NCBI GenBank assembly: GCA_977020255.1
Contig: CDROCS010000052.1
Span: 434,001-498,000 of the forward strand
From: Obrimoposthia wandeli
Taxonomy: Eukaryota
Direction of reading: 5' to 3'
DNA length: 64,000 bases
Shown: in pieces, positions 1-64,000 of the stretch
Layout of the letters: each line of letters opens with the position of its first letter
How positions within the stretch are numbered: position 1 is the first letter of the stretch
Notes under the pieces: model-generated
What the model was told of the DNA's origin: nothing
Seen by the model: the letters and a program-made list of their open reading frames with translations, nothing else
The model's database searches: none
Made by a program: the position numbers and the translations under genes

Positions 1-1356
1 GGAATTGAAAAAGATAGAGATGGAATGTTTTATGATTTGATTTTAGTATATACCTTGTATTTCTTGTAAGTATTCAGACACACATGCATACACATACCCA
101 ATGGTCTCTATGTTCTATTTTCCTTGTTCTCTCAACTTGTAAATTTTTGTTAGTATTCACACATACACACACATACAAATATACTATAGTATATTTGTTA
201 TATATTTTTGTAAGTATTCACACACATATAATATTACTATAGTCTATTTCCTTGCTTAAACAACTTATACAATTTTCTAAGTATTCATGCATGTACACAC
301 ATACATACACTCATACACATCATATTACTATAGTCTATTCCCTGCTCAACCAATCTTCCAGCAATCAGAAGACATTCCAGTGCATTACTATACTATACTC
401 CAATTTCTCTCAGCTATTCTTACTATATGTGTTTCCTTGTTCAAACAATCTTCCACCAATAAGAATACACTCCCATGGATTACTATTCTCCATCCTTCTA
501 GGTATGTTTACTATATTTGCTATACATTGATATAAATACCCTGTGGATATTTAAGTATCTACTTTAGTTATAATTTTCATATGATAGAAATACATAACAG
601 TCTGTAAGCATGATAAAATCAATAAATACTAGCTATATTGATAAATTATTAGTAGTATAAGTTTCAATTCTATATTAGAAATATCAATACCTTAATTTAG
701 ATTTAATAACTATAATCAATAACATGTATAATATGGATCTATTCTTAATTTCAGTTTAACATCTGAGATTTCATAGTTTCTTTAGTAAACATTAGATGAG
801 AAGAGAAGATGAAGTTATGAAGAGATAAGATGAAGTGATGCCTACATTTAGTGAATATATCTTGATGTAGCAAAAATCACACATACTTGTAACCATAGCA
901 AACATATATTTGAATTTGCGGGTATTGAAATTGATGCATTAAAACAAATTTTGATATGATGTAGTAAAATCACTATACATGATCAACTTTACACAAGTAA
1001 TTAGATATCTGGTAATATACATAAGCTTTATTAAACACATACAAACTCACACATACATACATGATTAAGCTTTATTTTAACCTCTGTTTAATAATTTACA
1101 TGGCTGAGTGAAGTAACTAAATGGTAACCTATATCTAATTATTAATACACACATACATGAGTGATGTAAGCAAGTGAAAAACATATGTTTAATTAATTAA
1201 TTAATTAGTAGTCACACATACATGCATAATAGATGCAGTATGTGACTACCTTTGTTAGACATAGATAAAGATTATAGTTTAGTTTAATAACTTTTAAATA
1301 ATTTTGAAATACACGAGTAAAGAGAAAAAGGAGAAAAATTTACATACACACAATAT

Positions 1357-1690
1357 TTATTTTTTCCCAGAAGGATCTTCTTTAGCTTGGGCTTCTTTTA
1401 TCCCCTCCATCATCAGCTCAATCTTTCGAACTCTGCGTTTGTGCTCCATCTCCAGTTTCCTTCTTTCTTCTAATTCCTTCTTCTTCAACTCAATCTTCTT
1501 GTTCCATTCCAGGCATCTTCTTCTTGCTTCAACTACTTGTATTTCTTCTATTTTCTCATTCCACTCTTTTGCTATGGCATTATATAGATTGAGATTAAAA
1601 AATCTTCTGTCGGAGATCACCTGTTTTCTTTTTCTTCTCAATTTTCTTCGTAACAAGCTTCATTAGATTCTTCATTTCTTGAAAATTCAT
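1357..1690 (-). pseudogene. Small charged coiled-coil protein of the Polinton family, one +1 frameshift in a T run
   Basis: MNFQEMKNLMKLVTKKIEKKKKTGDLRQKIF(fs)NLNLYNAIAKEWNEKIE...EWNKKIELKKK aligns with ORF 15121-15426 (VTKIE..KKGDLRKRVLNQNLYTAVATEWN..EWNKKIELEKRK). TATATAA lies about 35 nt upstream of the ATG. Confidence 0.65.
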
Positions 1691-1718
1691 TTTATAAAAA
1701 ATGAAATGAAATTATTGT

Positions 1719-3026
1719 TTCTCTTATATACTCTTCCTGGATTAATTAATTTTATTGATGTAGTAAAACACATTTTAATTAATAATGGATAATAAAATTT
1801 CGAATTAAATACACATGATATATAATAACCTAATTAAATTTATACATTATTTTAATTAAATGACTTTCAATAATCTTGTTATAATGAAAGGATCCTTTGT
1901 TGTACATGTTTAAATAATATAATTATGAAATTGATGTATTTAAACAAAATGTCTTTATGATGTCTTTATGTTAATAATTTAAACTAGTACATGCATGAGT
2001 AATGTAACCAACATGCTAGATGGAATTTACATCATCATTGATGTAATAAAACAAATTCTTGATATAATATAGTAAAATCACAAATACTCGTAACCATAAC
2101 AAATATATATTTGTATTTGCGGGTATTGAAATTGATGCATTAAAACAAATTCTTGTAGTAAAATTACTATACATGATCAGCTTTACACATGTAATTAGAT
2201 AACTGTTAATATACATAAGCTTTATTTATCAAATTATATAATACTTATTTTTATTAGTAGATAGTTTAATTGAATTTAGTTTAAATAAATTTAGAAATTA
2301 TATAATACTTATTTTTATGAGTAGATAGTTTAATTGAATTTAGTTTAATTTTATTAAATAGATAGCTTGCTTAGCTACTTTTAATAGTAAGTAGCTAAAG
2401 TTTTAATAAATAATTTTCTATGTGACGTTTAAAAACATATTTTGTAGAATTTCCCTTTCCCTCCCATCCCTTTCTTTTGTAGTCCTAATGAGGACTTTGG
2501 GTTCGTTCTCAAGTGTGTGTGTGTTCGTGATCAAGGGCCTTATCGCCAGTTTTCATTTGGTAAGATGAGTGGCTGGTCTTTTGATAGCCAGCAAATGAAG
2601 CCCGGGATCTCTTCTACTTCCAGAGCCTCCTGGAGCATCAAGCCCTCAGCGAGATAACACTTCTCTGCTAGAGTGTGCTCGCTCTCCATAAACTCCTTTA
2701 GTAAATTTTGTCGTTTTTCTTCCATTAAAAAATAATGAATTGAAACTAAAATATTTCTCTTATATACTCTTCCTGGGTTAATTAATTTTATTGATGCAGT
2801 AAAACAAATTCTCTTTTAATTAATAATGGATAATATAATAAAATTTCGAATTAAATAAAATACATATGATATATAATAACCTAATTAAATTTATACATTA
2901 TTTTAATTAAATGACTTTTGTTTAAATAATATTATTATGAAGAAAGGATGCTTTATTGCATATGTTTAAATAATCTAATTATGAAATTGATGTATTTAAA
3001 CAAAATGTCTTTATGATGTCTTTATG
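1719..3026. repeat. Direct repeat of a ~260-bp promoter cassette (1719-1970 and 2755-3026)
   Basis: Both copies run from ttctcttatatactcttcctgg to gtctttatgatgtctttatg. Each lies just upstream of a minus-strand ORF. Confidence 0.85.
2540..2725 (-). CDS. Small hypothetical protein of Polinton copy D (MEEKRQNLLKEF...), possibly truncated
   Basis: 61-aa ORF in a GC-richer island, with TATATAA 35 nt upstream of the ATG (the same cassette as ORF 1357-1690). No recognisable family. Confidence 0.45.
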   Translation of the reverse strand: MEEKRQNLLKEFMESEHTLAEKCYLAEGLMLQEALEVEEIPGFICWLSKDQPLILPNENWR

Positions 3027-3440
3027 ATGAATAGTTTCTTTGTTACATAGAAATATCAGTACACAGGAGTTGAAAGAGTACACACATGTGCATATGTATA
3101 TAAGTTAAGCTTGAAGACACACACCTGATATGTATTGTGGTGAAGACTGCATGTTAATACAACCTTACATAGTGGTACATACATGCATATATGTATATAA
3201 GTTAAGCTTGAAGACACACACACACACGCAGAAGATGTCTTTTGGGTAAGACTGTATGTTAATACATGCTTTAGATAAAAATATATATAGTTTTAAATAA
3301 AGGCAGTACACACATGCACACATATACTATTTAAGCTTGACTACACACGCACACGATATGTCTTTTGGTGAATACTGCATGTTAATATAGCCTTTAGATA
3401 AAAAGATATATAGTTTTAAAGAATGTTACTAAAAATAGAA

Positions 3441-3660
3441 TATGAGTCATTGATGAGTCATAGGATGAGTCATCGATGAGTCATCTTATGACCTCAGCAT
3501 GACCTTAAATGACATTGTCCTCATGACGTCATGTCCTTAACTTGACCTTAAAGTACATTGTCCTCATGACGTCATGACCTCAAGTTGACCTTAACTTGCC
3601 TTGACCTCATGACCTACATCTTGTCCTTATCGTGACCTTAAGTTGTCCTCATGAATTTAA
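3441..3660. promoter_or_regulatory. Subterminal array of ATGAGTCAT (x4), ATGACGTCAT (x2) and TGACCT motifs
   Basis: TGAGTCA at 3443, 3454, 3466 and 3477; two catgacgtcatg; many tgacct. A homologous array sits at 12190-12330. Regulatory function is inferred only. Confidence 0.45.
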
Positions 3661-3699
3661 ATAAAAATCATGTGTACTCGGGAGAAATTTGACCTACAT

Positions 3700-3975
3700 C
3701 TGTCATAAAAAATTTGAGTTCAAAAATTTTCGCGCTAATTTCAAAAATTTTGCGCAAATTTCAAAATTTTCATCGAAATTTCAAACATTTTCAAAATTTT
3801 CGCGCAAATTTCAAAAATTTTCATGGAAATTTCAAACATTTACAAAAAATTTCGCGCAAATTTCAAAAATTTTGACCTATATTTCAAAAATTTTCGCGGA
3901 AATTTCAAAATTTGACCTAAATTTTTTGTCCTCATCAAAAAATTTGACCTAGATTTTTGACTTGACCTTAAAAAA
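3700..3975. repeat. Degenerate A/T-tract tandem array (aaatttcaaaaattttcgcgc-like units)
   Basis: Repeated aaatttcaaaa/ttttcgcgc units immediately inside the terminus at 4025. Confidence 0.8.
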
Positions 3976-5869
3976 TTTTGTCCTCAGGGGGGGGCTTTGT
4001 TCCAGAAGTGCCACATCTACCTACTTATAATCTATTTAGATGTGTTTTTTATAGAAATATAATGTATTTGAATGACTTTATATGATATTTTGTATATTTT
4101 AATATGATTTAGTGATAAAATTTGAATAATAAACATTGAATTGATAAAGATTTAAAGTAATTTAATGACATTTAATGACATTTTGCATATTTTCAATGAT
4201 TTTATAGAGTTTTGGTATGATTGACAATAATTTATTAGATATTTTGCTATATTTTTTATATGGTTTTATAGAGATTTGATTAATTCTTTCATGGATTTAA
4301 CTAAAAATTAGCATATTTGATATAAATTTGGATTTATCGGGAATTTAGTGTATTTCTGCTGAATTTATCAGATATTTGATGTATTTTACTTGGGGTTTAA
4401 CATATATTAATGATATTTACGTATTTATTGATTAACTTGATGTAATTTATATGATATTTGAGTTATTTGATGTATTTGAGAATGAATTTGATTAATTATT
4501 ATGGATTTATTAGATATAAGAATAAATGGACATATGAATAAATGGACATATGAATTTCAATATATTTACAAGTTTTCATAGATTTTCAGTAGCATGGGTT
4601 GTCATTGATTTTCATAAGTAATTTCATTGAATTTTCTGAGATTGCATTTTATTTCTTAAGGGATTTTAAATTAGCTGTGTATTTTAAAAATTAAATTATA
4701 TTACCGGTTATGTAATTATTAACATATAAGGGAATAATTATTACTATTTTTCTTTCTCTCATACATACATATAAGTATACTGATATATCGATTCTTGTTG
4801 TAGTCTGTTAGAAACTTTCCTTATTCTATTCAACCAACTAGAAACTTGCAAAATTTTGCAAATACTTGCATCAACCAATCAGAACTTGAACATCTTCACA
4901 TACATTCATTTTTATGACCATATATACATTTAAACATAAACACACTCCTTGTTCTTTTCATACAATCAGAAACATGCAAAATTTTGCAAATATTTGCACA
5001 ATCAATCAGAACACGTACATCCTCCTATACATTTTTTAGCAAGATTAGAAAGAACGAGTCTGAAGCATTTGAAAATTATTTGCATCCTGACTTATTTTAG
5101 TATAAATATATTTATTGTTCTTTTTGTTAAATATGTAATTTTAGAAAATCGTCTTGTCTCTATTGTGTAATTTTCGTATACTTACAATGAATAATACGAA
5201 TTTTAAAAGCTTTACAAAGGTATTTATAACAAAAGGTGAACAAAAAGTATTTACGAAAGATTTTAAAATGAAAAGCTTCTAAAACAAAAACTTTTGGCAA
5301 AACAATTTATAATGAAAAGTATATACAAAAGATTTTACAACAAAATATTTTACAATGAAAAGTTATTACAACAAAATGTTTACAACGAAAATTTTTACAA
5401 AACATTTTACAATGAAAATTAAAAAAAAAAAATACAATGAAAAGTTTTAAGAAACTTTTTTTTTGTTTACAAAATATTTTACAAAATTATTTTACAAAAA
5501 ATTGATACACTTTTGAAATCCTGCTCTCTGAGATCGATGAAGTAAAACAAGAAATATATCTAAAAATGAATTAAATATAATACAGATAAGATCTTAACAA
5601 AATATGACCTTCACTGATAATGATCTTGAAAATAGCCGTATTATAGTACGTTTTTAAATTTGCGCGGCTAAAAATTGATGCGTTTAATCAAAAACATATA
5701 CATTTAGAGCAAAATCGGTCTACTATAAGACATAATGACCTATTTATGAATTTGACCTTCATAAACCATATGTACTATAACAAAATGTGACCTACTTTTC
5801 ACATTGACCTTAAAATATTGGTCTACTATTGTGAATTTTTTGAAATTTGCGAGACCACCAACACTACAC

Positions 5870-5988
5870 TCCAGAACATCACACCACACCACACTTAACA
5901 CAACACCACACCACACCACACCAAACCACACCACACCACACTTAACACAACACAACACCACACCAAACCACACCACACAACACCACAC
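5870..5988. repeat. (CACCA/CACAA)n microsatellite running into an assembly gap
   Basis: Pentamer repeats directly visible, followed by N run 5989-6169. Confidence 0.9.
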
Positions 5989-6169
5989 NNNNNNNNNNNN
6001 NNNNNNNNNNNNNNNNNNNNNNNNNNNNNNNNNNNNNNNNNNNNNNNNNNNNNNNNNNNNNNNNNNNNNNNNNNNNNNNNNNNNNNNNNNNNNNNNNNNN
6101 NNNNNNNNNNNNNNNNNNNNNNNNNNNNNNNNNNNNNNNNNNNNNNNNNNNNNNNNNNNNNNNNNNNNN
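5989..6169. other. Assembly gap (181 N)
   Basis: N run. Confidence 1.
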
Positions 6170-7028
6170 TATCAGATAATTTCAAAATTTATGTTCATAT
6201 TTTGCTATTACATGTACAAATCTTACTTGTACTTCGTTTTAAATTTATTTTATTGATATTTAAAATAGTGTGTATTATTACTTAAGAACTTACCCGCTAA
6301 CTTAATATTTCATGATTTAAATCCAATTTGATTAGGTGTATTTTGACTCTCATTGTGACACTTTTATTGACCAATTACGAGTTAAATAATTTCAGTTGTT
6401 AAACAAGTAATTTACTATGTAGTTTTCTACTTAAATGTGTGTATGAAGAGTTAGCAGGACTGAAGGGTTAAACATTGACGAGTTAACCAAAATTTTCTGG
6501 ATCATGATAGCGGCTTTCAATAATCTGTCAGTGAATAAAACATGAAAGCTGACTGGAAATACGTCAAAATAATCATAACTGAAATCGTAAAGTGTTGCTT
6601 AAATATATATATTGGGTTAGAGTTGATGTACCTCTTTGGAAGGTTTTAAAACATTATCGATTTGGAGTGAGCTTAGTAAAATTTAATGCAAGATTATTTA
6701 AAAAAACCATAGCAGTTCAAATTAAGTTATATTTCTACAATTTTTGAATCGTACATATCGGTTAATATTCAAATGGCTACCTAAAACTAAGATACAAAAT
6801 ATAACATTAGTTGAAAATTGTGCTAAGTAATTTCAAGTTATTAATTTAAAACGGTTCTAAAACAAATATATGGTCACTTCTAAGTCTATGTATTTCTGGT
6901 TATCGTTTCGAGTAAACGCCATTTCATACTTAACGACGTTGGGAATGGGACCGTGATGGGTTTGTAAGTTTATAAAGTTATTAAAAAACTGAATTTAAAA
7001 GATGAATTTGTAAGTTTTGTAATTTAAG

Positions 7029-8546
7029 TTTATTTGATTTACTGTATGCTAATTGTGTCTGTGCGTTTTATCAGGATCGAACAGGTTGATTCATATTCAG
7101 CTGTCAGTTTGCTTCGTTTGCTTCGGTTCTGACCAAGGAAATATTATGTGCAAATTAAAATTAAAAAAATTTAAATAGTTAAATAAAAGCCCAGAAATGA
7201 AATTAAACTTGAGTTGATTAATCTCAGGTGACTTGGGCTGACTATAATAGTCCGAGTAACCCGAGGCACCACGTCGGCAGTGGTTTAGAACAAACATGGG
7301 GCGACAGCAAACTGAATTTATAGAAGTTTTAGAAAATCCAAAAAATTAAGCAGCGCTCATCGGCGTACAAGAAATAGACAAAAAAATGACCGCAGTAGAA
7401 GATACCACAAAAATTCAGGCTTCCAGCATTACACTGATCAAACTTTAGTTAATTAAATAAATAAATTAAGTAAATAGTTACTTGTTACAATGTACATGCT
7501 TGATAAATAACGAATATAGTATAGTCATTGTACTCAACGTTAACCTAAATTAGTTGATGAGTAGGCACTTTTGTAGTTTATCATAAATAGTAAAAGATGC
7601 TGGTGGTAATAATCAGATCAACATTTTTAATATATTTTTAGTTTTTTTACATGGAAAACATCAATTCACTAATTCTGCTTGTTAAAAGATATATTTTAAA
7701 ATGTTTACATAATCTTCAGTTCAAAGTTTCCAATGATACTTTTCAATTCCACTATAGAAATTTATGTTAGTTTTCAAAGAAGCTGAAATACAACTACACA
7801 GGACAATTGCAATTTTACTGTGGTTTTAATGGCTATTTAGCAATAAGTGTAATACTCAAATTCAATATCATTTAGTTAATTTCAGTTACAAATTCACTAA
7901 ATTCTGTTGAATGTACATTAATTAAAACATTACGCTAATATTTGTATTCTATCATTTAAATTTAAATCTACTGAGTTAGGAGTGTAAAGGTTTTAATACC
8001 AACTCTAGACGAGAATAATGACACTCGGGGAATTGTGTGTTTCTTTCTGTGAAAAGGAATTAACTTTCTTTACGTATTATTCATATAAATATAGCCGAGA
8101 TGTTAATTTTCTGCACCTGGGTCTTTTATTGCCCTCCCGACGTAACACGCCAACTAAAGAGTACGGGAAAACGATTGCAGTCCGTCTAACTTCCCAACAC
8201 CCAGGTCCAACTGCATAAGTGTCAAGCATATTCCCGCAAACCTTGTTACGTCTCAATTGTGTCACTTTCAATACATTGTGGCAGATGACAGTTCACTGAC
8301 ATGAAGAGAAAGCTGAAAATTACCCCGAGGCCAAATTTTGATTTGACACTGTTTATAGCAACATATATTTTCCTTTTCACCCTTCGTTCTGTTTTCCTCT
8401 TTCAATAGTTCAATACTTCCGCTCAACAAAATGACATCTAAAATATGACTGTAAATATAACAAAATGGCTTAAATAAAATGATTGTTATGGTACACTCAA
8501 TGCAATTTTAAAATCAGAGACAAGTTTTGCAGTCATTAAAGAAAAA
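7029..8546 (+). repeat. Left arm of a ~1.5-kb inverted duplication (partner 9508-11021)
   Basis: Near-identical reverse complement. ORFs 7097-7297(-)/10753-10953(+) are identical; 8077-8271(-)/9782-9976(+) differ by one residue. Confidence 0.95.
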
Positions 8547-8565
8547 AGGAGTGTTTCGGTGGTGT

Positions 8566-8974
8566 NNNNNNNNNNNNNNNNNNNNNNNNNNNNNNNNNNN
8601 NNNNNNNNNNNNNNNNNNNNNNNNNNNNNNNNNNNNNNNNNNNNNNNNNNNNNNNNNNNNNNNNNNNNNNNNNNNNNNNNNNNNNNNNNNNNNNNNNNNN
8701 NNNNNNNNNNNNNNNNNNNNNNNNNNNNNNNNNNNNNNNNNNNNNNNNNNNNNNNNNNNNNNNNNNNNNNNNNNNNNNNNNNNNNNNNNNNNNNNNNNNN
8801 NNNNNNNNNNNNNNNNNNNNNNNNNNNNNNNNNNNNNNNNNNNNNNNNNNNNNNNNNNNNNNNNNNNNNNNNNNNNNNNNNNNNNNNNNNNNNNNNNNNN
8901 NNNNNNNNNNNNNNNNNNNNNNNNNNNNNNNNNNNNNNNNNNNNNNNNNNNNNNNNNNNNNNNNNNNNNNNNNN
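8566..8974. other. Assembly gap (409 N)
   Basis: N run. Confidence 1.
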
Positions 8975-9064
8975 GCCCCGAAGGGGCGGGTGGTTGTCGG
9001 TGGGTGTTTCCATCCAACACCCATCGACTTTCACCCATCACCCGAGGTAGTCAGTGATATACAC

Positions 9065-9295
9065 GAGAGCGAGACATTCGCCCATCACCCAAGCAAGTCT
9101 GTGACCTATATGAGAGCGAGACATTCGTACATCGCCAAGCAAGTCTGTGACCTATATCAGAGCGAGACATTCGTACATCGCCAAGCAAGTCTGTGACCTA
9201 TATGAGAGCGAGACATCCGTACATCGCAGAGCTAGTCTGTGACATATATGAGAGCGAGACATCCGTACATCGCAGAGCTAGTCTGTGACCTATAT
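9065..9295. repeat. Minisatellite, 5 x 46-47 bp, subterminal to a Polinton end
   Basis: Unit (g/c)agagcgagacat(t/c)cgtacatcgc(ca/ag)agc(a/t)agtctgtgacctatat. Units start at 9065, 9112, 9158, 9204 and 9250. Confidence 0.95.
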
Positions 9296-9345
9296 CAGTC
9301 CCGAGCCCTTCGCGCTGATAGGCACGAAAAAATGTTAGGGGGACC

Positions 9346-9491
9346 CCCCTTGTCCTTTAAAACCGTGCATGTGTGTTGAGTGAAATTTCACTCCACACAC
9401 CTACACGAAATTTCACTCCACACACAATGCACGGTTTTAAAGGACAAGGGGCGAGGGGGTGTGTGGATTAGACCGGATACATCCACCTACT
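9346..9491 (-). mobile_element. Polinton-family terminus (TIR) with internal fold-back
   Basis: ...gtgtggattagaccggatacatccacctact ends at 9491 and is the reverse complement of the termini at 11800 and 40717. Confidence 0.85.
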
Positions 9492-9507
9492 TGGGAGTTG
9501 TTGTTAA

Positions 9508-11021
9508 TTTTTCTTTAATGACTGCAAAACTTGTCTCTGATTTTAAAATTGCATTGAGTGTACCATAACAATCATTTTATTTAAGCCATTTTGTTATATT
9601 TACAGTCATATTTATATGTCATTTTGTTGAGCGGAAGTATTGAACTATTGAAAGAGGAAAACAGAACGAAGGGTGAAAAGGAAAATATATGTTGCTATAA
9701 ACAGTGTCAAATCAAAATTTGGCCTCGGGGTAATTTTCAGCTTTCTCTTCATGTCAGTGAACTGTCATCTGCCACAATGTATTGAAAGTGACACAATTGA
9801 GACGTAACAAGGTTTGCGGGAATATGCTTGACACTTATGCAGTTGGACCTGGGTGTTGGGAAGTTAGACTGACTGCAATCGTTTTCCCGTACTCTTTAGT
9901 TGGCGTGTTACGTCGGGAGGGCAATAAAAGACCCAGGTGCAGAAAATTAACATCTCGGCTATATTTATATGAATAATACGTAAAGAACGTTAATTCCTTT
10001 TCACAGAAAGAAACACAATTCCCCGAGTGTCATTATTCTCGTCTAGAGTTGGTATTAAAACCTTTACACTCCTAACTCAGTAGATTTAAATTTAAATGAT
10101 AGAATACAAATATTAGCGTAATGTTTTAATTAATGTACATTCAACAGAATTTAGAGAATTTGTAACTGAAATTAACTAAATGATATTGAATTTGAGTATT
10201 ACACTTATTGCTAAATAGCCATTAAAACCACAGTAAAATTGCAATTGTCCTGTGTAGTTGTATTTAGCTTCTTTGAAAACTAACATAAATTTCTATAGTG
10301 GAATTGAAAAGTATCATTGGAAACTTTGAACTGAAGATTATGTAAACATTTTAAAATATATCTTTTAACAAGCAGAATTAGTGAATTGATGTTTTCCATG
10401 TAAAAAAACTAAAAATATATTAAAAATGTTGATCTGATTATTACCACAAGCATCTTTTACTATTTATGATAAACTACAAAAGTGCCTACTCATCAACTAA
10501 TTTAGGTTAACGTTGAGTGCAATGACTTTACTATATTCGTTATTTATCAAGCATGTACATTGTAACAAGTAACTATTTACTTAATTTATTTATTTAATTA
10601 ACTAAAGTTTGATCAGTGTAATGCTGGAAGCCTGAATTTTTGTGGTATCTTCTACTGCGGTCATTTTTTTGTCTATTTCTTGTACGCCGATGAGCGCTGC
10701 TTAATTTTTTGGATTTTCTAAAACTTCTATAAATTCAGTTTGCTGTCGCCCCATGTTTGTTCTAAACCACTGCCGACGTGGTGCCTCGGGTTACTCGGAC
10801 TATTATAGTCAGCCCAAGTCACCTGAGATTAATCAACTCAAGTTTAATTTCATTTCTGGGCTTTTATTTAACTATTTAAATTTTTTTAATTTTAATTTGC
10901 ACATAATATTTCCTTGGTCAGAACCGAAGCAAACGAAGCAAACTGACAGCTGAATATGAATCAACCTGTTCGATCCTGATAAAACGCACAGACACAATTA
11001 GCATACAGTAAATCAAATAAA
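9508..11021 (-). repeat. Right arm of the ~1.5-kb inverted duplication
   Basis: Reverse complement of 7029-8546 with scattered SNPs and small indels. Confidence 0.95.
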
Positions 11022-12189
11022 TCAAATTTTTGGTAGAAACTAGTCTTATCTCTAAAAGGCTTTTATGGGATAATTTATAAGAAATAGTTGGTTTTCAAAA
11101 AATACTTTATATCGGATACCTTTGTATATTCTTATTTTATTATAATTACTAGAAATAATTCGTATGTCAGTAGATATGTAGATTTATATTCAATTCAGAA
11201 ATGAATTACGTAATGGAGATTATCAATACCAAAAGAGTTGACATAAAGCTTTGTTTAGATAGCCTTATCTATACTGTTAAAGTTGTTTTTCTGAAATTAT
11301 TCTCCAAGATCAACATGGCATCCGACCGAGGAAAATAACTACGAACTTGTATACTGAACTCCCAACCTGACTTCGTAATCTTTGTGAGGACAGGTCTTCT
11401 GAGCGCAATTCCATCCCTGATTTCCTGCAAGGTGTTAGCCACAACTTTAGAGATGGACAGCCAAACATCTAAGCCTAAATGATTGATTTGCATTTAACTG
11501 TGCTGTACATATTGTTAATATGACCAAACTGTGTTACTTTGAGTGTTTTACTATTTGTTATTGGCCCCAAATATCAAGCTATCTATTTCCTATAAATTTT
11601 TCTAAAACTAAGATTTTCTGAACACTAACTATTACTAAGAAATTGACAAAAAAACCTGATAGCAAAAACAGCGTTTTCTACAAAAAAAAGTTTGAAACGT
11701 CAACTTTATAAAAAAGCCAGACCGAAGCGTCCTAATCCAAAATGTCTGTGTACCGTGATATATCAGTAGTTGAATCAATCATAATGCTGAATATGTTAGA
11801 GTAGGTGGATGTGTCCGGTCTAATCCACGCACCCCTCCCCGCCCCACACTGTCCTTTAAAACCGTGCATGTGTATGGAGTGAAATTTTCTACCCTCCCCC
11901 AACACTCAAAAAAACTAATTAACCCCATATAATACCCTTTAAAATTGAAAATCTCATAGTGCTCCCAAAAAAGGGAGGAAGGTCCTGAGAGGCCGTTTAG
12001 TGGGCCAACGCGTGCCCTCCGGGCCTGCGGTGGTTTGACGAGCAATACATATACAGGGTCGCGACAAATATTTTTCTTATAAGAATTTATATCTAGATAC
12101 ATATATATGGGGTCGAAATTTTTTTTAAATCATCAAATAAATAAATTGGAAATGATTTCAACATTTTCATTTTATTCGGATGAATTATC

Positions 12190-12330
12190 GTTGAGTCATA
12201 GGATGAGTCATCGATGAGTCATAGGATGAGCCATCGATGAGACATAGAATGATCTTGACTCATCATGACCTTAACCTCATGATGACCTCAAATGACCTTG
12301 ACCTCATGAGGTCATGACCTTAACTTTACC
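12190..12330. promoter_or_regulatory. Subterminal TGAGTCA / TGACCT motif array including the perfect palindrome AGGTCATGACCT (12309-12320)
   Basis: Directly visible and homologous to 3441-3660. It lies in a ~390-bp segment that is deleted from copy B. Confidence 0.45.
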
Positions 12331-12713
12331 TTAAATTACCTCTGGAAAAAAAATTATACCCTTCAAACATGTACGGTCAAGAAAATATTACTATTTTAAA
12401 TCCAAAGATATACATGTATTCAAACATTAACAAAAATTAAGAAAATACTATAAATTATTTGAATAATACGTTCTCATTGGACGTTGAACTTAAGCAACAA
12501 AAACTTAAGAAAATAATACTATTTTCAAATAAAATATTTTTTTTATCCAATGACATACTCGCATTCAAACGTAGTTAAAAAATTGATAAAAGCCTATGGA
12601 TTTTTCAAATAAATTATTTGAATAACCCGCTTTCATTGGACGACAAAAGAGGGTTAGTCTGTTGTTTTTTGTATATAAGGAGACCTCTTTTCATTATTTT
12701 TCATTAATCAAGA

Positions 12714-14842
12714 ATGGCAAATTTCAACAACGTCGATTTGGATGAAGAGATGGAGGTACATCTATATGGGGATCTCTCTCCAGTACAGCAGCGAACGCCA
12801 CCACCGGCGCAATACATGGACTTACTTAGTCAAGACTCGTCGGTGGTGAGCGAAAGAGTCGAAGGAGAAGCAGCAGCAAGAGCGGAGCTGTTAAAAGAAG
12901 AACCGCCATTGGCCAGCTCAACTCCGAGAGAAGAACCAAAGAGCGTGAGAGGTGGGGTACAGAGATCCCAATATATCGACCTGACTAGGCAGGTTTCGAT
13001 TGAGAATTGGGAAGACTGTACTCCCAGGCAGAACACAAAACCTACTCGTCCGGCAACTTCAGCAGTAGCAGCAAGGAGATCCAATCTCTTCGAGAATTTT
13101 GAGGCGGCAATGAAACGCCCCTGGAAATTGATCCCGCTGTCTCAGCCGGAGATAGTACTCGCACCAGACTCAGACGAGGAGCTATTCACCGATGACGTTC
13201 CGTCGGATGGTGAGGAGGACTTGACTCCATTCATTGATGAATGGAAACAGCCAAGTATCAGAGCACCAGGAGCCAACGATTCGATGGTGGCAGAATTGGA
13301 CGAGGACGAGTGGCGCCTGTTCACCGATGATTGGGATGATCTCACTCCCACTGCAACTCCTACTCCGATAGCCGACAATACGGTGCCTGATCCGTTCAGA
13401 GGCCGCAATCTCCGATACGTCCTGTTAGGAGAATAAAGGCGACGAATGAGGTTAGTCTATTAATTTATTTAAAATGTTTTTTAATTTCATTTTTAGAAAC
13501 TTCACTGGATTTGGCATCGTCAGTGACCACGGCGGAGAGGCTGATTGAACCGCAGTACTTGGCGAGTCAATATAGCCAGGATGATCCCAGGAGTGAGCAG
13601 CGATACCTACCGACTCCGGATAAATTTGAGGTAAATTATTATAAATTAGTTAATAATTTTAATTATTCACATAGGAACACGAATTGGTGGAGGAAATTTG
13701 GGAGGAGGCAACTCTCAGTCTACCCGTCGATAGGAAACAAGCGGTGGTTAAGAAACCTCGACGCCATCGGGTCAAAACCCACACGGTCCATCGGAAGAAG
13801 GCCAAGTTGGCGAAACAGGCTAACCTGCCCGTCATTGAGGTAAATTATTTTTATGTTTAAATTTTATTGATGTTTTTTGTTCCAGGAACCAATACAATTA
13901 ACTGAGGAGATATGGTGCAAAATTTATCCTTTCCCGCAAAAGCGAACGAGGTGGGCTGCTGTACGGAAGACGAGGCGTCTTAGAAAGGCAAAATCTTGTC
14001 TGCTCAAATCGGCCGAAGTAACGATAGAGCGGCAGGAAAGACTATCCGTATCAGATTATTGAGGTAAATTTTTAGATATTTAAATATTTTTTAAATAAAT
14101 GAACTTTATTAAAAATTTTATTAATGTTTTCTTTTACAGGAACCCGTCCGGATAATTGAGGAGACTTGGGGAGAAATCACTCCTTTTCCCAAGAAACGGC
14201 GAAGCGAGCAGAGGTGAAGAAGACGAAAAAAGACGCTCGAGAAAATTTAGCACCTCATTTCTTCTGAGGCGGTGATTGGACAGAAGGAGATTCTCCCATC
14301 TCCAGTGGACGACGGTTCAATTCTATACGAGAGGATCCCAGTCTCACCGATCGAGATTAGTCCGCCATCAAGTCAACGACGCCTGCAGGAGACATCACCG
14401 GCTTCTTCTCGTCCAACAACCAGCCAGAACTTAAAGAGGGCCTGGGATGAAGCTGGATTGGATGAATTCCTTGCGGAACTGGATACACCGGCAAGGCTTC
14501 CAGATTCGCGAATGCAACAAGATGCCGTGTCACGCCAGCTTCAGCGTGAGAAGGAGGAGAAACAGAAGAAAGCTCCGCGGAAGAGGAAGGCTACTGCTTC
14601 TATGTCGGGGCCATCAACATCGGCTGCACCTCCTCCCAAAAAGTTGCGGCAACTATTGCCAAAACCTGAGGGAAGGACAATTGCTACAAACCAACTGGTG
14701 AATCCGAAAAAGAAACCGGGCGGCCAAAGAAGGAGCCAGTACCGCTTTCTCAAATAATACTTAGTCGGAGGGATTTCGATGAGGATGATCCCAATGAAGA
14801 CTTTGTAAAGATTTTTAAGAATATAATTTATAAAAATTAATT
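12714..14842 (+). pseudogene. Five-exon intrinsically disordered protein gene of the Polinton (copy A), several 1-nt frameshifts
   Basis: Exons 12714-13450, 13497-13630, 13675-13839, 13886-14063 and 14140-~14842. GT-AG AT-rich introns of 46, 44, 46 and 76 nt. TATATAA at 12672. Confidence 0.8.
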
Positions 14843-15120
14843 TCATATGTTTTCTTCTTAATATTTATTAAAATACCATCTTTAAGTTTATTAAAATATC
14901 AAGATGAAAAAAATAGTTAATTTATTCGACTGTGATTGGATTAATAAGGAATCATTTAAATTTTTTTAGGTTTAAATATAAATGCAATGATTAGTTATAG
15001 ATTTATTAAACTTTCATTTGATACATAAAAATATATCATTTAATTGCCTGTGATTGGATTAAAAATATCTTAAATTTATATATATAGGTTCAAATTTATT
15101 AACCTCTCCATAATTTAAAA

Positions 15121-15426
15121 ATGGAATTCATTAAATTGCAAAGTTTGGTAACGAAGATAGAAGCAAACATCAGAATAAATGAGAAGAAAGGGGACTTAAG
15201 AAAGAGGGTCCTCAATCAAAATTTGTATACTGCTGTCGCGACCGAGTGGAATCGCCGGGTGGAGATACAGGATAGGAGGCTAGCAGAACGCCGTCGAATC
15301 GTGGAGTGGAATAAGAAGATCGAATTGGAAAAAAGGAAGGTGGATGAAAACAGAAGAGAAGAGATGGAGGATATTCGGCGAGTGGCAAGAAAGAGAATCC
15401 TACAAATTAAACCGGAAGAGGTTTAA
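15121..15426 (+). CDS. Small charged coiled-coil protein of the Polinton family (101 aa)
   Basis: Intact ORF, E/K/R-rich, homologous to 1357-1690. TATA-like tatatatag lies upstream. Confidence 0.65.
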   Translation: MEFIKLQSLVTKIEANIRINEKKGDLRKRVLNQNLYTAVATEWNRRVEIQDRRLAERRRIVEWNKKIELEKRKVDENRREEMEDIRRVARKRILQIKPEEV

Positions 15427-15891
15427 TTTGTTTATTTTATTTTTTTTTGATTATTATTTTTTCTTTATTGATTATATATAGTGTTACATAATTGTCTAAA
15501 TATTTTACATAATTGTCTAAATATTTTACATAAGCATACTAAATATAAACAATTTTATATATAATGTTTTTTGTAAAATAGATAATAAAATTTGGAATAA
15601 ATTATACATAAAATTATCTCCAGATTTAATGGAATATCATAAAAAAATTACTTTTCAGAAATTGATACTGAGGGAATTGTTGGAGATAAATTATGTAATT
15701 TAATTTCGAAATTTTTAGGTATGTTTACATTTAATATAATTTATTTTAATATTCTTAGGAGAATTGACAATATATACCAATATTAACATGAAAGACTGAA
15801 TCCTGAGTACTTTGTTATTTTAATAAATTTTTGGTTAATGATTTTTTTTATTCGTTATAAACAAAGGGATTTACTACAAATTTGGGTAATT

Positions 15892-16370
15892 ATGCAGGAA
15901 TATATCATAGATTTTGAGGCTTTCGTTAACAAAAATGGTGAATATATTATAAAAGAATTATGTATTATGGATGTATGCGACGTTTATCCTCCTTTGCATT
16001 TCATATTTCCAATAGATATACCGTTTAAAAGTTTAGATTATAAGAAAGAATTTACTAATTTATATCTAACTAATTACTTTCATTTATTAAAATGAAAAGA
16101 AGGACATAAGGCTTTTTGTGAAATATGTATTTTCGATACAATAAAATCTAATTTTGATATAGAAATGGAATTTTTTATATTTTAGATGAAATGGATGGCT
16201 AAAAGTATAAGACTTTAAAAAAATATTTTCCCAAATTGAGGTTGAATACTTTAAATATTTCAAGTGATCATCTATTAAAAATTCCACGAAATATATGTGT
16301 CCATATCGTAGTCATGGTGACCATTGCGCATATAAAAAAAGTCTTTCTTATTATTATTTGACATGTAGAT
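15892..16370 (+). pseudogene. DEDD/DnaQ-like exonuclease-fold protein of the type seen in invertebrate Mavericks, disrupted
   Basis: MQEYIIDFEAF...GEYIIKELCI (ExoI-like DxE) at the N-terminus and CPYRSHGDHCAYKK at the C-terminus after frameshifts and stops. Assignment is by motif resemblance only. Confidence 0.5.
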
Positions 16371-17974
16371 AAACAATTCTTCTAATTGGAGAAATAAGAT
16401 AATTTAAAAAATCGATTTTTCATCCAATTACAATTGAGCCTTTTAATTGGAGGAATACAATATATTAAAAATAATATTATCAACCAATCACAGATAAACA
16501 ATCCTTCTCAGTGGAGGAATAAATTCAATTTTGTAATCCAATAGGAAAGAGCATGTGTGCATAAATTTTAGTATATAAGCAAACACTTTCTTCATTAAAA
16601 TCCCTGACTATTTGAAATAATGACTATGGTAAGAATCTATACTTATTATTTCTTTATTGTACGACTGTATCTCATATATTCTGATCATTAGAACTTCTAA
16701 ATCAGAAAGTTATCAAAATATCGTTTGTCCTAAAATATGTATTTATATTTCTGAGTCTATTGTCAGTGGAACACTATTGAATATGGCTCCTAAATCTACA
16801 TCAAGGCCTATCATATTTCTGTTGACTCCACTCTTTATGTAAACGAAACATGATATCCGTGAATATTTGAAATAAAACAATGCAAAAGATTTTTGAATTT
16901 TTCAGAATAACTCATTGAAAAATTACCTAGATTCATGACAATACTCGTCTCACGATTAGTGACTGAATTTATTTTCTTTGAGTCACAAGAAGTTGTTCGT
17001 CAGGAACGATATTTAATCTGGAATATGTTTGAATATATTTCAATCTAGAACCAACGGAAATTGATTTTAATAACTTTTTCCTTAAACCGTTTTTGTCGAA
17101 ATTCAGTGCAATTCATGTATCTAAATATGTTATGTTTTTGATGGAGTTGGTTTTCAAGACCAATGATTGGATCGCGGGTCTTACTAGTTGCAAATGGTAC
17201 ATTCTACTGCAGCACCTTGTGGCACGTAACTTATCCTGAGACTTTCTGAACAGGATCAAACATTAATAATTTGTAAGTAGCTGACATGTCTGGAATATAT
17301 ATCGTAACATGACATTAAACCTTAAATTAAAAGCTCACTTAGAGTTCGAATAATGGATACCAGGTGTTAGTTTCAGGAGAAAGTTATTTGCCGCTACTAG
17401 GAACCACTGGTTTCACTTATTACAAGTTGCTCAGGACACGAAATCTATCTGATGACATAATTAAATACTTATTTGAACAAAGATACAAATGGTTTCTTTC
17501 TAAATATTCCTTAGTCGTTAATGCGTAGTAAATAGTCATCATTACACTAATACAACTATTAAACAAATCCATTACTTTTATTTTCTTAAATTGCGATTCC
17601 CCTCCTTATCGTACATCAAATTGGATCAAATATTAAATGCGATAAAAACATTGTAATCTTCTCTAATTTTAGACTCAATACTACACATAAGATATATATC
17701 CTATCTTAAGATAAAATGAAGCTGTAACATTATGAGACGAGCATCGATCCAACGTTTAGTATTACAAAGTAAAATACAAATTTTAAATTTATAAAAATTT
17801 CCAAATTAAAATATGATTTTTTTTGGTTAATACAATTTTGTTAAAAAAGATTTAATCATTTCCACACGGCTAACATATTGAAACATTGTAAATTTCGATG
17901 TTTTAAATCTCATAAATAATAAGAGTACTATTATTTGTTTGAGGATAAACAACCGATCAAAAGAAGATGTAGCT

Positions 17975-20900
17975 CTATTCTGTCGCTTGAGATTTTCCAG
18001 TGACATTGGTAACCTTCGTGACTTCTAGGAGACGCAGTACGGCGTCCCTGTATTCGTTCATGTCTTCCACACTCTGGGAACCGCTTTCACCTCTTTGAGT
18101 CGATCTTGAGTAGAGCGTGCCCACTGCATTGCGCATTTGGTCTCGCAACTCAACAACCTCTGGTTCGCTCCCGCTCATCTGACACAATGGTAATTCGGAA
18201 GTTATAAATGCTAATTATCATATTATTCTAATTATCATATAATAGATATGAATGATATGAATGATCGTAAGGCGAATATTTTGTTGTAGTATGTTTAATT
18301 AATGTGCCAAATTCTACATTTTTGCTGTTCGAGTGGACATAATGAATTTAATTTATCTGCCAGACAATATGATTTCCTGGGATTGGCAGTGGATAATGAC
18401 TGAGTCTAAGATGTACAGAAAAATGGTTATCGGTAAAGCCCGATAAAAAACAGAAAAACTTTTTAAAGTACTTGTTCGTCTTTTAGAGACTTTATTAAGC
18501 GAGTTGCAAAGCAACTGGTGCGACTGCAATTGCCGAATTAACTAAAAATAACTTTAACACTGAATTTCCGCCAATGTGCTAACCACAGGGTGTCCCAAAA
18601 GTAATCAAACTCATAAATAGATTCGTGTTTTCTCGATTTTTCATGTTCTAACAATAGTTCCTTGGTTTATATTTAGTGTATTTACACGACAAATACTTTT
18701 AAGAATGAAGAAAATAAATTTAGATATACATGATCGCATTTTCTTACTAAAAAGTATTATGATAAGACAATTTGGTATTAGAATATTGGGATAAAAATTT
18801 AGATTGCAGCACCTAGAAAATGGATAATTTTCCAACTTATATCAAACTTTGACGCCACAAATCTGCTAGTGCACTCGAGAAGCAGAATTTTGCAGCAGCT
18901 GCATGTGTATAGTCCTAAAAATTGCAAACATCAGGTATTGATAGTTTAACTGATGGAGCATCATGCATGAAATTGGCGTAAAACATGTTAATATAGAAAG
19001 ATTTTGGATTAAAGAAAACAAAAATAGCGGTTGTTTCAATTTTATAAGTTGCATTTCTTAACATAAATTAAAATGGTATTCCCACACACAAGTAGACTTC
19101 CATACTAGTAGCAAAATCTGGAAATGTAGCTAAAATTATTCTCTACTTAATCGAAAGTTTGATAGACTTTTTATTCCTAAATTTATACGAGGTCCTATAA
19201 AACATAATAATTAAATAGCATCTTTAAAATATTTATTGACAGTGAGATTCTTATACCAAACTAACTCTGCCTAGGTTTTCATTTATTTAAAAAAAAATTA
19301 TTATGTGATTTTTTTAAAGAAATATTTTTTCACTATATAATTTTTCCTTTATATGCTTTTGCTTGAAGGAGGTCTTAAGAACTTTATTACTAGCCTTTTT
19401 AATATTATAATCAGATTGGAGTACTAAAGTTCTTAATAAAACATAAATATTTGTTATTGAACTGATTTTTGTAATAAATTCATGCATGTAACAAGAAAAA
19501 ATTATTTTTAATACGTCTCTAATTTTTTGGCTCTAGTGTGCTGCGAATCAAAACGTTTGCTAACTGCTGATCTAGAGTCCAATTAGACTATGAGTCTACG
19601 CAATCTGGATACCAGTTTCTTGTTAGTTTTAGACTTTTCTTAGCGTATATATTAATCAGTTTATAGTGATAGATACCATTATTTTGCACTTGCGCCAAAA
19701 TGTCCAAAAAAACACTACAATTAAATAACTGTAGTGCGTCGGGGATTTGCAAAGAGATCTCGTAAAGAAAGAGTTCTCATAATTTTAAAGAAACTGGAAG
19801 TCTGAAGGATGCAACCAAGTCAGGTAGAACTTCAATTGAAGCTCATTTTGAAGAAAATCGCAAATCTTCACTCAGACAAACTACCAGGAAACTCAATGCT
19901 TCTCATAACCTTCCATCAAGTTGTGCGACATGAGCATAAGTTTTCTTCTAAATACTGTTAAATAATATCATAACATGACATGTTAGATTGTATTATTTTT
20001 TGAAACGGATTTGAATTCTTTTATTAAATTAGTTTAGAGTCCAGCTAATAAATTTAGGTACGATATAATAAAAATAGTTTTAATTAATGTACAGTTACGA
20101 AGCTACCGAATACCTTGCACTGGTCGACAAAGGTATCCATGTTGTCCTTGAATCTGGACTTGTCCCACTGGTACTCCATCCAGTCGGCCTCAGCTTGCTC
20201 AGTCTCCCAGTTCTCGAATTTCTGTACACAAAAGAGAGTGAAGATCCCTACAAATGACAATGAGACATGATTGTAAATTTGTTATTACTAGATGGCTTAT
20301 AAAAGTCATTTATTGTCCGACAATACAAGATACGGGAAAGATATTTCCCAGTCACATAAACTCTGCAACAATAGTCAGTGATATTCAATCGGTTTTGAGA
20401 CAAATTATACCGTGTCTTTCGGAACAGGGCAAAGTACGACGGAAATAGTTAGATATTCTGTTTTCACGGTTTCTTATGCGGTGAACTTAAAGATACATTT
20501 ATAGTTAGTAAATCAGTTTAAAATAGATTAAATTGGGATATTTTGCGATTATTGAAGATGAGTTTTAGAAAAGATGTGACTATATCCGCTATGTGACTAT
20601 ATGTATCCTAACCCTTTTTTCATAAGATAACGCACATGGTATTTCTGATATTTATTTGTCATTAGTGCCTTGCTAGCACTTTTTTATTAATGTTCCTAAA
20701 TTGAAAATTTTATTTCATTTGTTTTCTGATACAAATAAATAAAGAGTCTAGAAACTATTTTGGCATCTACTTATAGCTGGATCTATTCCACATTAAGTGC
20801 AATATAAATTGTGTGCTCTTACCTTGGACTCTTTGAGCAGGGCTGTGAGAAGATAGGTGAGATAGTCGCGATTCTGTTGTCTGGTTGGACATCGATCAGC

Positions 20901-23527
20901 GCTGATGATGAGCAGATCCTTCTCTCGTTGGTAGCAATTGCGACCGACAAGTTTCAGAAGTTTGGAGCGTTCCCGAACATCAAGATTTAGGTGTCGCATC
21001 TCCAGCTTGAAAGAAAATGTTAACATGAGTGGTGGACGTAAGAAACTACAGAGATGGTGATAGAGTGAGTATAGGGTTAGTAAAGTTTATCAGTGCGTGT
21101 ATAAGTTAGAAAATGGTTGTTTTAAATGTAAAAAGTATAAAATTCTAAAATAACAACAATGCTAAGGCATGTGATTATTACGTTAAGACTTGATTTTTAA
21201 ATTTCTTTGCTGTTTAATATTCCAGTTAACCAAATAAATCGACTGTAAAATATTAGAGAAAAGTGCTAGCACAAGCGAACATTTAATGAAGCTCCTTTAA
21301 GTTCCGACCAATGTCAGAATTGAATTCAAGATCCTACTTCTGCAAATATATTTACATAAATTTCTCAAACCTTGTGCAATGAGTTTGACCAGGCAATTGG
21401 TTAATAAATTCTCAAATAACAAACATAGAAATGAAATATTTGAAATTTATGTTCCGAATCTTTACAGTAATCCACCAATAAATAGAAAACATAAAAAAAC
21501 AGCTGAAAACTTTACAATTCAGAGAATAATGCGAAAAATGAAAACAGGGAGCGCTGTGGAGTAATAAATCATATATGTATTATATAGTAGCACTATATCA
21601 AATATAGTATTGTTACTTTGGATATAAACGGGAATTATGAACCACTTACCTCGATGGTTACTTTACGAGCTCTTGGATCTCGAATACTAGGAGCACTGTG
21701 GACGTAATTGCTGTATTTAACGTGAAGGGGAAGGTGGTGGTTGACTGCGACGTCTGTCAATTCCTCAGGCCACTTAGTACAATATTCTGTGAGAAGATAT
21801 AAACGTAGAAGTAAATCTAAAAGATATTAAGAAAGTGATTAAATTGATGGTAGAAATGTTAATAAAATTAGATTAAGAAGAAGATTTTTACACATTTAGA
21901 TCGAAATTTATGTACTGAATAAATACAAAGATATATTATTTGGTCTTTTGAGATTAATAAAAAATACAATTGAATATGTAGTGAAACGTACTCTTCATTG
22001 CCTTGCAATGTTTCTCGATATGCCGTGGTGTCAGATGCAAGAAGTTTGGAATTTTCAAGAGCTCTCGGTTACCATACTTGCCTGGTGGCTGATGATTGTT
22101 CTCTTCTGAGTTCTGAGCACAATATGGTATTAAGTAAGTGCGTGAGAAATGCAAAAATATAAATACTGTCAAAGATTTTAATGGTAAATCATTTCACACT
22201 AAAATAAAAGTCGTCTATATTTGATACAGACCATAAAAAATTGCTCATAACATTCAGAATCCTTTCTTCCCTACAAAAATGTCTGACTACACCGCATGAA
22301 AACTTTTAACTTCAAAATGAAGTTCATAATAATGCGTATGCGGGATAGTGATGCTTACTAATATGCACTAGTTTACACAAACTGCTGCTGTTTAATGCAT
22401 CTTTTGACAACAGGTGTAGAATAAATCCTCATATTAAATGACCACAGCAAATTAATCAAATTTTAGGACAAGACAACCTCACTGATTGCATTACAAAATA
22501 TTATCTGCCCCTATTACATGTTTGAAAAAATCAGTTTTAAAAAGGTTAAAATTTAGACTTTAGAACCAGAACCATATTTCTTAATCTTTCAGAAGTTAAG
22601 TTAAAACAGGAAACTTTTGTCGAACCCAAATATAAAAAGACTCAAGGTTTCTCGTTTTCCTAATCACAAAGTGTTAGAGGCGTACGGGAGTGAAAATGTC
22701 AAGGACACTTTTCTCGGGCGCTACCATGTTATTTCCGACATGATTTAGGCGAACAAGTTCTTAGTAGAAAAAAGTTGTTATCAAGGTCGAACTGATGAAA
22801 GAAATGACAGCTGATGTATGCAAATAGTTTATTAGATATATTTTATTTGTATTTTCTTACTTTATATCGCATTTCAGATCCAGATCCCAAATATATGTGT
22901 TACTTTATGGAAATGACTTCCAAATTCGAAATCAGTGCTACAAAACCAACAGATTGACATAATGAGATGCTGGATTAAATTAAACTTCGTGCAGAGCTAC
23001 CTAAAAATCAAAATAATACTTTAAGCTTAACGATCTTTCAAATTTATTATGTAAACTTATGGAAGTAGAAATAAAGCAATGTTCATTTTAATTTTAAGTA
23101 AACATTTCATTTATTATTTCAAAGTTTTTCCACTATGTTTGTCAAAAAAGACCTGAATATTAAATAAACAATATTTTCGAACTTTGCTGAAACCCTGATA
23201 TAAGGGTATGGGTACGGCACTATAATTAAATGATGTTGCTGCTGGCCACAGATTAGTCCAATCGGCATCTTCGCGTATTTCTTCATAACGCGGTTGACTT
23301 TTCTACACATATTTGATAAAATATACATAAGCAAATATAGTTCAACCTTATATACACGAAACGGTTTTTTAAATCTCGATGAATCTTCAACCCCCGGGAT
23401 ATAAAAAGGTTTAAACACTCTACCTATTATGTTTTAAATGGTTTACATAATGTTAAAATATCTTACAATATTGTATTTCAAAGTTTTGCACAATTTTGAA
23501 ATTATTAGAAAACAGTATTCGTTTCAT
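17975..23527 (-). CDS. MRPS35: Mitochondrial ribosomal protein S35 (mS35), 8 exons, 336 aa
   Basis: Exons 23527-23467, 23423-23347, 23302-23183, 22112-21992, 21786-21650, 21005-20823, 20221-20114 and 18178-17975 total 1011 nt with consistent phases and GT-AG sites. Motifs [68 protein letters not shown]. The first two exons are less certain. Confidence 0.93.
19720..19930 (+). mobile_element. Tc1/mariner transposase N-terminal (HTH) relic in an MRPS35 intron
   Basis: [16 protein letters not shown]...[20 protein letters not shown] resembles the FRETGSV.D.PRSGRP..SLR..A..L motif. Confidence 0.5.
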
Positions 23528-25174
23528 TGATATTCAATAAATGAATTATTATATTTTTAATATTTATAAGTTTAAATGAATATGATTTATTTTAGAAAAT
23601 ATGAATATTTTTAGAAAAGTTCTAAGCGAATAAAATTATTTAAAAATTTAGTTAAAATAATAATATATCAAAATTTAAATTATATATTTGTATTTACTAC
23701 TTTTAACAATCAAGATAGAGTTCTCCATTTCATACGTTTAATTAAACACAGAGTTCTTTAAATTATTATATTTTGAATTTGTATAATATAATTTAATTTC
23801 AAACACATTATTTAAACTTACTTATGATTTTAGCCGTTTATCTGAAAATATATACTTCAATTTTTTTCACTATTCACAAATATAATATTTAAAAATCCTT
23901 GAACTCCTTTGATCTAAGCGTATCTTATATTAAAAGTGTGTAATACTTTTTGAATTTTATCTATTTATTTTTGATTTTGATTTTGATTCCATGTAATGGT
24001 AAATTTTGAAATTTTAATATATATCGGTAAATAAAATTAAGTTGTGTATTGTTTTATTTTAAAATTAATTATTTTGTATTAATAGGTTATTTCCATTCCA
24101 ACTAATAAAAACAAATTATTAATGAATAAAAAATATATTAAATATATGATTAAGTCCAAATTAATACATACGTTTACGACTTGTAATCTACAATTTAATT
24201 TATATTCATGCTATAATTTTTTAAAATCTTATAAAAACTTGTAAAGTTTTTACCATCCCATCTGCATTAGGTTAAAAGGAATTAATTTACAAATCTAGAA
24301 TTAATTTTAATTAAGTTGTAATGTTATATTAATATAGTAAATATCTTTAAAAGCTATTTAAATAATGTATTTTTTAACATTTCTTTCAAAGCTGTTTTTA
24401 AAATATACTTTATTTAGATAATAACACATAATTAAATAGTGTATTTTTAATAATTATATTCACTATAAAATAAATATTATAAATAAATATTAAAATTAAG
24501 CTAATACTGATATTTTGAAAAACTATTGTTAGCTTGATAGATATTACTTAGAAAAATACTAATAACATTAATTAGTTAAACTTAATCGCTATTAAATATA
24601 TTAAATTTTATAGTATAAATAATAATTAATTTGTTCATTTCAAGTCAAAATTGTTCCCTTATTTGTAAACCACTATTAATTATTTAAAACGACAATATGT
24701 TTGATATAAACATATATTTTAGCAGACTTGTATTTTGCAACTTAATTATGATATAAATATTTGAAAAATCAGAAGATTTCGTATAATGTTTTGCCTTTTA
24801 AATTTAAAACAAAATATGTTGATTAATATTATTTGAATGTTAAATCAGCAATTTTTATTATCATCTTATTTTCTAATATTTTTCAATACATATAAATATT
24901 TAAATATTGCTTAATTTTAGTTATTAAATTTTTGAATAAAATTTATTGTTTTTCTAATTTTATTTAATTAACATTTTAAAAGCGCGATATTTTAAGATTT
25001 TTGTATATCATAATTATTCACACATTAGCTGGAAAACATCACAGTTTGTGTTAGGTTCTCACTGAAATTTTCTTTTGATAGAATAAAATTTACCTATCAT
25101 ATATTTAAATTAAATTCAACTGTTTAGTAAGTTTTTCTCTTTATTTACTATATTTATTTGGTAAGGAACAGAAA

Positions 25175-28100
25175 ATGAGGACAAGGGATTATCTCTTAAT
25201 GCTAGGGATGCTGATAACAGGTGCTATTAATACCATTTCGAAGAAAGTTCAGTTGCAATGCTTGTTCGTTTGTATTTATTTTGTTATATTTTTTAAGTTA
25301 TACATTTAAAAACATTTTGGTGATAAGAAGTTTAGTTACATTTTTTATCCCAATTCTGGGCTTTAAATAAAAAAATATGAAAACAAACTCATGATATCCT
25401 TAATACAGTGGATAAAGTAAATTTGTCTAACATTAATAACTCCTAATCAATTCATTCTCATTATTAGGAAGTGAATGGAGTATCTAGAAAGCAGAAGTTG
25501 TTTCTAATACAATTTGCAAGTAAATCCGTTAAATAAAATAATTTTACTATACTTATTTTCCGTTTTCGTATTATCGTCACTTCTTCTCAAGTTAATTTCT
25601 ACGAGTTTATACAAATACGGGAGTGTCTTTAAAACTAAACATTTGAGTTAGAAAAAGTAATGTATACCTAACTGAGTTTTTTCGACAGCCAATTTAGTTC
25701 ATAGGTATAGTTCTTCAGTTCTTGTAAAGATACTCCTCGCTACCTTGTCCATAATTACTTGTCATCTGTTCAGATGTTATTGTGGAAGATTGTACGACAA
25801 TGAGCTGAAGAAGTATGGCCTCGAAGTTACAATAGCATTCATAGTTGTGGTTTCTTTTGAAAAATATGTTCTGATTTTAGTTATCATTTTTGTTGACTTA
25901 ATTATCCATATTCAATTTTCTATCAAGAATATTTCGCGATTTTTGATTGAATCTTTTGCCTATATCTCAGAAATTTAAGGTATTTTGTCATCCAAAAATA
26001 ATGAATTCTGTGTTTTCTTCATTTAATTAAAGATATGTATTTAACTACCACATAGTGCCCTACTTAAGAAGGTGGCTTATTTGAATGATAATGTTATTTC
26101 TAATATTATTAGTTGTTAAAGTAATTTTGCTTAAAATCTTTATGCATTAATATTCAGATACGGTATGTGCCAGTAAATGTGACGCTATTCGCTATCATTG
26201 TTGTGCAAAGTCCAAAAAAATTATTGTATTTGTATAATGTAAAATTGTTGACCTTGACACTTATAATTAGAACAATATTAAGGAATCTGTGAAATTCTTA
26301 TCAGATTATCATAATAACAAGATAATCTAATATCCGGTGTATTTTCGTTATCAGCTGCCTTTGATTTTCAAATTGTTTAGAAACACAAAGTCAAACAACA
26401 TCTTCAGATTATCAATATTAGTTTAAAATATAAACGTAAATTAAATGATATTTCTTAGAAAATGTTTCCATATAGATGACATTTTGTTGATTGTTTTACA
26501 TTTAAAAATGCTGACGTCAACAAATTTGCAATGAACTTCAAAGGCATGTACAATAGGTAATTTCATACGGTTTCAGAGTTATTTAGTAAAAAGAAAACAA
26601 GTAGAGATGATGAGAAATGCATCTTCAAAGGAAGTTACTCTAAATTGTGAAGTTCCACAAGGATAAATATTTAGATCAATTTTATTTTTAACTTATGCAA
26701 CTTGAATGAACATACTGAGCACTCAAATATTCATAGAATTCCACCGAAGAGGCAATATTCAAATATCTGCTAAAGACGAAAAGGGTATAAATGACGCATA
26801 TATATGACCTGAAAAACTGATCCCTGACATTAAATGAACGTAAAACTGAATGTATTGTCTTTGATTCAAACGAAAATCGACAGAAAGTATATTATGAATA
26901 AAGTTTCAGTTGAAAATCAGATGTGCTTAAAAAATCGTTTTTTTATGAAAATTTGAGGACAAATCAAATTAAGAATTTATTGAAAACGCAACTTTCATCG
27001 AAGAATAATCGTGAAAAGTAGTCAATATTTATCTAAAGGTGCTGTGGTAATGTTAACACAATCGATTGACATAATTAAAAACTTATTTAGTTTATAAAAT
27101 TCGTATAGTAATCCAAAAAGGCATAAGTAAAGTATTGAAGTACTTCAGCGATATGTTTTATTGTTAGAGACTTCACACATAGATAGATAATAGTAAAATA
27201 TTATACTATCCAAAGGCTCTTCGGTGCAGTCTGAAAAAGAGTCGACATTAAGACAAAACAGGCTTGAAAAACGTTAAACTAAATATATTTATTTTATTGA
27301 AATATCAGAAATTTTTAAATATTATGAGTAAAATAAATCCGAAATATATACAAGAATAATTTGTCAGCAAAAATCTAATTTTTGCAGCAACAAAATGAAA
27401 AATTCAAATAATAAATGGGAAACAATTAAAGAACAAAATGTGAAATTCCCATATTAATTGGAATATTTGTAGTTAGAATAGAATTTCAAAACTGTTTCTA
27501 TAAAATTTAAATATAATCCCATAAAAATGTTTGCCAGTTTTCCAGAACAAATACCGTTTAAAATATTTACAAAAATAATTTTAGGGAAAATGCTGAAGTA
27601 TTAGCTCCCAAAACCATTATGAGACATGTGTAAATCAAATTATTACATTACATAAAATATTGTTTAAATATCACATTACAATGGGGTTTAAAAAATAAAT
27701 AGAATTAAAGCACTGATGTTAAGTAAAGTTGAGAAGTTGTACAAATCCTCTAAAATGAAGAGGTTAATAAAATCACCAAGAAATACTTTATTATAACTTG
27801 AATTTTCAAACCGGAGTTACATTGGTTACAATTTTAACTTAAACGAAAAAAAAAAGTATATAAATATATTTTTATTACGGTCCGTATCTCTGTGCTAAAA
27901 TTTCCAGATGGATAATTTTGTAGAAGCATTAATTAAATCAATAAACTTTATCCATGTACGAGCGCTAAATTATTGCGAATTTTTTGCTTTGACTAAAGAA
28001 ATTAATAAGAGCTAATAAAGTCAAGCAGTTGTATTACTTGTATTCTTTTAGTTTAATAAAATAAATCAAAGTTCTTATGAGGCAAATTTCTGACCCGCAT

Positions 28101-31100
28101 ACAATTTAAGTTCGAAACTTATGGTCTCTGTATAGCAACCTCGAAGTCTGATGTGTATTGGTTGTGGCCAGGGCTCCCGGAATTACGGGACTGAAGAACG
28201 CCAGTCATGCTGTTAATCACCCCTTCAATAAGCCGTGGCTACAAACCCTGGCAATGTTCATGGGCGAGTTTCTCTGCATGCTCGGCTTCATTGCCATACG
28301 GTTCCGGAAACAGCGCAAACAGCAGGTTGGGCGGTGGCTACATATTTCGTTGACATTTTGTAAGCTATGTTAAACCTTTACATTTATTTTCCATTCAGGT
28401 TTTGATGGAGAGTGGGTCCGAAGTTCCGATTTCGAGTTTGACTACGAACAGGTAGGGAACAGACACTGAAGAAACATTCTTTTTCAATTTCGGCAGACTA
28501 TTTGTAATTTTATGAGGAATGCAAATTTCGTAACATATTTTAGTGATAATGCTTGCATAGATATTGTGGTTAAAGGAATATAATATTTAATTCACAATAC
28601 ATAATACACCATCCCCATTTTACTTTATTCTCCCTTAATATGCCTAATAAAGCAGCAAACTTGAATGAGTAATTCATTAATTGTCTGTTTTAAATATACT
28701 CAATTCAGAATTACAAGCGCCTATCATATGATTTATTTTCAAATTAATAAATATTTTATTAGTGTAACTTATAAAATTAATGCGGCTTGAGAATATTTAG
28801 AATTAATAAATTTTACAATCTGCATTAGTGAAATGATATTTTTGTATTTAAATTATAAAAGTTAAAAAGTAATCTGATAAATCTATTAATAACTCAGCAT
28901 TATTTAATTTTGTTTTAAACTAATTTTAAATAAACTCTTTTAAAACAAATAAATTGAAATCTTGTTTGCTACATTTCTATAATATCCTTATAAACATGCT
29001 TAGAATGCATCTATATGTAAAAGAATATGCTAGTCATTAGTATTTTTAATTATCATCCAGGGTATTCCCTTGTCATTAAAAATATATTCTGAATGTGTTC
29101 CAAAATAAAGTTTTGTTAAAATTTGTAAAGTTGAAGTTATTTTCATATTAAAAAAACAATGTTACATTTATCTGAGTGAATGTTATAATGGATTTATTAA
29201 ATACTACTACTTGAGTAGTTCGAAAAGTATTGATAATTTACTTCTCCATAATGACTGAGCAATATTTCCAAAATAACATATATGTATATTGAAATATAAT
29301 CCTTCAGAGCAACAAAAAACAATTTTGAAATCGTATCCAAGTTTTCAAAGGTAAAAAATTGATTCAATTTTGTCTTGGAAATTGCGTTGAGCTGAGATTC
29401 GTTGAGATTTGAGATTCAAAATTTGAATATGGTGTCTGACGAAAAGCTTTGTATGACTTCTACGAAAGAAATTAAGTCACTAATCGCGAGACATGCGTCT
29501 GAGCCTTTTCACGAATCAAGACAGAATTCCTTCAACCAATACTCAGAGAGAGGTTAACAGACTTCTGATTCATCATTTGAGGAAACTCGGTGTTTTGTCT
29601 GTGAGGGAAATACTCATTATATGTTTCTTCTTCCAAAGCTTGCCACGTTTTACTCTCTGATCGGTGATAAAACCCTTTCTCGTTGATGTAGATGTTCTCT
29701 TGTAAATCGGTTTTTCGTCAACATGCCAATAAATTCATGAGGAACATGTACGCGACCAGGTTTTGTCAGTTATTTAATTATTTCGAACCCCCTTTGGACA
29801 CAAACCTTTCATCTTGAATGTCAGGACCAATAAAATAAATAAGACAACTTGTAATTTGACCATTTACTTGAACCATTTCACGTATCTACTTTATATTATG
29901 TTCATGCTGAGCGGTGATCGGTACGCTACTGTCCTGATACCATCCGTAATTTGCCGCATACTTTTATGCATACTCTTTGCTGAAAGACCTTCCTCTGACC
30001 ATTTATTCAACAACAAAAATATCAGAGACTTGTTACGATCATATTTACAATAAAAATCTGCCAAATTGGTTTGGTGCATGCCATTTTGTGTTCTATCATT
30101 TGTGTTTTAATCATAAATTCATATGAATGGCATTATACCAGATTTCATTTAAACTTTCCTATATTGGAGATTTAAGGTATTTTTTCAATCAAAAATGATC
30201 TATTTTAACCTTCTTAAGAAAATATATAGTGCAATTATCGAAAATTTTCTAACAATCAAAGTTATATGATTTGATAAATTTTTCTTAAAATAATTATGTT
30301 TTCAACACTGTTGGTTATCCGATATATGGTGAGCTATTGATGAATTGCTTTATGTTATATTGTTCTGTGTATGACTCATTTTCCAGTCTCTTGAGCTGGG
30401 TATTCTTTCTGCCAACTCTCTGTGATCTTCTCGGAACCACAGTCTCAGGTGGTGCTTTCTTCAGCATAATTTATGGTCCCTATTTAGTTTAAAGATTTAA
30501 AATAATGCCTTTTTTGTGATAATTAGGATATTGAATTCAATTGTGGCATATATCAATAGTCAATGGAGCCTCATTTTGATTAGAAATTAATTTTGGCTGT
30601 TTTGTTGTAAAGATTCAGTAAAGGATTTAATTGATTAGCTAGAATATTAAGTAGTAAAAAACTTGAAATCAAGTCTTGATGTAATAATCGTAAGTGTTAG
30701 CATTTTAGTTATCTTTTTTTATTAGATAAATTAAATTAAAATGGGATATTTTCCCTTATTATACAATGTTATATTGACAGATATAATGTATTCCTCGACC
30801 ATTTGTAGGCTACAGTCTGATGTACATTGACGCTTCAGTTTGGCAAATGATGCGGGGTTCTTTGATCGTCTTTGTTGGGATTCTTTCGGTGAGTTTTCTT
30901 TCATCTCTAATTTCAATTGTTTTTCATTATATTCCGATTGAACGATTTTGTGTTCAAATGAAGCCATTCTGTTAAATCGGAATGTGTAAAGGAAAACGTT
31001 TTTAACTACTTATAATGTAGACAATAATTTACTATTTTCGGCCATTCGGAGATCTTTCTTTACTAATTTTCTACTTTGATCCACTATTAAAATACACAAG

Positions 31101-34100
31101 CTAGGAGCTACTAAATCTTGACTTGAAAAGTGACTAGATCTAGCAAGATTTGAAAGTTAACAGAAATCATTTTCAACGAAACGTAGATGAAATTCCGAGA
31201 ATGTCCAGATGATTACAAGACGTTTAGGAATCATTTCACAGCTTGGACCAAGGAACCTTCAAAATATTGTTAATGTTTCTAAAATAAAGTGTTCATTATA
31301 GATAAAAATGTGAAAATGAAAACAGTTTAGATTGACTAGAAATGAGACCAAAATGTACCAATTAATGATAGTACTTATAAATATTAGTAATATATACTAG
31401 AAATGAGACCAAAATGTACCAATTAATGATAGTACTTATAAATACTTATACATAACTAATGTTGAAATATTTGTACAGTTACATGTTGAATGAGTAGACT
31501 AATTACTTATTCGAAAATACTTTACTCTGGCTGTTTAATTGTAAGTTGTGATAGTGTGTGACTGATTAATGACACCCGGTCTGTCTGCAGATGATATTCT
31601 TGAAGCGGCGTTTACGACTTTTCAACTGGACAGGCATCAGTTTCACAGTCGTGGGTTTGGTTCTCGTAGGGGTCTCCAGTGTCCTCAAAACACCCGCTAT
31701 CAATAATTCCAGTACCAACAGTGGGAGCAGTGGACACAAAGTATTAGGTGAGCATCATTACTATATATAGTGAATAGGTGGATTTTATCTTTGTAAATCT
31801 CAAATATTAATCCTATAAATGATTTTTTAAGGAATATTTTATTTATATTTTACGCAATATTAACAGCTATATTTCAAGTTCAATTATACGACGAATTATC
31901 AAAGAAAGAAACATTAGACTGTGCTGCACCACAAGGATCAGTATTAGGTCTCATTTTATTTCTTGTATCTACCAGTAGGATTTAACATATTATGGAAATG
32001 TTTGATATATCAAGGTTCAGACAAAATTAAATTTTAAGTTTCCCATGTCACGAAAAGATGATAATTTCTGAAAATAACTTAATTAACATAATAATTTTTA
32101 AATTAAATTACCTCAGCCGCAAATCGACAAAAAACGGTAAATTATTGCTTTGTTTAAATATATTCCTTTTCTCTCATTTATTACCAGGGCGGGTTACTTA
32201 TGTCTTAAAAATTGATATTTTTATGACTTTATAAAAATATTACGTAATAAACTATATATTACAAAAAATAGAAAATTTAATTTTCCTTTTTAAAATTTCT
32301 TATGAAATTATTATTTTTTAGTGATCTGTTTACTTGAAAATTTAATAATTCACTCTAAGTTACATTCACAAATTATCAAATTACCTGAGGCATATTTTCA
32401 AAAAATTGAACAAATAAATAATATACAAATTTAAAACAAATTTTTTTAATAAATATCATTTATGTTTTTTAAATTTAAATTTTTTTTCTTTAAATCTATA
32501 ACAATCAATTGAAATCTGGAATGCAATTGGGTCATTTTAATTTGATTTTAATAAAAATATTATATTTAAATAATTACTTTTTTTAATACATGACATTTAT
32601 GACTTGTCATTACAAAAAGCCGACCCATTTATTACATATAGATTTGTTGGCTCATTATTAAAGGGCCTTGAATTTACCTAACATTTCATTAAAACATCAA
32701 TATTAAATATTGTTAATCAATAAATTTATTGATTATAATAAAACAGCTTCTCAAAGAAACGGTAAATTTATAACATAAATAATTTGTTTAAATAAATAGG
32801 TGACGTTATGCCAATATATTGTCCGCAATTAAAAATATAGCGCATCAATGAAGTAGAGTTTTAGAGACTGAACCTTGACGGCATACAATTTTTTGTAGCT
32901 TGAACTTGATACCATATGAACTCTCCATAGCGATTATTAAATAATAATGTCTTCAACATAATTCATTCAAGTTTTTATTAATTGTTTTCATTTCTCAGGG
33001 TCACATAATTTGAATTTTCCTGTCCCATAATGTGTTAACTATTTATTTTGAGTTGGAATATTATTCTTACTTTATTTAGAATAAGTTAGAGGTGACTCAA
33101 TTGATTTTTTGGTAAATTGGAGAGTGCAGTCAACTGTAATTGGTTTGGTGATGCACTGTTTTGGTGGTGCACTTTGTTAAGTTCACGCAACCACTTTGAA
33201 ATTAATTGTCGTGTCATCCATGCCTTTGTGTTAGCTGCATATCTTATTGAAAGTGCACCTTTGGAGAACCTTGTATTTTGAGGTTTCTCGCCAAGTTTCT
33301 CCACCCATACCTGTATTTAAGATGAATTGAATTGAATGAATTTTATCCAACATGATTATTAGCCCTGTCATTTGAAAACCACTTCAGCAATGCAGCATCT
33401 AACTTAGAAAATGCAGATTTTGGCTCTCAAAACGAAGAGTGTACTTGGGAATTTTACTCAAAGGAGTCCATATCCGTTCTAATTTTAAATCATATTACAT
33501 CCTGATTTTTTTAAAACCATACTTTTACTATTCATGATTTTATTTTCAATACACTTTAAAAAGGACATACTGAGGAATTTGCGAAAATATATAATTAATA
33601 AAATTTTAATAATAACAAAAATCTAAATAAAATTTAATGTTAAAAAGTAATATTTATATAAAATTTCAAGATGTAAAGCATTAAACAACATAATTTCCAC
33701 TTGCAGAACGCGAGGATTTGAACTTTGAAATATGTACTAATGGTTAACGGAGTGGATAATTATAAGAAACTTTTACATGTAAATTAATTGTCCACTCTGT
33801 TAACTATATTTATATAATTGGATGCTGTAACTGTAATAAGACCTTTTAATAATTGACTTTCTCCTATAACGTAAACATTTCACTGGTATATATTTAAAAC
33901 GTTAGTTGTCAGTAACTTTCACGTACTTGCACATTATTATTGGCCAGGCGTGATCCTGATCTTGGTTGGCTCGTTGATCAATTCCGGTCAAATGGTGCTG
34001 GAAGAAGCTCTTCTCAAGAAAAGAAACTTTCACCCACTCCAAGTGGTCGGTAGTGAAGGTCTGATTGGCTCTGTTGTTACTGGAATTGTGAGTACTATTA

Positions 34101-37100
34101 AAATTAAATTTTCATAAAATGTCTCTACTTATTATTAAAAGTAATGTCAACCGTATTTAAATTCATTTAATCATTTTTATGCAAGTGTATATCTTTTATT
34201 GATTTTATAAATTTTTAGACAATACTAGAATTGCTAATTGATTACTGTTCACCCGTTAATGTATAATTTGAGTATATACCATACTATATGAAGTACTACT
34301 TCAGTAGTCAAATTTTAATTTCTAATCAATCATACTTACTTTGATTTGGTTATTGTAGTAATACGAATTTTAAAGCATTTTTAATGTAACCCTATCAAAT
34401 TATTACAAAGTTTGTTAGTATATTTACAAATACGGCAACATGTAAATAAACAAATGTCACATTTTTTCATTTAAATTTTCAAAATTATAAAAGTATACAA
34501 CTTAAATTTGAGATAAATTAAAAACGATTGTAGAAAAAAGTATATTTCAAATAAAACAAACTAAACATGGAATACGTGTATTATACCACCAGAAATGTAT
34601 ACTGCTATGATAGTTAGTTGTAAAATTCTTTGGATCCTTATATGTAATATCCAATAAAGGATTATCCATACAAAAAAGCACACCTTCTAATGATTATAGA
34701 AACTCGACAATTTTATTCACATTTTATCTGAAAAGCACGATACAAACAGCATGCACTTTAACGTGCAATATCTTGGCCTCTAATTGGTCCATACCCAGAC
34801 ACCGACACAAACACGTGATTCAGGAATTTAGCTGAATCACATTATGAAATGTACTTAGAGTTATTTAATTTGAACGATAGTAAAACATCAACCCCCTTTT
34901 CGGACACTACGCGAACGTTTTTTTTGACTTAGAGTTATTTAATTTGAAACGAACGTTTCTTGTTTGTTTCCATTATCTGGTTGATAACTTCCTGCTTTAC
35001 CTTTTTCATCGATGACTTGAGCAGACAAATTAGGGTATCTTTGTTAGTTTCTTGTCAGCCATTATCTAAGACTAGGGTACCCTAATATTACTCAATCAGA
35101 CATAGTTGGGAGGAAGATGAGTTGTACAGCGTGGAAGAAGAGAAATGGTGCGGTGATGAGACAGATAAGAAGAGACGTGGTATAATACGTGTTTAAGCAT
35201 TTTATAATATAAATTATATAATTATATTTTTAAAATCCTCAATTATTGATTTTTATTCATTTAAATATGAAATTATAGACTCTTAAAGATCTTTAGAATA
35301 AATTTTTCTCAAATATATTACAACTATGTAATATTTTCAGCAGAATAAACACACTAAATATAAAGCATTGCTAGCGTTTCGAACCTATCTTGAGTTCGCA
35401 CTGGAGAGTAAACTATTTTATCATTATTTATTGATATACAACATTTGTTTCAATTCCAAGTGTTGAAGTTGAAATCCTTCTCTCGTGAGTCGAAATTATA
35501 AATGCCTATAACGTTTCCCTGAGCAGATTTTGATAATGTTTCCTTGACTGTTGCCCGCTCAGATCTTGTTGCCGATCTTGTACAAGATTCCCGGCAAAGA
35601 CCAAGGTTCTTTTGAAAATGTGGTGGACGGTCTGTACCAAATATACCAGAACCCGCTACTGCTCACCAATATTATCCTCTACTGTCTTTCCATCGCCTTT
35701 TACAACTACTTCGGACTATCTGTTGCCCGCAGTCTCTCAGGTAATTATACTATCGCACTGCTGGGTGAAACCTGAGTACAACTTCTTTCTGAGACATTCA
35801 CTTTTCTCTAACTCGTTAGCATGTTCACATTTATCCCCCACTTATATAATCAACCTTCGGACCTTTGGAATCCCATATAATGATCCAATTATTCATAAAC
35901 CACATCACTAACAAATGTATCAAATCTCATTTCTGGCAAAATTATACGATAGCGAACAACAAAGTTAAAAATCTGCATTTTATCCAGGAATTAGATCTCA
36001 TCACGCCGGCTTCATTCAGCACCGCGTTTAATTTTAAAACCACACTGCCATTTTTTTAATCACTTAATTTTCTTTCCAACAAGTTTCTGCTGACATTCTC
36101 GGATTAAGTCAATCTCTACATTTTTTTCTACTGACAGTTCTTTGTATACTTTGCCTTCTTATACAAATCTGTCCACCCAAGCTCTAACTCTCTTTAAACC
36201 ATCCTGAAGCCCACAATTCCTCCATAATGATGTATCCATACAAAAGACTAACTGGGTCAGAAATGGTGAGGCTTGTGCGCAACACTAACCTACAATTCTG
36301 CCATCTCTCGGCTAAAATAATCTATGCCACAATCTGTCTTCTGGTGTTGATAACACTTGAAGATGTATTTCTGATGTATCACAAACCAAGGTTATATCTG
36401 ATCTTTGAAATCCAATCAGAACAAGTCCCCCTTCAGTTTTGGCCTTGGCTCGATAGCTTCATTGAAACACATTCCTCTGCTCTTGACCGTTGCATCAAAA
36501 ACAATGCTTATTTTGTTGCTTCTTTGTATTTTCTTGTGTGGAACTAGCCGACGTGTCTGCGATTTTTCACTTCTCTTACGTATCCTTTCTTGATATGATA
36601 ATTGGTCGTAGTGGAATATTCTTTCTGCAATTCAGGATCTTTATAAAATAGTCGCTCTTTTCTTTTCACTCTGCATAGCCATCTCATTAATTTTGCCTTT
36701 ACTCGTATTCCACAGAATTTCTACCATCATTTTTACTGCCTCAAGTACTCGATTCATCAACTTTATTAAAAACATTTACAACTTTTAAACGACCTGGCCA
36801 AAATCTGGCCCACATGTGCTTTGTATAGGACAAAATCAAGGCCTGCACATGCTGCTTAAAAATAATAAAAATGAATAGTTTTAATTTTTTTTGTTTGTTT
36901 TTCAGCTGTACATCGAACTCTAATAGATGCTCTGCGAACGGTGTTAGTGTGGTTCGTGAACCTTTTCCTCTTCTATGTCGTATCCAAAACGTACGGAGAA
37001 AGCTTCTCAAAATCGTTTGGCCTCTTACAGAGTGAGTATATATGTGAAAAATTACTGGAATTTATTCCAACGTATATAGGTTTATATAAAATAAATGTTT

Positions 37101-37453
37101 TAATTGTCAAAAGAATGAAATAATCAATTATTAACTGCTGACAAAGTACTCATAATAGTAAGTAGTATACTTGTGTCTATTAATAATTGTTTTGTACAGT
37201 TGATGGATTCGCATTCCTGATGATTGGTACTATGATCTACAACAAAGTGCTGAATCTAGACTTCATTCCGTTATGTCGACCCAATACTGGTGACATCACT
37301 GACAGCAACGTAAACGCGACAATCAATGATGATACATACGATGAAATTGCAAGTCAGCGACGAAGACCTTACATATTCGATTCTGATGACGAAGACAACA
37401 ATGACGAACGCTCGGTTATCAAGGAGACGGATCCTCTGCTCGGTGGCCAGTAA
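25175..37453 (+). CDS. SLC35F6: Solute carrier family 35 member F6-like (nucleotide-sugar transporter fold), 10 exons, 430 aa
   Basis: Exons 25175-25263, 28172-28325, 28399-28451, 30387-30448, 30809-30888, 31591-31747, 33948-34087, 35563-35740, 36906-37031 and 37200-37453 total 1293 nt with consistent phases. Motifs MLITGAINT, PWLQTLAMFMGEFLC, FLPTLCDLLGT, ASVWQMMRGS, QMVLEE, VGSEG, SIAFYNYFGLSV, HRTLIDALRT. C-terminal ETDPLL fits the [DE]xxxLL sorting motif. Confidence 0.93.
26580..26900 (+). mobile_element. Non-LTR (LINE) reverse transcriptase relic
   Basis: NCEVPQG*IFRSILF matches a degenerate GVPQGSxLGPxLF motif. Confidence 0.45.
31915..31985 (+). mobile_element. Non-LTR RT relic
   Basis: CAAPQGSVLGLILFLV matches the RT GVPQGSVLGP motif. 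Confidence 0.5.
33086..33304 (-). mobile_element. Tigger/pogo DDE transposase relic
   Basis: YAANTKAWMTRQLISKWL is the typical Tigger AN.KAWMT motif. Confidence 0.7.
36050..36700 (-). mobile_element. BEL/Pao LTR retrotransposon pol relic in SLC35F6 intron 8
   Basis: ISIVFDATVKSRGMCFNEAIEPRPKL and ITLVCDTSEIHLQVLSTPEDRLWHRLF resemble Pao RVVFDAS..G.SLND...GP.L and ALTADI..AFLQI.L...DR..LRFLW. Confidence 0.6.
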
Positions 37454-38879
37454 GGTGCACAAAGTGTAGTCAATGACCTAGATTTCTGTTGAACTTTGAT
37501 TATTTATTGATTTTAATTCAAACTATTTCTAAGATTCAGAATATATCGTAGTAAATTTTTTGTTGTTGAATATTTTATGATTTCAAAACGTTGAGTTTAT
37601 TGGGCTACAAAAATTAAAACATACTTTTTCATGAAACTGGAAGAGTCTTGCTTTTCAGTATGATGTGATTTGAATTTATAGGGAAGCGCAGTGACTGAGT
37701 ACTGAATTGTGCTTTTCCAGTTTTGTCCTTTTTCTACACTCTGGTATCATTCTTTAAATATTTAAAAATTCGCTATTTTGTTAATTTGGATTAACATGGA
37801 AGACGTTGATGAAACTCTTCAGGAAGCAAATCAAGCAAGTGCTACAAAACGCCGGGAACAAGTTCATGGATTTATTTTATGAAGAACGATAATTTAAAGA
37901 AGTTAACTTCATTCAAACTTCCACAACCCGAAGAATGACAGATAGTTAGCATTGAGTGTTAGCCACTTGAAAGGCGGTAGGCTTTAGCGCTACAAAGGCT
38001 GCCTCCAAAGAGCAACACCAAGTGATATTGAGATACATTTCTCTGGGGAAAACACAGCAGAAAAGTTTATAGAAACACGTTAATGCTTACAGAAAATGAA
38101 AGCTGTGCAGTTTCTTCGTGGAGATGTGACTCAACAACATGATGGTGATCGAGTGAGAAAATGGTACAAAATATTGTCATCGAAAATTTTTTGTGAAGAG
38201 GTTGTCAATATTTTACATTGTTCTTAAGTAGGTGGTTGTGTCCGGTCAAATCCACCCCCTGCTACGGATGGTACCACTGTTGTCTAAAACCATGTATATG
38301 TGTCCAATCTAAACCCCACCACTTGTGGGGATACTATCCAATTTTTTATATTACTTGGAGGGAAATTCCATGCAGGTGTGCATAAATTTCATATCCAATC
38401 TCAAAAGTGATTAAAGAAGACCACATGACTCCATAACTTAATTAATCGGCTGTTTTTAGGAATTTAAAAAATATATATATATAAAATTAGGTGGATGTGT
38501 CTGGTCTAATCCACCCCTGTTCTTTAAAATCGTGCATGTGATTTCTGTCTAATCCACCCCCAACCCTTAGGTACGTATCTCATTTATGTTCATATATACT
38601 CAAAAAGTATGAATTTCACATCCGACTTCCTACTCAAAAAGTGATAAAAGAAAACCATAAAAATCCATATTGACCCTATCGATTTATAATAGACTAAATT
38701 TCTGATAATACTTTTTGTGAATATATGTCTACTATTTTAAGCCTGTTTAGATAAATAAATTACTACATCTTTGTGAGAAGGACAAAATATGTCGTTTATA
38801 TTTATATAATTTATAGGAGAAAAATAAAATACAAATCAAAAAAATTCATTTCAATACATTTATTTAAAAGAAATATATA

Positions 38880-39130
38880 TATATAACGCTTTATTAGCTT
38901 CACTCAAAGTCCAAAGACGCTATATTTTTCCGTCATCAGCATATTATACATTGAGTCGTATTGAAATTGTCCATAGTTCTTCATCTAAAATTGTAGCAAA
39001 CAAATAATATATGTCATCTCTTAAACCCAGACTGAAATCAGTTTCAAGCTGGAAAGAATTTCCGTCGTATACATAATCAAGTATGTAAAATCTCAAAATA
39101 TATTTATTTACCACTTTTGATATTTTTACC
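38880..39130 (-). pseudogene. Ortholog of ORF 41147-41455 (putative OB-fold-like protein), disrupted
   Basis: VKISKVVNKY..YVYDGNSFQLETDFSL..DEELWTISIRLNV*YADDGKI*RLWTL aligns with the copy-B ORF. Confidence 0.65.
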
Positions 39131-39181
39131 ACTACCACAGGGTCCCACTATCTGATATACCGCATTATTTTTAAGTTTCAT
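39125..39181 (-). pseudogene. N-terminus of the packaging ATPase with intact Walker A (MKLKNNAVYQIVGPCGSGK), cut by a deletion
   Basis: Matches the copy-B ATPase start MELNNNAVFQIVG at 43077 and supplies the GxxGSGK motif missing there. Confidence 0.75.
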
Positions 39182-39264
39182 AATAATAAGAAGAATATTG
39201 TTTATAAGCATTTTATTAATATATACAACATAAATGAATTAAAAATTGATACAGAAAAAGTTAT

Positions 39265-39470
39265 TTACATCATATTTGAACGAATAATCAGAATGAAATT
39301 TTCAAAATCCAATTTCAATTTGAGATCTCTGTAGACATGTGAGCGAACTATTCCTTTAAGATGATCACGACCATTTTTATTTAAATTTGAAAAGTATTGA
39401 ACTCCATTTATTGTTCCTTTTATAATTTCATCAACAGTTTTATCAACTAATTTATCGTATTTCTCCATTC
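39265..39470 (-). CDS. Small conserved Polinton ORF ('VRSHV' family), in frame with the IAP RING in this copy
   Basis: DKLVDKTVDEIIKGTING...RDHLKGIVRSHVYRDL aligns with 42759-42974. Both copies lie directly upstream of the ATPase. Confidence 0.6.
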
Positions 39471-39499
39471 TTGTAAAAATCACTAAATTTAAATTGTTT

Positions 39500-40372
39500 A
39501 TACCATGAAATTTTACATTTATTACTCTCCCTTCAATTATATGTCGACATACTGGACATGAATGTAACCTTATGGAACATGAAATAGATGTTTTTACATG
39601 TCTGCATGGTAGAAATACTACTTCAATATGATTATTTAAACATACTACACATTCAGGTTCTTTTAACATGTATGAAAATATATTTATATATTGTTTTTTA
39701 GGGATTTTTTCTAAATTATATAAATCACAAATCATTTCAAATAGTGAATTATATTCTCCATATTGTATCATTTTATATTTTAAAACAGAATTCATTGTCT
39801 TTTCTGAAAAACCTTTTCAAGAATCTGATTTGGTTGATATCAATCAACATGTCGAACATTTTCTGTAGTTAAAGGATATTCAATTATACAATCTGTTTCG
39901 ATTTTCTCAATAACATTAACATCATTATAGGGTCCTATACATTTTGAATAACATATATCAGGTAATTTTACAACAATATCTGATACATATACTTTTCCAA
40001 TCAATGGTGATGTATCAAAATCAATTTTCTTATTACTAGTTTCAATTATTGGTACATTTGAAACTATTAACTTTAAAAGAAATGGACATGTAGGAAAAAA
40101 TGTCATATGTTGCTTCATTGGTTTACATTGCATCCATTCCCATTCAGATATTGCACCTTGAAATTTTCAAAATCCAATTTCCATTTGAGATCTCTGTAGA
40201 CATGTGAGCGAATTATTTCTTTAAGATGATCACGACTATCTTCATTTAAACTTGAAAAGTATTAAACTCCATTTATTGTTCCTTTTATAATTTCATCAAC
40301 AGTTTTATCAATATACATTTTACTTTATCTGTTGAATCATCATCATGTTTATAAAATCCGGGACCTATTGCC
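39500..40372 (-). pseudogene. Inhibitor of apoptosis (IAP), BIR-UBA-RING, disrupted
   Basis: BIR: GFYKH..DKVKCI/[insert]/QGAISEWE..PMKQHMTFFPTCPF (H-x6-C). UBA-like: KGFSEKTMNSVLKYKMIQYGEYNSLFEMICDL. IAP-type RING: CVVCLNNHIEVVFLPCRHVKTSISCSIRLHSCPVCR. Confidence 0.8.
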
Positions 40373-40380
40373 TTGAGTTA

Positions 40381-40690
40381 GTATGCACGATTTCGAGACT
40401 AAATTTTGGTCAAGTTCGGAAATCACGCATACTACCTCAAATAAAATTTGCAGTAAAGGGCCCCCAAGGGAAACTATTACCGTTGGTGTAGTATGCGTAA
40501 TTTTAATACAAAAATTAGGTCAAGTCTTGAAATCGTGCCTAAATTGTTTTGCAGTAAAAGGTACCTCTCTCCCCGGGGGTACTGGCGTATATGCAGGATT
40601 TCGAGACTAAATTTGGTCTGATTTCCGAAATCTTGCATACGACGCCAGACCAGACTTGGCGTTGTATGCAGGATTTCTAGACTTGATGAG
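40381..40690. repeat. Degenerate ~105-bp tandem repeat with internal imperfect palindromes
   Basis: gtatgca(c/g)gatttcgagactaaattt..ggtc..gaaatc..gcatac units at about 40381, 40491, 40589 and 40664 (partial). The first two linkers share tttgcagtaaa. Confidence 0.7.
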
Positions 40691-41146
40691 TAATTTTAAG
40701 CCATTTTAACGACATTAGTAGGTGGATGTGTCCGGTCTAATCCACACCCCTCCCCCCACTGTCCTTTAAAACCGTATATGTGTGTGGAGTGAAATTTCGT
40801 GCATGTGTGTGGAGTGAAATTTCGTGTATGTGTGTAGGTTTAAAAAAATTGAAAAAGCAACGAAGGGGAGGGGGAGTACCCACCACCCCACAAAAAAATT
40901 TAAAATTGTACTTTGAAATTTACCGCGAATCTCAATAGTGGTTAGAGAAGACCACAGGAATCCATATTGGCCCCGACGGCTTATTGCAGACGAGATTTCA
41001 AAAAATATATTACTACTATTTTTAAGAAAGATTTTAGATTACTACATGTTAAATATTTAGGCCAAATTTATAAGAGAAAATTAGATCTATATAATTTAGA
41101 GGAGAAAAAACAAAATACGAGTCAAAATTATTTTTCAAAACATTTA

Positions 41147-41455
41147 TTAAACATAAAACAACATATTGGCTTTCCTCAAAGTCCAAAGAGGCTGCATTTT
41201 CCAGTCATCAACAAAATATCCATTGAGACGTATTGAGATATTCCATAGTTCTTCATCTAGAATTGGAGCAATCAAATATCCTAGATCATCTTTAAAATCC
41301 AGACTGGGATCAGTTTCAAGCTGGAAACAATTTCCTTCATATACATAAACAGGAATGTAAAACCCCAAATTATTTTTCAATTGATCAATATCAGATGTTG
41401 TTAAAATTTCGATGAGATATTTATTCTCCACTTTTGATATTTTCACAGGATTCAT
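41147..41455 (-). CDS. Small Polinton protein, putative OB-fold/ssDNA-binding-like (102 aa)
   Basis: Intact ORF. The C-terminal LWNISIRLNGY..PLWTL is shared with 41703-42062 and 38880-39130. The fold is an inference. Confidence 0.55.
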   Translation of the reverse strand: MNPVKISKVENKYLIEILTTSDIDQLKNNLGFYIPVYVYEGNCFQLETDPSLDFKDDLGYLIAPILDEELWNISIRLNGYFVDDWKMQPLWTLRKANMLFYV

Positions 41456-41702
41456 AACTCGTATAATTTGATGCCTCTTTAATATATTACATAGTTTTTT
41501 TTTGAAATTCTATTGGATAATAAAAATTTCCTACACATCTCAGAAGAGAATCCATTCTAAAATAAGGAAACTGATTAAAAAACAATGTTTATAAAAAAAT
41601 ACATATAAGATACATATAAGATACAAAAAAAGCAAAACTGATTATTAATTGCCAAATGAAAGAAACATAGTAAAACCGATTACAATTTATTACATGAAAT
41701 AT

Positions 41703-42062
41703 TTAAAACATAGAAATATGAAGACATTCAATTTTCCCCATAGGCAACTTTGTTCCCATTTCATCTTTCTTGTAACCATAAAGTCGAATTGTTACAGTCC
41801 ATTGCTTCTTTTTTGGAAACGCATCAATATCAACATATCTTCCATAGTCATCTAGAAATGCTTCATCGGCTCCTCGGATATAAAATTCGTTCTTATTGAA
41901 AGTAAAATTCGGAACTGCCTTTCCAACATTTATATGTCTTCGTCACCGCTTATTATCCATTGGCTATCGTACATCGTTGATTATTGTTTTTGATATGAAT
42001 GCATTTACGGTGATTTGTCCTCCAATGGCGCATTCTTTTATATTAATTTCTAACAAAGACAT
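41703..42062 (-). pseudogene. Paralog of 41147-41455 (119 codons, two in-frame stops)
   Basis: MSLLEINIKEC...FYIRGADEAFLDDYGRYVDIDAFPKKKQWTVTIRLYGYKKDEMGTKLPMGKIECL. Confidence 0.55.
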
Positions 42063-42247
42063 GAATATCATTGGTTAATATATATAAAGCATTGATTGGA
42101 CTAAATCCATATTAAAAATCAAATTTGATTGGAAGAAATATATCATCCAATTATAATAGGTTTGCAAGATAATTACAAGAAACGTGCAATAAAAAAACAG
42201 GTTCAGATATATATAAAGAAGATTTTATAGAATACAATTTTAGTCTA

Positions 42248-42739
42248 ATGAAACTCGTAAATATAAATTATAAAGTTAGAACAGAAGATGATGTTTCGTA
42301 CTTACCATTCAATGAATGGAAGCCGATACAATATGTGGAAAAGTTTGACAATTTTACAGTTGTTATTTTTCCTACAGGTTAGTTTTTTATTTTATTTCAA
42401 TATTGAATTCTTTTAGGAAATTGTCGTGTTATGAGATGCAAAATACCAATGCTTGGGTTCAATTTACCATTTGGAATTCGAATCACTGCAATACAATAAA
42501 TCACGATTTCGGCTAATCTTGGGAAACAGATAAATCTTTTTAAAACTGCAGAGAAAATGAAAGTAGAATGCATGCTTGAACCAGAAATTTTTCCTGCTCT
42601 CAGTTATTTGAAGTTTAAACCGCTATGTGTAAATATATTTTCCAGTGGTAAATTGGGATTGAAAAATTTTGATTATCCAGACATTGTTGATTTGATTTTA
42701 GAAAATATATCTTATTACATCTTGTTATCTTTTCTATAA
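42248..42739 (+). pseudogene. TATA-binding-protein (TBP)-like gene with one 39-nt intron and one premature stop
   Basis: Exons 42248-42377 and 42417-42739. MKLVNINYK...VIFPTG|NCRVMRCK...IQ*ITISANLGKQINL...EPEIFPALSYLKFKPLCVNIFSSGKLGLK parallels the TBP LIFSSGKMVCTGAK and [27 protein letters not shown] motifs. Confidence 0.75.
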
Positions 42740-42758
42740 ACTATCCCGTTTAAACTTA

Positions 42759-42974
42759 TTGTTTCAAATGAATAATACTATAAATAGAGACAATGAAGTG
42801 GATCGTCTTGTCGACGAAATATTTTCAGGAAAAATTAGGGATAAACAAATTTTAGCAGAATTTAAAAATAATGAGATAACAAGAGATAACATTGATATAT
42901 TGGTTAGATCACACGTCATTCGAGAATTTAGAAATCGTACACAAATAAATAAAATTATAGCCAAAATTCATTAA
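42759..42974 (+). CDS. Small conserved Polinton ORF ('VRSHV' family)
   Basis: EVDRLVDEIFSGKI...RDNIDILVRSHVIREF; homolog at 39265-39470. Confidence 0.6.
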   Translation: MFQMNNTINRDNEVDRLVDEIFSGKIRDKQILAEFKNNEITRDNIDILVRSHVIREFRNRTQINKIIAKIH

Positions 42975-43076
42975 TTATTTTTTGTATTTCATCTACAATA
43001 GCTCTAACATTGTACATTTCAATAAGGAAACTTCTATGATAATATAAACAATATTAAAAATGAAAGGGTATATGCA

Positions 43077-43609
43077 ATGGAGCTAAATAATAATGCTGTA
43101 TTTCAAATAGTTGGTTAACCAAAACAGAAGTTTGCAAGTTGAAGGGAATAAAATTTATTGAAGGATTTGAAGCAAATTGGTGTGAAAGAGTGAAAAAAGA
43201 TGATGTAATAATAATTGATGATTTGTATCAGGAAGCTAACAAGGAATCGGACTTTAATAATTTATTTACAAAGATTGCAAGACATCGTGAAGTAACAGTT
43301 ATATTTATCACTCAAAATCTTTTTCACCAAGGAGGTCACCATAGAACAAGAAATCTTAATGTACATTACTTAGTTTTATTTAAAAATCCTAGAGATCAAA
43401 CAGTTGTAGATTTCGTGGTCAAACAGGCATTTCCCAAAAATAAGAACTTTCTAGTTGATTCATTCCATGATGCTGCTAAACAAGCACATGGGTATATATT
43501 TATTGACTTTACACAAGCTTGCCCAGATGATTTACGTGCTTTAACCAACATATTTAATTCTAAGAGAGTAACTGTTTATAAACAAATAGAGAACAATTAT
43601 AAAAAATAA
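43077..43609 (+). pseudogene. FtsK/HerA (A32-like) DNA packaging ATPase with Walker A region deleted
   Basis: Walker B IIIDD, FTKIARH, ITQNLF, YLVLFKNPRD and GYIFIDF are present. The start MELNNNAVFQIVG is followed directly by a stop and mid-protein sequence. Confidence 0.9.
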
Positions 43610-43616
43610 ATTTGCA

Positions 43617-43757
43617 ATGCCTTTTAAGAAGTTGATAGTAAAACGTAAAGTAAAATCTAAGAAATCAAAGAAAAGAATCATTAAGAAAAAAGAAGTGAAA
43701 AAATTAATCAAATCTGTAGTTAGAAATAAAAGAAAACTTAAATGTCTTCGAATATAA
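43617..43757 (+). CDS. Very basic 46-aa peptide (putative virion core / DNA-condensing protein)
   Basis: MPFKKLIVKRKVKSKKSKKRIIKKKEVKKLIKSVVRNKRKLKCLRI, located between the ATPase and pX-like ORFs. Confidence 0.45.
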   Translation: MPFKKLIVKRKVKSKKSKKRIIKKKEVKKLIKSVVRNKRKLKCLRI

Positions 43758-43769
43758 ACAATATTCGAA

Positions 43770-44117
43770 TTGAACCTTTTTATTAAAATGAAGAAAATAC
43801 AAAGAAGCATACCCTATGTTAAAGCTTTGGTCAAAGCCTCTTCTCATAAGAGAATGATTATTCTTAAAGCATTTCCATCTTTTGTTGTAGATGATTTATT
43901 GGAAGTTTTGTATAATATAGTTTTGGGTCGAGTAAAAGTTGGAAATCGGAAAAATATATTAAAGAAATATAGAAAAACTCTTCTAGATATTGCTAATGTA
44001 AAAAGTAAAAAAAGGAAACGAAATATTATTCTTAAACATAATGGTGGTTTCATAGGGGCTGTTATTCCAGTTGTTGCTTCAATTATCAGTAGTATTATAG
44101 CTGCGACACGTTCATAA
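43770..44117 (+). CDS. Polinton core protein, adenovirus pX/mu-like C-terminus
   Basis: Basic body ending in KHNGGFIGAVIPVVASII: a GG-F protease-site-like motif plus hydrophobic tail, as in the conserved small Polinton/adintovirus ORF. Confidence 0.65.
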   Translation: MNLFIKMKKIQRSIPYVKALVKASSHKRMIILKAFPSFVVDDLLEVLYNIVLGRVKVGNRKNILKKYRKTLLDIANVKSKKRKRNIILKHNGGFIGAVIPVVASIISSIIAATRS

Positions 44118-44203
44118 ACAATTATTTATAAAATCAGTTAAAGATATGGGTACTAACCCTTCTTTACCTAAATTTAAATTTTCTTTCTATTCAAATTGTT
44201 GTA

Positions 44204-45231
44204 ATGGAGAAGATATGGTTCAATCCAAAAGATCCAATTGGCTACACAGGAGTTTCAAAATTAGCAAAATGAACAAAACAAAATTACAAGAAAACGCAGA
44301 AATGCCTGAGCGACCAGTTAGCCTACAGTCTGAACAAGCCGATGAGAAGAAGGTTTCCAACTAGAGCTTACAAAACCAGTGGTCCTAATAATTTATGGCA
44401 AATTGATTTGATGGAGATGATCCCATATTCTTCCATTAATAAGGGATATCGATATATTTTAACATGTATTGATGTATTTAGCAGGTTTGCTCGTTTAATT
44501 CCAGTTAAAGCAAAGTCTTCAATAGCTATGCTTGAAGCCGTTAAAGAAATATTAAAAGAGGACATTCCACAAAATGTGCAAACTGATTTAGGAAAAGAAT
44601 TTTATAATAAGCAAGTTCAATCATTAATTAAACAAAATAATATAAATCACTACTCTGTGTTTTCACAATACAAAGCAGCAGTAGTAGAAAGATTTAATCG
44701 TACTTTAAGAGATTGAATAAAAAGGTATTTCACAAAAGAAGGAAATAAAAAATGGATCCAAGTTTTACCTAAAATAATACATGCATATAATCACTCTGAA
44801 CATAGAGGTCTCAAGGGAATGATACCTGTTGATGTTACTAATAAAAACTATATGGATATTTGGATGGACATGAATAAAAAAGAAAATATTAAAAAAGCTA
44901 AATATAAGAAAAACAAATATGTTCGAATTTCGAAAATTAGCTCTACTCCATTTATTAAAACTTTGATCAGAATTGGAGCGATGAAATATTTTGTATAAGT
45001 AAAATTGATCAAAAGAGTAATCCAATAATGTATACTATTAAAAATGTTGACAATAATATCATTCACGGTAAATTTTACGAGCAATAACTACAAGTAATAT
45101 CAAATAAACCTAGCGTTTTCCGTATTTAAAAAATATTAAAATCTAAGGGTACCGGTAAACATAAACAATACTTTGTTAAAGGGCATGGTTATTCAGACAC
45201 AACTTGGATATCAGCATCTAATATAATATGA
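44204..45231 (+). pseudogene. Retroviral-type (rve) integrase with C-terminal chromodomain-like region, several stops
   Basis: WFNPKDPIGYTG start; WQIDL, CIDVFSRFA, VQTDLGKEFYN and VVERFNRTL (D,D,E); KILKSKG..QYFVKGHGY..TWISASNI tail. The stop TGA overlaps the penton ATG (ATGA). Confidence 0.92.
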
Positions 45232-45975
45232 AGTCTATGTATATGGTTTTACCTAGTAACGGATGCCTGAAGACTCAACCAGATAATGACGTTAGTAGCT
45301 TTATTATCGATTGGGAAAATCCTATACTTCTGCAAGGAGAATGGGAAGCACCTTTAACAGAATTTTCCTTTTATTATTCTCCAATAACTATTAGAAAAAA
45401 CTCACATATTTCGTTTACAAAAGAAGTTGATCATGAAAATACAACTGAAGTTGTGATCGGGTTTGATAGTAAAGGAAAATTATATTACAATTGTAAAGAT
45501 AAAGAAGTGAAAGTAATATATGAAAAAAACAAAGTCAGATTTAAAAATAGATCAAAACATTTTTCAACCTATTCAAATTATATTTGCATCTGAAAGAGAA
45601 GCTCTTCAATTCGGTTTTGACAGTGGACATGTAGTAGGTATGAAGAGATCTGATATTGCCTCATCTAAATCGTTTAAAAATGTTCCTGATAGAGTAACAA
45701 GTGCGTTTTTAGTTGAAACGAGACCAAAGTATGTAGTGGAACTGAAAATGTTTTCAAAAGATTATAAATTAGATAGAGAAGTGAATTTCTGTAAATTAAT
45801 ACAGAAGGAATGTAGTGAATATTTCGATAAATATGTAACATTAAAAAATGGTAAAATAACGTTTACAGTAAAGAGCAATATAATACGCATTTTATTTGAT
45901 GATAAACTCGCTAAAAACCTTGGTTTAAACAGAAATAACAGAAACCCATACTGCAATAAAAACCATAAAAGCTAA
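45228..45975 (+). pseudogene. Minor capsid (penton-like) protein N-terminal part, frameshifted and truncated
   Basis: MYMVLPSNGCLKTQPDNDVSSFIIDWENPILLQGEWEAPLTEFSF matches the Polinton F.x.LPSN....P.N..S.F...L..P..L.G.WEV.L.E motif. Confidence 0.75.
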
Positions 45976-46022
45976 AAATAAGGCAAAACTTTTAAATGCT
46001 GTTAATCATTTATATATTTATA

Positions 46023-47978
46023 CTAATTTAATAGAACCAATTGTACTGGTTCCTTCTTCTTTGGCCTGGCCGGTTTCTTTTTCGGCTTCACCGGTTGCTT
46101 TGTAGCAATTGTCCTTCCCTCAGGTTTTGGCAATAGTTGCCGCAACTTTTTGGGAGGAGGTGCAGCCGATGTTGATGACCCCGACATAGAAGCAGTAGCC
46201 TTTTTCTTCCGCGGAGCTTTCTTCTGTTTCTCCTCCTTCTCACGCTGAAGCTGGCGTGAGACGGCATCCTGTTGCCCTAGCGAATCTGGAAGCATTGCCG
46301 GTGTATCCAGTTCCGCCAGGAATTCGTCCAATCCAGCTTCATCCCAGGCCCTCTTTAAGTTCTGGCTGGTTGTTGGACGAGGAGAAGTCAGTGATGTCTC
46401 CTGCAGGCGTCGTTGACTTGATGGCGGACTAATCTCGATCGGTGAGACTGGAATCCTCTCGTATAAAATTGGACCGTCGTCCACTGGAAATGGGAGAAAC
46501 TCTTGTCGTCCAATCACCGCCTCAGAATAATGGCCAATTGAGGTGTTATATTTTCTCGAGCGCCTCGTCTTCTTCATCTCTGCTCGCTTCGTCCGTTTCT
46601 TTGGAAAAGAAGTAATTTCTCTCCAAGCCTCCTCAATTATCCGGACAGGTTCCTGCAGAGAAAACATTAATCAAATTAATTTATATAAAAAATATTTAAA
46701 TATCTAAAATTTTACCTCAATAATCTTATACGGAAGTTTTTCCTGCCGCTCTATCGTTACTTCGCTCGATTTGAGCAGACAAGATTTTGCCTTTCTAAGA
46801 CGCCTCGTCTTCCGTACAGCAGCCTGCCTCGTTCGCTTCTGCGGGAAAGGATAAATTTTGCCCCATGTCTCCTCAGTTAATTGTATTGGTTCCTGCAACA
46901 AAAAACATAAATAAAATTTTAAAATATAAATAATTTACCTGTTTCCCCAACTTGGCCTTCTTCCGATGGACTGTGTGGGTTTTGACCCGATGGCGTCGAG
47001 GTTTCTTAATCGCCGCTTGTTTCCTATCGACGGGTAGTCTGAGAGTTGCCTCCTCCCAAATTTCCTCCACCAATTCGGCTTCCTATGTGAATAATTAAAA
47101 TAATTAACTAATTTATAATAATATACCTCAAATTTAGCCGGAGTCGGTAGGTATTGCTGATCCCTCCTGGGATCATCCTGGCTACATTGACTCGCCAAGT
47201 ACTGCAGTTCAATCGGCCTCTCCATCGTGGTCACTGACGGTGCCAAATCCAGTTGAAGTTTCTGAAAATGAAAATAAAAAACATTTAAAATAAATGATTT
47301 CTAACCTCATTCGTCGCCTTTATTCTTCTAACAGGACGTATCGGAGATTGCGGCCTTCTGAACGGATCGGGCACCGTATTGTCGGCTTGCGGAGATGGTG
47401 TTGCAGAGGGAGTGAGATGATCGTTGGCTCCTGGGGTCTCCGACACTTGGCTGTATCCATTCGTCGATGAATGGAGTCAAGTCCTCCTCACCATCCGACG
47501 GAACGTCATCGGTGAATAGCTCCTCGTCTGAGTCTGGTGCGAGTACTATCTCCGGCTGAGACAGCAGGATCAATTTCCAGGGGCATTTGATTGCCGCCTC
47601 AAAATTCTGGAAGAGATTGGATCTCCTTGCTGCTACTGTTGAAGTTACCGGACGATTGGGTTTTGTATTTTGCCTGGGAGTACAATTCTCAATCGAATCC
47701 TGACTAGTCAGGTCGATATATTGGAATCTCTGTATCCCACCTCTCACGCTCATTGGTTCTTCTCTCGGAGTTGAGCTGGCCAATGGCGGTTCTTCTAGCA
47801 ACAGCTCGGCTCTTGCTGCTGCTTCTCCTTCGTCTCCTTCACTCACCACCGATGAGTCTTGACTAAGTAAGTCAATGTACTGTGCCAGTGGTTGCGTTCG
47901 CTGCTGTACTGGAGAGAAATCCCCATATAGATGTACCTCCATCTCTTCATCCAAATCGACGTTGTTGAAATTTGCCAT
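46023..47978 (-). pseudogene. Five-exon intrinsically disordered protein gene (copy B), about 585 aa, single +1 frameshift in exon 1
   Basis: Exons 47978-47306 (673 nt), 47261-47127 (135), 47082-46939 (144), 46892-46716 (177) and 46652-46023 (630). Phase-0 GT-AG introns of 44, 44, 46 and 63 nt. TATATAA at 48020-48014. Confidence 0.85.
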
Positions 47979-50900
47979 TCTTGATTAATGAAAAATAATG
48001 AAAAGAGGTTTCCTTATATACAAAAACAACAGACTAACCCTCTTTTATCGTCCAATGAAAGCGGGTTATTCAAATAATTTCTTTGAAAAATCCATAGGCT
48101 TTTATCAATTTTTTAACTACGATTCAATGCGAGTATGTCATTGGATAAAAAATTATTTTATTTGAAAATAGTAATATTTTCTTAAGTTTTTGTTGCTTAA
48201 GTTCAACTTCTAATGAGAACTTATTATTCAAATAATTTATAGACTCTGTATATGTGTTGCTCGTTAAACCACCGAGGGCCCGGAGAGCACGCTTTGGCCC
48301 ACTAAACGGCCTCCCAGGACCTTCCTCACTTTTTTGGGAGCATTATGAGATTTTCAATTTTAAAGGGTGTTATATGGGGATAATTAGTTTTTTGAGTGTT
48401 GGGTGGGGGAGGGGGGTAGAAACTTTCACTCCACATACATGCATAAAATTTCACTCCACACGGGTGTGGATTAGACTGGACACATCCACCTACTTATGTG
48501 TATTAAAATGTCATTTGAGGAAGGAGACTACACTGATCATATTATTCATAAGTGAAAAACAACATAACTTTAAATGTTATGGCATTTTTTGTACATTTAA
48601 GTTTTTGCGATGTACCGAGTTGGATGACTAAGAAAGTAACTTGACAGTGGCGGAGGCTGTATTTTTATTTCCCACATCAAATCACAACCACAGTTTTCGT
48701 TCAATGGATTGTATATATAAAATAGTACAGATATTATTTAAGAAAAAACATCCTGTGAATGAACAAAATCTGAAGAAATGTTTTATTGCCAGAGCAATCT
48801 CCCGCCCAAAAGCTGAACCAAAGAACTTTAATTACATTTCTATATTTTCCACTTTATCTAGTCATCAAGATGTAAAAAAATCATTTTGAATTCAATATTG
48901 TAGTAAACCAGTGGTGCTTAATTTTCCATATTTGAATGGAGAAACTTCTGATATATCTTATTGTATTCTGTGCTGGTAATGCAAATACAATTTTTGGCGG
49001 ACTTGTCAAAAAGAGCAGCAATATTGTTTATTATAAAAATTAAATATACTTAGAAAAAGAAAATTTTCTGATGTTGGTTGTGCAGCACCTATCGTAAGCA
49101 ATGCAATTCCTTTTTCTATCACTATTGAAATCACAATACAAAAAATCTATAGACATTTTTACATATACAGTAAAAGTTAAAATATTGATAAAATTTTGTG
49201 TAGATGCAGATATACGTTATAAAATAATTTTGGGAAATACAAATGTCGTTCCCTACACTCGTAAGATATTTAATTTTATTTAAACCTCTAAAATCGTACT
49301 TTTTGTTAATTGATAAGTGTCAAAAAAACAATTGAGTTTTTTTGACAAAGAATGTTCAGAAATTTGGTTAAAATTCATGCATATTAAAGCTTCAATATTC
49401 CATAGTAGGCGAAACAATTGTAGGCGAAAATAAAGACAATTATACAAATCGAAGAAGCCCTCAATCCATTAAAAATGAATATAAAAAAAGATTAGTGCAA
49501 AAATATTTTCCACAATTTATAAATTTAGATATTTAAAAAATTGTTAAATGAGGACAAATTTACGAATTATGGAGTCAAATACATTTTATTAGAATTGCTA
49601 TAAATATTTTAAACAATGATCAACACATTTTGAGGACATTTTACCTTTTAGTTGGGTAAATTTAAAATCGATTGTTTTTTATGGGATAAAATTGAGAAAA
49701 GTGAAAAAATTGAAATAAATCTTTGCAAATTTTTAAAACATTCATTAATAGAAAAATGATTTATTTTATGAATTTACATATTTTAAAATTTTGTAAGTTA
49801 AAATAAAATGTCCTAATCGAAGCAAAATGAGATGAGATACAATCTACACTGAGTAGAGATTTTTAAACATTTTCAAATTAAAGATATCCCTTCTGAAAAC
49901 GTAAAAATGCAGAGTTTGTTATGTAAGCCTGGAAAATATGCTACATGCAAAATTATTTTCTCACTAGTTAATAATTTGGAGACAAATGAAATACGCAATT
50001 ACATGTTGATACAATAAAAGAATAGGTTATGGTGTATGGAAATTTCCAGTTTTGTGACAATTTTTATGCATATATATGCAATTAAGGAAGAAACTCAAAA
50101 AAATTACATGGACATAAAAAATACTGCTAAAAAGAAGCCGGATTCACATGTTTTTGATTAAAAAATGTTTTGTTCATGTATAATATTATGTTTCTAGGTA
50201 TTGATGTTGGAATTCACTATTTTCTTTTGTTTGTTTAAGTTTTCTATTTCATTTTAATTCAGTTCAATAAGTACGTGTAACGACACATTGATTAATTTGA
50301 AGTTATTATGAAACTTATATTCAGTAGCAAACAATGTAATCAAATTAAACAAAACTGATTATCAGAGTTACGAAAAAATTAAATTTTAAAAATAAAGCTA
50401 CTTTTATTAAAACAAGGCAGGTATGCAAAGACCATATAGACTGGACTTTACAGAATTGGAAGAATGCTGCTTTTAGTGATTAAGTTTTACTTGAAAAGGT
50501 AACGAAACGATGTATTTGGGTCACAAAATATATGAACATTTCTTGTTCCCGTTAGGTTTTCATTTTAGACATGTCATCTAAAATATAGGATACACGGCCA
50601 GATGAACAACTGATTAATCACAATATAAAATAAGACTAATGTTACTTGATGTTATTATATAATTTGAAAACTTTAATTTTGATCCATCATCTAAATGCCA
50701 AAACGATGTTTAACAATTACCTTTTAATAATTAGCTCACGTTTGTATGTAGTATTTAAGCATAAAACTCAACCTTATTAAAGCAAAAGATTAAAGTTTAG
50801 CATATAAGTATTTTTTATTGAAATATCATAAGTTGTAAACAAGTTAACAAATAACCTAGTATAAAAAGACGGGTTTACGTAAAATATTTTCCTGGACCCC

Positions 50901-51514
50901 TAAATAAATGCTGTGCTCCTCTAATTTCTTATTTTCCTTTGCGTGTACCCCTAAATATGACATCAATTTACGTAACCTGGTTGAAAACCCTTTACAACAT
51001 TTCAAATGCGTCGATATTACTTTTAATCTAAACATTTGTGTCACAAGTCGATTTTCGATTTGAAGAGGTGAAATTGTGAATGAAATCATAAAAAAGCCAA
51101 TATAATTATTGGAAAATAAATATTTCCTGAATGAAAGAGTTTTTTAATCAGTTCATATTCTAAAACTTTAGAAAAAAATTTGTAAAAAATACTAAAGATT
51201 TACGCTAACATTGTTCGAATACAACTTTTAAAAAAAGTATTGTAAGAATATATCAAAAGATTATTTTATATAAGGACTGTGCAAATACCAGTTTTAAAAA
51301 TATTCGCTTATTTAAAATTTTTTTATTAATAATGTTATAAATGATAATACTCTAAAATGTTTAAATTTTAAATAATTTTTTGGTATTTGTTTATATATAT
51401 TATTTGTTAAAATAAAAACTAACACTTATTTTGAAATAGTCAAATAGAATTCAAAACAATTGTGTCTTTCATTCTATATTTTAGTTGGCACTATTCTATC
51501 ATATTACAAATATT

Positions 51515-54500
51515 ATGAGTGATAAGAATATTAATCCAGAGAAGGGTGATGAGAAAAAGAATAATCAATCTAAATGCATCCAGGTTAGAAATATTTTAGT
51601 AGTATTTAGTTGTATCATTTCTCAGATTCCGGATGATTTCGAAGGATATGACATCTCACAGTTTTGTGTTGTACAACATTACAGCGATGTGTTGGAGAAT
51701 ATCCTTATACCAAATGGAATTATCAAGGATCGAATCGAGAAGCTTGCTCTTGATATCTCCACTGATTCAGAGTTTTGTGGCAATGGAGGTATCTCGGCGC
51801 TCTGTGTGTTAAAGGGCGGATTTAAGTTTTTTGCGGATTTGACAGAGGCTATTGAAAATAACAATAGAAACAAGATGCATTCAGTACCTCTGTCAATTGA
51901 ATTTATCAAAGTAAAAAGCTACGAGGTGAGAAAACATGCGACATTCTTGTTCTGGGTTGGCATAGGTATAATCACAACTTTATGTTTCAAAACATGTTTA
52001 AGTTATGTCTCAGTTGTTGTTTCAGAAACAGTTTAATCGATGTTCTAAAATCAAATTTAGCTTTTTTTATAAATGTTGAAGTCAGATTTCGAAATCATTC
52101 GATGTATATTACATTTACTCAGTTTGCAATTGTTTCTTTAAATCACACAGTTCCTGGGTTTCATCTACCCCTAAAGTCGAATTAAACAACATTGACATAA
52201 TTGAAATAGCGCCAATATGCTGTAAATCTGCGGTCTATTACTCAAACGCGCTTCCTGTTAGATCGTTCTAAACAATCGGAGCATAACTTTCGAATAGTCC
52301 ATCGCTCTGTCTTTGGTTTGCGAATTTCTTGATCAATATGCAGCCATAACCGTTGCTCCTCAGATGCTCGCTGCACCGGGCTCGAGAAAATCACATAAAT
52401 ATTTGCGCTTATTTAAGAGAAAACATTTTCTGATAATAACTAGGACCTTGAATTCTATTTCGGCACTGATCGATAGCCAATGGAGCTTCATTGAGTGTTC
52501 ACTTGTCCATGCAGGTTTCTTTATATTTTCCCAGTCGATTTAATTAATAAGCCGGTGTTTTAAACAGCAAGGAATCGAAAATCAAGTCTTGGTGTAATAA
52601 TTACATGTGTTTGATTGTAGTCATTGAAGTAGCGAGGTACAGTAATTATTCACCTGTAAGGGTATTCATTAAAACATGTTTTTGAGAGAGACCGACACCG
52701 AATCACTTATAGATGCATTATTTAAAAGCTTGGAAAGGTACTATTATAGGTGAAGCGTGAAATTTTCGGTGACCGGACACCCTTATAGGTGGGACCCCTT
52801 ATAGGTGAATAATTACTGTATATGCTGATCAGATAAGTCTTTTTGATAAAAATTAGGTTTTCGTAAACACAAGATTTAAGTTAAGGTGAACTGCTGTTTT
52901 TGGTGCAATTAGAGATAAACTTTCATTTTATTTCATGCATACAGTTTAATTTGTTAGAGTTGAGTAATATTTCCTTTTAATAAACGTTTTCTATGCGCAG
53001 ATGTAAAGCAATTTACCATCATTAAATAATCATATTCTCAATTGATGCTTATCACAGAATGACGAGTCGAGTGGGAAAGTGAAGATCTCGGGGATGGACA
53101 ATCTCGGGGTTCTGGCTGGACGGGTAAGTAACTATCTGATGTTTTAGAAGTAAATAGTACAGAATTCTCAGAGTTTAAGGTGCTTTTTATGCAGAGTGTT
53201 CTTGTAGTGGAGGATATCATCGATACTGGACGCACCATGAAGCGCCTCTTGGACCATCTGAAGCAGTTTGATCCAGCATGTATAAAAGTTGCTAGTCTCC
53301 TGCTCAAGAGAACTCCGTGCAGCTCTGGCTTCGTTCCCGACTGTGAGCTTCACTTTACAATATCGTTTTGGTAGTTTCTTCAACGACGTCTCGTCAATAA
53401 AACTGTCAATTTTTAAACTATTTCTTATTTTTTTACATCGGTTATTTCTGTTTCGTTTGAAGATATTATATCCCCGTCTTGCAGATGTGGGATTCGAGGT
53501 CCCCAACAAGTTTCTCGTTGGCTATGCACTCGACTACAATGACTATTTCCGGGATCTTGGGGTTAGTATGGGTCGTACACGGATTCGCACTGTTTAGTCA
53601 GGGAAACTTTCCTTTATATAATTCGTTAAAATATGAACTCAACTTCGTCTAATCTTCTCGACCCAATTCTAACTCTTTTTTCAATTCTGGCCAAACTCAT
53701 TCCGATATTTTAGGGTGCATTTCTTCGTATTCATCGGATTTTCCTTGACGTCATTCTCGAACAACAAAACCATATCCCCAAGTCGCAGTTGTGTTACCAT
53801 TAATTTCGATTAATTGCATTATTTACTTTGTAAAATTTTCTATTTTTAGTCATGTAAAACTTATTTTAAAAATGCGCGTTTTTCTATCAGTTGGATTTTC
53901 ATAACAAAATAATTTGGGGGGTTTAAAAATGAGAAATATCATGATTTTTAATAGAATTTCTTTATCGAGATTTTGGTTAGAACACTTCGTAAATATCTTT
54001 TTGTTGCAAAAATTAGATCGCTTCAGGATAACAGACGGAAATTATTGATTGTAGATTTAATTTTTTAAATAACTGTCCTCTGTTTTTAAATTTGTAACTC
54101 ATTATATTGTGAAGTTCTCCAAAATGTACCTGAAACCAAAAAACGAAGATAATTTTCAATATCCACATTAAAATATAAGCTATCAAAAGGGAATCGTGAA
54201 AGGTACAAATCATTATTAGTTAACATTATTCATATTTGTGCTCTTCGCCGTTCCTTGCTTTTAAAAATACCCCAAGAATAAAGGCCTCAAGAGGTTTTCT
54301 TAGCATGAAATACTATATGGATATATACTTAATAATGGTACGACAGGTCGGTGATCTGTATCTTGATTTCGCATCATTAATGAACTACTTAAACAACTGA
54401 TATTCAATTAATTTTATCGAGAGCCGGTTTCGACTTTCTGTAGAACATGGTGGGCCAACTAGTTTTCACCTACATATTCTGAATTGTGTATATACTGTAT

Positions 54501-57500
54501 TTTGTTGGACGAGACACAGAAACATATATGTAAGCAGTGGAAACCCCGATTATTGCGGTTTATAATAATTATATAACTGTGTTTTTTGTTTCAAGTATAT
54601 TTACTCTAAATTTTAACCCTTTAAGACAAGTTTTTAAAAATTGATTATGAATTTAAATAAAAAATACTACAACTGCAGTTGAAAGCAATAAAAAAAGTGA
54701 CGCAGGGTTGTCGACAGGGTATCGACAATGAAGAAAATGCACTTGACAAAGAATTTACACTAAAAGAGTTTGATGAAATGTTTCGTAATTTTGAATCCTC
54801 CAAGCAGAAAATAAGGTATAAAGATCCCAATGTTGAGCGTGCAATGAAGGTACGTCGAGAAATATACCGTGAATTTAGCTGTTAGAGAGTTATGTATGAC
54901 GGAATAAAGAAGAGCAAACAATATTTTAAGAAAAATTACACGATTTTTAAAAATATTGAACACAGGCTGCTGCAATTAAAAAACGTTTTTTGTTTTAAAA
55001 TGCTTCGTTTTTATTTATTTCCTTATTAATTCAAATTACTTTTTCATATTTTAGCACAAATGCTCCATAGCCCGTACGTTATAGTTCCTGGCTATTGCAA
55101 TCAGTTTAGGGGCAGCAATAACCGGGATATTATTGTTTTAAATAACCATATATTAATGAGAAAAATTACATTTATTGCTAATGTTTGATTGGTCTTCTAA
55201 ATTTGGTTCAGACAACGTAAGCAAGATTTTTTACAAACAATTTCCAAGGTGTTTGTTAATAAGACAACTTCTCTCTTTTGTTTTTTTCTGATTCATATTA
55301 GAAAATCTACATAGGTTGATCCAAACATTGTGAAGAAGTAAGATTTGGGTTATTGTTCTTATCGAGTTAAAAATCTGCTCTTAGCATCTCTAAACTCTGC
55401 AGATCAATGAATTCGGATTGTACTTGTCTGTCCTCAATCTGTACTAACTGGACCCTATTTAAGTGCTGTACGAGATTAGAATTTATCCTGTCATTTTACT
55501 TTACTATGTCTTGCTTTGTATTTGTGTCACAAAGTTGTGACGTTGCTTCGTACGTCCTATCACAAGGAAGAACAAAAGATTGCTGAAATTTAAAATAATA
55601 TGACGAGCTAAAATGACACATGTTGCAGTTACTTATTTTCAAGCAGTGATCAGGGGATAAAAATGTTTTTGCGTTTTCAAAATAATGTAGAATTGAGCAA
55701 ATTGCCCAAATATGTTTTTTTTGCGATTTAAAAAATTTATTGCACCCTTTTATCAGCTTAATTTGGTATTTTTTGCAGTACCTTTCAACCACTTGTTAAT
55801 CAAGACTGACTGTATGCAATAACTAACAATTAAAAATAACCATTAATCGTCTTAATATATTTTGTATATTCGCATCCGATATACTGTTAACCAGTCGATG
55901 GTGTCCACAATCGGAAGTTAATCATATTTTTCGAATTTGTATATATATGAATTAGTTAGTCTTGATATTTTAAACATATTGTGAAACGTTTACGTAGTAA
56001 CTTATAGTTTTTTTATTTTAACTTTTGAACATAACTATTTCTAGCAATTGTATTAAGGCTTGAAATAAATGAAAAAATATCATAAATATAAATAAAGATT
56101 TATGACTTGGTGTTTTTGGGTGAATTTACTGATAAATTGACTTTATTGAATCCAGAATTACAGTGGAACATAGCACTATCAGTGCAATGAACACTCTTGG
56201 AGCTTATAAGAATCAAATGCCATTATTAATATTTGATCTTCAACAACAAACTTTCTATTGATTCTCAAATGTGAAAGATCATTCACGAAAGCCTGTCTTC
56301 ACATACAAATATGTATTTGATATTAAAGGTATTATTAAAAAATTTATATTCAATTTTATGATTCTAAGAAAATTGAAAAAATATTGGAGTATTTATCGTT
56401 TCTGTTTAATGCCGGTAAGGTTCCAGAAAATGGAAATTTTGTCACTGAACTGAACATTTCAACATTAAAAGCAGAAGATTTCTGGAAGTATGAATCGCAG
56501 GGAAAATTTTAAGAACGTCAAAACCTGCTTTGAAAACATGTTTCGGTTCAACTTACTTGTGTGAAAGTGATTTTTCTTGTAGGGATCATACCAAGCCCAA
56601 AAATCGTTCATCACTAACTGTTTCCCACGTATGCCATACTCTGAAACTGTGTTTGTCGCTGCACACAACAAACTGAAAAATTAGGGTAAGAAACAGAAAC
56701 TCAGGTATCACATTTAGTACTATTTTTAAACTTTATTAAAAATTTAATATACGTTAATTGTAATTTATTGTGTTGGTCAATATCCATTTGTTTTAAATTT
56801 TCTAATATGACATGTAGCATACTAAAAATCGAATGTCATTCAACTTCCTTTTAGGAAAGGATTTCTGGATATTTCTATAAATAAGAACATTTCGTGACGC
56901 CATAAGATGAGACAAAATTGGAACCGGACGAAAATAAAATCTAATTATTTATTTTTATGTAATATTTACTACTTTTATTTATATGTAATACATTAATGTA
57001 TACTATAAGTTTACTATAAGTTTACCTTTTCAATATTTGACATTAAATACAACATCTGTGACACGAAAAGAAACATAATGTTAACTGAATAAATACTGCT
57101 TATTTAAATCAAAGATTGTTGACTATTATTAATACAATTTGTATGTTTAATTAACTTTATATAAATGCATTTGATAAGGGTAGTGTTAAATCATTATCAT
57201 TTTAAAATACAACACTGGTATTAATGGAAATTAGAAATTACATTAAAAGTATTTTGGGTTAAAATGATTGGAAGGATCTGGTAGACTTAAAGTAACCAGT
57301 AAAAGAACTGATAGGCCACTAATTCGTTCTGTTGTAAGAAATAGAATTAATACTACTATTGAACTTCAAAAATTAACTGTATATTTCAGGGGTTCCCAAA
57401 GTGGGTTCCGTTAACAAAATCGGCGAGCCGAAATTTAATAAAAAATAAATTTACGAAGATTTTCATTAACGTTACTTCCCTCTACCTACCAGGACATAGG

Positions 57501-60500
57501 ACCACTAAAACTACTTAATAAATATTTCATTAGTTTAACTTTAAATGTTTTATTCTTTTTTCAATATAATAAATTTTATTTTCATTCTTCACTTTATGGT
57601 TTTAAGTATTTTTAAATAGGTAGTTGTTATAATATTTTTTAAATAATACCAAAGGGTTCTGTGGCCAAAAAGGTTTGGGAACCGCTGGTATATATCGACC
57701 AGCATATTAGACGACGTATAAAATATGCTGATATAAGCATCTGTTCAATTATGGTGTAAACATGGAAGGATCATGATTTAGTTTCAATCAGGATAGAAGG
57801 AAAGTGAAGAGACTACTTTTGTCTGTATCAAGGAGGTGAAAAATTGATTATATTAGGAGAAATTTGGTTTATGGGTCAGTATGGTTTATTTATTATCAAA
57901 AGTATTATGATTATATTTATCGTCGATTTAATTCAGAGATGCATATACAAATTCTTGGGAATTATGAAGCTGCAATATCATTTATAAAAGGGAAGTTCTT
58001 CAGATGGGCAAATCCACATAAATCAGACTGACTAATAAATTGTCCGAAGTCCCATCCTCCACTTATAACGGTTTTGTGACATTACTTCTATGTGGATAGA
58101 GAATGTTTGGTCTAAATTAAAAGAACGGATAAGACTGACGATACGAATGCTCAATAATTTTCTCACCTTAGCAGGGATTATCTAAGAATAATGGAATAAA
58201 ATTTCTCACTCTATTATAGACCAAATAATTAGAAACATGAAATAAATACTTTACATTTACTGGATGACAGTTTGTTGTTCACTCCTATATCTAGTTAGAA
58301 TTAAAGTAAACTGAATTCATTTTTGACTTTTGTTGCAAATTGCTTCTCGTTGTTTTGGTACTGTGACAATAGAGAGTGGACAAAGCAACATTTGATTGTG
58401 TATGTTTAAACTGCAGCTCAGAAATTGACTGTAATAAATGATGCGTCGAAAAAGGAACATTGAAATGAAAAACCGCGTAATTAAAAATTCACAGACTTTT
58501 GCTGCTTGTTTAATACATTTTTCGAACGTAAATCGTTCCAGGGATTTAATCCAGTTTTGCTATAAATCTCAGATAAAACCTTTGATATAATATTGAAATA
58601 TTGCATATCTTCTCCAATTTTGGGTTTAAAACACGTTTCAATGCGTCTTTTTTCGTAGACAATATATAGTTGTAGAGTATCGAGTTCCGGTAATGGCGTT
58701 CGAGGGCGATTGTTGAGTAGTAAACAGGGAATAGAAAACAGTCAACTGGTAAACGATTTTATTCCGATAACAAAAATCAATTGAAATTATTATTAGAATC
58801 ATTCACTATAATCATACAAAACAGATATACGAATTCCGCATAAACACACACATATAGATAAACATTAAAACTCACATAAAAACACAAAGGTGATGAAAAA
58901 AGGTGAGAGAAGAGATAGGGTCACAACTATAGTCATTATTTTTGAACAAATTTAAATAATATTATCAAATATTTTATAGTAAATTAAAATGATGTGCGAA
59001 ACTCGTATACTAAATGAATTTTTAAATTGGAGAGGTTTAATGGTGGCAATTAATTTCTGCATCTTTTAAAGACTAACCCCAACCATTTCATTGATAAAGG
59101 TGACACTCTACTGTATATTTTTGTCTGAACTTTTTAAATTGTTACAGTTTGAAAATCATATACTTTTCAGCTTTGAAATGAGTCTGGTAACAGTAAACGA
59201 AGCCCGCAGAATTTTTCAAAAATTGACAAATATTATCAGGATGCCAAAAATAACATTAATTGTAAGAAATGCAAAAAATAGTTTTAATGGTAATTTTAAT
59301 AAATAACATTTTGTAATTTTTCATGTGAAATGTTTATCAAAACTATTTGTATTTTCAAAAATGTGAAAACTGTGAATATGTTAAAATTAAGGACACCTTT
59401 ATAATATTTTGTTAATTTTTATTAGATCCTCTATTTACTAGAACATGATAATCGGTCATAAATATTCTCGTATCGCCGTTCGATTTTCGAGGGATCCGAA
59501 CAAAATTAACTAACAATATAAAATTCCGACACGGTTATGGCACAGAATTGCGCGTGTCTTCAAAGAACTGATAACAAACCCAAACTTTAAACTTGTCGGT
59601 ATCGTTTTACCAGTGTTTTGAAGTATAACGGCTCAAAAGTGAGAATTATTTTTCCAATTAGCGACCTAAAAACGTTTGTCAATATTTATTGAATTCTTTG
59701 ACTGCTCTCGGAATATTTGGCATAAATTACGCACCAAAAACCGCAACTGTCGTGTCTTCGTGATATTTCATGTGAACTATCGAGTCTAAAGTTTGTCTAA
59801 TCTCCCATGCATTTCAATGTAACGGAAAATGTCACATTTTTATCAATCAATGGCTCAAAGGTTTTCACCACTGTCATTACATCTTTGCGAATATTTTTGT
59901 ATGAGTGGATCGTAATAATTCAAGTACATCATCGATAGTGCTGTATGACGTCGCAAATAGTCCACTGTGTACTTCTAAGCTATTTTCAGAGGATGAGGTT
60001 ATTTATACCGAGATTATACTGAGTATTTGTTTAACCTTCCAAATAAATTAGTCAGGGAAAATATGTACGGGGAAAGTTAAATGTTGTGTTATATGATATT
60101 AATTAATAAAAATTCTGATGATAGTGATGACGAGTGAAATGCTAATTTAATAAAGAATCAAAAATGGACTATTAATCGATGATGGAATACGCAATCAACT
60201 TTGGATCCACAACTTCAAATAATCTCCAAATGTCTCAATTAACAATCAGTTCCAAGACTCATTTGAACTGGCGTTATAATAAGGTTCCTTCACTATATAC
60301 ATTCTATTTTGGAATCTACTCATAATATTTATACAGATTAACCGTCGTTCTGTACTTAAACCAGTAATCAACTCACTATCGTTAAAGAAAGGTAATTAAA
60401 TGAAATGTTTTTTTATTAAATTGTGCGAATTATGGTTATGAAATATGTAAAATAAATGTATACTTCTTTTACAAAGTCATAATTTGATGTAATTCAAATT

Positions 60501-62201
60501 TAAGGACTATATTTAAATTTTTAAAGTTAAATAAATTAAGCAACCCACACTTTTTACTTTTTCTTCAGAATCTCCGTTTATCTGATTACCCCAATGATTC
60601 AATGAAGCTTTTAAAACATCAGCCACAGAATAAAATGGACGACCTTTGGAATATACACTTCTGATTAGTATATCCCACATTTTCAATTGGGTTAAGATGA
60701 GTGCTTTGTGATAGCCAATATAAAACTTTCACATAATTAACAGAAAACATTTAGTAATATTAGCGATATGGATTAGTGCATAGTTGTCCTGTTGATAATC
60801 AAATTATGACTCACTAATCGTTGGGAACTGGTAGTAAATGATTACGAAGTGTATTTTCAAATTTCAGCTCTTTCTGAGAACCATTTAGATACACATTTGC
60901 ACTTAATCCTTTACTACTCATGACAATCCACACCATTATTAAGCCCCTCCATTAGATATCCTTTTGTAGGTCATGCCACTAATAGAGACAACCCTCTAAC
61001 CCGGGGAACTTCTTTTCATCGATCAATATTATTTCCTCCAATTGTAGTAAATCTTTCATAAACATACCTATTTTACCAGTTCTGGTACGCTCGTCAAGTA
61101 TATGTTTAGTTTGATCCATATAGTGGCCAACACGTTTTTTACGAGAGACACCGTTTATATCTAAATGTCTAGAACAAGAAAGCTTCTTAAAATTTAAATA
61201 AACTTACCGATTTTGAAAAAGTGTCATGACGAGGTCGAGACCTGCTGCGTTCCCATAGTAGTATCCATTCGTATAGAAGTAACAAGGAAAGTTAACATAA
61301 TCAGAATTGTATACATAACATAAATTTCATTGAATAAAATACCAAGTTTCGAATAGTGGAGGTGATTGTGTTTTGGGAGAAATCTCTCCAAGCTTATTGG
61401 AATGTGGCTTTTAATTTACTTACATAGTTATAAGGATTTCCTTTTGTTCAAATTACTTGTTTCTATGGGATTAACATCAGGATACTTTATTCTCAGTCCC
61501 AGACTTTTACACTTTTAAAACGATTGATTAATATGCTTCCATGAGAATTGCATTATCATACATGAATAGCCAAATATTTGCTGGATTTCCTTAAATAAAG
61601 ATATATGATATGCGTAATTTTCTAGATCATATTCATATTTTGTTCTGAAATGTAAATTTCTGAGCGCCCACCTAACCAAGTTAGGCGATGGTACTTTTGC
61701 ACTTTATTGTTGCTAAGCCACAAATAGTTCTTCGGTATTCTTTCCCAAACTTTGATTCTTTCGTATATTTGAGATACATAAATACTGCCCTCATCTGATC
61801 ACACAATTCTGCACCATCGGGCTTCTCTCCACAAACAATGTCACATGGACCATTTTAATCTATGCTCGTTTTGAGCTTAAGAAAGAATACTTTTTGACTT
61901 TGGCAGTTCTTTTCCACAGTAACATTTTCTTGTCAATCGAACGTATGAATTAAATAAATTACAAACCGTTGTGTAGTCTAAGTCTAATTCTAAGACAAAT
62001 TTAATTTCTTTTACAGTTTGTTATATGTTATTTATTCGATTACATTTTATAAAACGATACACAATTTTATAACCACTTCTATACATTCGACAGTTCACAT
62101 ACCCTCATCCGAACCGAGGTCTATGTTATCATTAACCACCTCCCTCCATGTAGCATATCTGTGTCATCAACGATGAGGGCAAGCAGAGATTTCGTCAGTA
62201 G
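51515..62201 (+). CDS. HPRT1: Hypoxanthine-guanine phosphoribosyltransferase, 6 exons, 235 aa
   Basis: Exons 51515-51583, 51626-51925, 53058-53123, 53195-53342, 53485-53561 and 62154-62201 total 708 nt. Motifs [34 protein letters not shown] (PRPP loop), [33 protein letters not shown]. Confidence 0.95.
52640..52818. mobile_element. Tc1/mariner/pogo-type MITE
   Basis: TIR cagtaattattcacct(g/a)taaggg at both ends, flanked by TA on both sides. Confidence 0.85.
54660..54960 (+). mobile_element. Tigger/pogo transposase C-terminal relic
   Basis: [12 protein letters not shown]...[16 protein letters not shown] resembles the Tigger DPN.ERS.KV motif. Confidence 0.55.
57387..57687. mobile_element. hAT (Charlie-like) MITE
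   Basis: TIR caggggttcccaaa / tttgggaaccgctg. 8-bp flanks gtatattt and gtatatat match at 7 of 8 positions. Confidence 0.75.
57760..58250 (+). mobile_element. Tc1-family transposase relic
   Basis: [12 protein letters not shown] motif; otherwise heavily decayed. Confidence 0.45.
60540..61120 (-). mobile_element. Tc1/Tc3-family transposase relic
   Basis: [29 protein letters not shown] resembles WG.L.R.VY..GRQF.tv.eLK..I...W. Confidence 0.55.
61300..61950 (-). mobile_element. Tc1-family transposase relic
   Basis: [30 protein letters not shown] and AWREISQNTI fragments. Confidence 0.55.
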
Positions 62202-64000
62202 CTACCGCCGTCTTCGCAACGTCTGCGACCGAGTCTTGCATGGTTACCACGCTGATCGTGGCCTCCTTTCTCTGAGATTACCAATCTTCCCACATTGACA
62301 AAATTCCCATCGACAAATCTATCCCTAACCACGGAGACCTTAGTTACCAGCACCGAGTTACAAATCACCGAGTTGATGTAGTTAATTTGATTAGCAAATT
62401 AATAGTGTATTATTATCTCTCTGAACAAGATAACATCGGAAAAGTATTTTTACTCAAAACTGACACCTCTTTTACACCTTCATCAATGTACACTCTAAAT
62501 TATTTTCTAATCAATATCATATTATGCTGTCGATGTCAGTAAAGAGACATCAAATAGCTATAAATTCAATTGTAACATTTGTTATAAACCACTGGTTAAA
62601 AATTCTCCGATGTTGTTATTTCAGAAATATTACGACTGCACGATTTTGACAGCTATTGACCTTTGAAGTTGTAATCACGATTGCTTTAAGTATCAGTATT
62701 TGTGGACATTCAATCCATAATAGAAAACATTTTATATTCTACAGTATGTGCAGAAGTAAGAATATTTTATGCTAGTATAATAAAAATATATGAAAAATTA
62801 TCAACGTTTCAAGCCTTTTTGTCTGGTTTTATTTTAATTTTTGAACATCTCGACCCTGGTGCAGTGAGCATGTATAATATACATTGTATATGCATCATAG
62901 AAGCAATGATGACTGCAGATTGGTTAAGAATTTCTCAATTATCAAATGCTTTTATAATTTTCTGAATAGTGCCATCAAAATAAATTCATTTTTAGATCTA
63001 TTTTTATGAAGAACGACTTGACTTTGAAAAAGTAAATCAAATAAGAAGATTTGCTTATATTTTTCACAACGTAAATACCGGTTTTAAAGAACCTCGTCAG
63101 TACTGGAAAATCTAATCGAAACAATTTATAATTTTTTCAAGTTCCACAATCGGAATTTTAAAAATGTTCAATTCAAAACAAACGATATTTTATCATACTC
63201 TTGTCGATTTCAGTCAAAATTTAATTTATGAATGTTAAATCTCAAATATTAAATATTATTTCAATAGAAAAATGTACATAAATTTAAAGAATAACTTTAT
63301 ATTTTTAGACATTTTCATACTTAAGATCTTCAGTAATCTCTGTGAAAATATTGATTTATTTTAAATTATGATCTTGTTTCCAAAAGTAAAATATGAATTA
63401 TATTTTTTAAAAGTTAAAATGAGAGAAAATTTGTAGAGCCCTTAATGTATTTGTCTTATGTGTAATGTCAATCCTTAGGAAAGATTCTCTATTTCTAGTT
63501 ACAGCACATGAAATAAACATCATATTTCTCAAGGTGGTTCTGATTGGTAGGAATTACATAGTGAAACAAAATATTATAGTGCAGTACTAAATATTTATGT
63601 AATGTTATTATTTTAACTGAATGTCAATGTATTTTTGTATGATTATTATTTAAAATTGACATTTTAATTCGAAATTTTTAATATTTAAACTGAGTTCCAA
63701 TTTTCTCAACGCGCCATTCATAAGGATTCATGAACCATCTTTGTTAAGACCCTAAAATGAAGTCAAATTAAAATCGAGCTAACCATGTACTCATCGGGAA
63801 ATCTCATAACAGGCAGAAGTGTCTTATATTTAAGTTGGATCAGGGAATGCATGTATTTTAAGAGCATAAAATTGCTCATAAACGTATATAAATTAATTTT
63901 TTAAGTGATGTGCAATTTTTTCACGTAAATGAAATAATATTGAAATTTTGTATCTGTAACGTTTTTATACAACTAGAGCAGAAGTATAAAATAGGAAAAG

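Follow-up and report, generated by a model that had tools for sequence, protein, structure and literature searches.

A gene with five exons, lying just inside the terminus of a Polinton element in Obrimoposthia wandeli, is supported by sequence conservation among element copies as a real, selected Polinton accessory coding gene. Its four introns are inferred to be spliced, a prediction drawn from their splice sites, their phase and the selection acting on the exons. We give a probability of about 45% to the reading in which the product is an early, nuclear, mostly disordered regulator that uses repeated short motifs to bind the SUMO machinery of the host and keeps the element DNA expressed. 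The starting point was a 64,000-nucleotide stretch (contig CDROCS010000052.1, positions 434,001 to 498,000; the window), which contains two copies of the gene, copy A and copy B.

Two copies of a five-exon gene in the window

Copy A, on the plus strand, begins with an ATG at 12714, 914 bases (~0.9 kb) inside the terminus at 11800. Exon 1 (12714..13450) encodes an acidic, probably disordered region and carries a frameshift near 13400. After intron 1 (13451..13496, 46 nt), exon 2 (13497..13630) contains SQ residues, lies outside the repeat described below and is frameshifted near its start. Intron 2 (13631..13674, 44 nt) leads to exon 3 (13675..13839), the first copy of a repeated module with an acidic EE..W start and a basic tract, and intron 3 (13840..13885, 46 nt) to exon 4 (13886..14063), the second module copy, which is missing in four-exon copies of the gene and in copy A has a frameshift near 14045. 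Intron 4 (14064..14139, 76 nt) is a duplicate of intron 3. Exon 5 (14140..14840) encodes the third module copy, an S/P/T-rich stretch, two short helices, a long helix, a basic NLS-like region and an acidic-hydrophobic tail; in copy A it is broken between ~14200 and 14260 and again near 14740. All four introns are in phase 0, and their GC content is 11-17%, compared with 46-53% in the exons.

Copy B (46023..47978, minus strand) is 89-93% identical to copy A. It starts with an ATG at 47978 and has introns at 47305-47262, 47126-47083, 46938-46893 and 46715-46653, with exons 2-4 of 135, 144 and 177 nt. A frameshifting deletion interrupts its exon 1 near 47420, and its 3' end is cut near 46043. The match to the gene family ends there (~46043), at the junction with the minor-capsid region of the opposite element arm, so the final codons and the stop of copy B derive from a deletion junction.

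A preliminary description of this DNA had placed two copies here with the same four AT-rich GT-AG introns and with frameshifts at different sites. We recovered the coordinates, phase and layout in both copies, and both are indeed broken, at different places. The single spliced reading frame also stands, but its length, given as about 590-630 residues, is better put at ~640 codons, the sum of the usual exon lengths. Exons 2-5 of copy B had been described as exact multiples of three, which is true of exons 2-4.

The element that carries the gene

The terminus next to copy A (11800..11881, plus strand) begins AGTAG and has a terminal inverted repeat of ~82 bp; a second terminus (48413..48494, minus strand) lies upstream of copy B. 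In one whole sister element the two inverted repeats are 82 bp long and 90% identical, and target-site duplications of 6 bp were found at three of the five terminus pairs examined (matches of 6/6, 5/6 and 5/6). These termini and duplications confirm that the host element is a Polinton. The opposite arm (40717..46040, plus strand), with a terminus, a TBP-like ORF, an A32-type ATPase, an rve integrase and a probable minor capsid region, abuts copy B directly. No target duplication is present at the ends of the 40717-48494 pair, and the stretch fits one internally deleted element. Downstream of copy A, a coiled-coil-like ORF and an exonuclease-like ORF occupy 15103..16658 (plus strand), after which the element breaks off.

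The integrase matches Pfam rve with 49 bits, and the ATPase matches Pox_A32 with 28.6 bits, above the cut-off, in a sister copy. A DNA_pol_B_2 match (E 5e-4, below the cut-off) was obtained on a fragment, alongside an endonuclease VII match; the window itself has no PolB. ORFs at the expected capsid positions had no Pfam match and no protease was seen; the capsid genes are labelled as we presume them from the layout, and the exonuclease, also without a Pfam match, is likewise our assumed label. Whole elements measure ~16-18 kb. Their left arm runs from the terminus through the end gene, the coiled-coil-like ORF, the exonuclease-like ORF and a Cys/His and acidic gene to pPolB, and the other strand carries probable capsid genes, the integrase, the ATPase, the TBP-like ORF and the second terminus.

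The gene family is present in high copy number, with 9800 first-look candidates in the genome, 40 of which were scored and 30 taken as loci. A terminus lies within 1.5 kb upstream of the gene at 26 of 29 loci of the five-exon form and at 16 of 25 loci of a second subfamily, and between the two there is no conserved ORF (the longest, of 26-111 codons, varies). A TATA-like box, found in copy A at 12672..12679 (plus strand), 42 nt before the ATG, is present in 24/26 and 14/16 of the copies with a terminus in reach. The gene is thus the first inside the terminus and stands behind a TATA box, as had been described, not only in the window but at most loci. Tandem TGAGTCA/TGACCT repeats at 12192..12320 (plus strand) form a candidate enhancer that is restricted to the five-exon subfamily; we take TGAGTCA to be AP-1-like and TGACCT to be nuclear-receptor-like. 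A shuffle P value for this array was set aside, given its tandem expansion and its absence from the four-exon subfamily. A second array of the same repeats lies at 3442-3616 of the window. CCAAT boxes upstream of the gene are no more frequent than chance.

The gene is richer in GC than the core genes (45-53% versus 29-36%). Its neighbours on the same arm, the coiled-coil-like and exonuclease-like ORFs (15103-16095 in the window), have net dN/dS values of 0.12 and 0.21 between subfamilies. In several copies a 40-nt GT-AG candidate intron precedes the exonuclease-like ORF. A second multi-intron gene lies directly before pPolB in a sister copy (L037:1950-3060), at a position that corresponds to sequence downstream of the break at 16658. 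An intron comes after the start codon of this gene, then a Cys/His region and four acidic Trp repeats, and then tandemly duplicated phase-1 exons rich in Ser/Thr/Ala, leading towards the pPolB N-terminus. Judged together with the mini-introns of these neighbours, the end gene suggests that the whole arm of this Polinton family may be spliced.

Splice sites in other copies

We aligned 31 five-exon copies, comprising the two in the window plus 29 further loci, chosen as the best among 40 scored from the 9800 first-look candidates. Donors are GT in 31, 30, 30 and 27 of the 31 copies for introns 1-4, and acceptors are AG in 30, 29, 30 and 30. Across these copies the four introns are 44-76 nt long, AT-rich and all in phase 0, and the exon junctions mostly have GAG before the donor GT and GAA or AAA after the acceptor AG. 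The commonest lengths of exons 1-4 are 738 (12/31), 135 (24/31), 165 (29/31) and 177 nt (25/31), all multiples of three. Most intron lengths, on the other hand, are not multiples of three, and intron 4 has an in-frame stop in 30/31 copies; retention of an intron would therefore shift or stop the frame.

Because the 31 copies are ~92% identical, the agreement of their splice sites mostly reflects shared descent, and the real test is the comparison of subfamilies. For this we used the second subfamily, represented by 25 loci that are ~79% identical to the first and have three introns. The GT/AG ends are kept in both subfamilies (31 and 25 copies). Not one of the 31 copies combines an entirely open frame with the full set of eight splice dinucleotides. 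In four sequencing runs from one sample, which behaved as DNA and are uninformative on splicing, no predicted intron was among the 15 joints listed; a read joint at 13877-14138 in the same runs corresponds to loss of exon 4 at the DNA level.

Selection on the coding frame

Net divergence was calculated as divergence between subfamilies minus decay within them, with 31 versus 22 copies after three near-duplicates had been dropped. Over 512 codons, net dN/dS between subfamilies is 0.27 (CI 0.20-0.37). The values for the four exons compared are 0.23, 0.54, 0.16 and 0.34, the second of these being exon 2, whose interval (0.19-1.47) by itself includes 1. Within the subfamilies dN/dS is 0.68 and 0.70, as expected since dead copies decay. 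Net change at codon positions 1/2/3 is 0.073/0.051/0.217, or 0.077/0.050/0.181 when CpG sites are excluded, and in all four exons compared the change is greatest at third positions, also without CpG sites. The low dN/dS, taken with the third-position excess exon by exon, indicates that each exon was coding in the phase predicted by the splice sites. The preliminary description had held that a genuine gene should show conserved splice sites in other copies and purifying selection on its spliced frame; GT/AG ends occur in nearly all of the 31 copies and in both subfamilies, and purifying selection is seen between them.

A repeated exon module and repeated loss of exon 4

One module of ~55 residues occurs three times, as exon 3, as exon 4 and at the start of exon 5; it is laid out as an acidic-hydrophobic start (EE..W), a basic tract and an LP..IE end. 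Intron 3 and exon 4 form a duplicate of the unit made of intron 4 and the start of exon 5 (69-73% DNA identity). Exon 3 is a third, older copy, which against a profile built from exons 4 and 5 reaches 19.3 bits, compared with 13.5 for the best of 2000 shuffles; exon 2 is unrelated to the module. Exons 4 and 5 differ by a net 0.53 (1.15 at third positions and 0.34 at first and second positions), whereas exon 5 differs between subfamilies by 0.15. The duplication is therefore older than the subfamily split and was itself constrained. This three-fold repeat had been overlooked in the preliminary description, which found no recognisable domain; as far as matches in domain libraries go, that statement holds.

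The second subfamily lacks exon 4 and so has four exons and three introns. At its single junction in place of exon 4, the intron resembles intron 3 (net 0.10 versus 0.30) and the exon resembles exon 5, a pattern that fits an origin of the four-exon form through loss by recombination between the repeats. Among 34 further loci, 32 could be classed, 20 as five-exon and 12 as four-exon. Trees need three changes of exon number when built on exon 1 (at least 2 forced) and five when built on the last exon (at least 4 forced), which means that loss of exon 4 recurred or that the region recombines; exon 4 is missing in many copies and in more than one lineage. In two four-exon elements (L091/L092 and L097/L098) compared with five-exon elements, the left arm has a net dS of 0.10-0.42 while capsid and integrase have ~0. 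These two elements suggest that the left arm may have been exchanged between subfamilies as a cassette. Because all introns are in phase 0, module exons could be duplicated, deleted or skipped with the frame intact, and a change in exon number would let lineages tune the count of binding and basic modules.

The predicted protein

Structure modelling of exon 1 and of the last exon gave pLDDT values of 46 and 57 and pTM values of 0.11 and 0.16, without a globular fold. The secondary structure is limited to short helices plus a single long one, modelled with confidence, in the last exon. The models are consistent with a largely disordered product, and low pLDDT also follows from the shallow alignments used (14 and 9 rows). 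Exon 1 contains 19% D+E with F/W patches, exons 3 and 4 contain 25% K+R, and cysteine is below 2.5% in each exon.

Three SIM-like stretches lie in exon 1. In copy A (plus strand) the first YIDL-type motif, at 12813..12839, reads YMDLLSQDS and is followed by an acidic S-x-x-D stretch; the second, at 12972..12998, is mutated to YIDLTRQVS; the third stretch, EIVLAPDSDE, lies at 13149..13178. The family form YIDL(L/T)SQDS, occurring twice (QYIDLT/QYIDLL), is invariant between subfamilies, and the two may be one duplicated motif. Over the 28 columns of the three stretches, net amino-acid change is 0.003 compared with 0.10 elsewhere (P 0.004 against random windows, an optimistic value, as are all our motif P values, since the patterns were chosen after the sequence had been seen). 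Further hydrophobic-acidic stretches, PIQLT and VRIIEE, occur at module starts. A parallel SIM pattern of the ELM type, in the form assumed here, does not match the YIDL motifs and finds only SPIEIS in exon 5. Scans of the open exons for LXCXE, CR1, Rb-groove, CXXC, PxDLS, PxLxP, HCF, PIP and PxVxL patterns gave no match, and SQ/TQ enrichment is not significant (8.2 versus 5.0, P 0.1). Apart from those of PMC8502044, the patterns used are our assumed forms.

With respect to the protein, the preliminary description is borne out in its general picture of a disordered, motif-rich product with a basic C-terminus: the models lack a fold and exon 5 encodes a basic NLS-like region. Its two SIM-like YIDL(T/L)SQDS motifs are intact in copy B and unchanged between subfamilies, although both are mutated in copy A, and the disorder and motif scan it had suggested agrees on disorder but misses the YIDL motifs with the assumed SIM pattern. 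Its acidic patch DDWDDL must be given up, for it is private to copy A; the other open copies aligned read DDWDG or a close variant, on which account we also dropped an LC3-binding reading of this patch.

Searches for relatives and comparison with known systems

Searches with the last exon against longer proteins, and with the exon-1 and module alignments, found no relative, and the gene had no match among viral contigs, phages and Pfam. The best hit in PDB had E 0.5, and searches of the Atlas gave either nothing or one match of 0.79, below use. The sole match of exon 1 among 1.84 billion representatives, a repetitive bacterial-type protein whose score is the sum of 11 repeats, was rejected. 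Searches of the genome itself scored the top 40-150 of thousands of candidates, a depth at which element copies could hide a distant host paralogue. The literature searched contains no description of the gene, though a comparable gene without a name might figure in the supplements of PMC8502044 and 10.1101/2024.03.25.586562. Within these searches the gene is without a known relative and its exon-repeat architecture is new.

Intron-bearing, GC-rich cargo genes (wasp proteases and krma kinases) adjoin the terminal repeat in nematode Mavericks (10.1101/2022.07.12.499685). The two share their position at the terminal repeat, GC-richness, poor conservation and introns of spliceosomal type (predicted here), in elements whose core genes are long ORFs. 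The end gene differs in lacking an enzyme fold, in that no cellular relative was found, and in an exon number that arises from tandem intron-exon duplication and varies among lineages. Vertebrate Mavericks resemble the element in having two convergent gene arms, accessory end regions, 6-bp target duplications and a size of ~16 kb, and they are reported to be without introns (PMC8097293). The claim that multi-intron genes are unusual in Polintons is consequently right for vertebrate Mavericks, but the nematode cargo genes and the neighbouring genes with mini-introns speak against it. The introners described from dinoflagellate elements (PMC11957031) and the group I introns of cryptophyte PLVs (PMC12220804) are phenomena of another kind.

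E1A-like 'Oncoid' genes upstream of PolB have been proposed for adintovirus/Polinton elements (PMC8502044), and the idea of an E1A parallel is therefore not new. The end gene shares with Oncoids the position upstream of PolB, the restriction to short motifs and a proposed parallel with E1A/E7/LT. Unlike Oncoids as characterised in that paper, it has no LXCXE, no CR1 of the form (DEN)(LIMV)XX(LM)(FY) and no paired CXXC, and it is multi-exon and encodes ~640 residues. Judged from these predicted features, it is not an Oncoid, as all three motif features are lacking and only the position agrees. With adenovirus E1A it has in common that it is first at one end, spliced (as predicted here), disordered and basic in its C-terminal region, and its YIDLT shares the IDLT core with the EVIDLT of E1A that binds UBC9, disturbing polySUMOylation (PMC5930299, PMC5030357). 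It differs from E1A in showing no detectable homology and in lacking Rb motifs, the zinc finger, PxDLS and PxLxP, and its product is more than twice as long, with repeated exon modules. The parallel with E1A drawn in the preliminary description is thus sound as regards position, splicing (as predicted), disorder, the basic C-terminal region and a single motif, but fails for the Rb, zinc-finger and CtBP motifs, and no homology was found. The gene is not an E1A homologue, though it may work like E1A.

The closest parallel for the variable number of exon-encoded repeats is EBNA-LP of EBV, a viral nuclear regulator linked to relief of nuclear-body repression, which has a variable number of tandem exon-encoded repeats (PMC5834210). 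Its sequence is unrelated, and its repeats are, in that account, near-identical and have their own promoters, whereas the end gene has two or three diverged one-exon modules.

Possible function

In the SUMO-directed reading, early timing would follow from the position as first gene and from the TATA box, and nuclear import from the basic clusters. Binding of SUMO or UBC9 is suggested by YIDL(L/T)SQDS occurring twice, by EIVLAPDSDE and by the hydrophobic-acidic module starts; several SIM-like motifs combined with basic modules would suit binding of SUMO-marked chromatin and relief of repression. The purpose of the gene would then be relief of SUMO-dependent silencing. SUMO is required in Drosophila for piRNA-guided transposon silencing (10.1101/533091). 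A SUMO gene is present in the host, the piece at hand being one exon without the last strand. In a wider proposal, which we regard as doubtful, an immediate-early slot like that of E1A exists in animal Polintons and is occupied here by an unrelated, home-built multi-SIM anti-silencing hub whose module number is tuned by in-frame exon duplication and repeated loss.

Other readings of the gene have to be set against the SUMO-directed one. An activator of the cell cycle or of transcription, of Oncoid or E1A type, is unlikely, though the gene sits upstream of pPolB, in the Oncoid position, and exon 1 is acidic (19% D+E) with F/W patches that might serve as activation domains. In such a gene DLLSQD/DLTSQD would serve a pocket protein as a degenerate LxCxE (LxSxD); an acidic S-x-x-D stretch comes after the first motif, as a CK2 site does after LXCXE, and LIN52 has a serine version, LxSxExL (PMC4421984). 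The motifs here, however, have D in place of E and no following hydrophobic residue, unlike LxSxExL; LXCXE, CR1, Rb-groove and CXXC are unmatched in all open exons; and a better candidate for an activator is the neighbouring gene that has Cys/His residues and acidic Trp repeats. We think it improbable that the product binds DNA or chromatin for the element, as a core or packaging helper whose three basic modules bind DNA while the acidic end acts as chaperone or autoinhibitor. The repeated, constrained modules and the 25% K+R of exons 3 and 4 would suit such a role, but the gene belongs to the polymerase arm and is remote from the capsid, ATPase and integrase genes, which are adjoined by a separate small basic core-like ORF, and its arm, not the core arm, appears to have been exchanged between subfamilies (in two four-exon elements only).

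Quite improbable, too, is that the element captured a host gene and carries it as cargo, in the manner of the nematode wasp and krma genes, without a regulatory role for itself. The gene does fit the cargo slot, being beside the terminal repeat, GC-rich (45-53% versus 29-36%), fast-changing and intron-bearing (10.1101/2022.07.12.499685). No cellular relative was found in our searches, with the proviso on element copies given above; at least intron 4 and exon 4 duplicate neighbouring parts of the same gene, and selection acted between element subfamilies. That the introns are unspliced, and the pattern an artefact of AT-rich insertions or decayed ORFs, we consider highly improbable: the count of 0/31 wholly open copies would agree with it, but third positions are in excess in the splice-predicted phase of each exon compared, the GT/AG ends are kept in both subfamilies, and retained introns would shift or stop the frame.

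The gene bears on how integrated Polintons become active and escape silencing by the host. If the wider proposal above is true, the multi-SIM hub would be the first candidate for Polinton escape from SUMO-dependent transposon silencing. The gene offers evidence of selection, a defined exon architecture and short conserved motifs, and it is a case, within a virus-like genome, of intron-exon units that were duplicated and lost with the frame intact. Polinton accessory genes are annotated as plain ORFs, and a gene split by introns of 44-76 nt is therefore invisible to such surveys.

Other elements in the window and the genome

A second, much younger Polinton family is represented at 38227-40311 of the window and at loci L081-L089, with 99% identical copies, 1510 candidates and a RING/IAP-like gene. 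The end gene had no match in the three elements of this family that were read, and is therefore not universally needed. A SIM-bearing terminal ORF of the younger family (L089:954-1658) was rejected as a relative, being intronless and resembling the opposite-end gene instead. The TBP-like ORF on the core arm (42500-42739 in the window; L036:2775-3473), which matches Pfam TBP with 44 bits in a sister copy, is found in the second family as well.

At 7021-11028 of the window an inverted repeat of 1.5 kb (99% identical) encloses a 46-bp tandem array, and a Polinton-like terminus lies at 9491. Exons of a host gene, which we take to be membrane-transporter-like, lie at 33875-37453, and their introns hold unrelated sequence. 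On two contigs, inverted gene pairs 18 kb apart were considered as long TIRs and turned out to be rearranged fold-backs. Large fold-backs at C4082:25500-50500 and C346:324500-349500 have 4 kb arms that are 97-99% identical and contain rearranged Polinton fragments.
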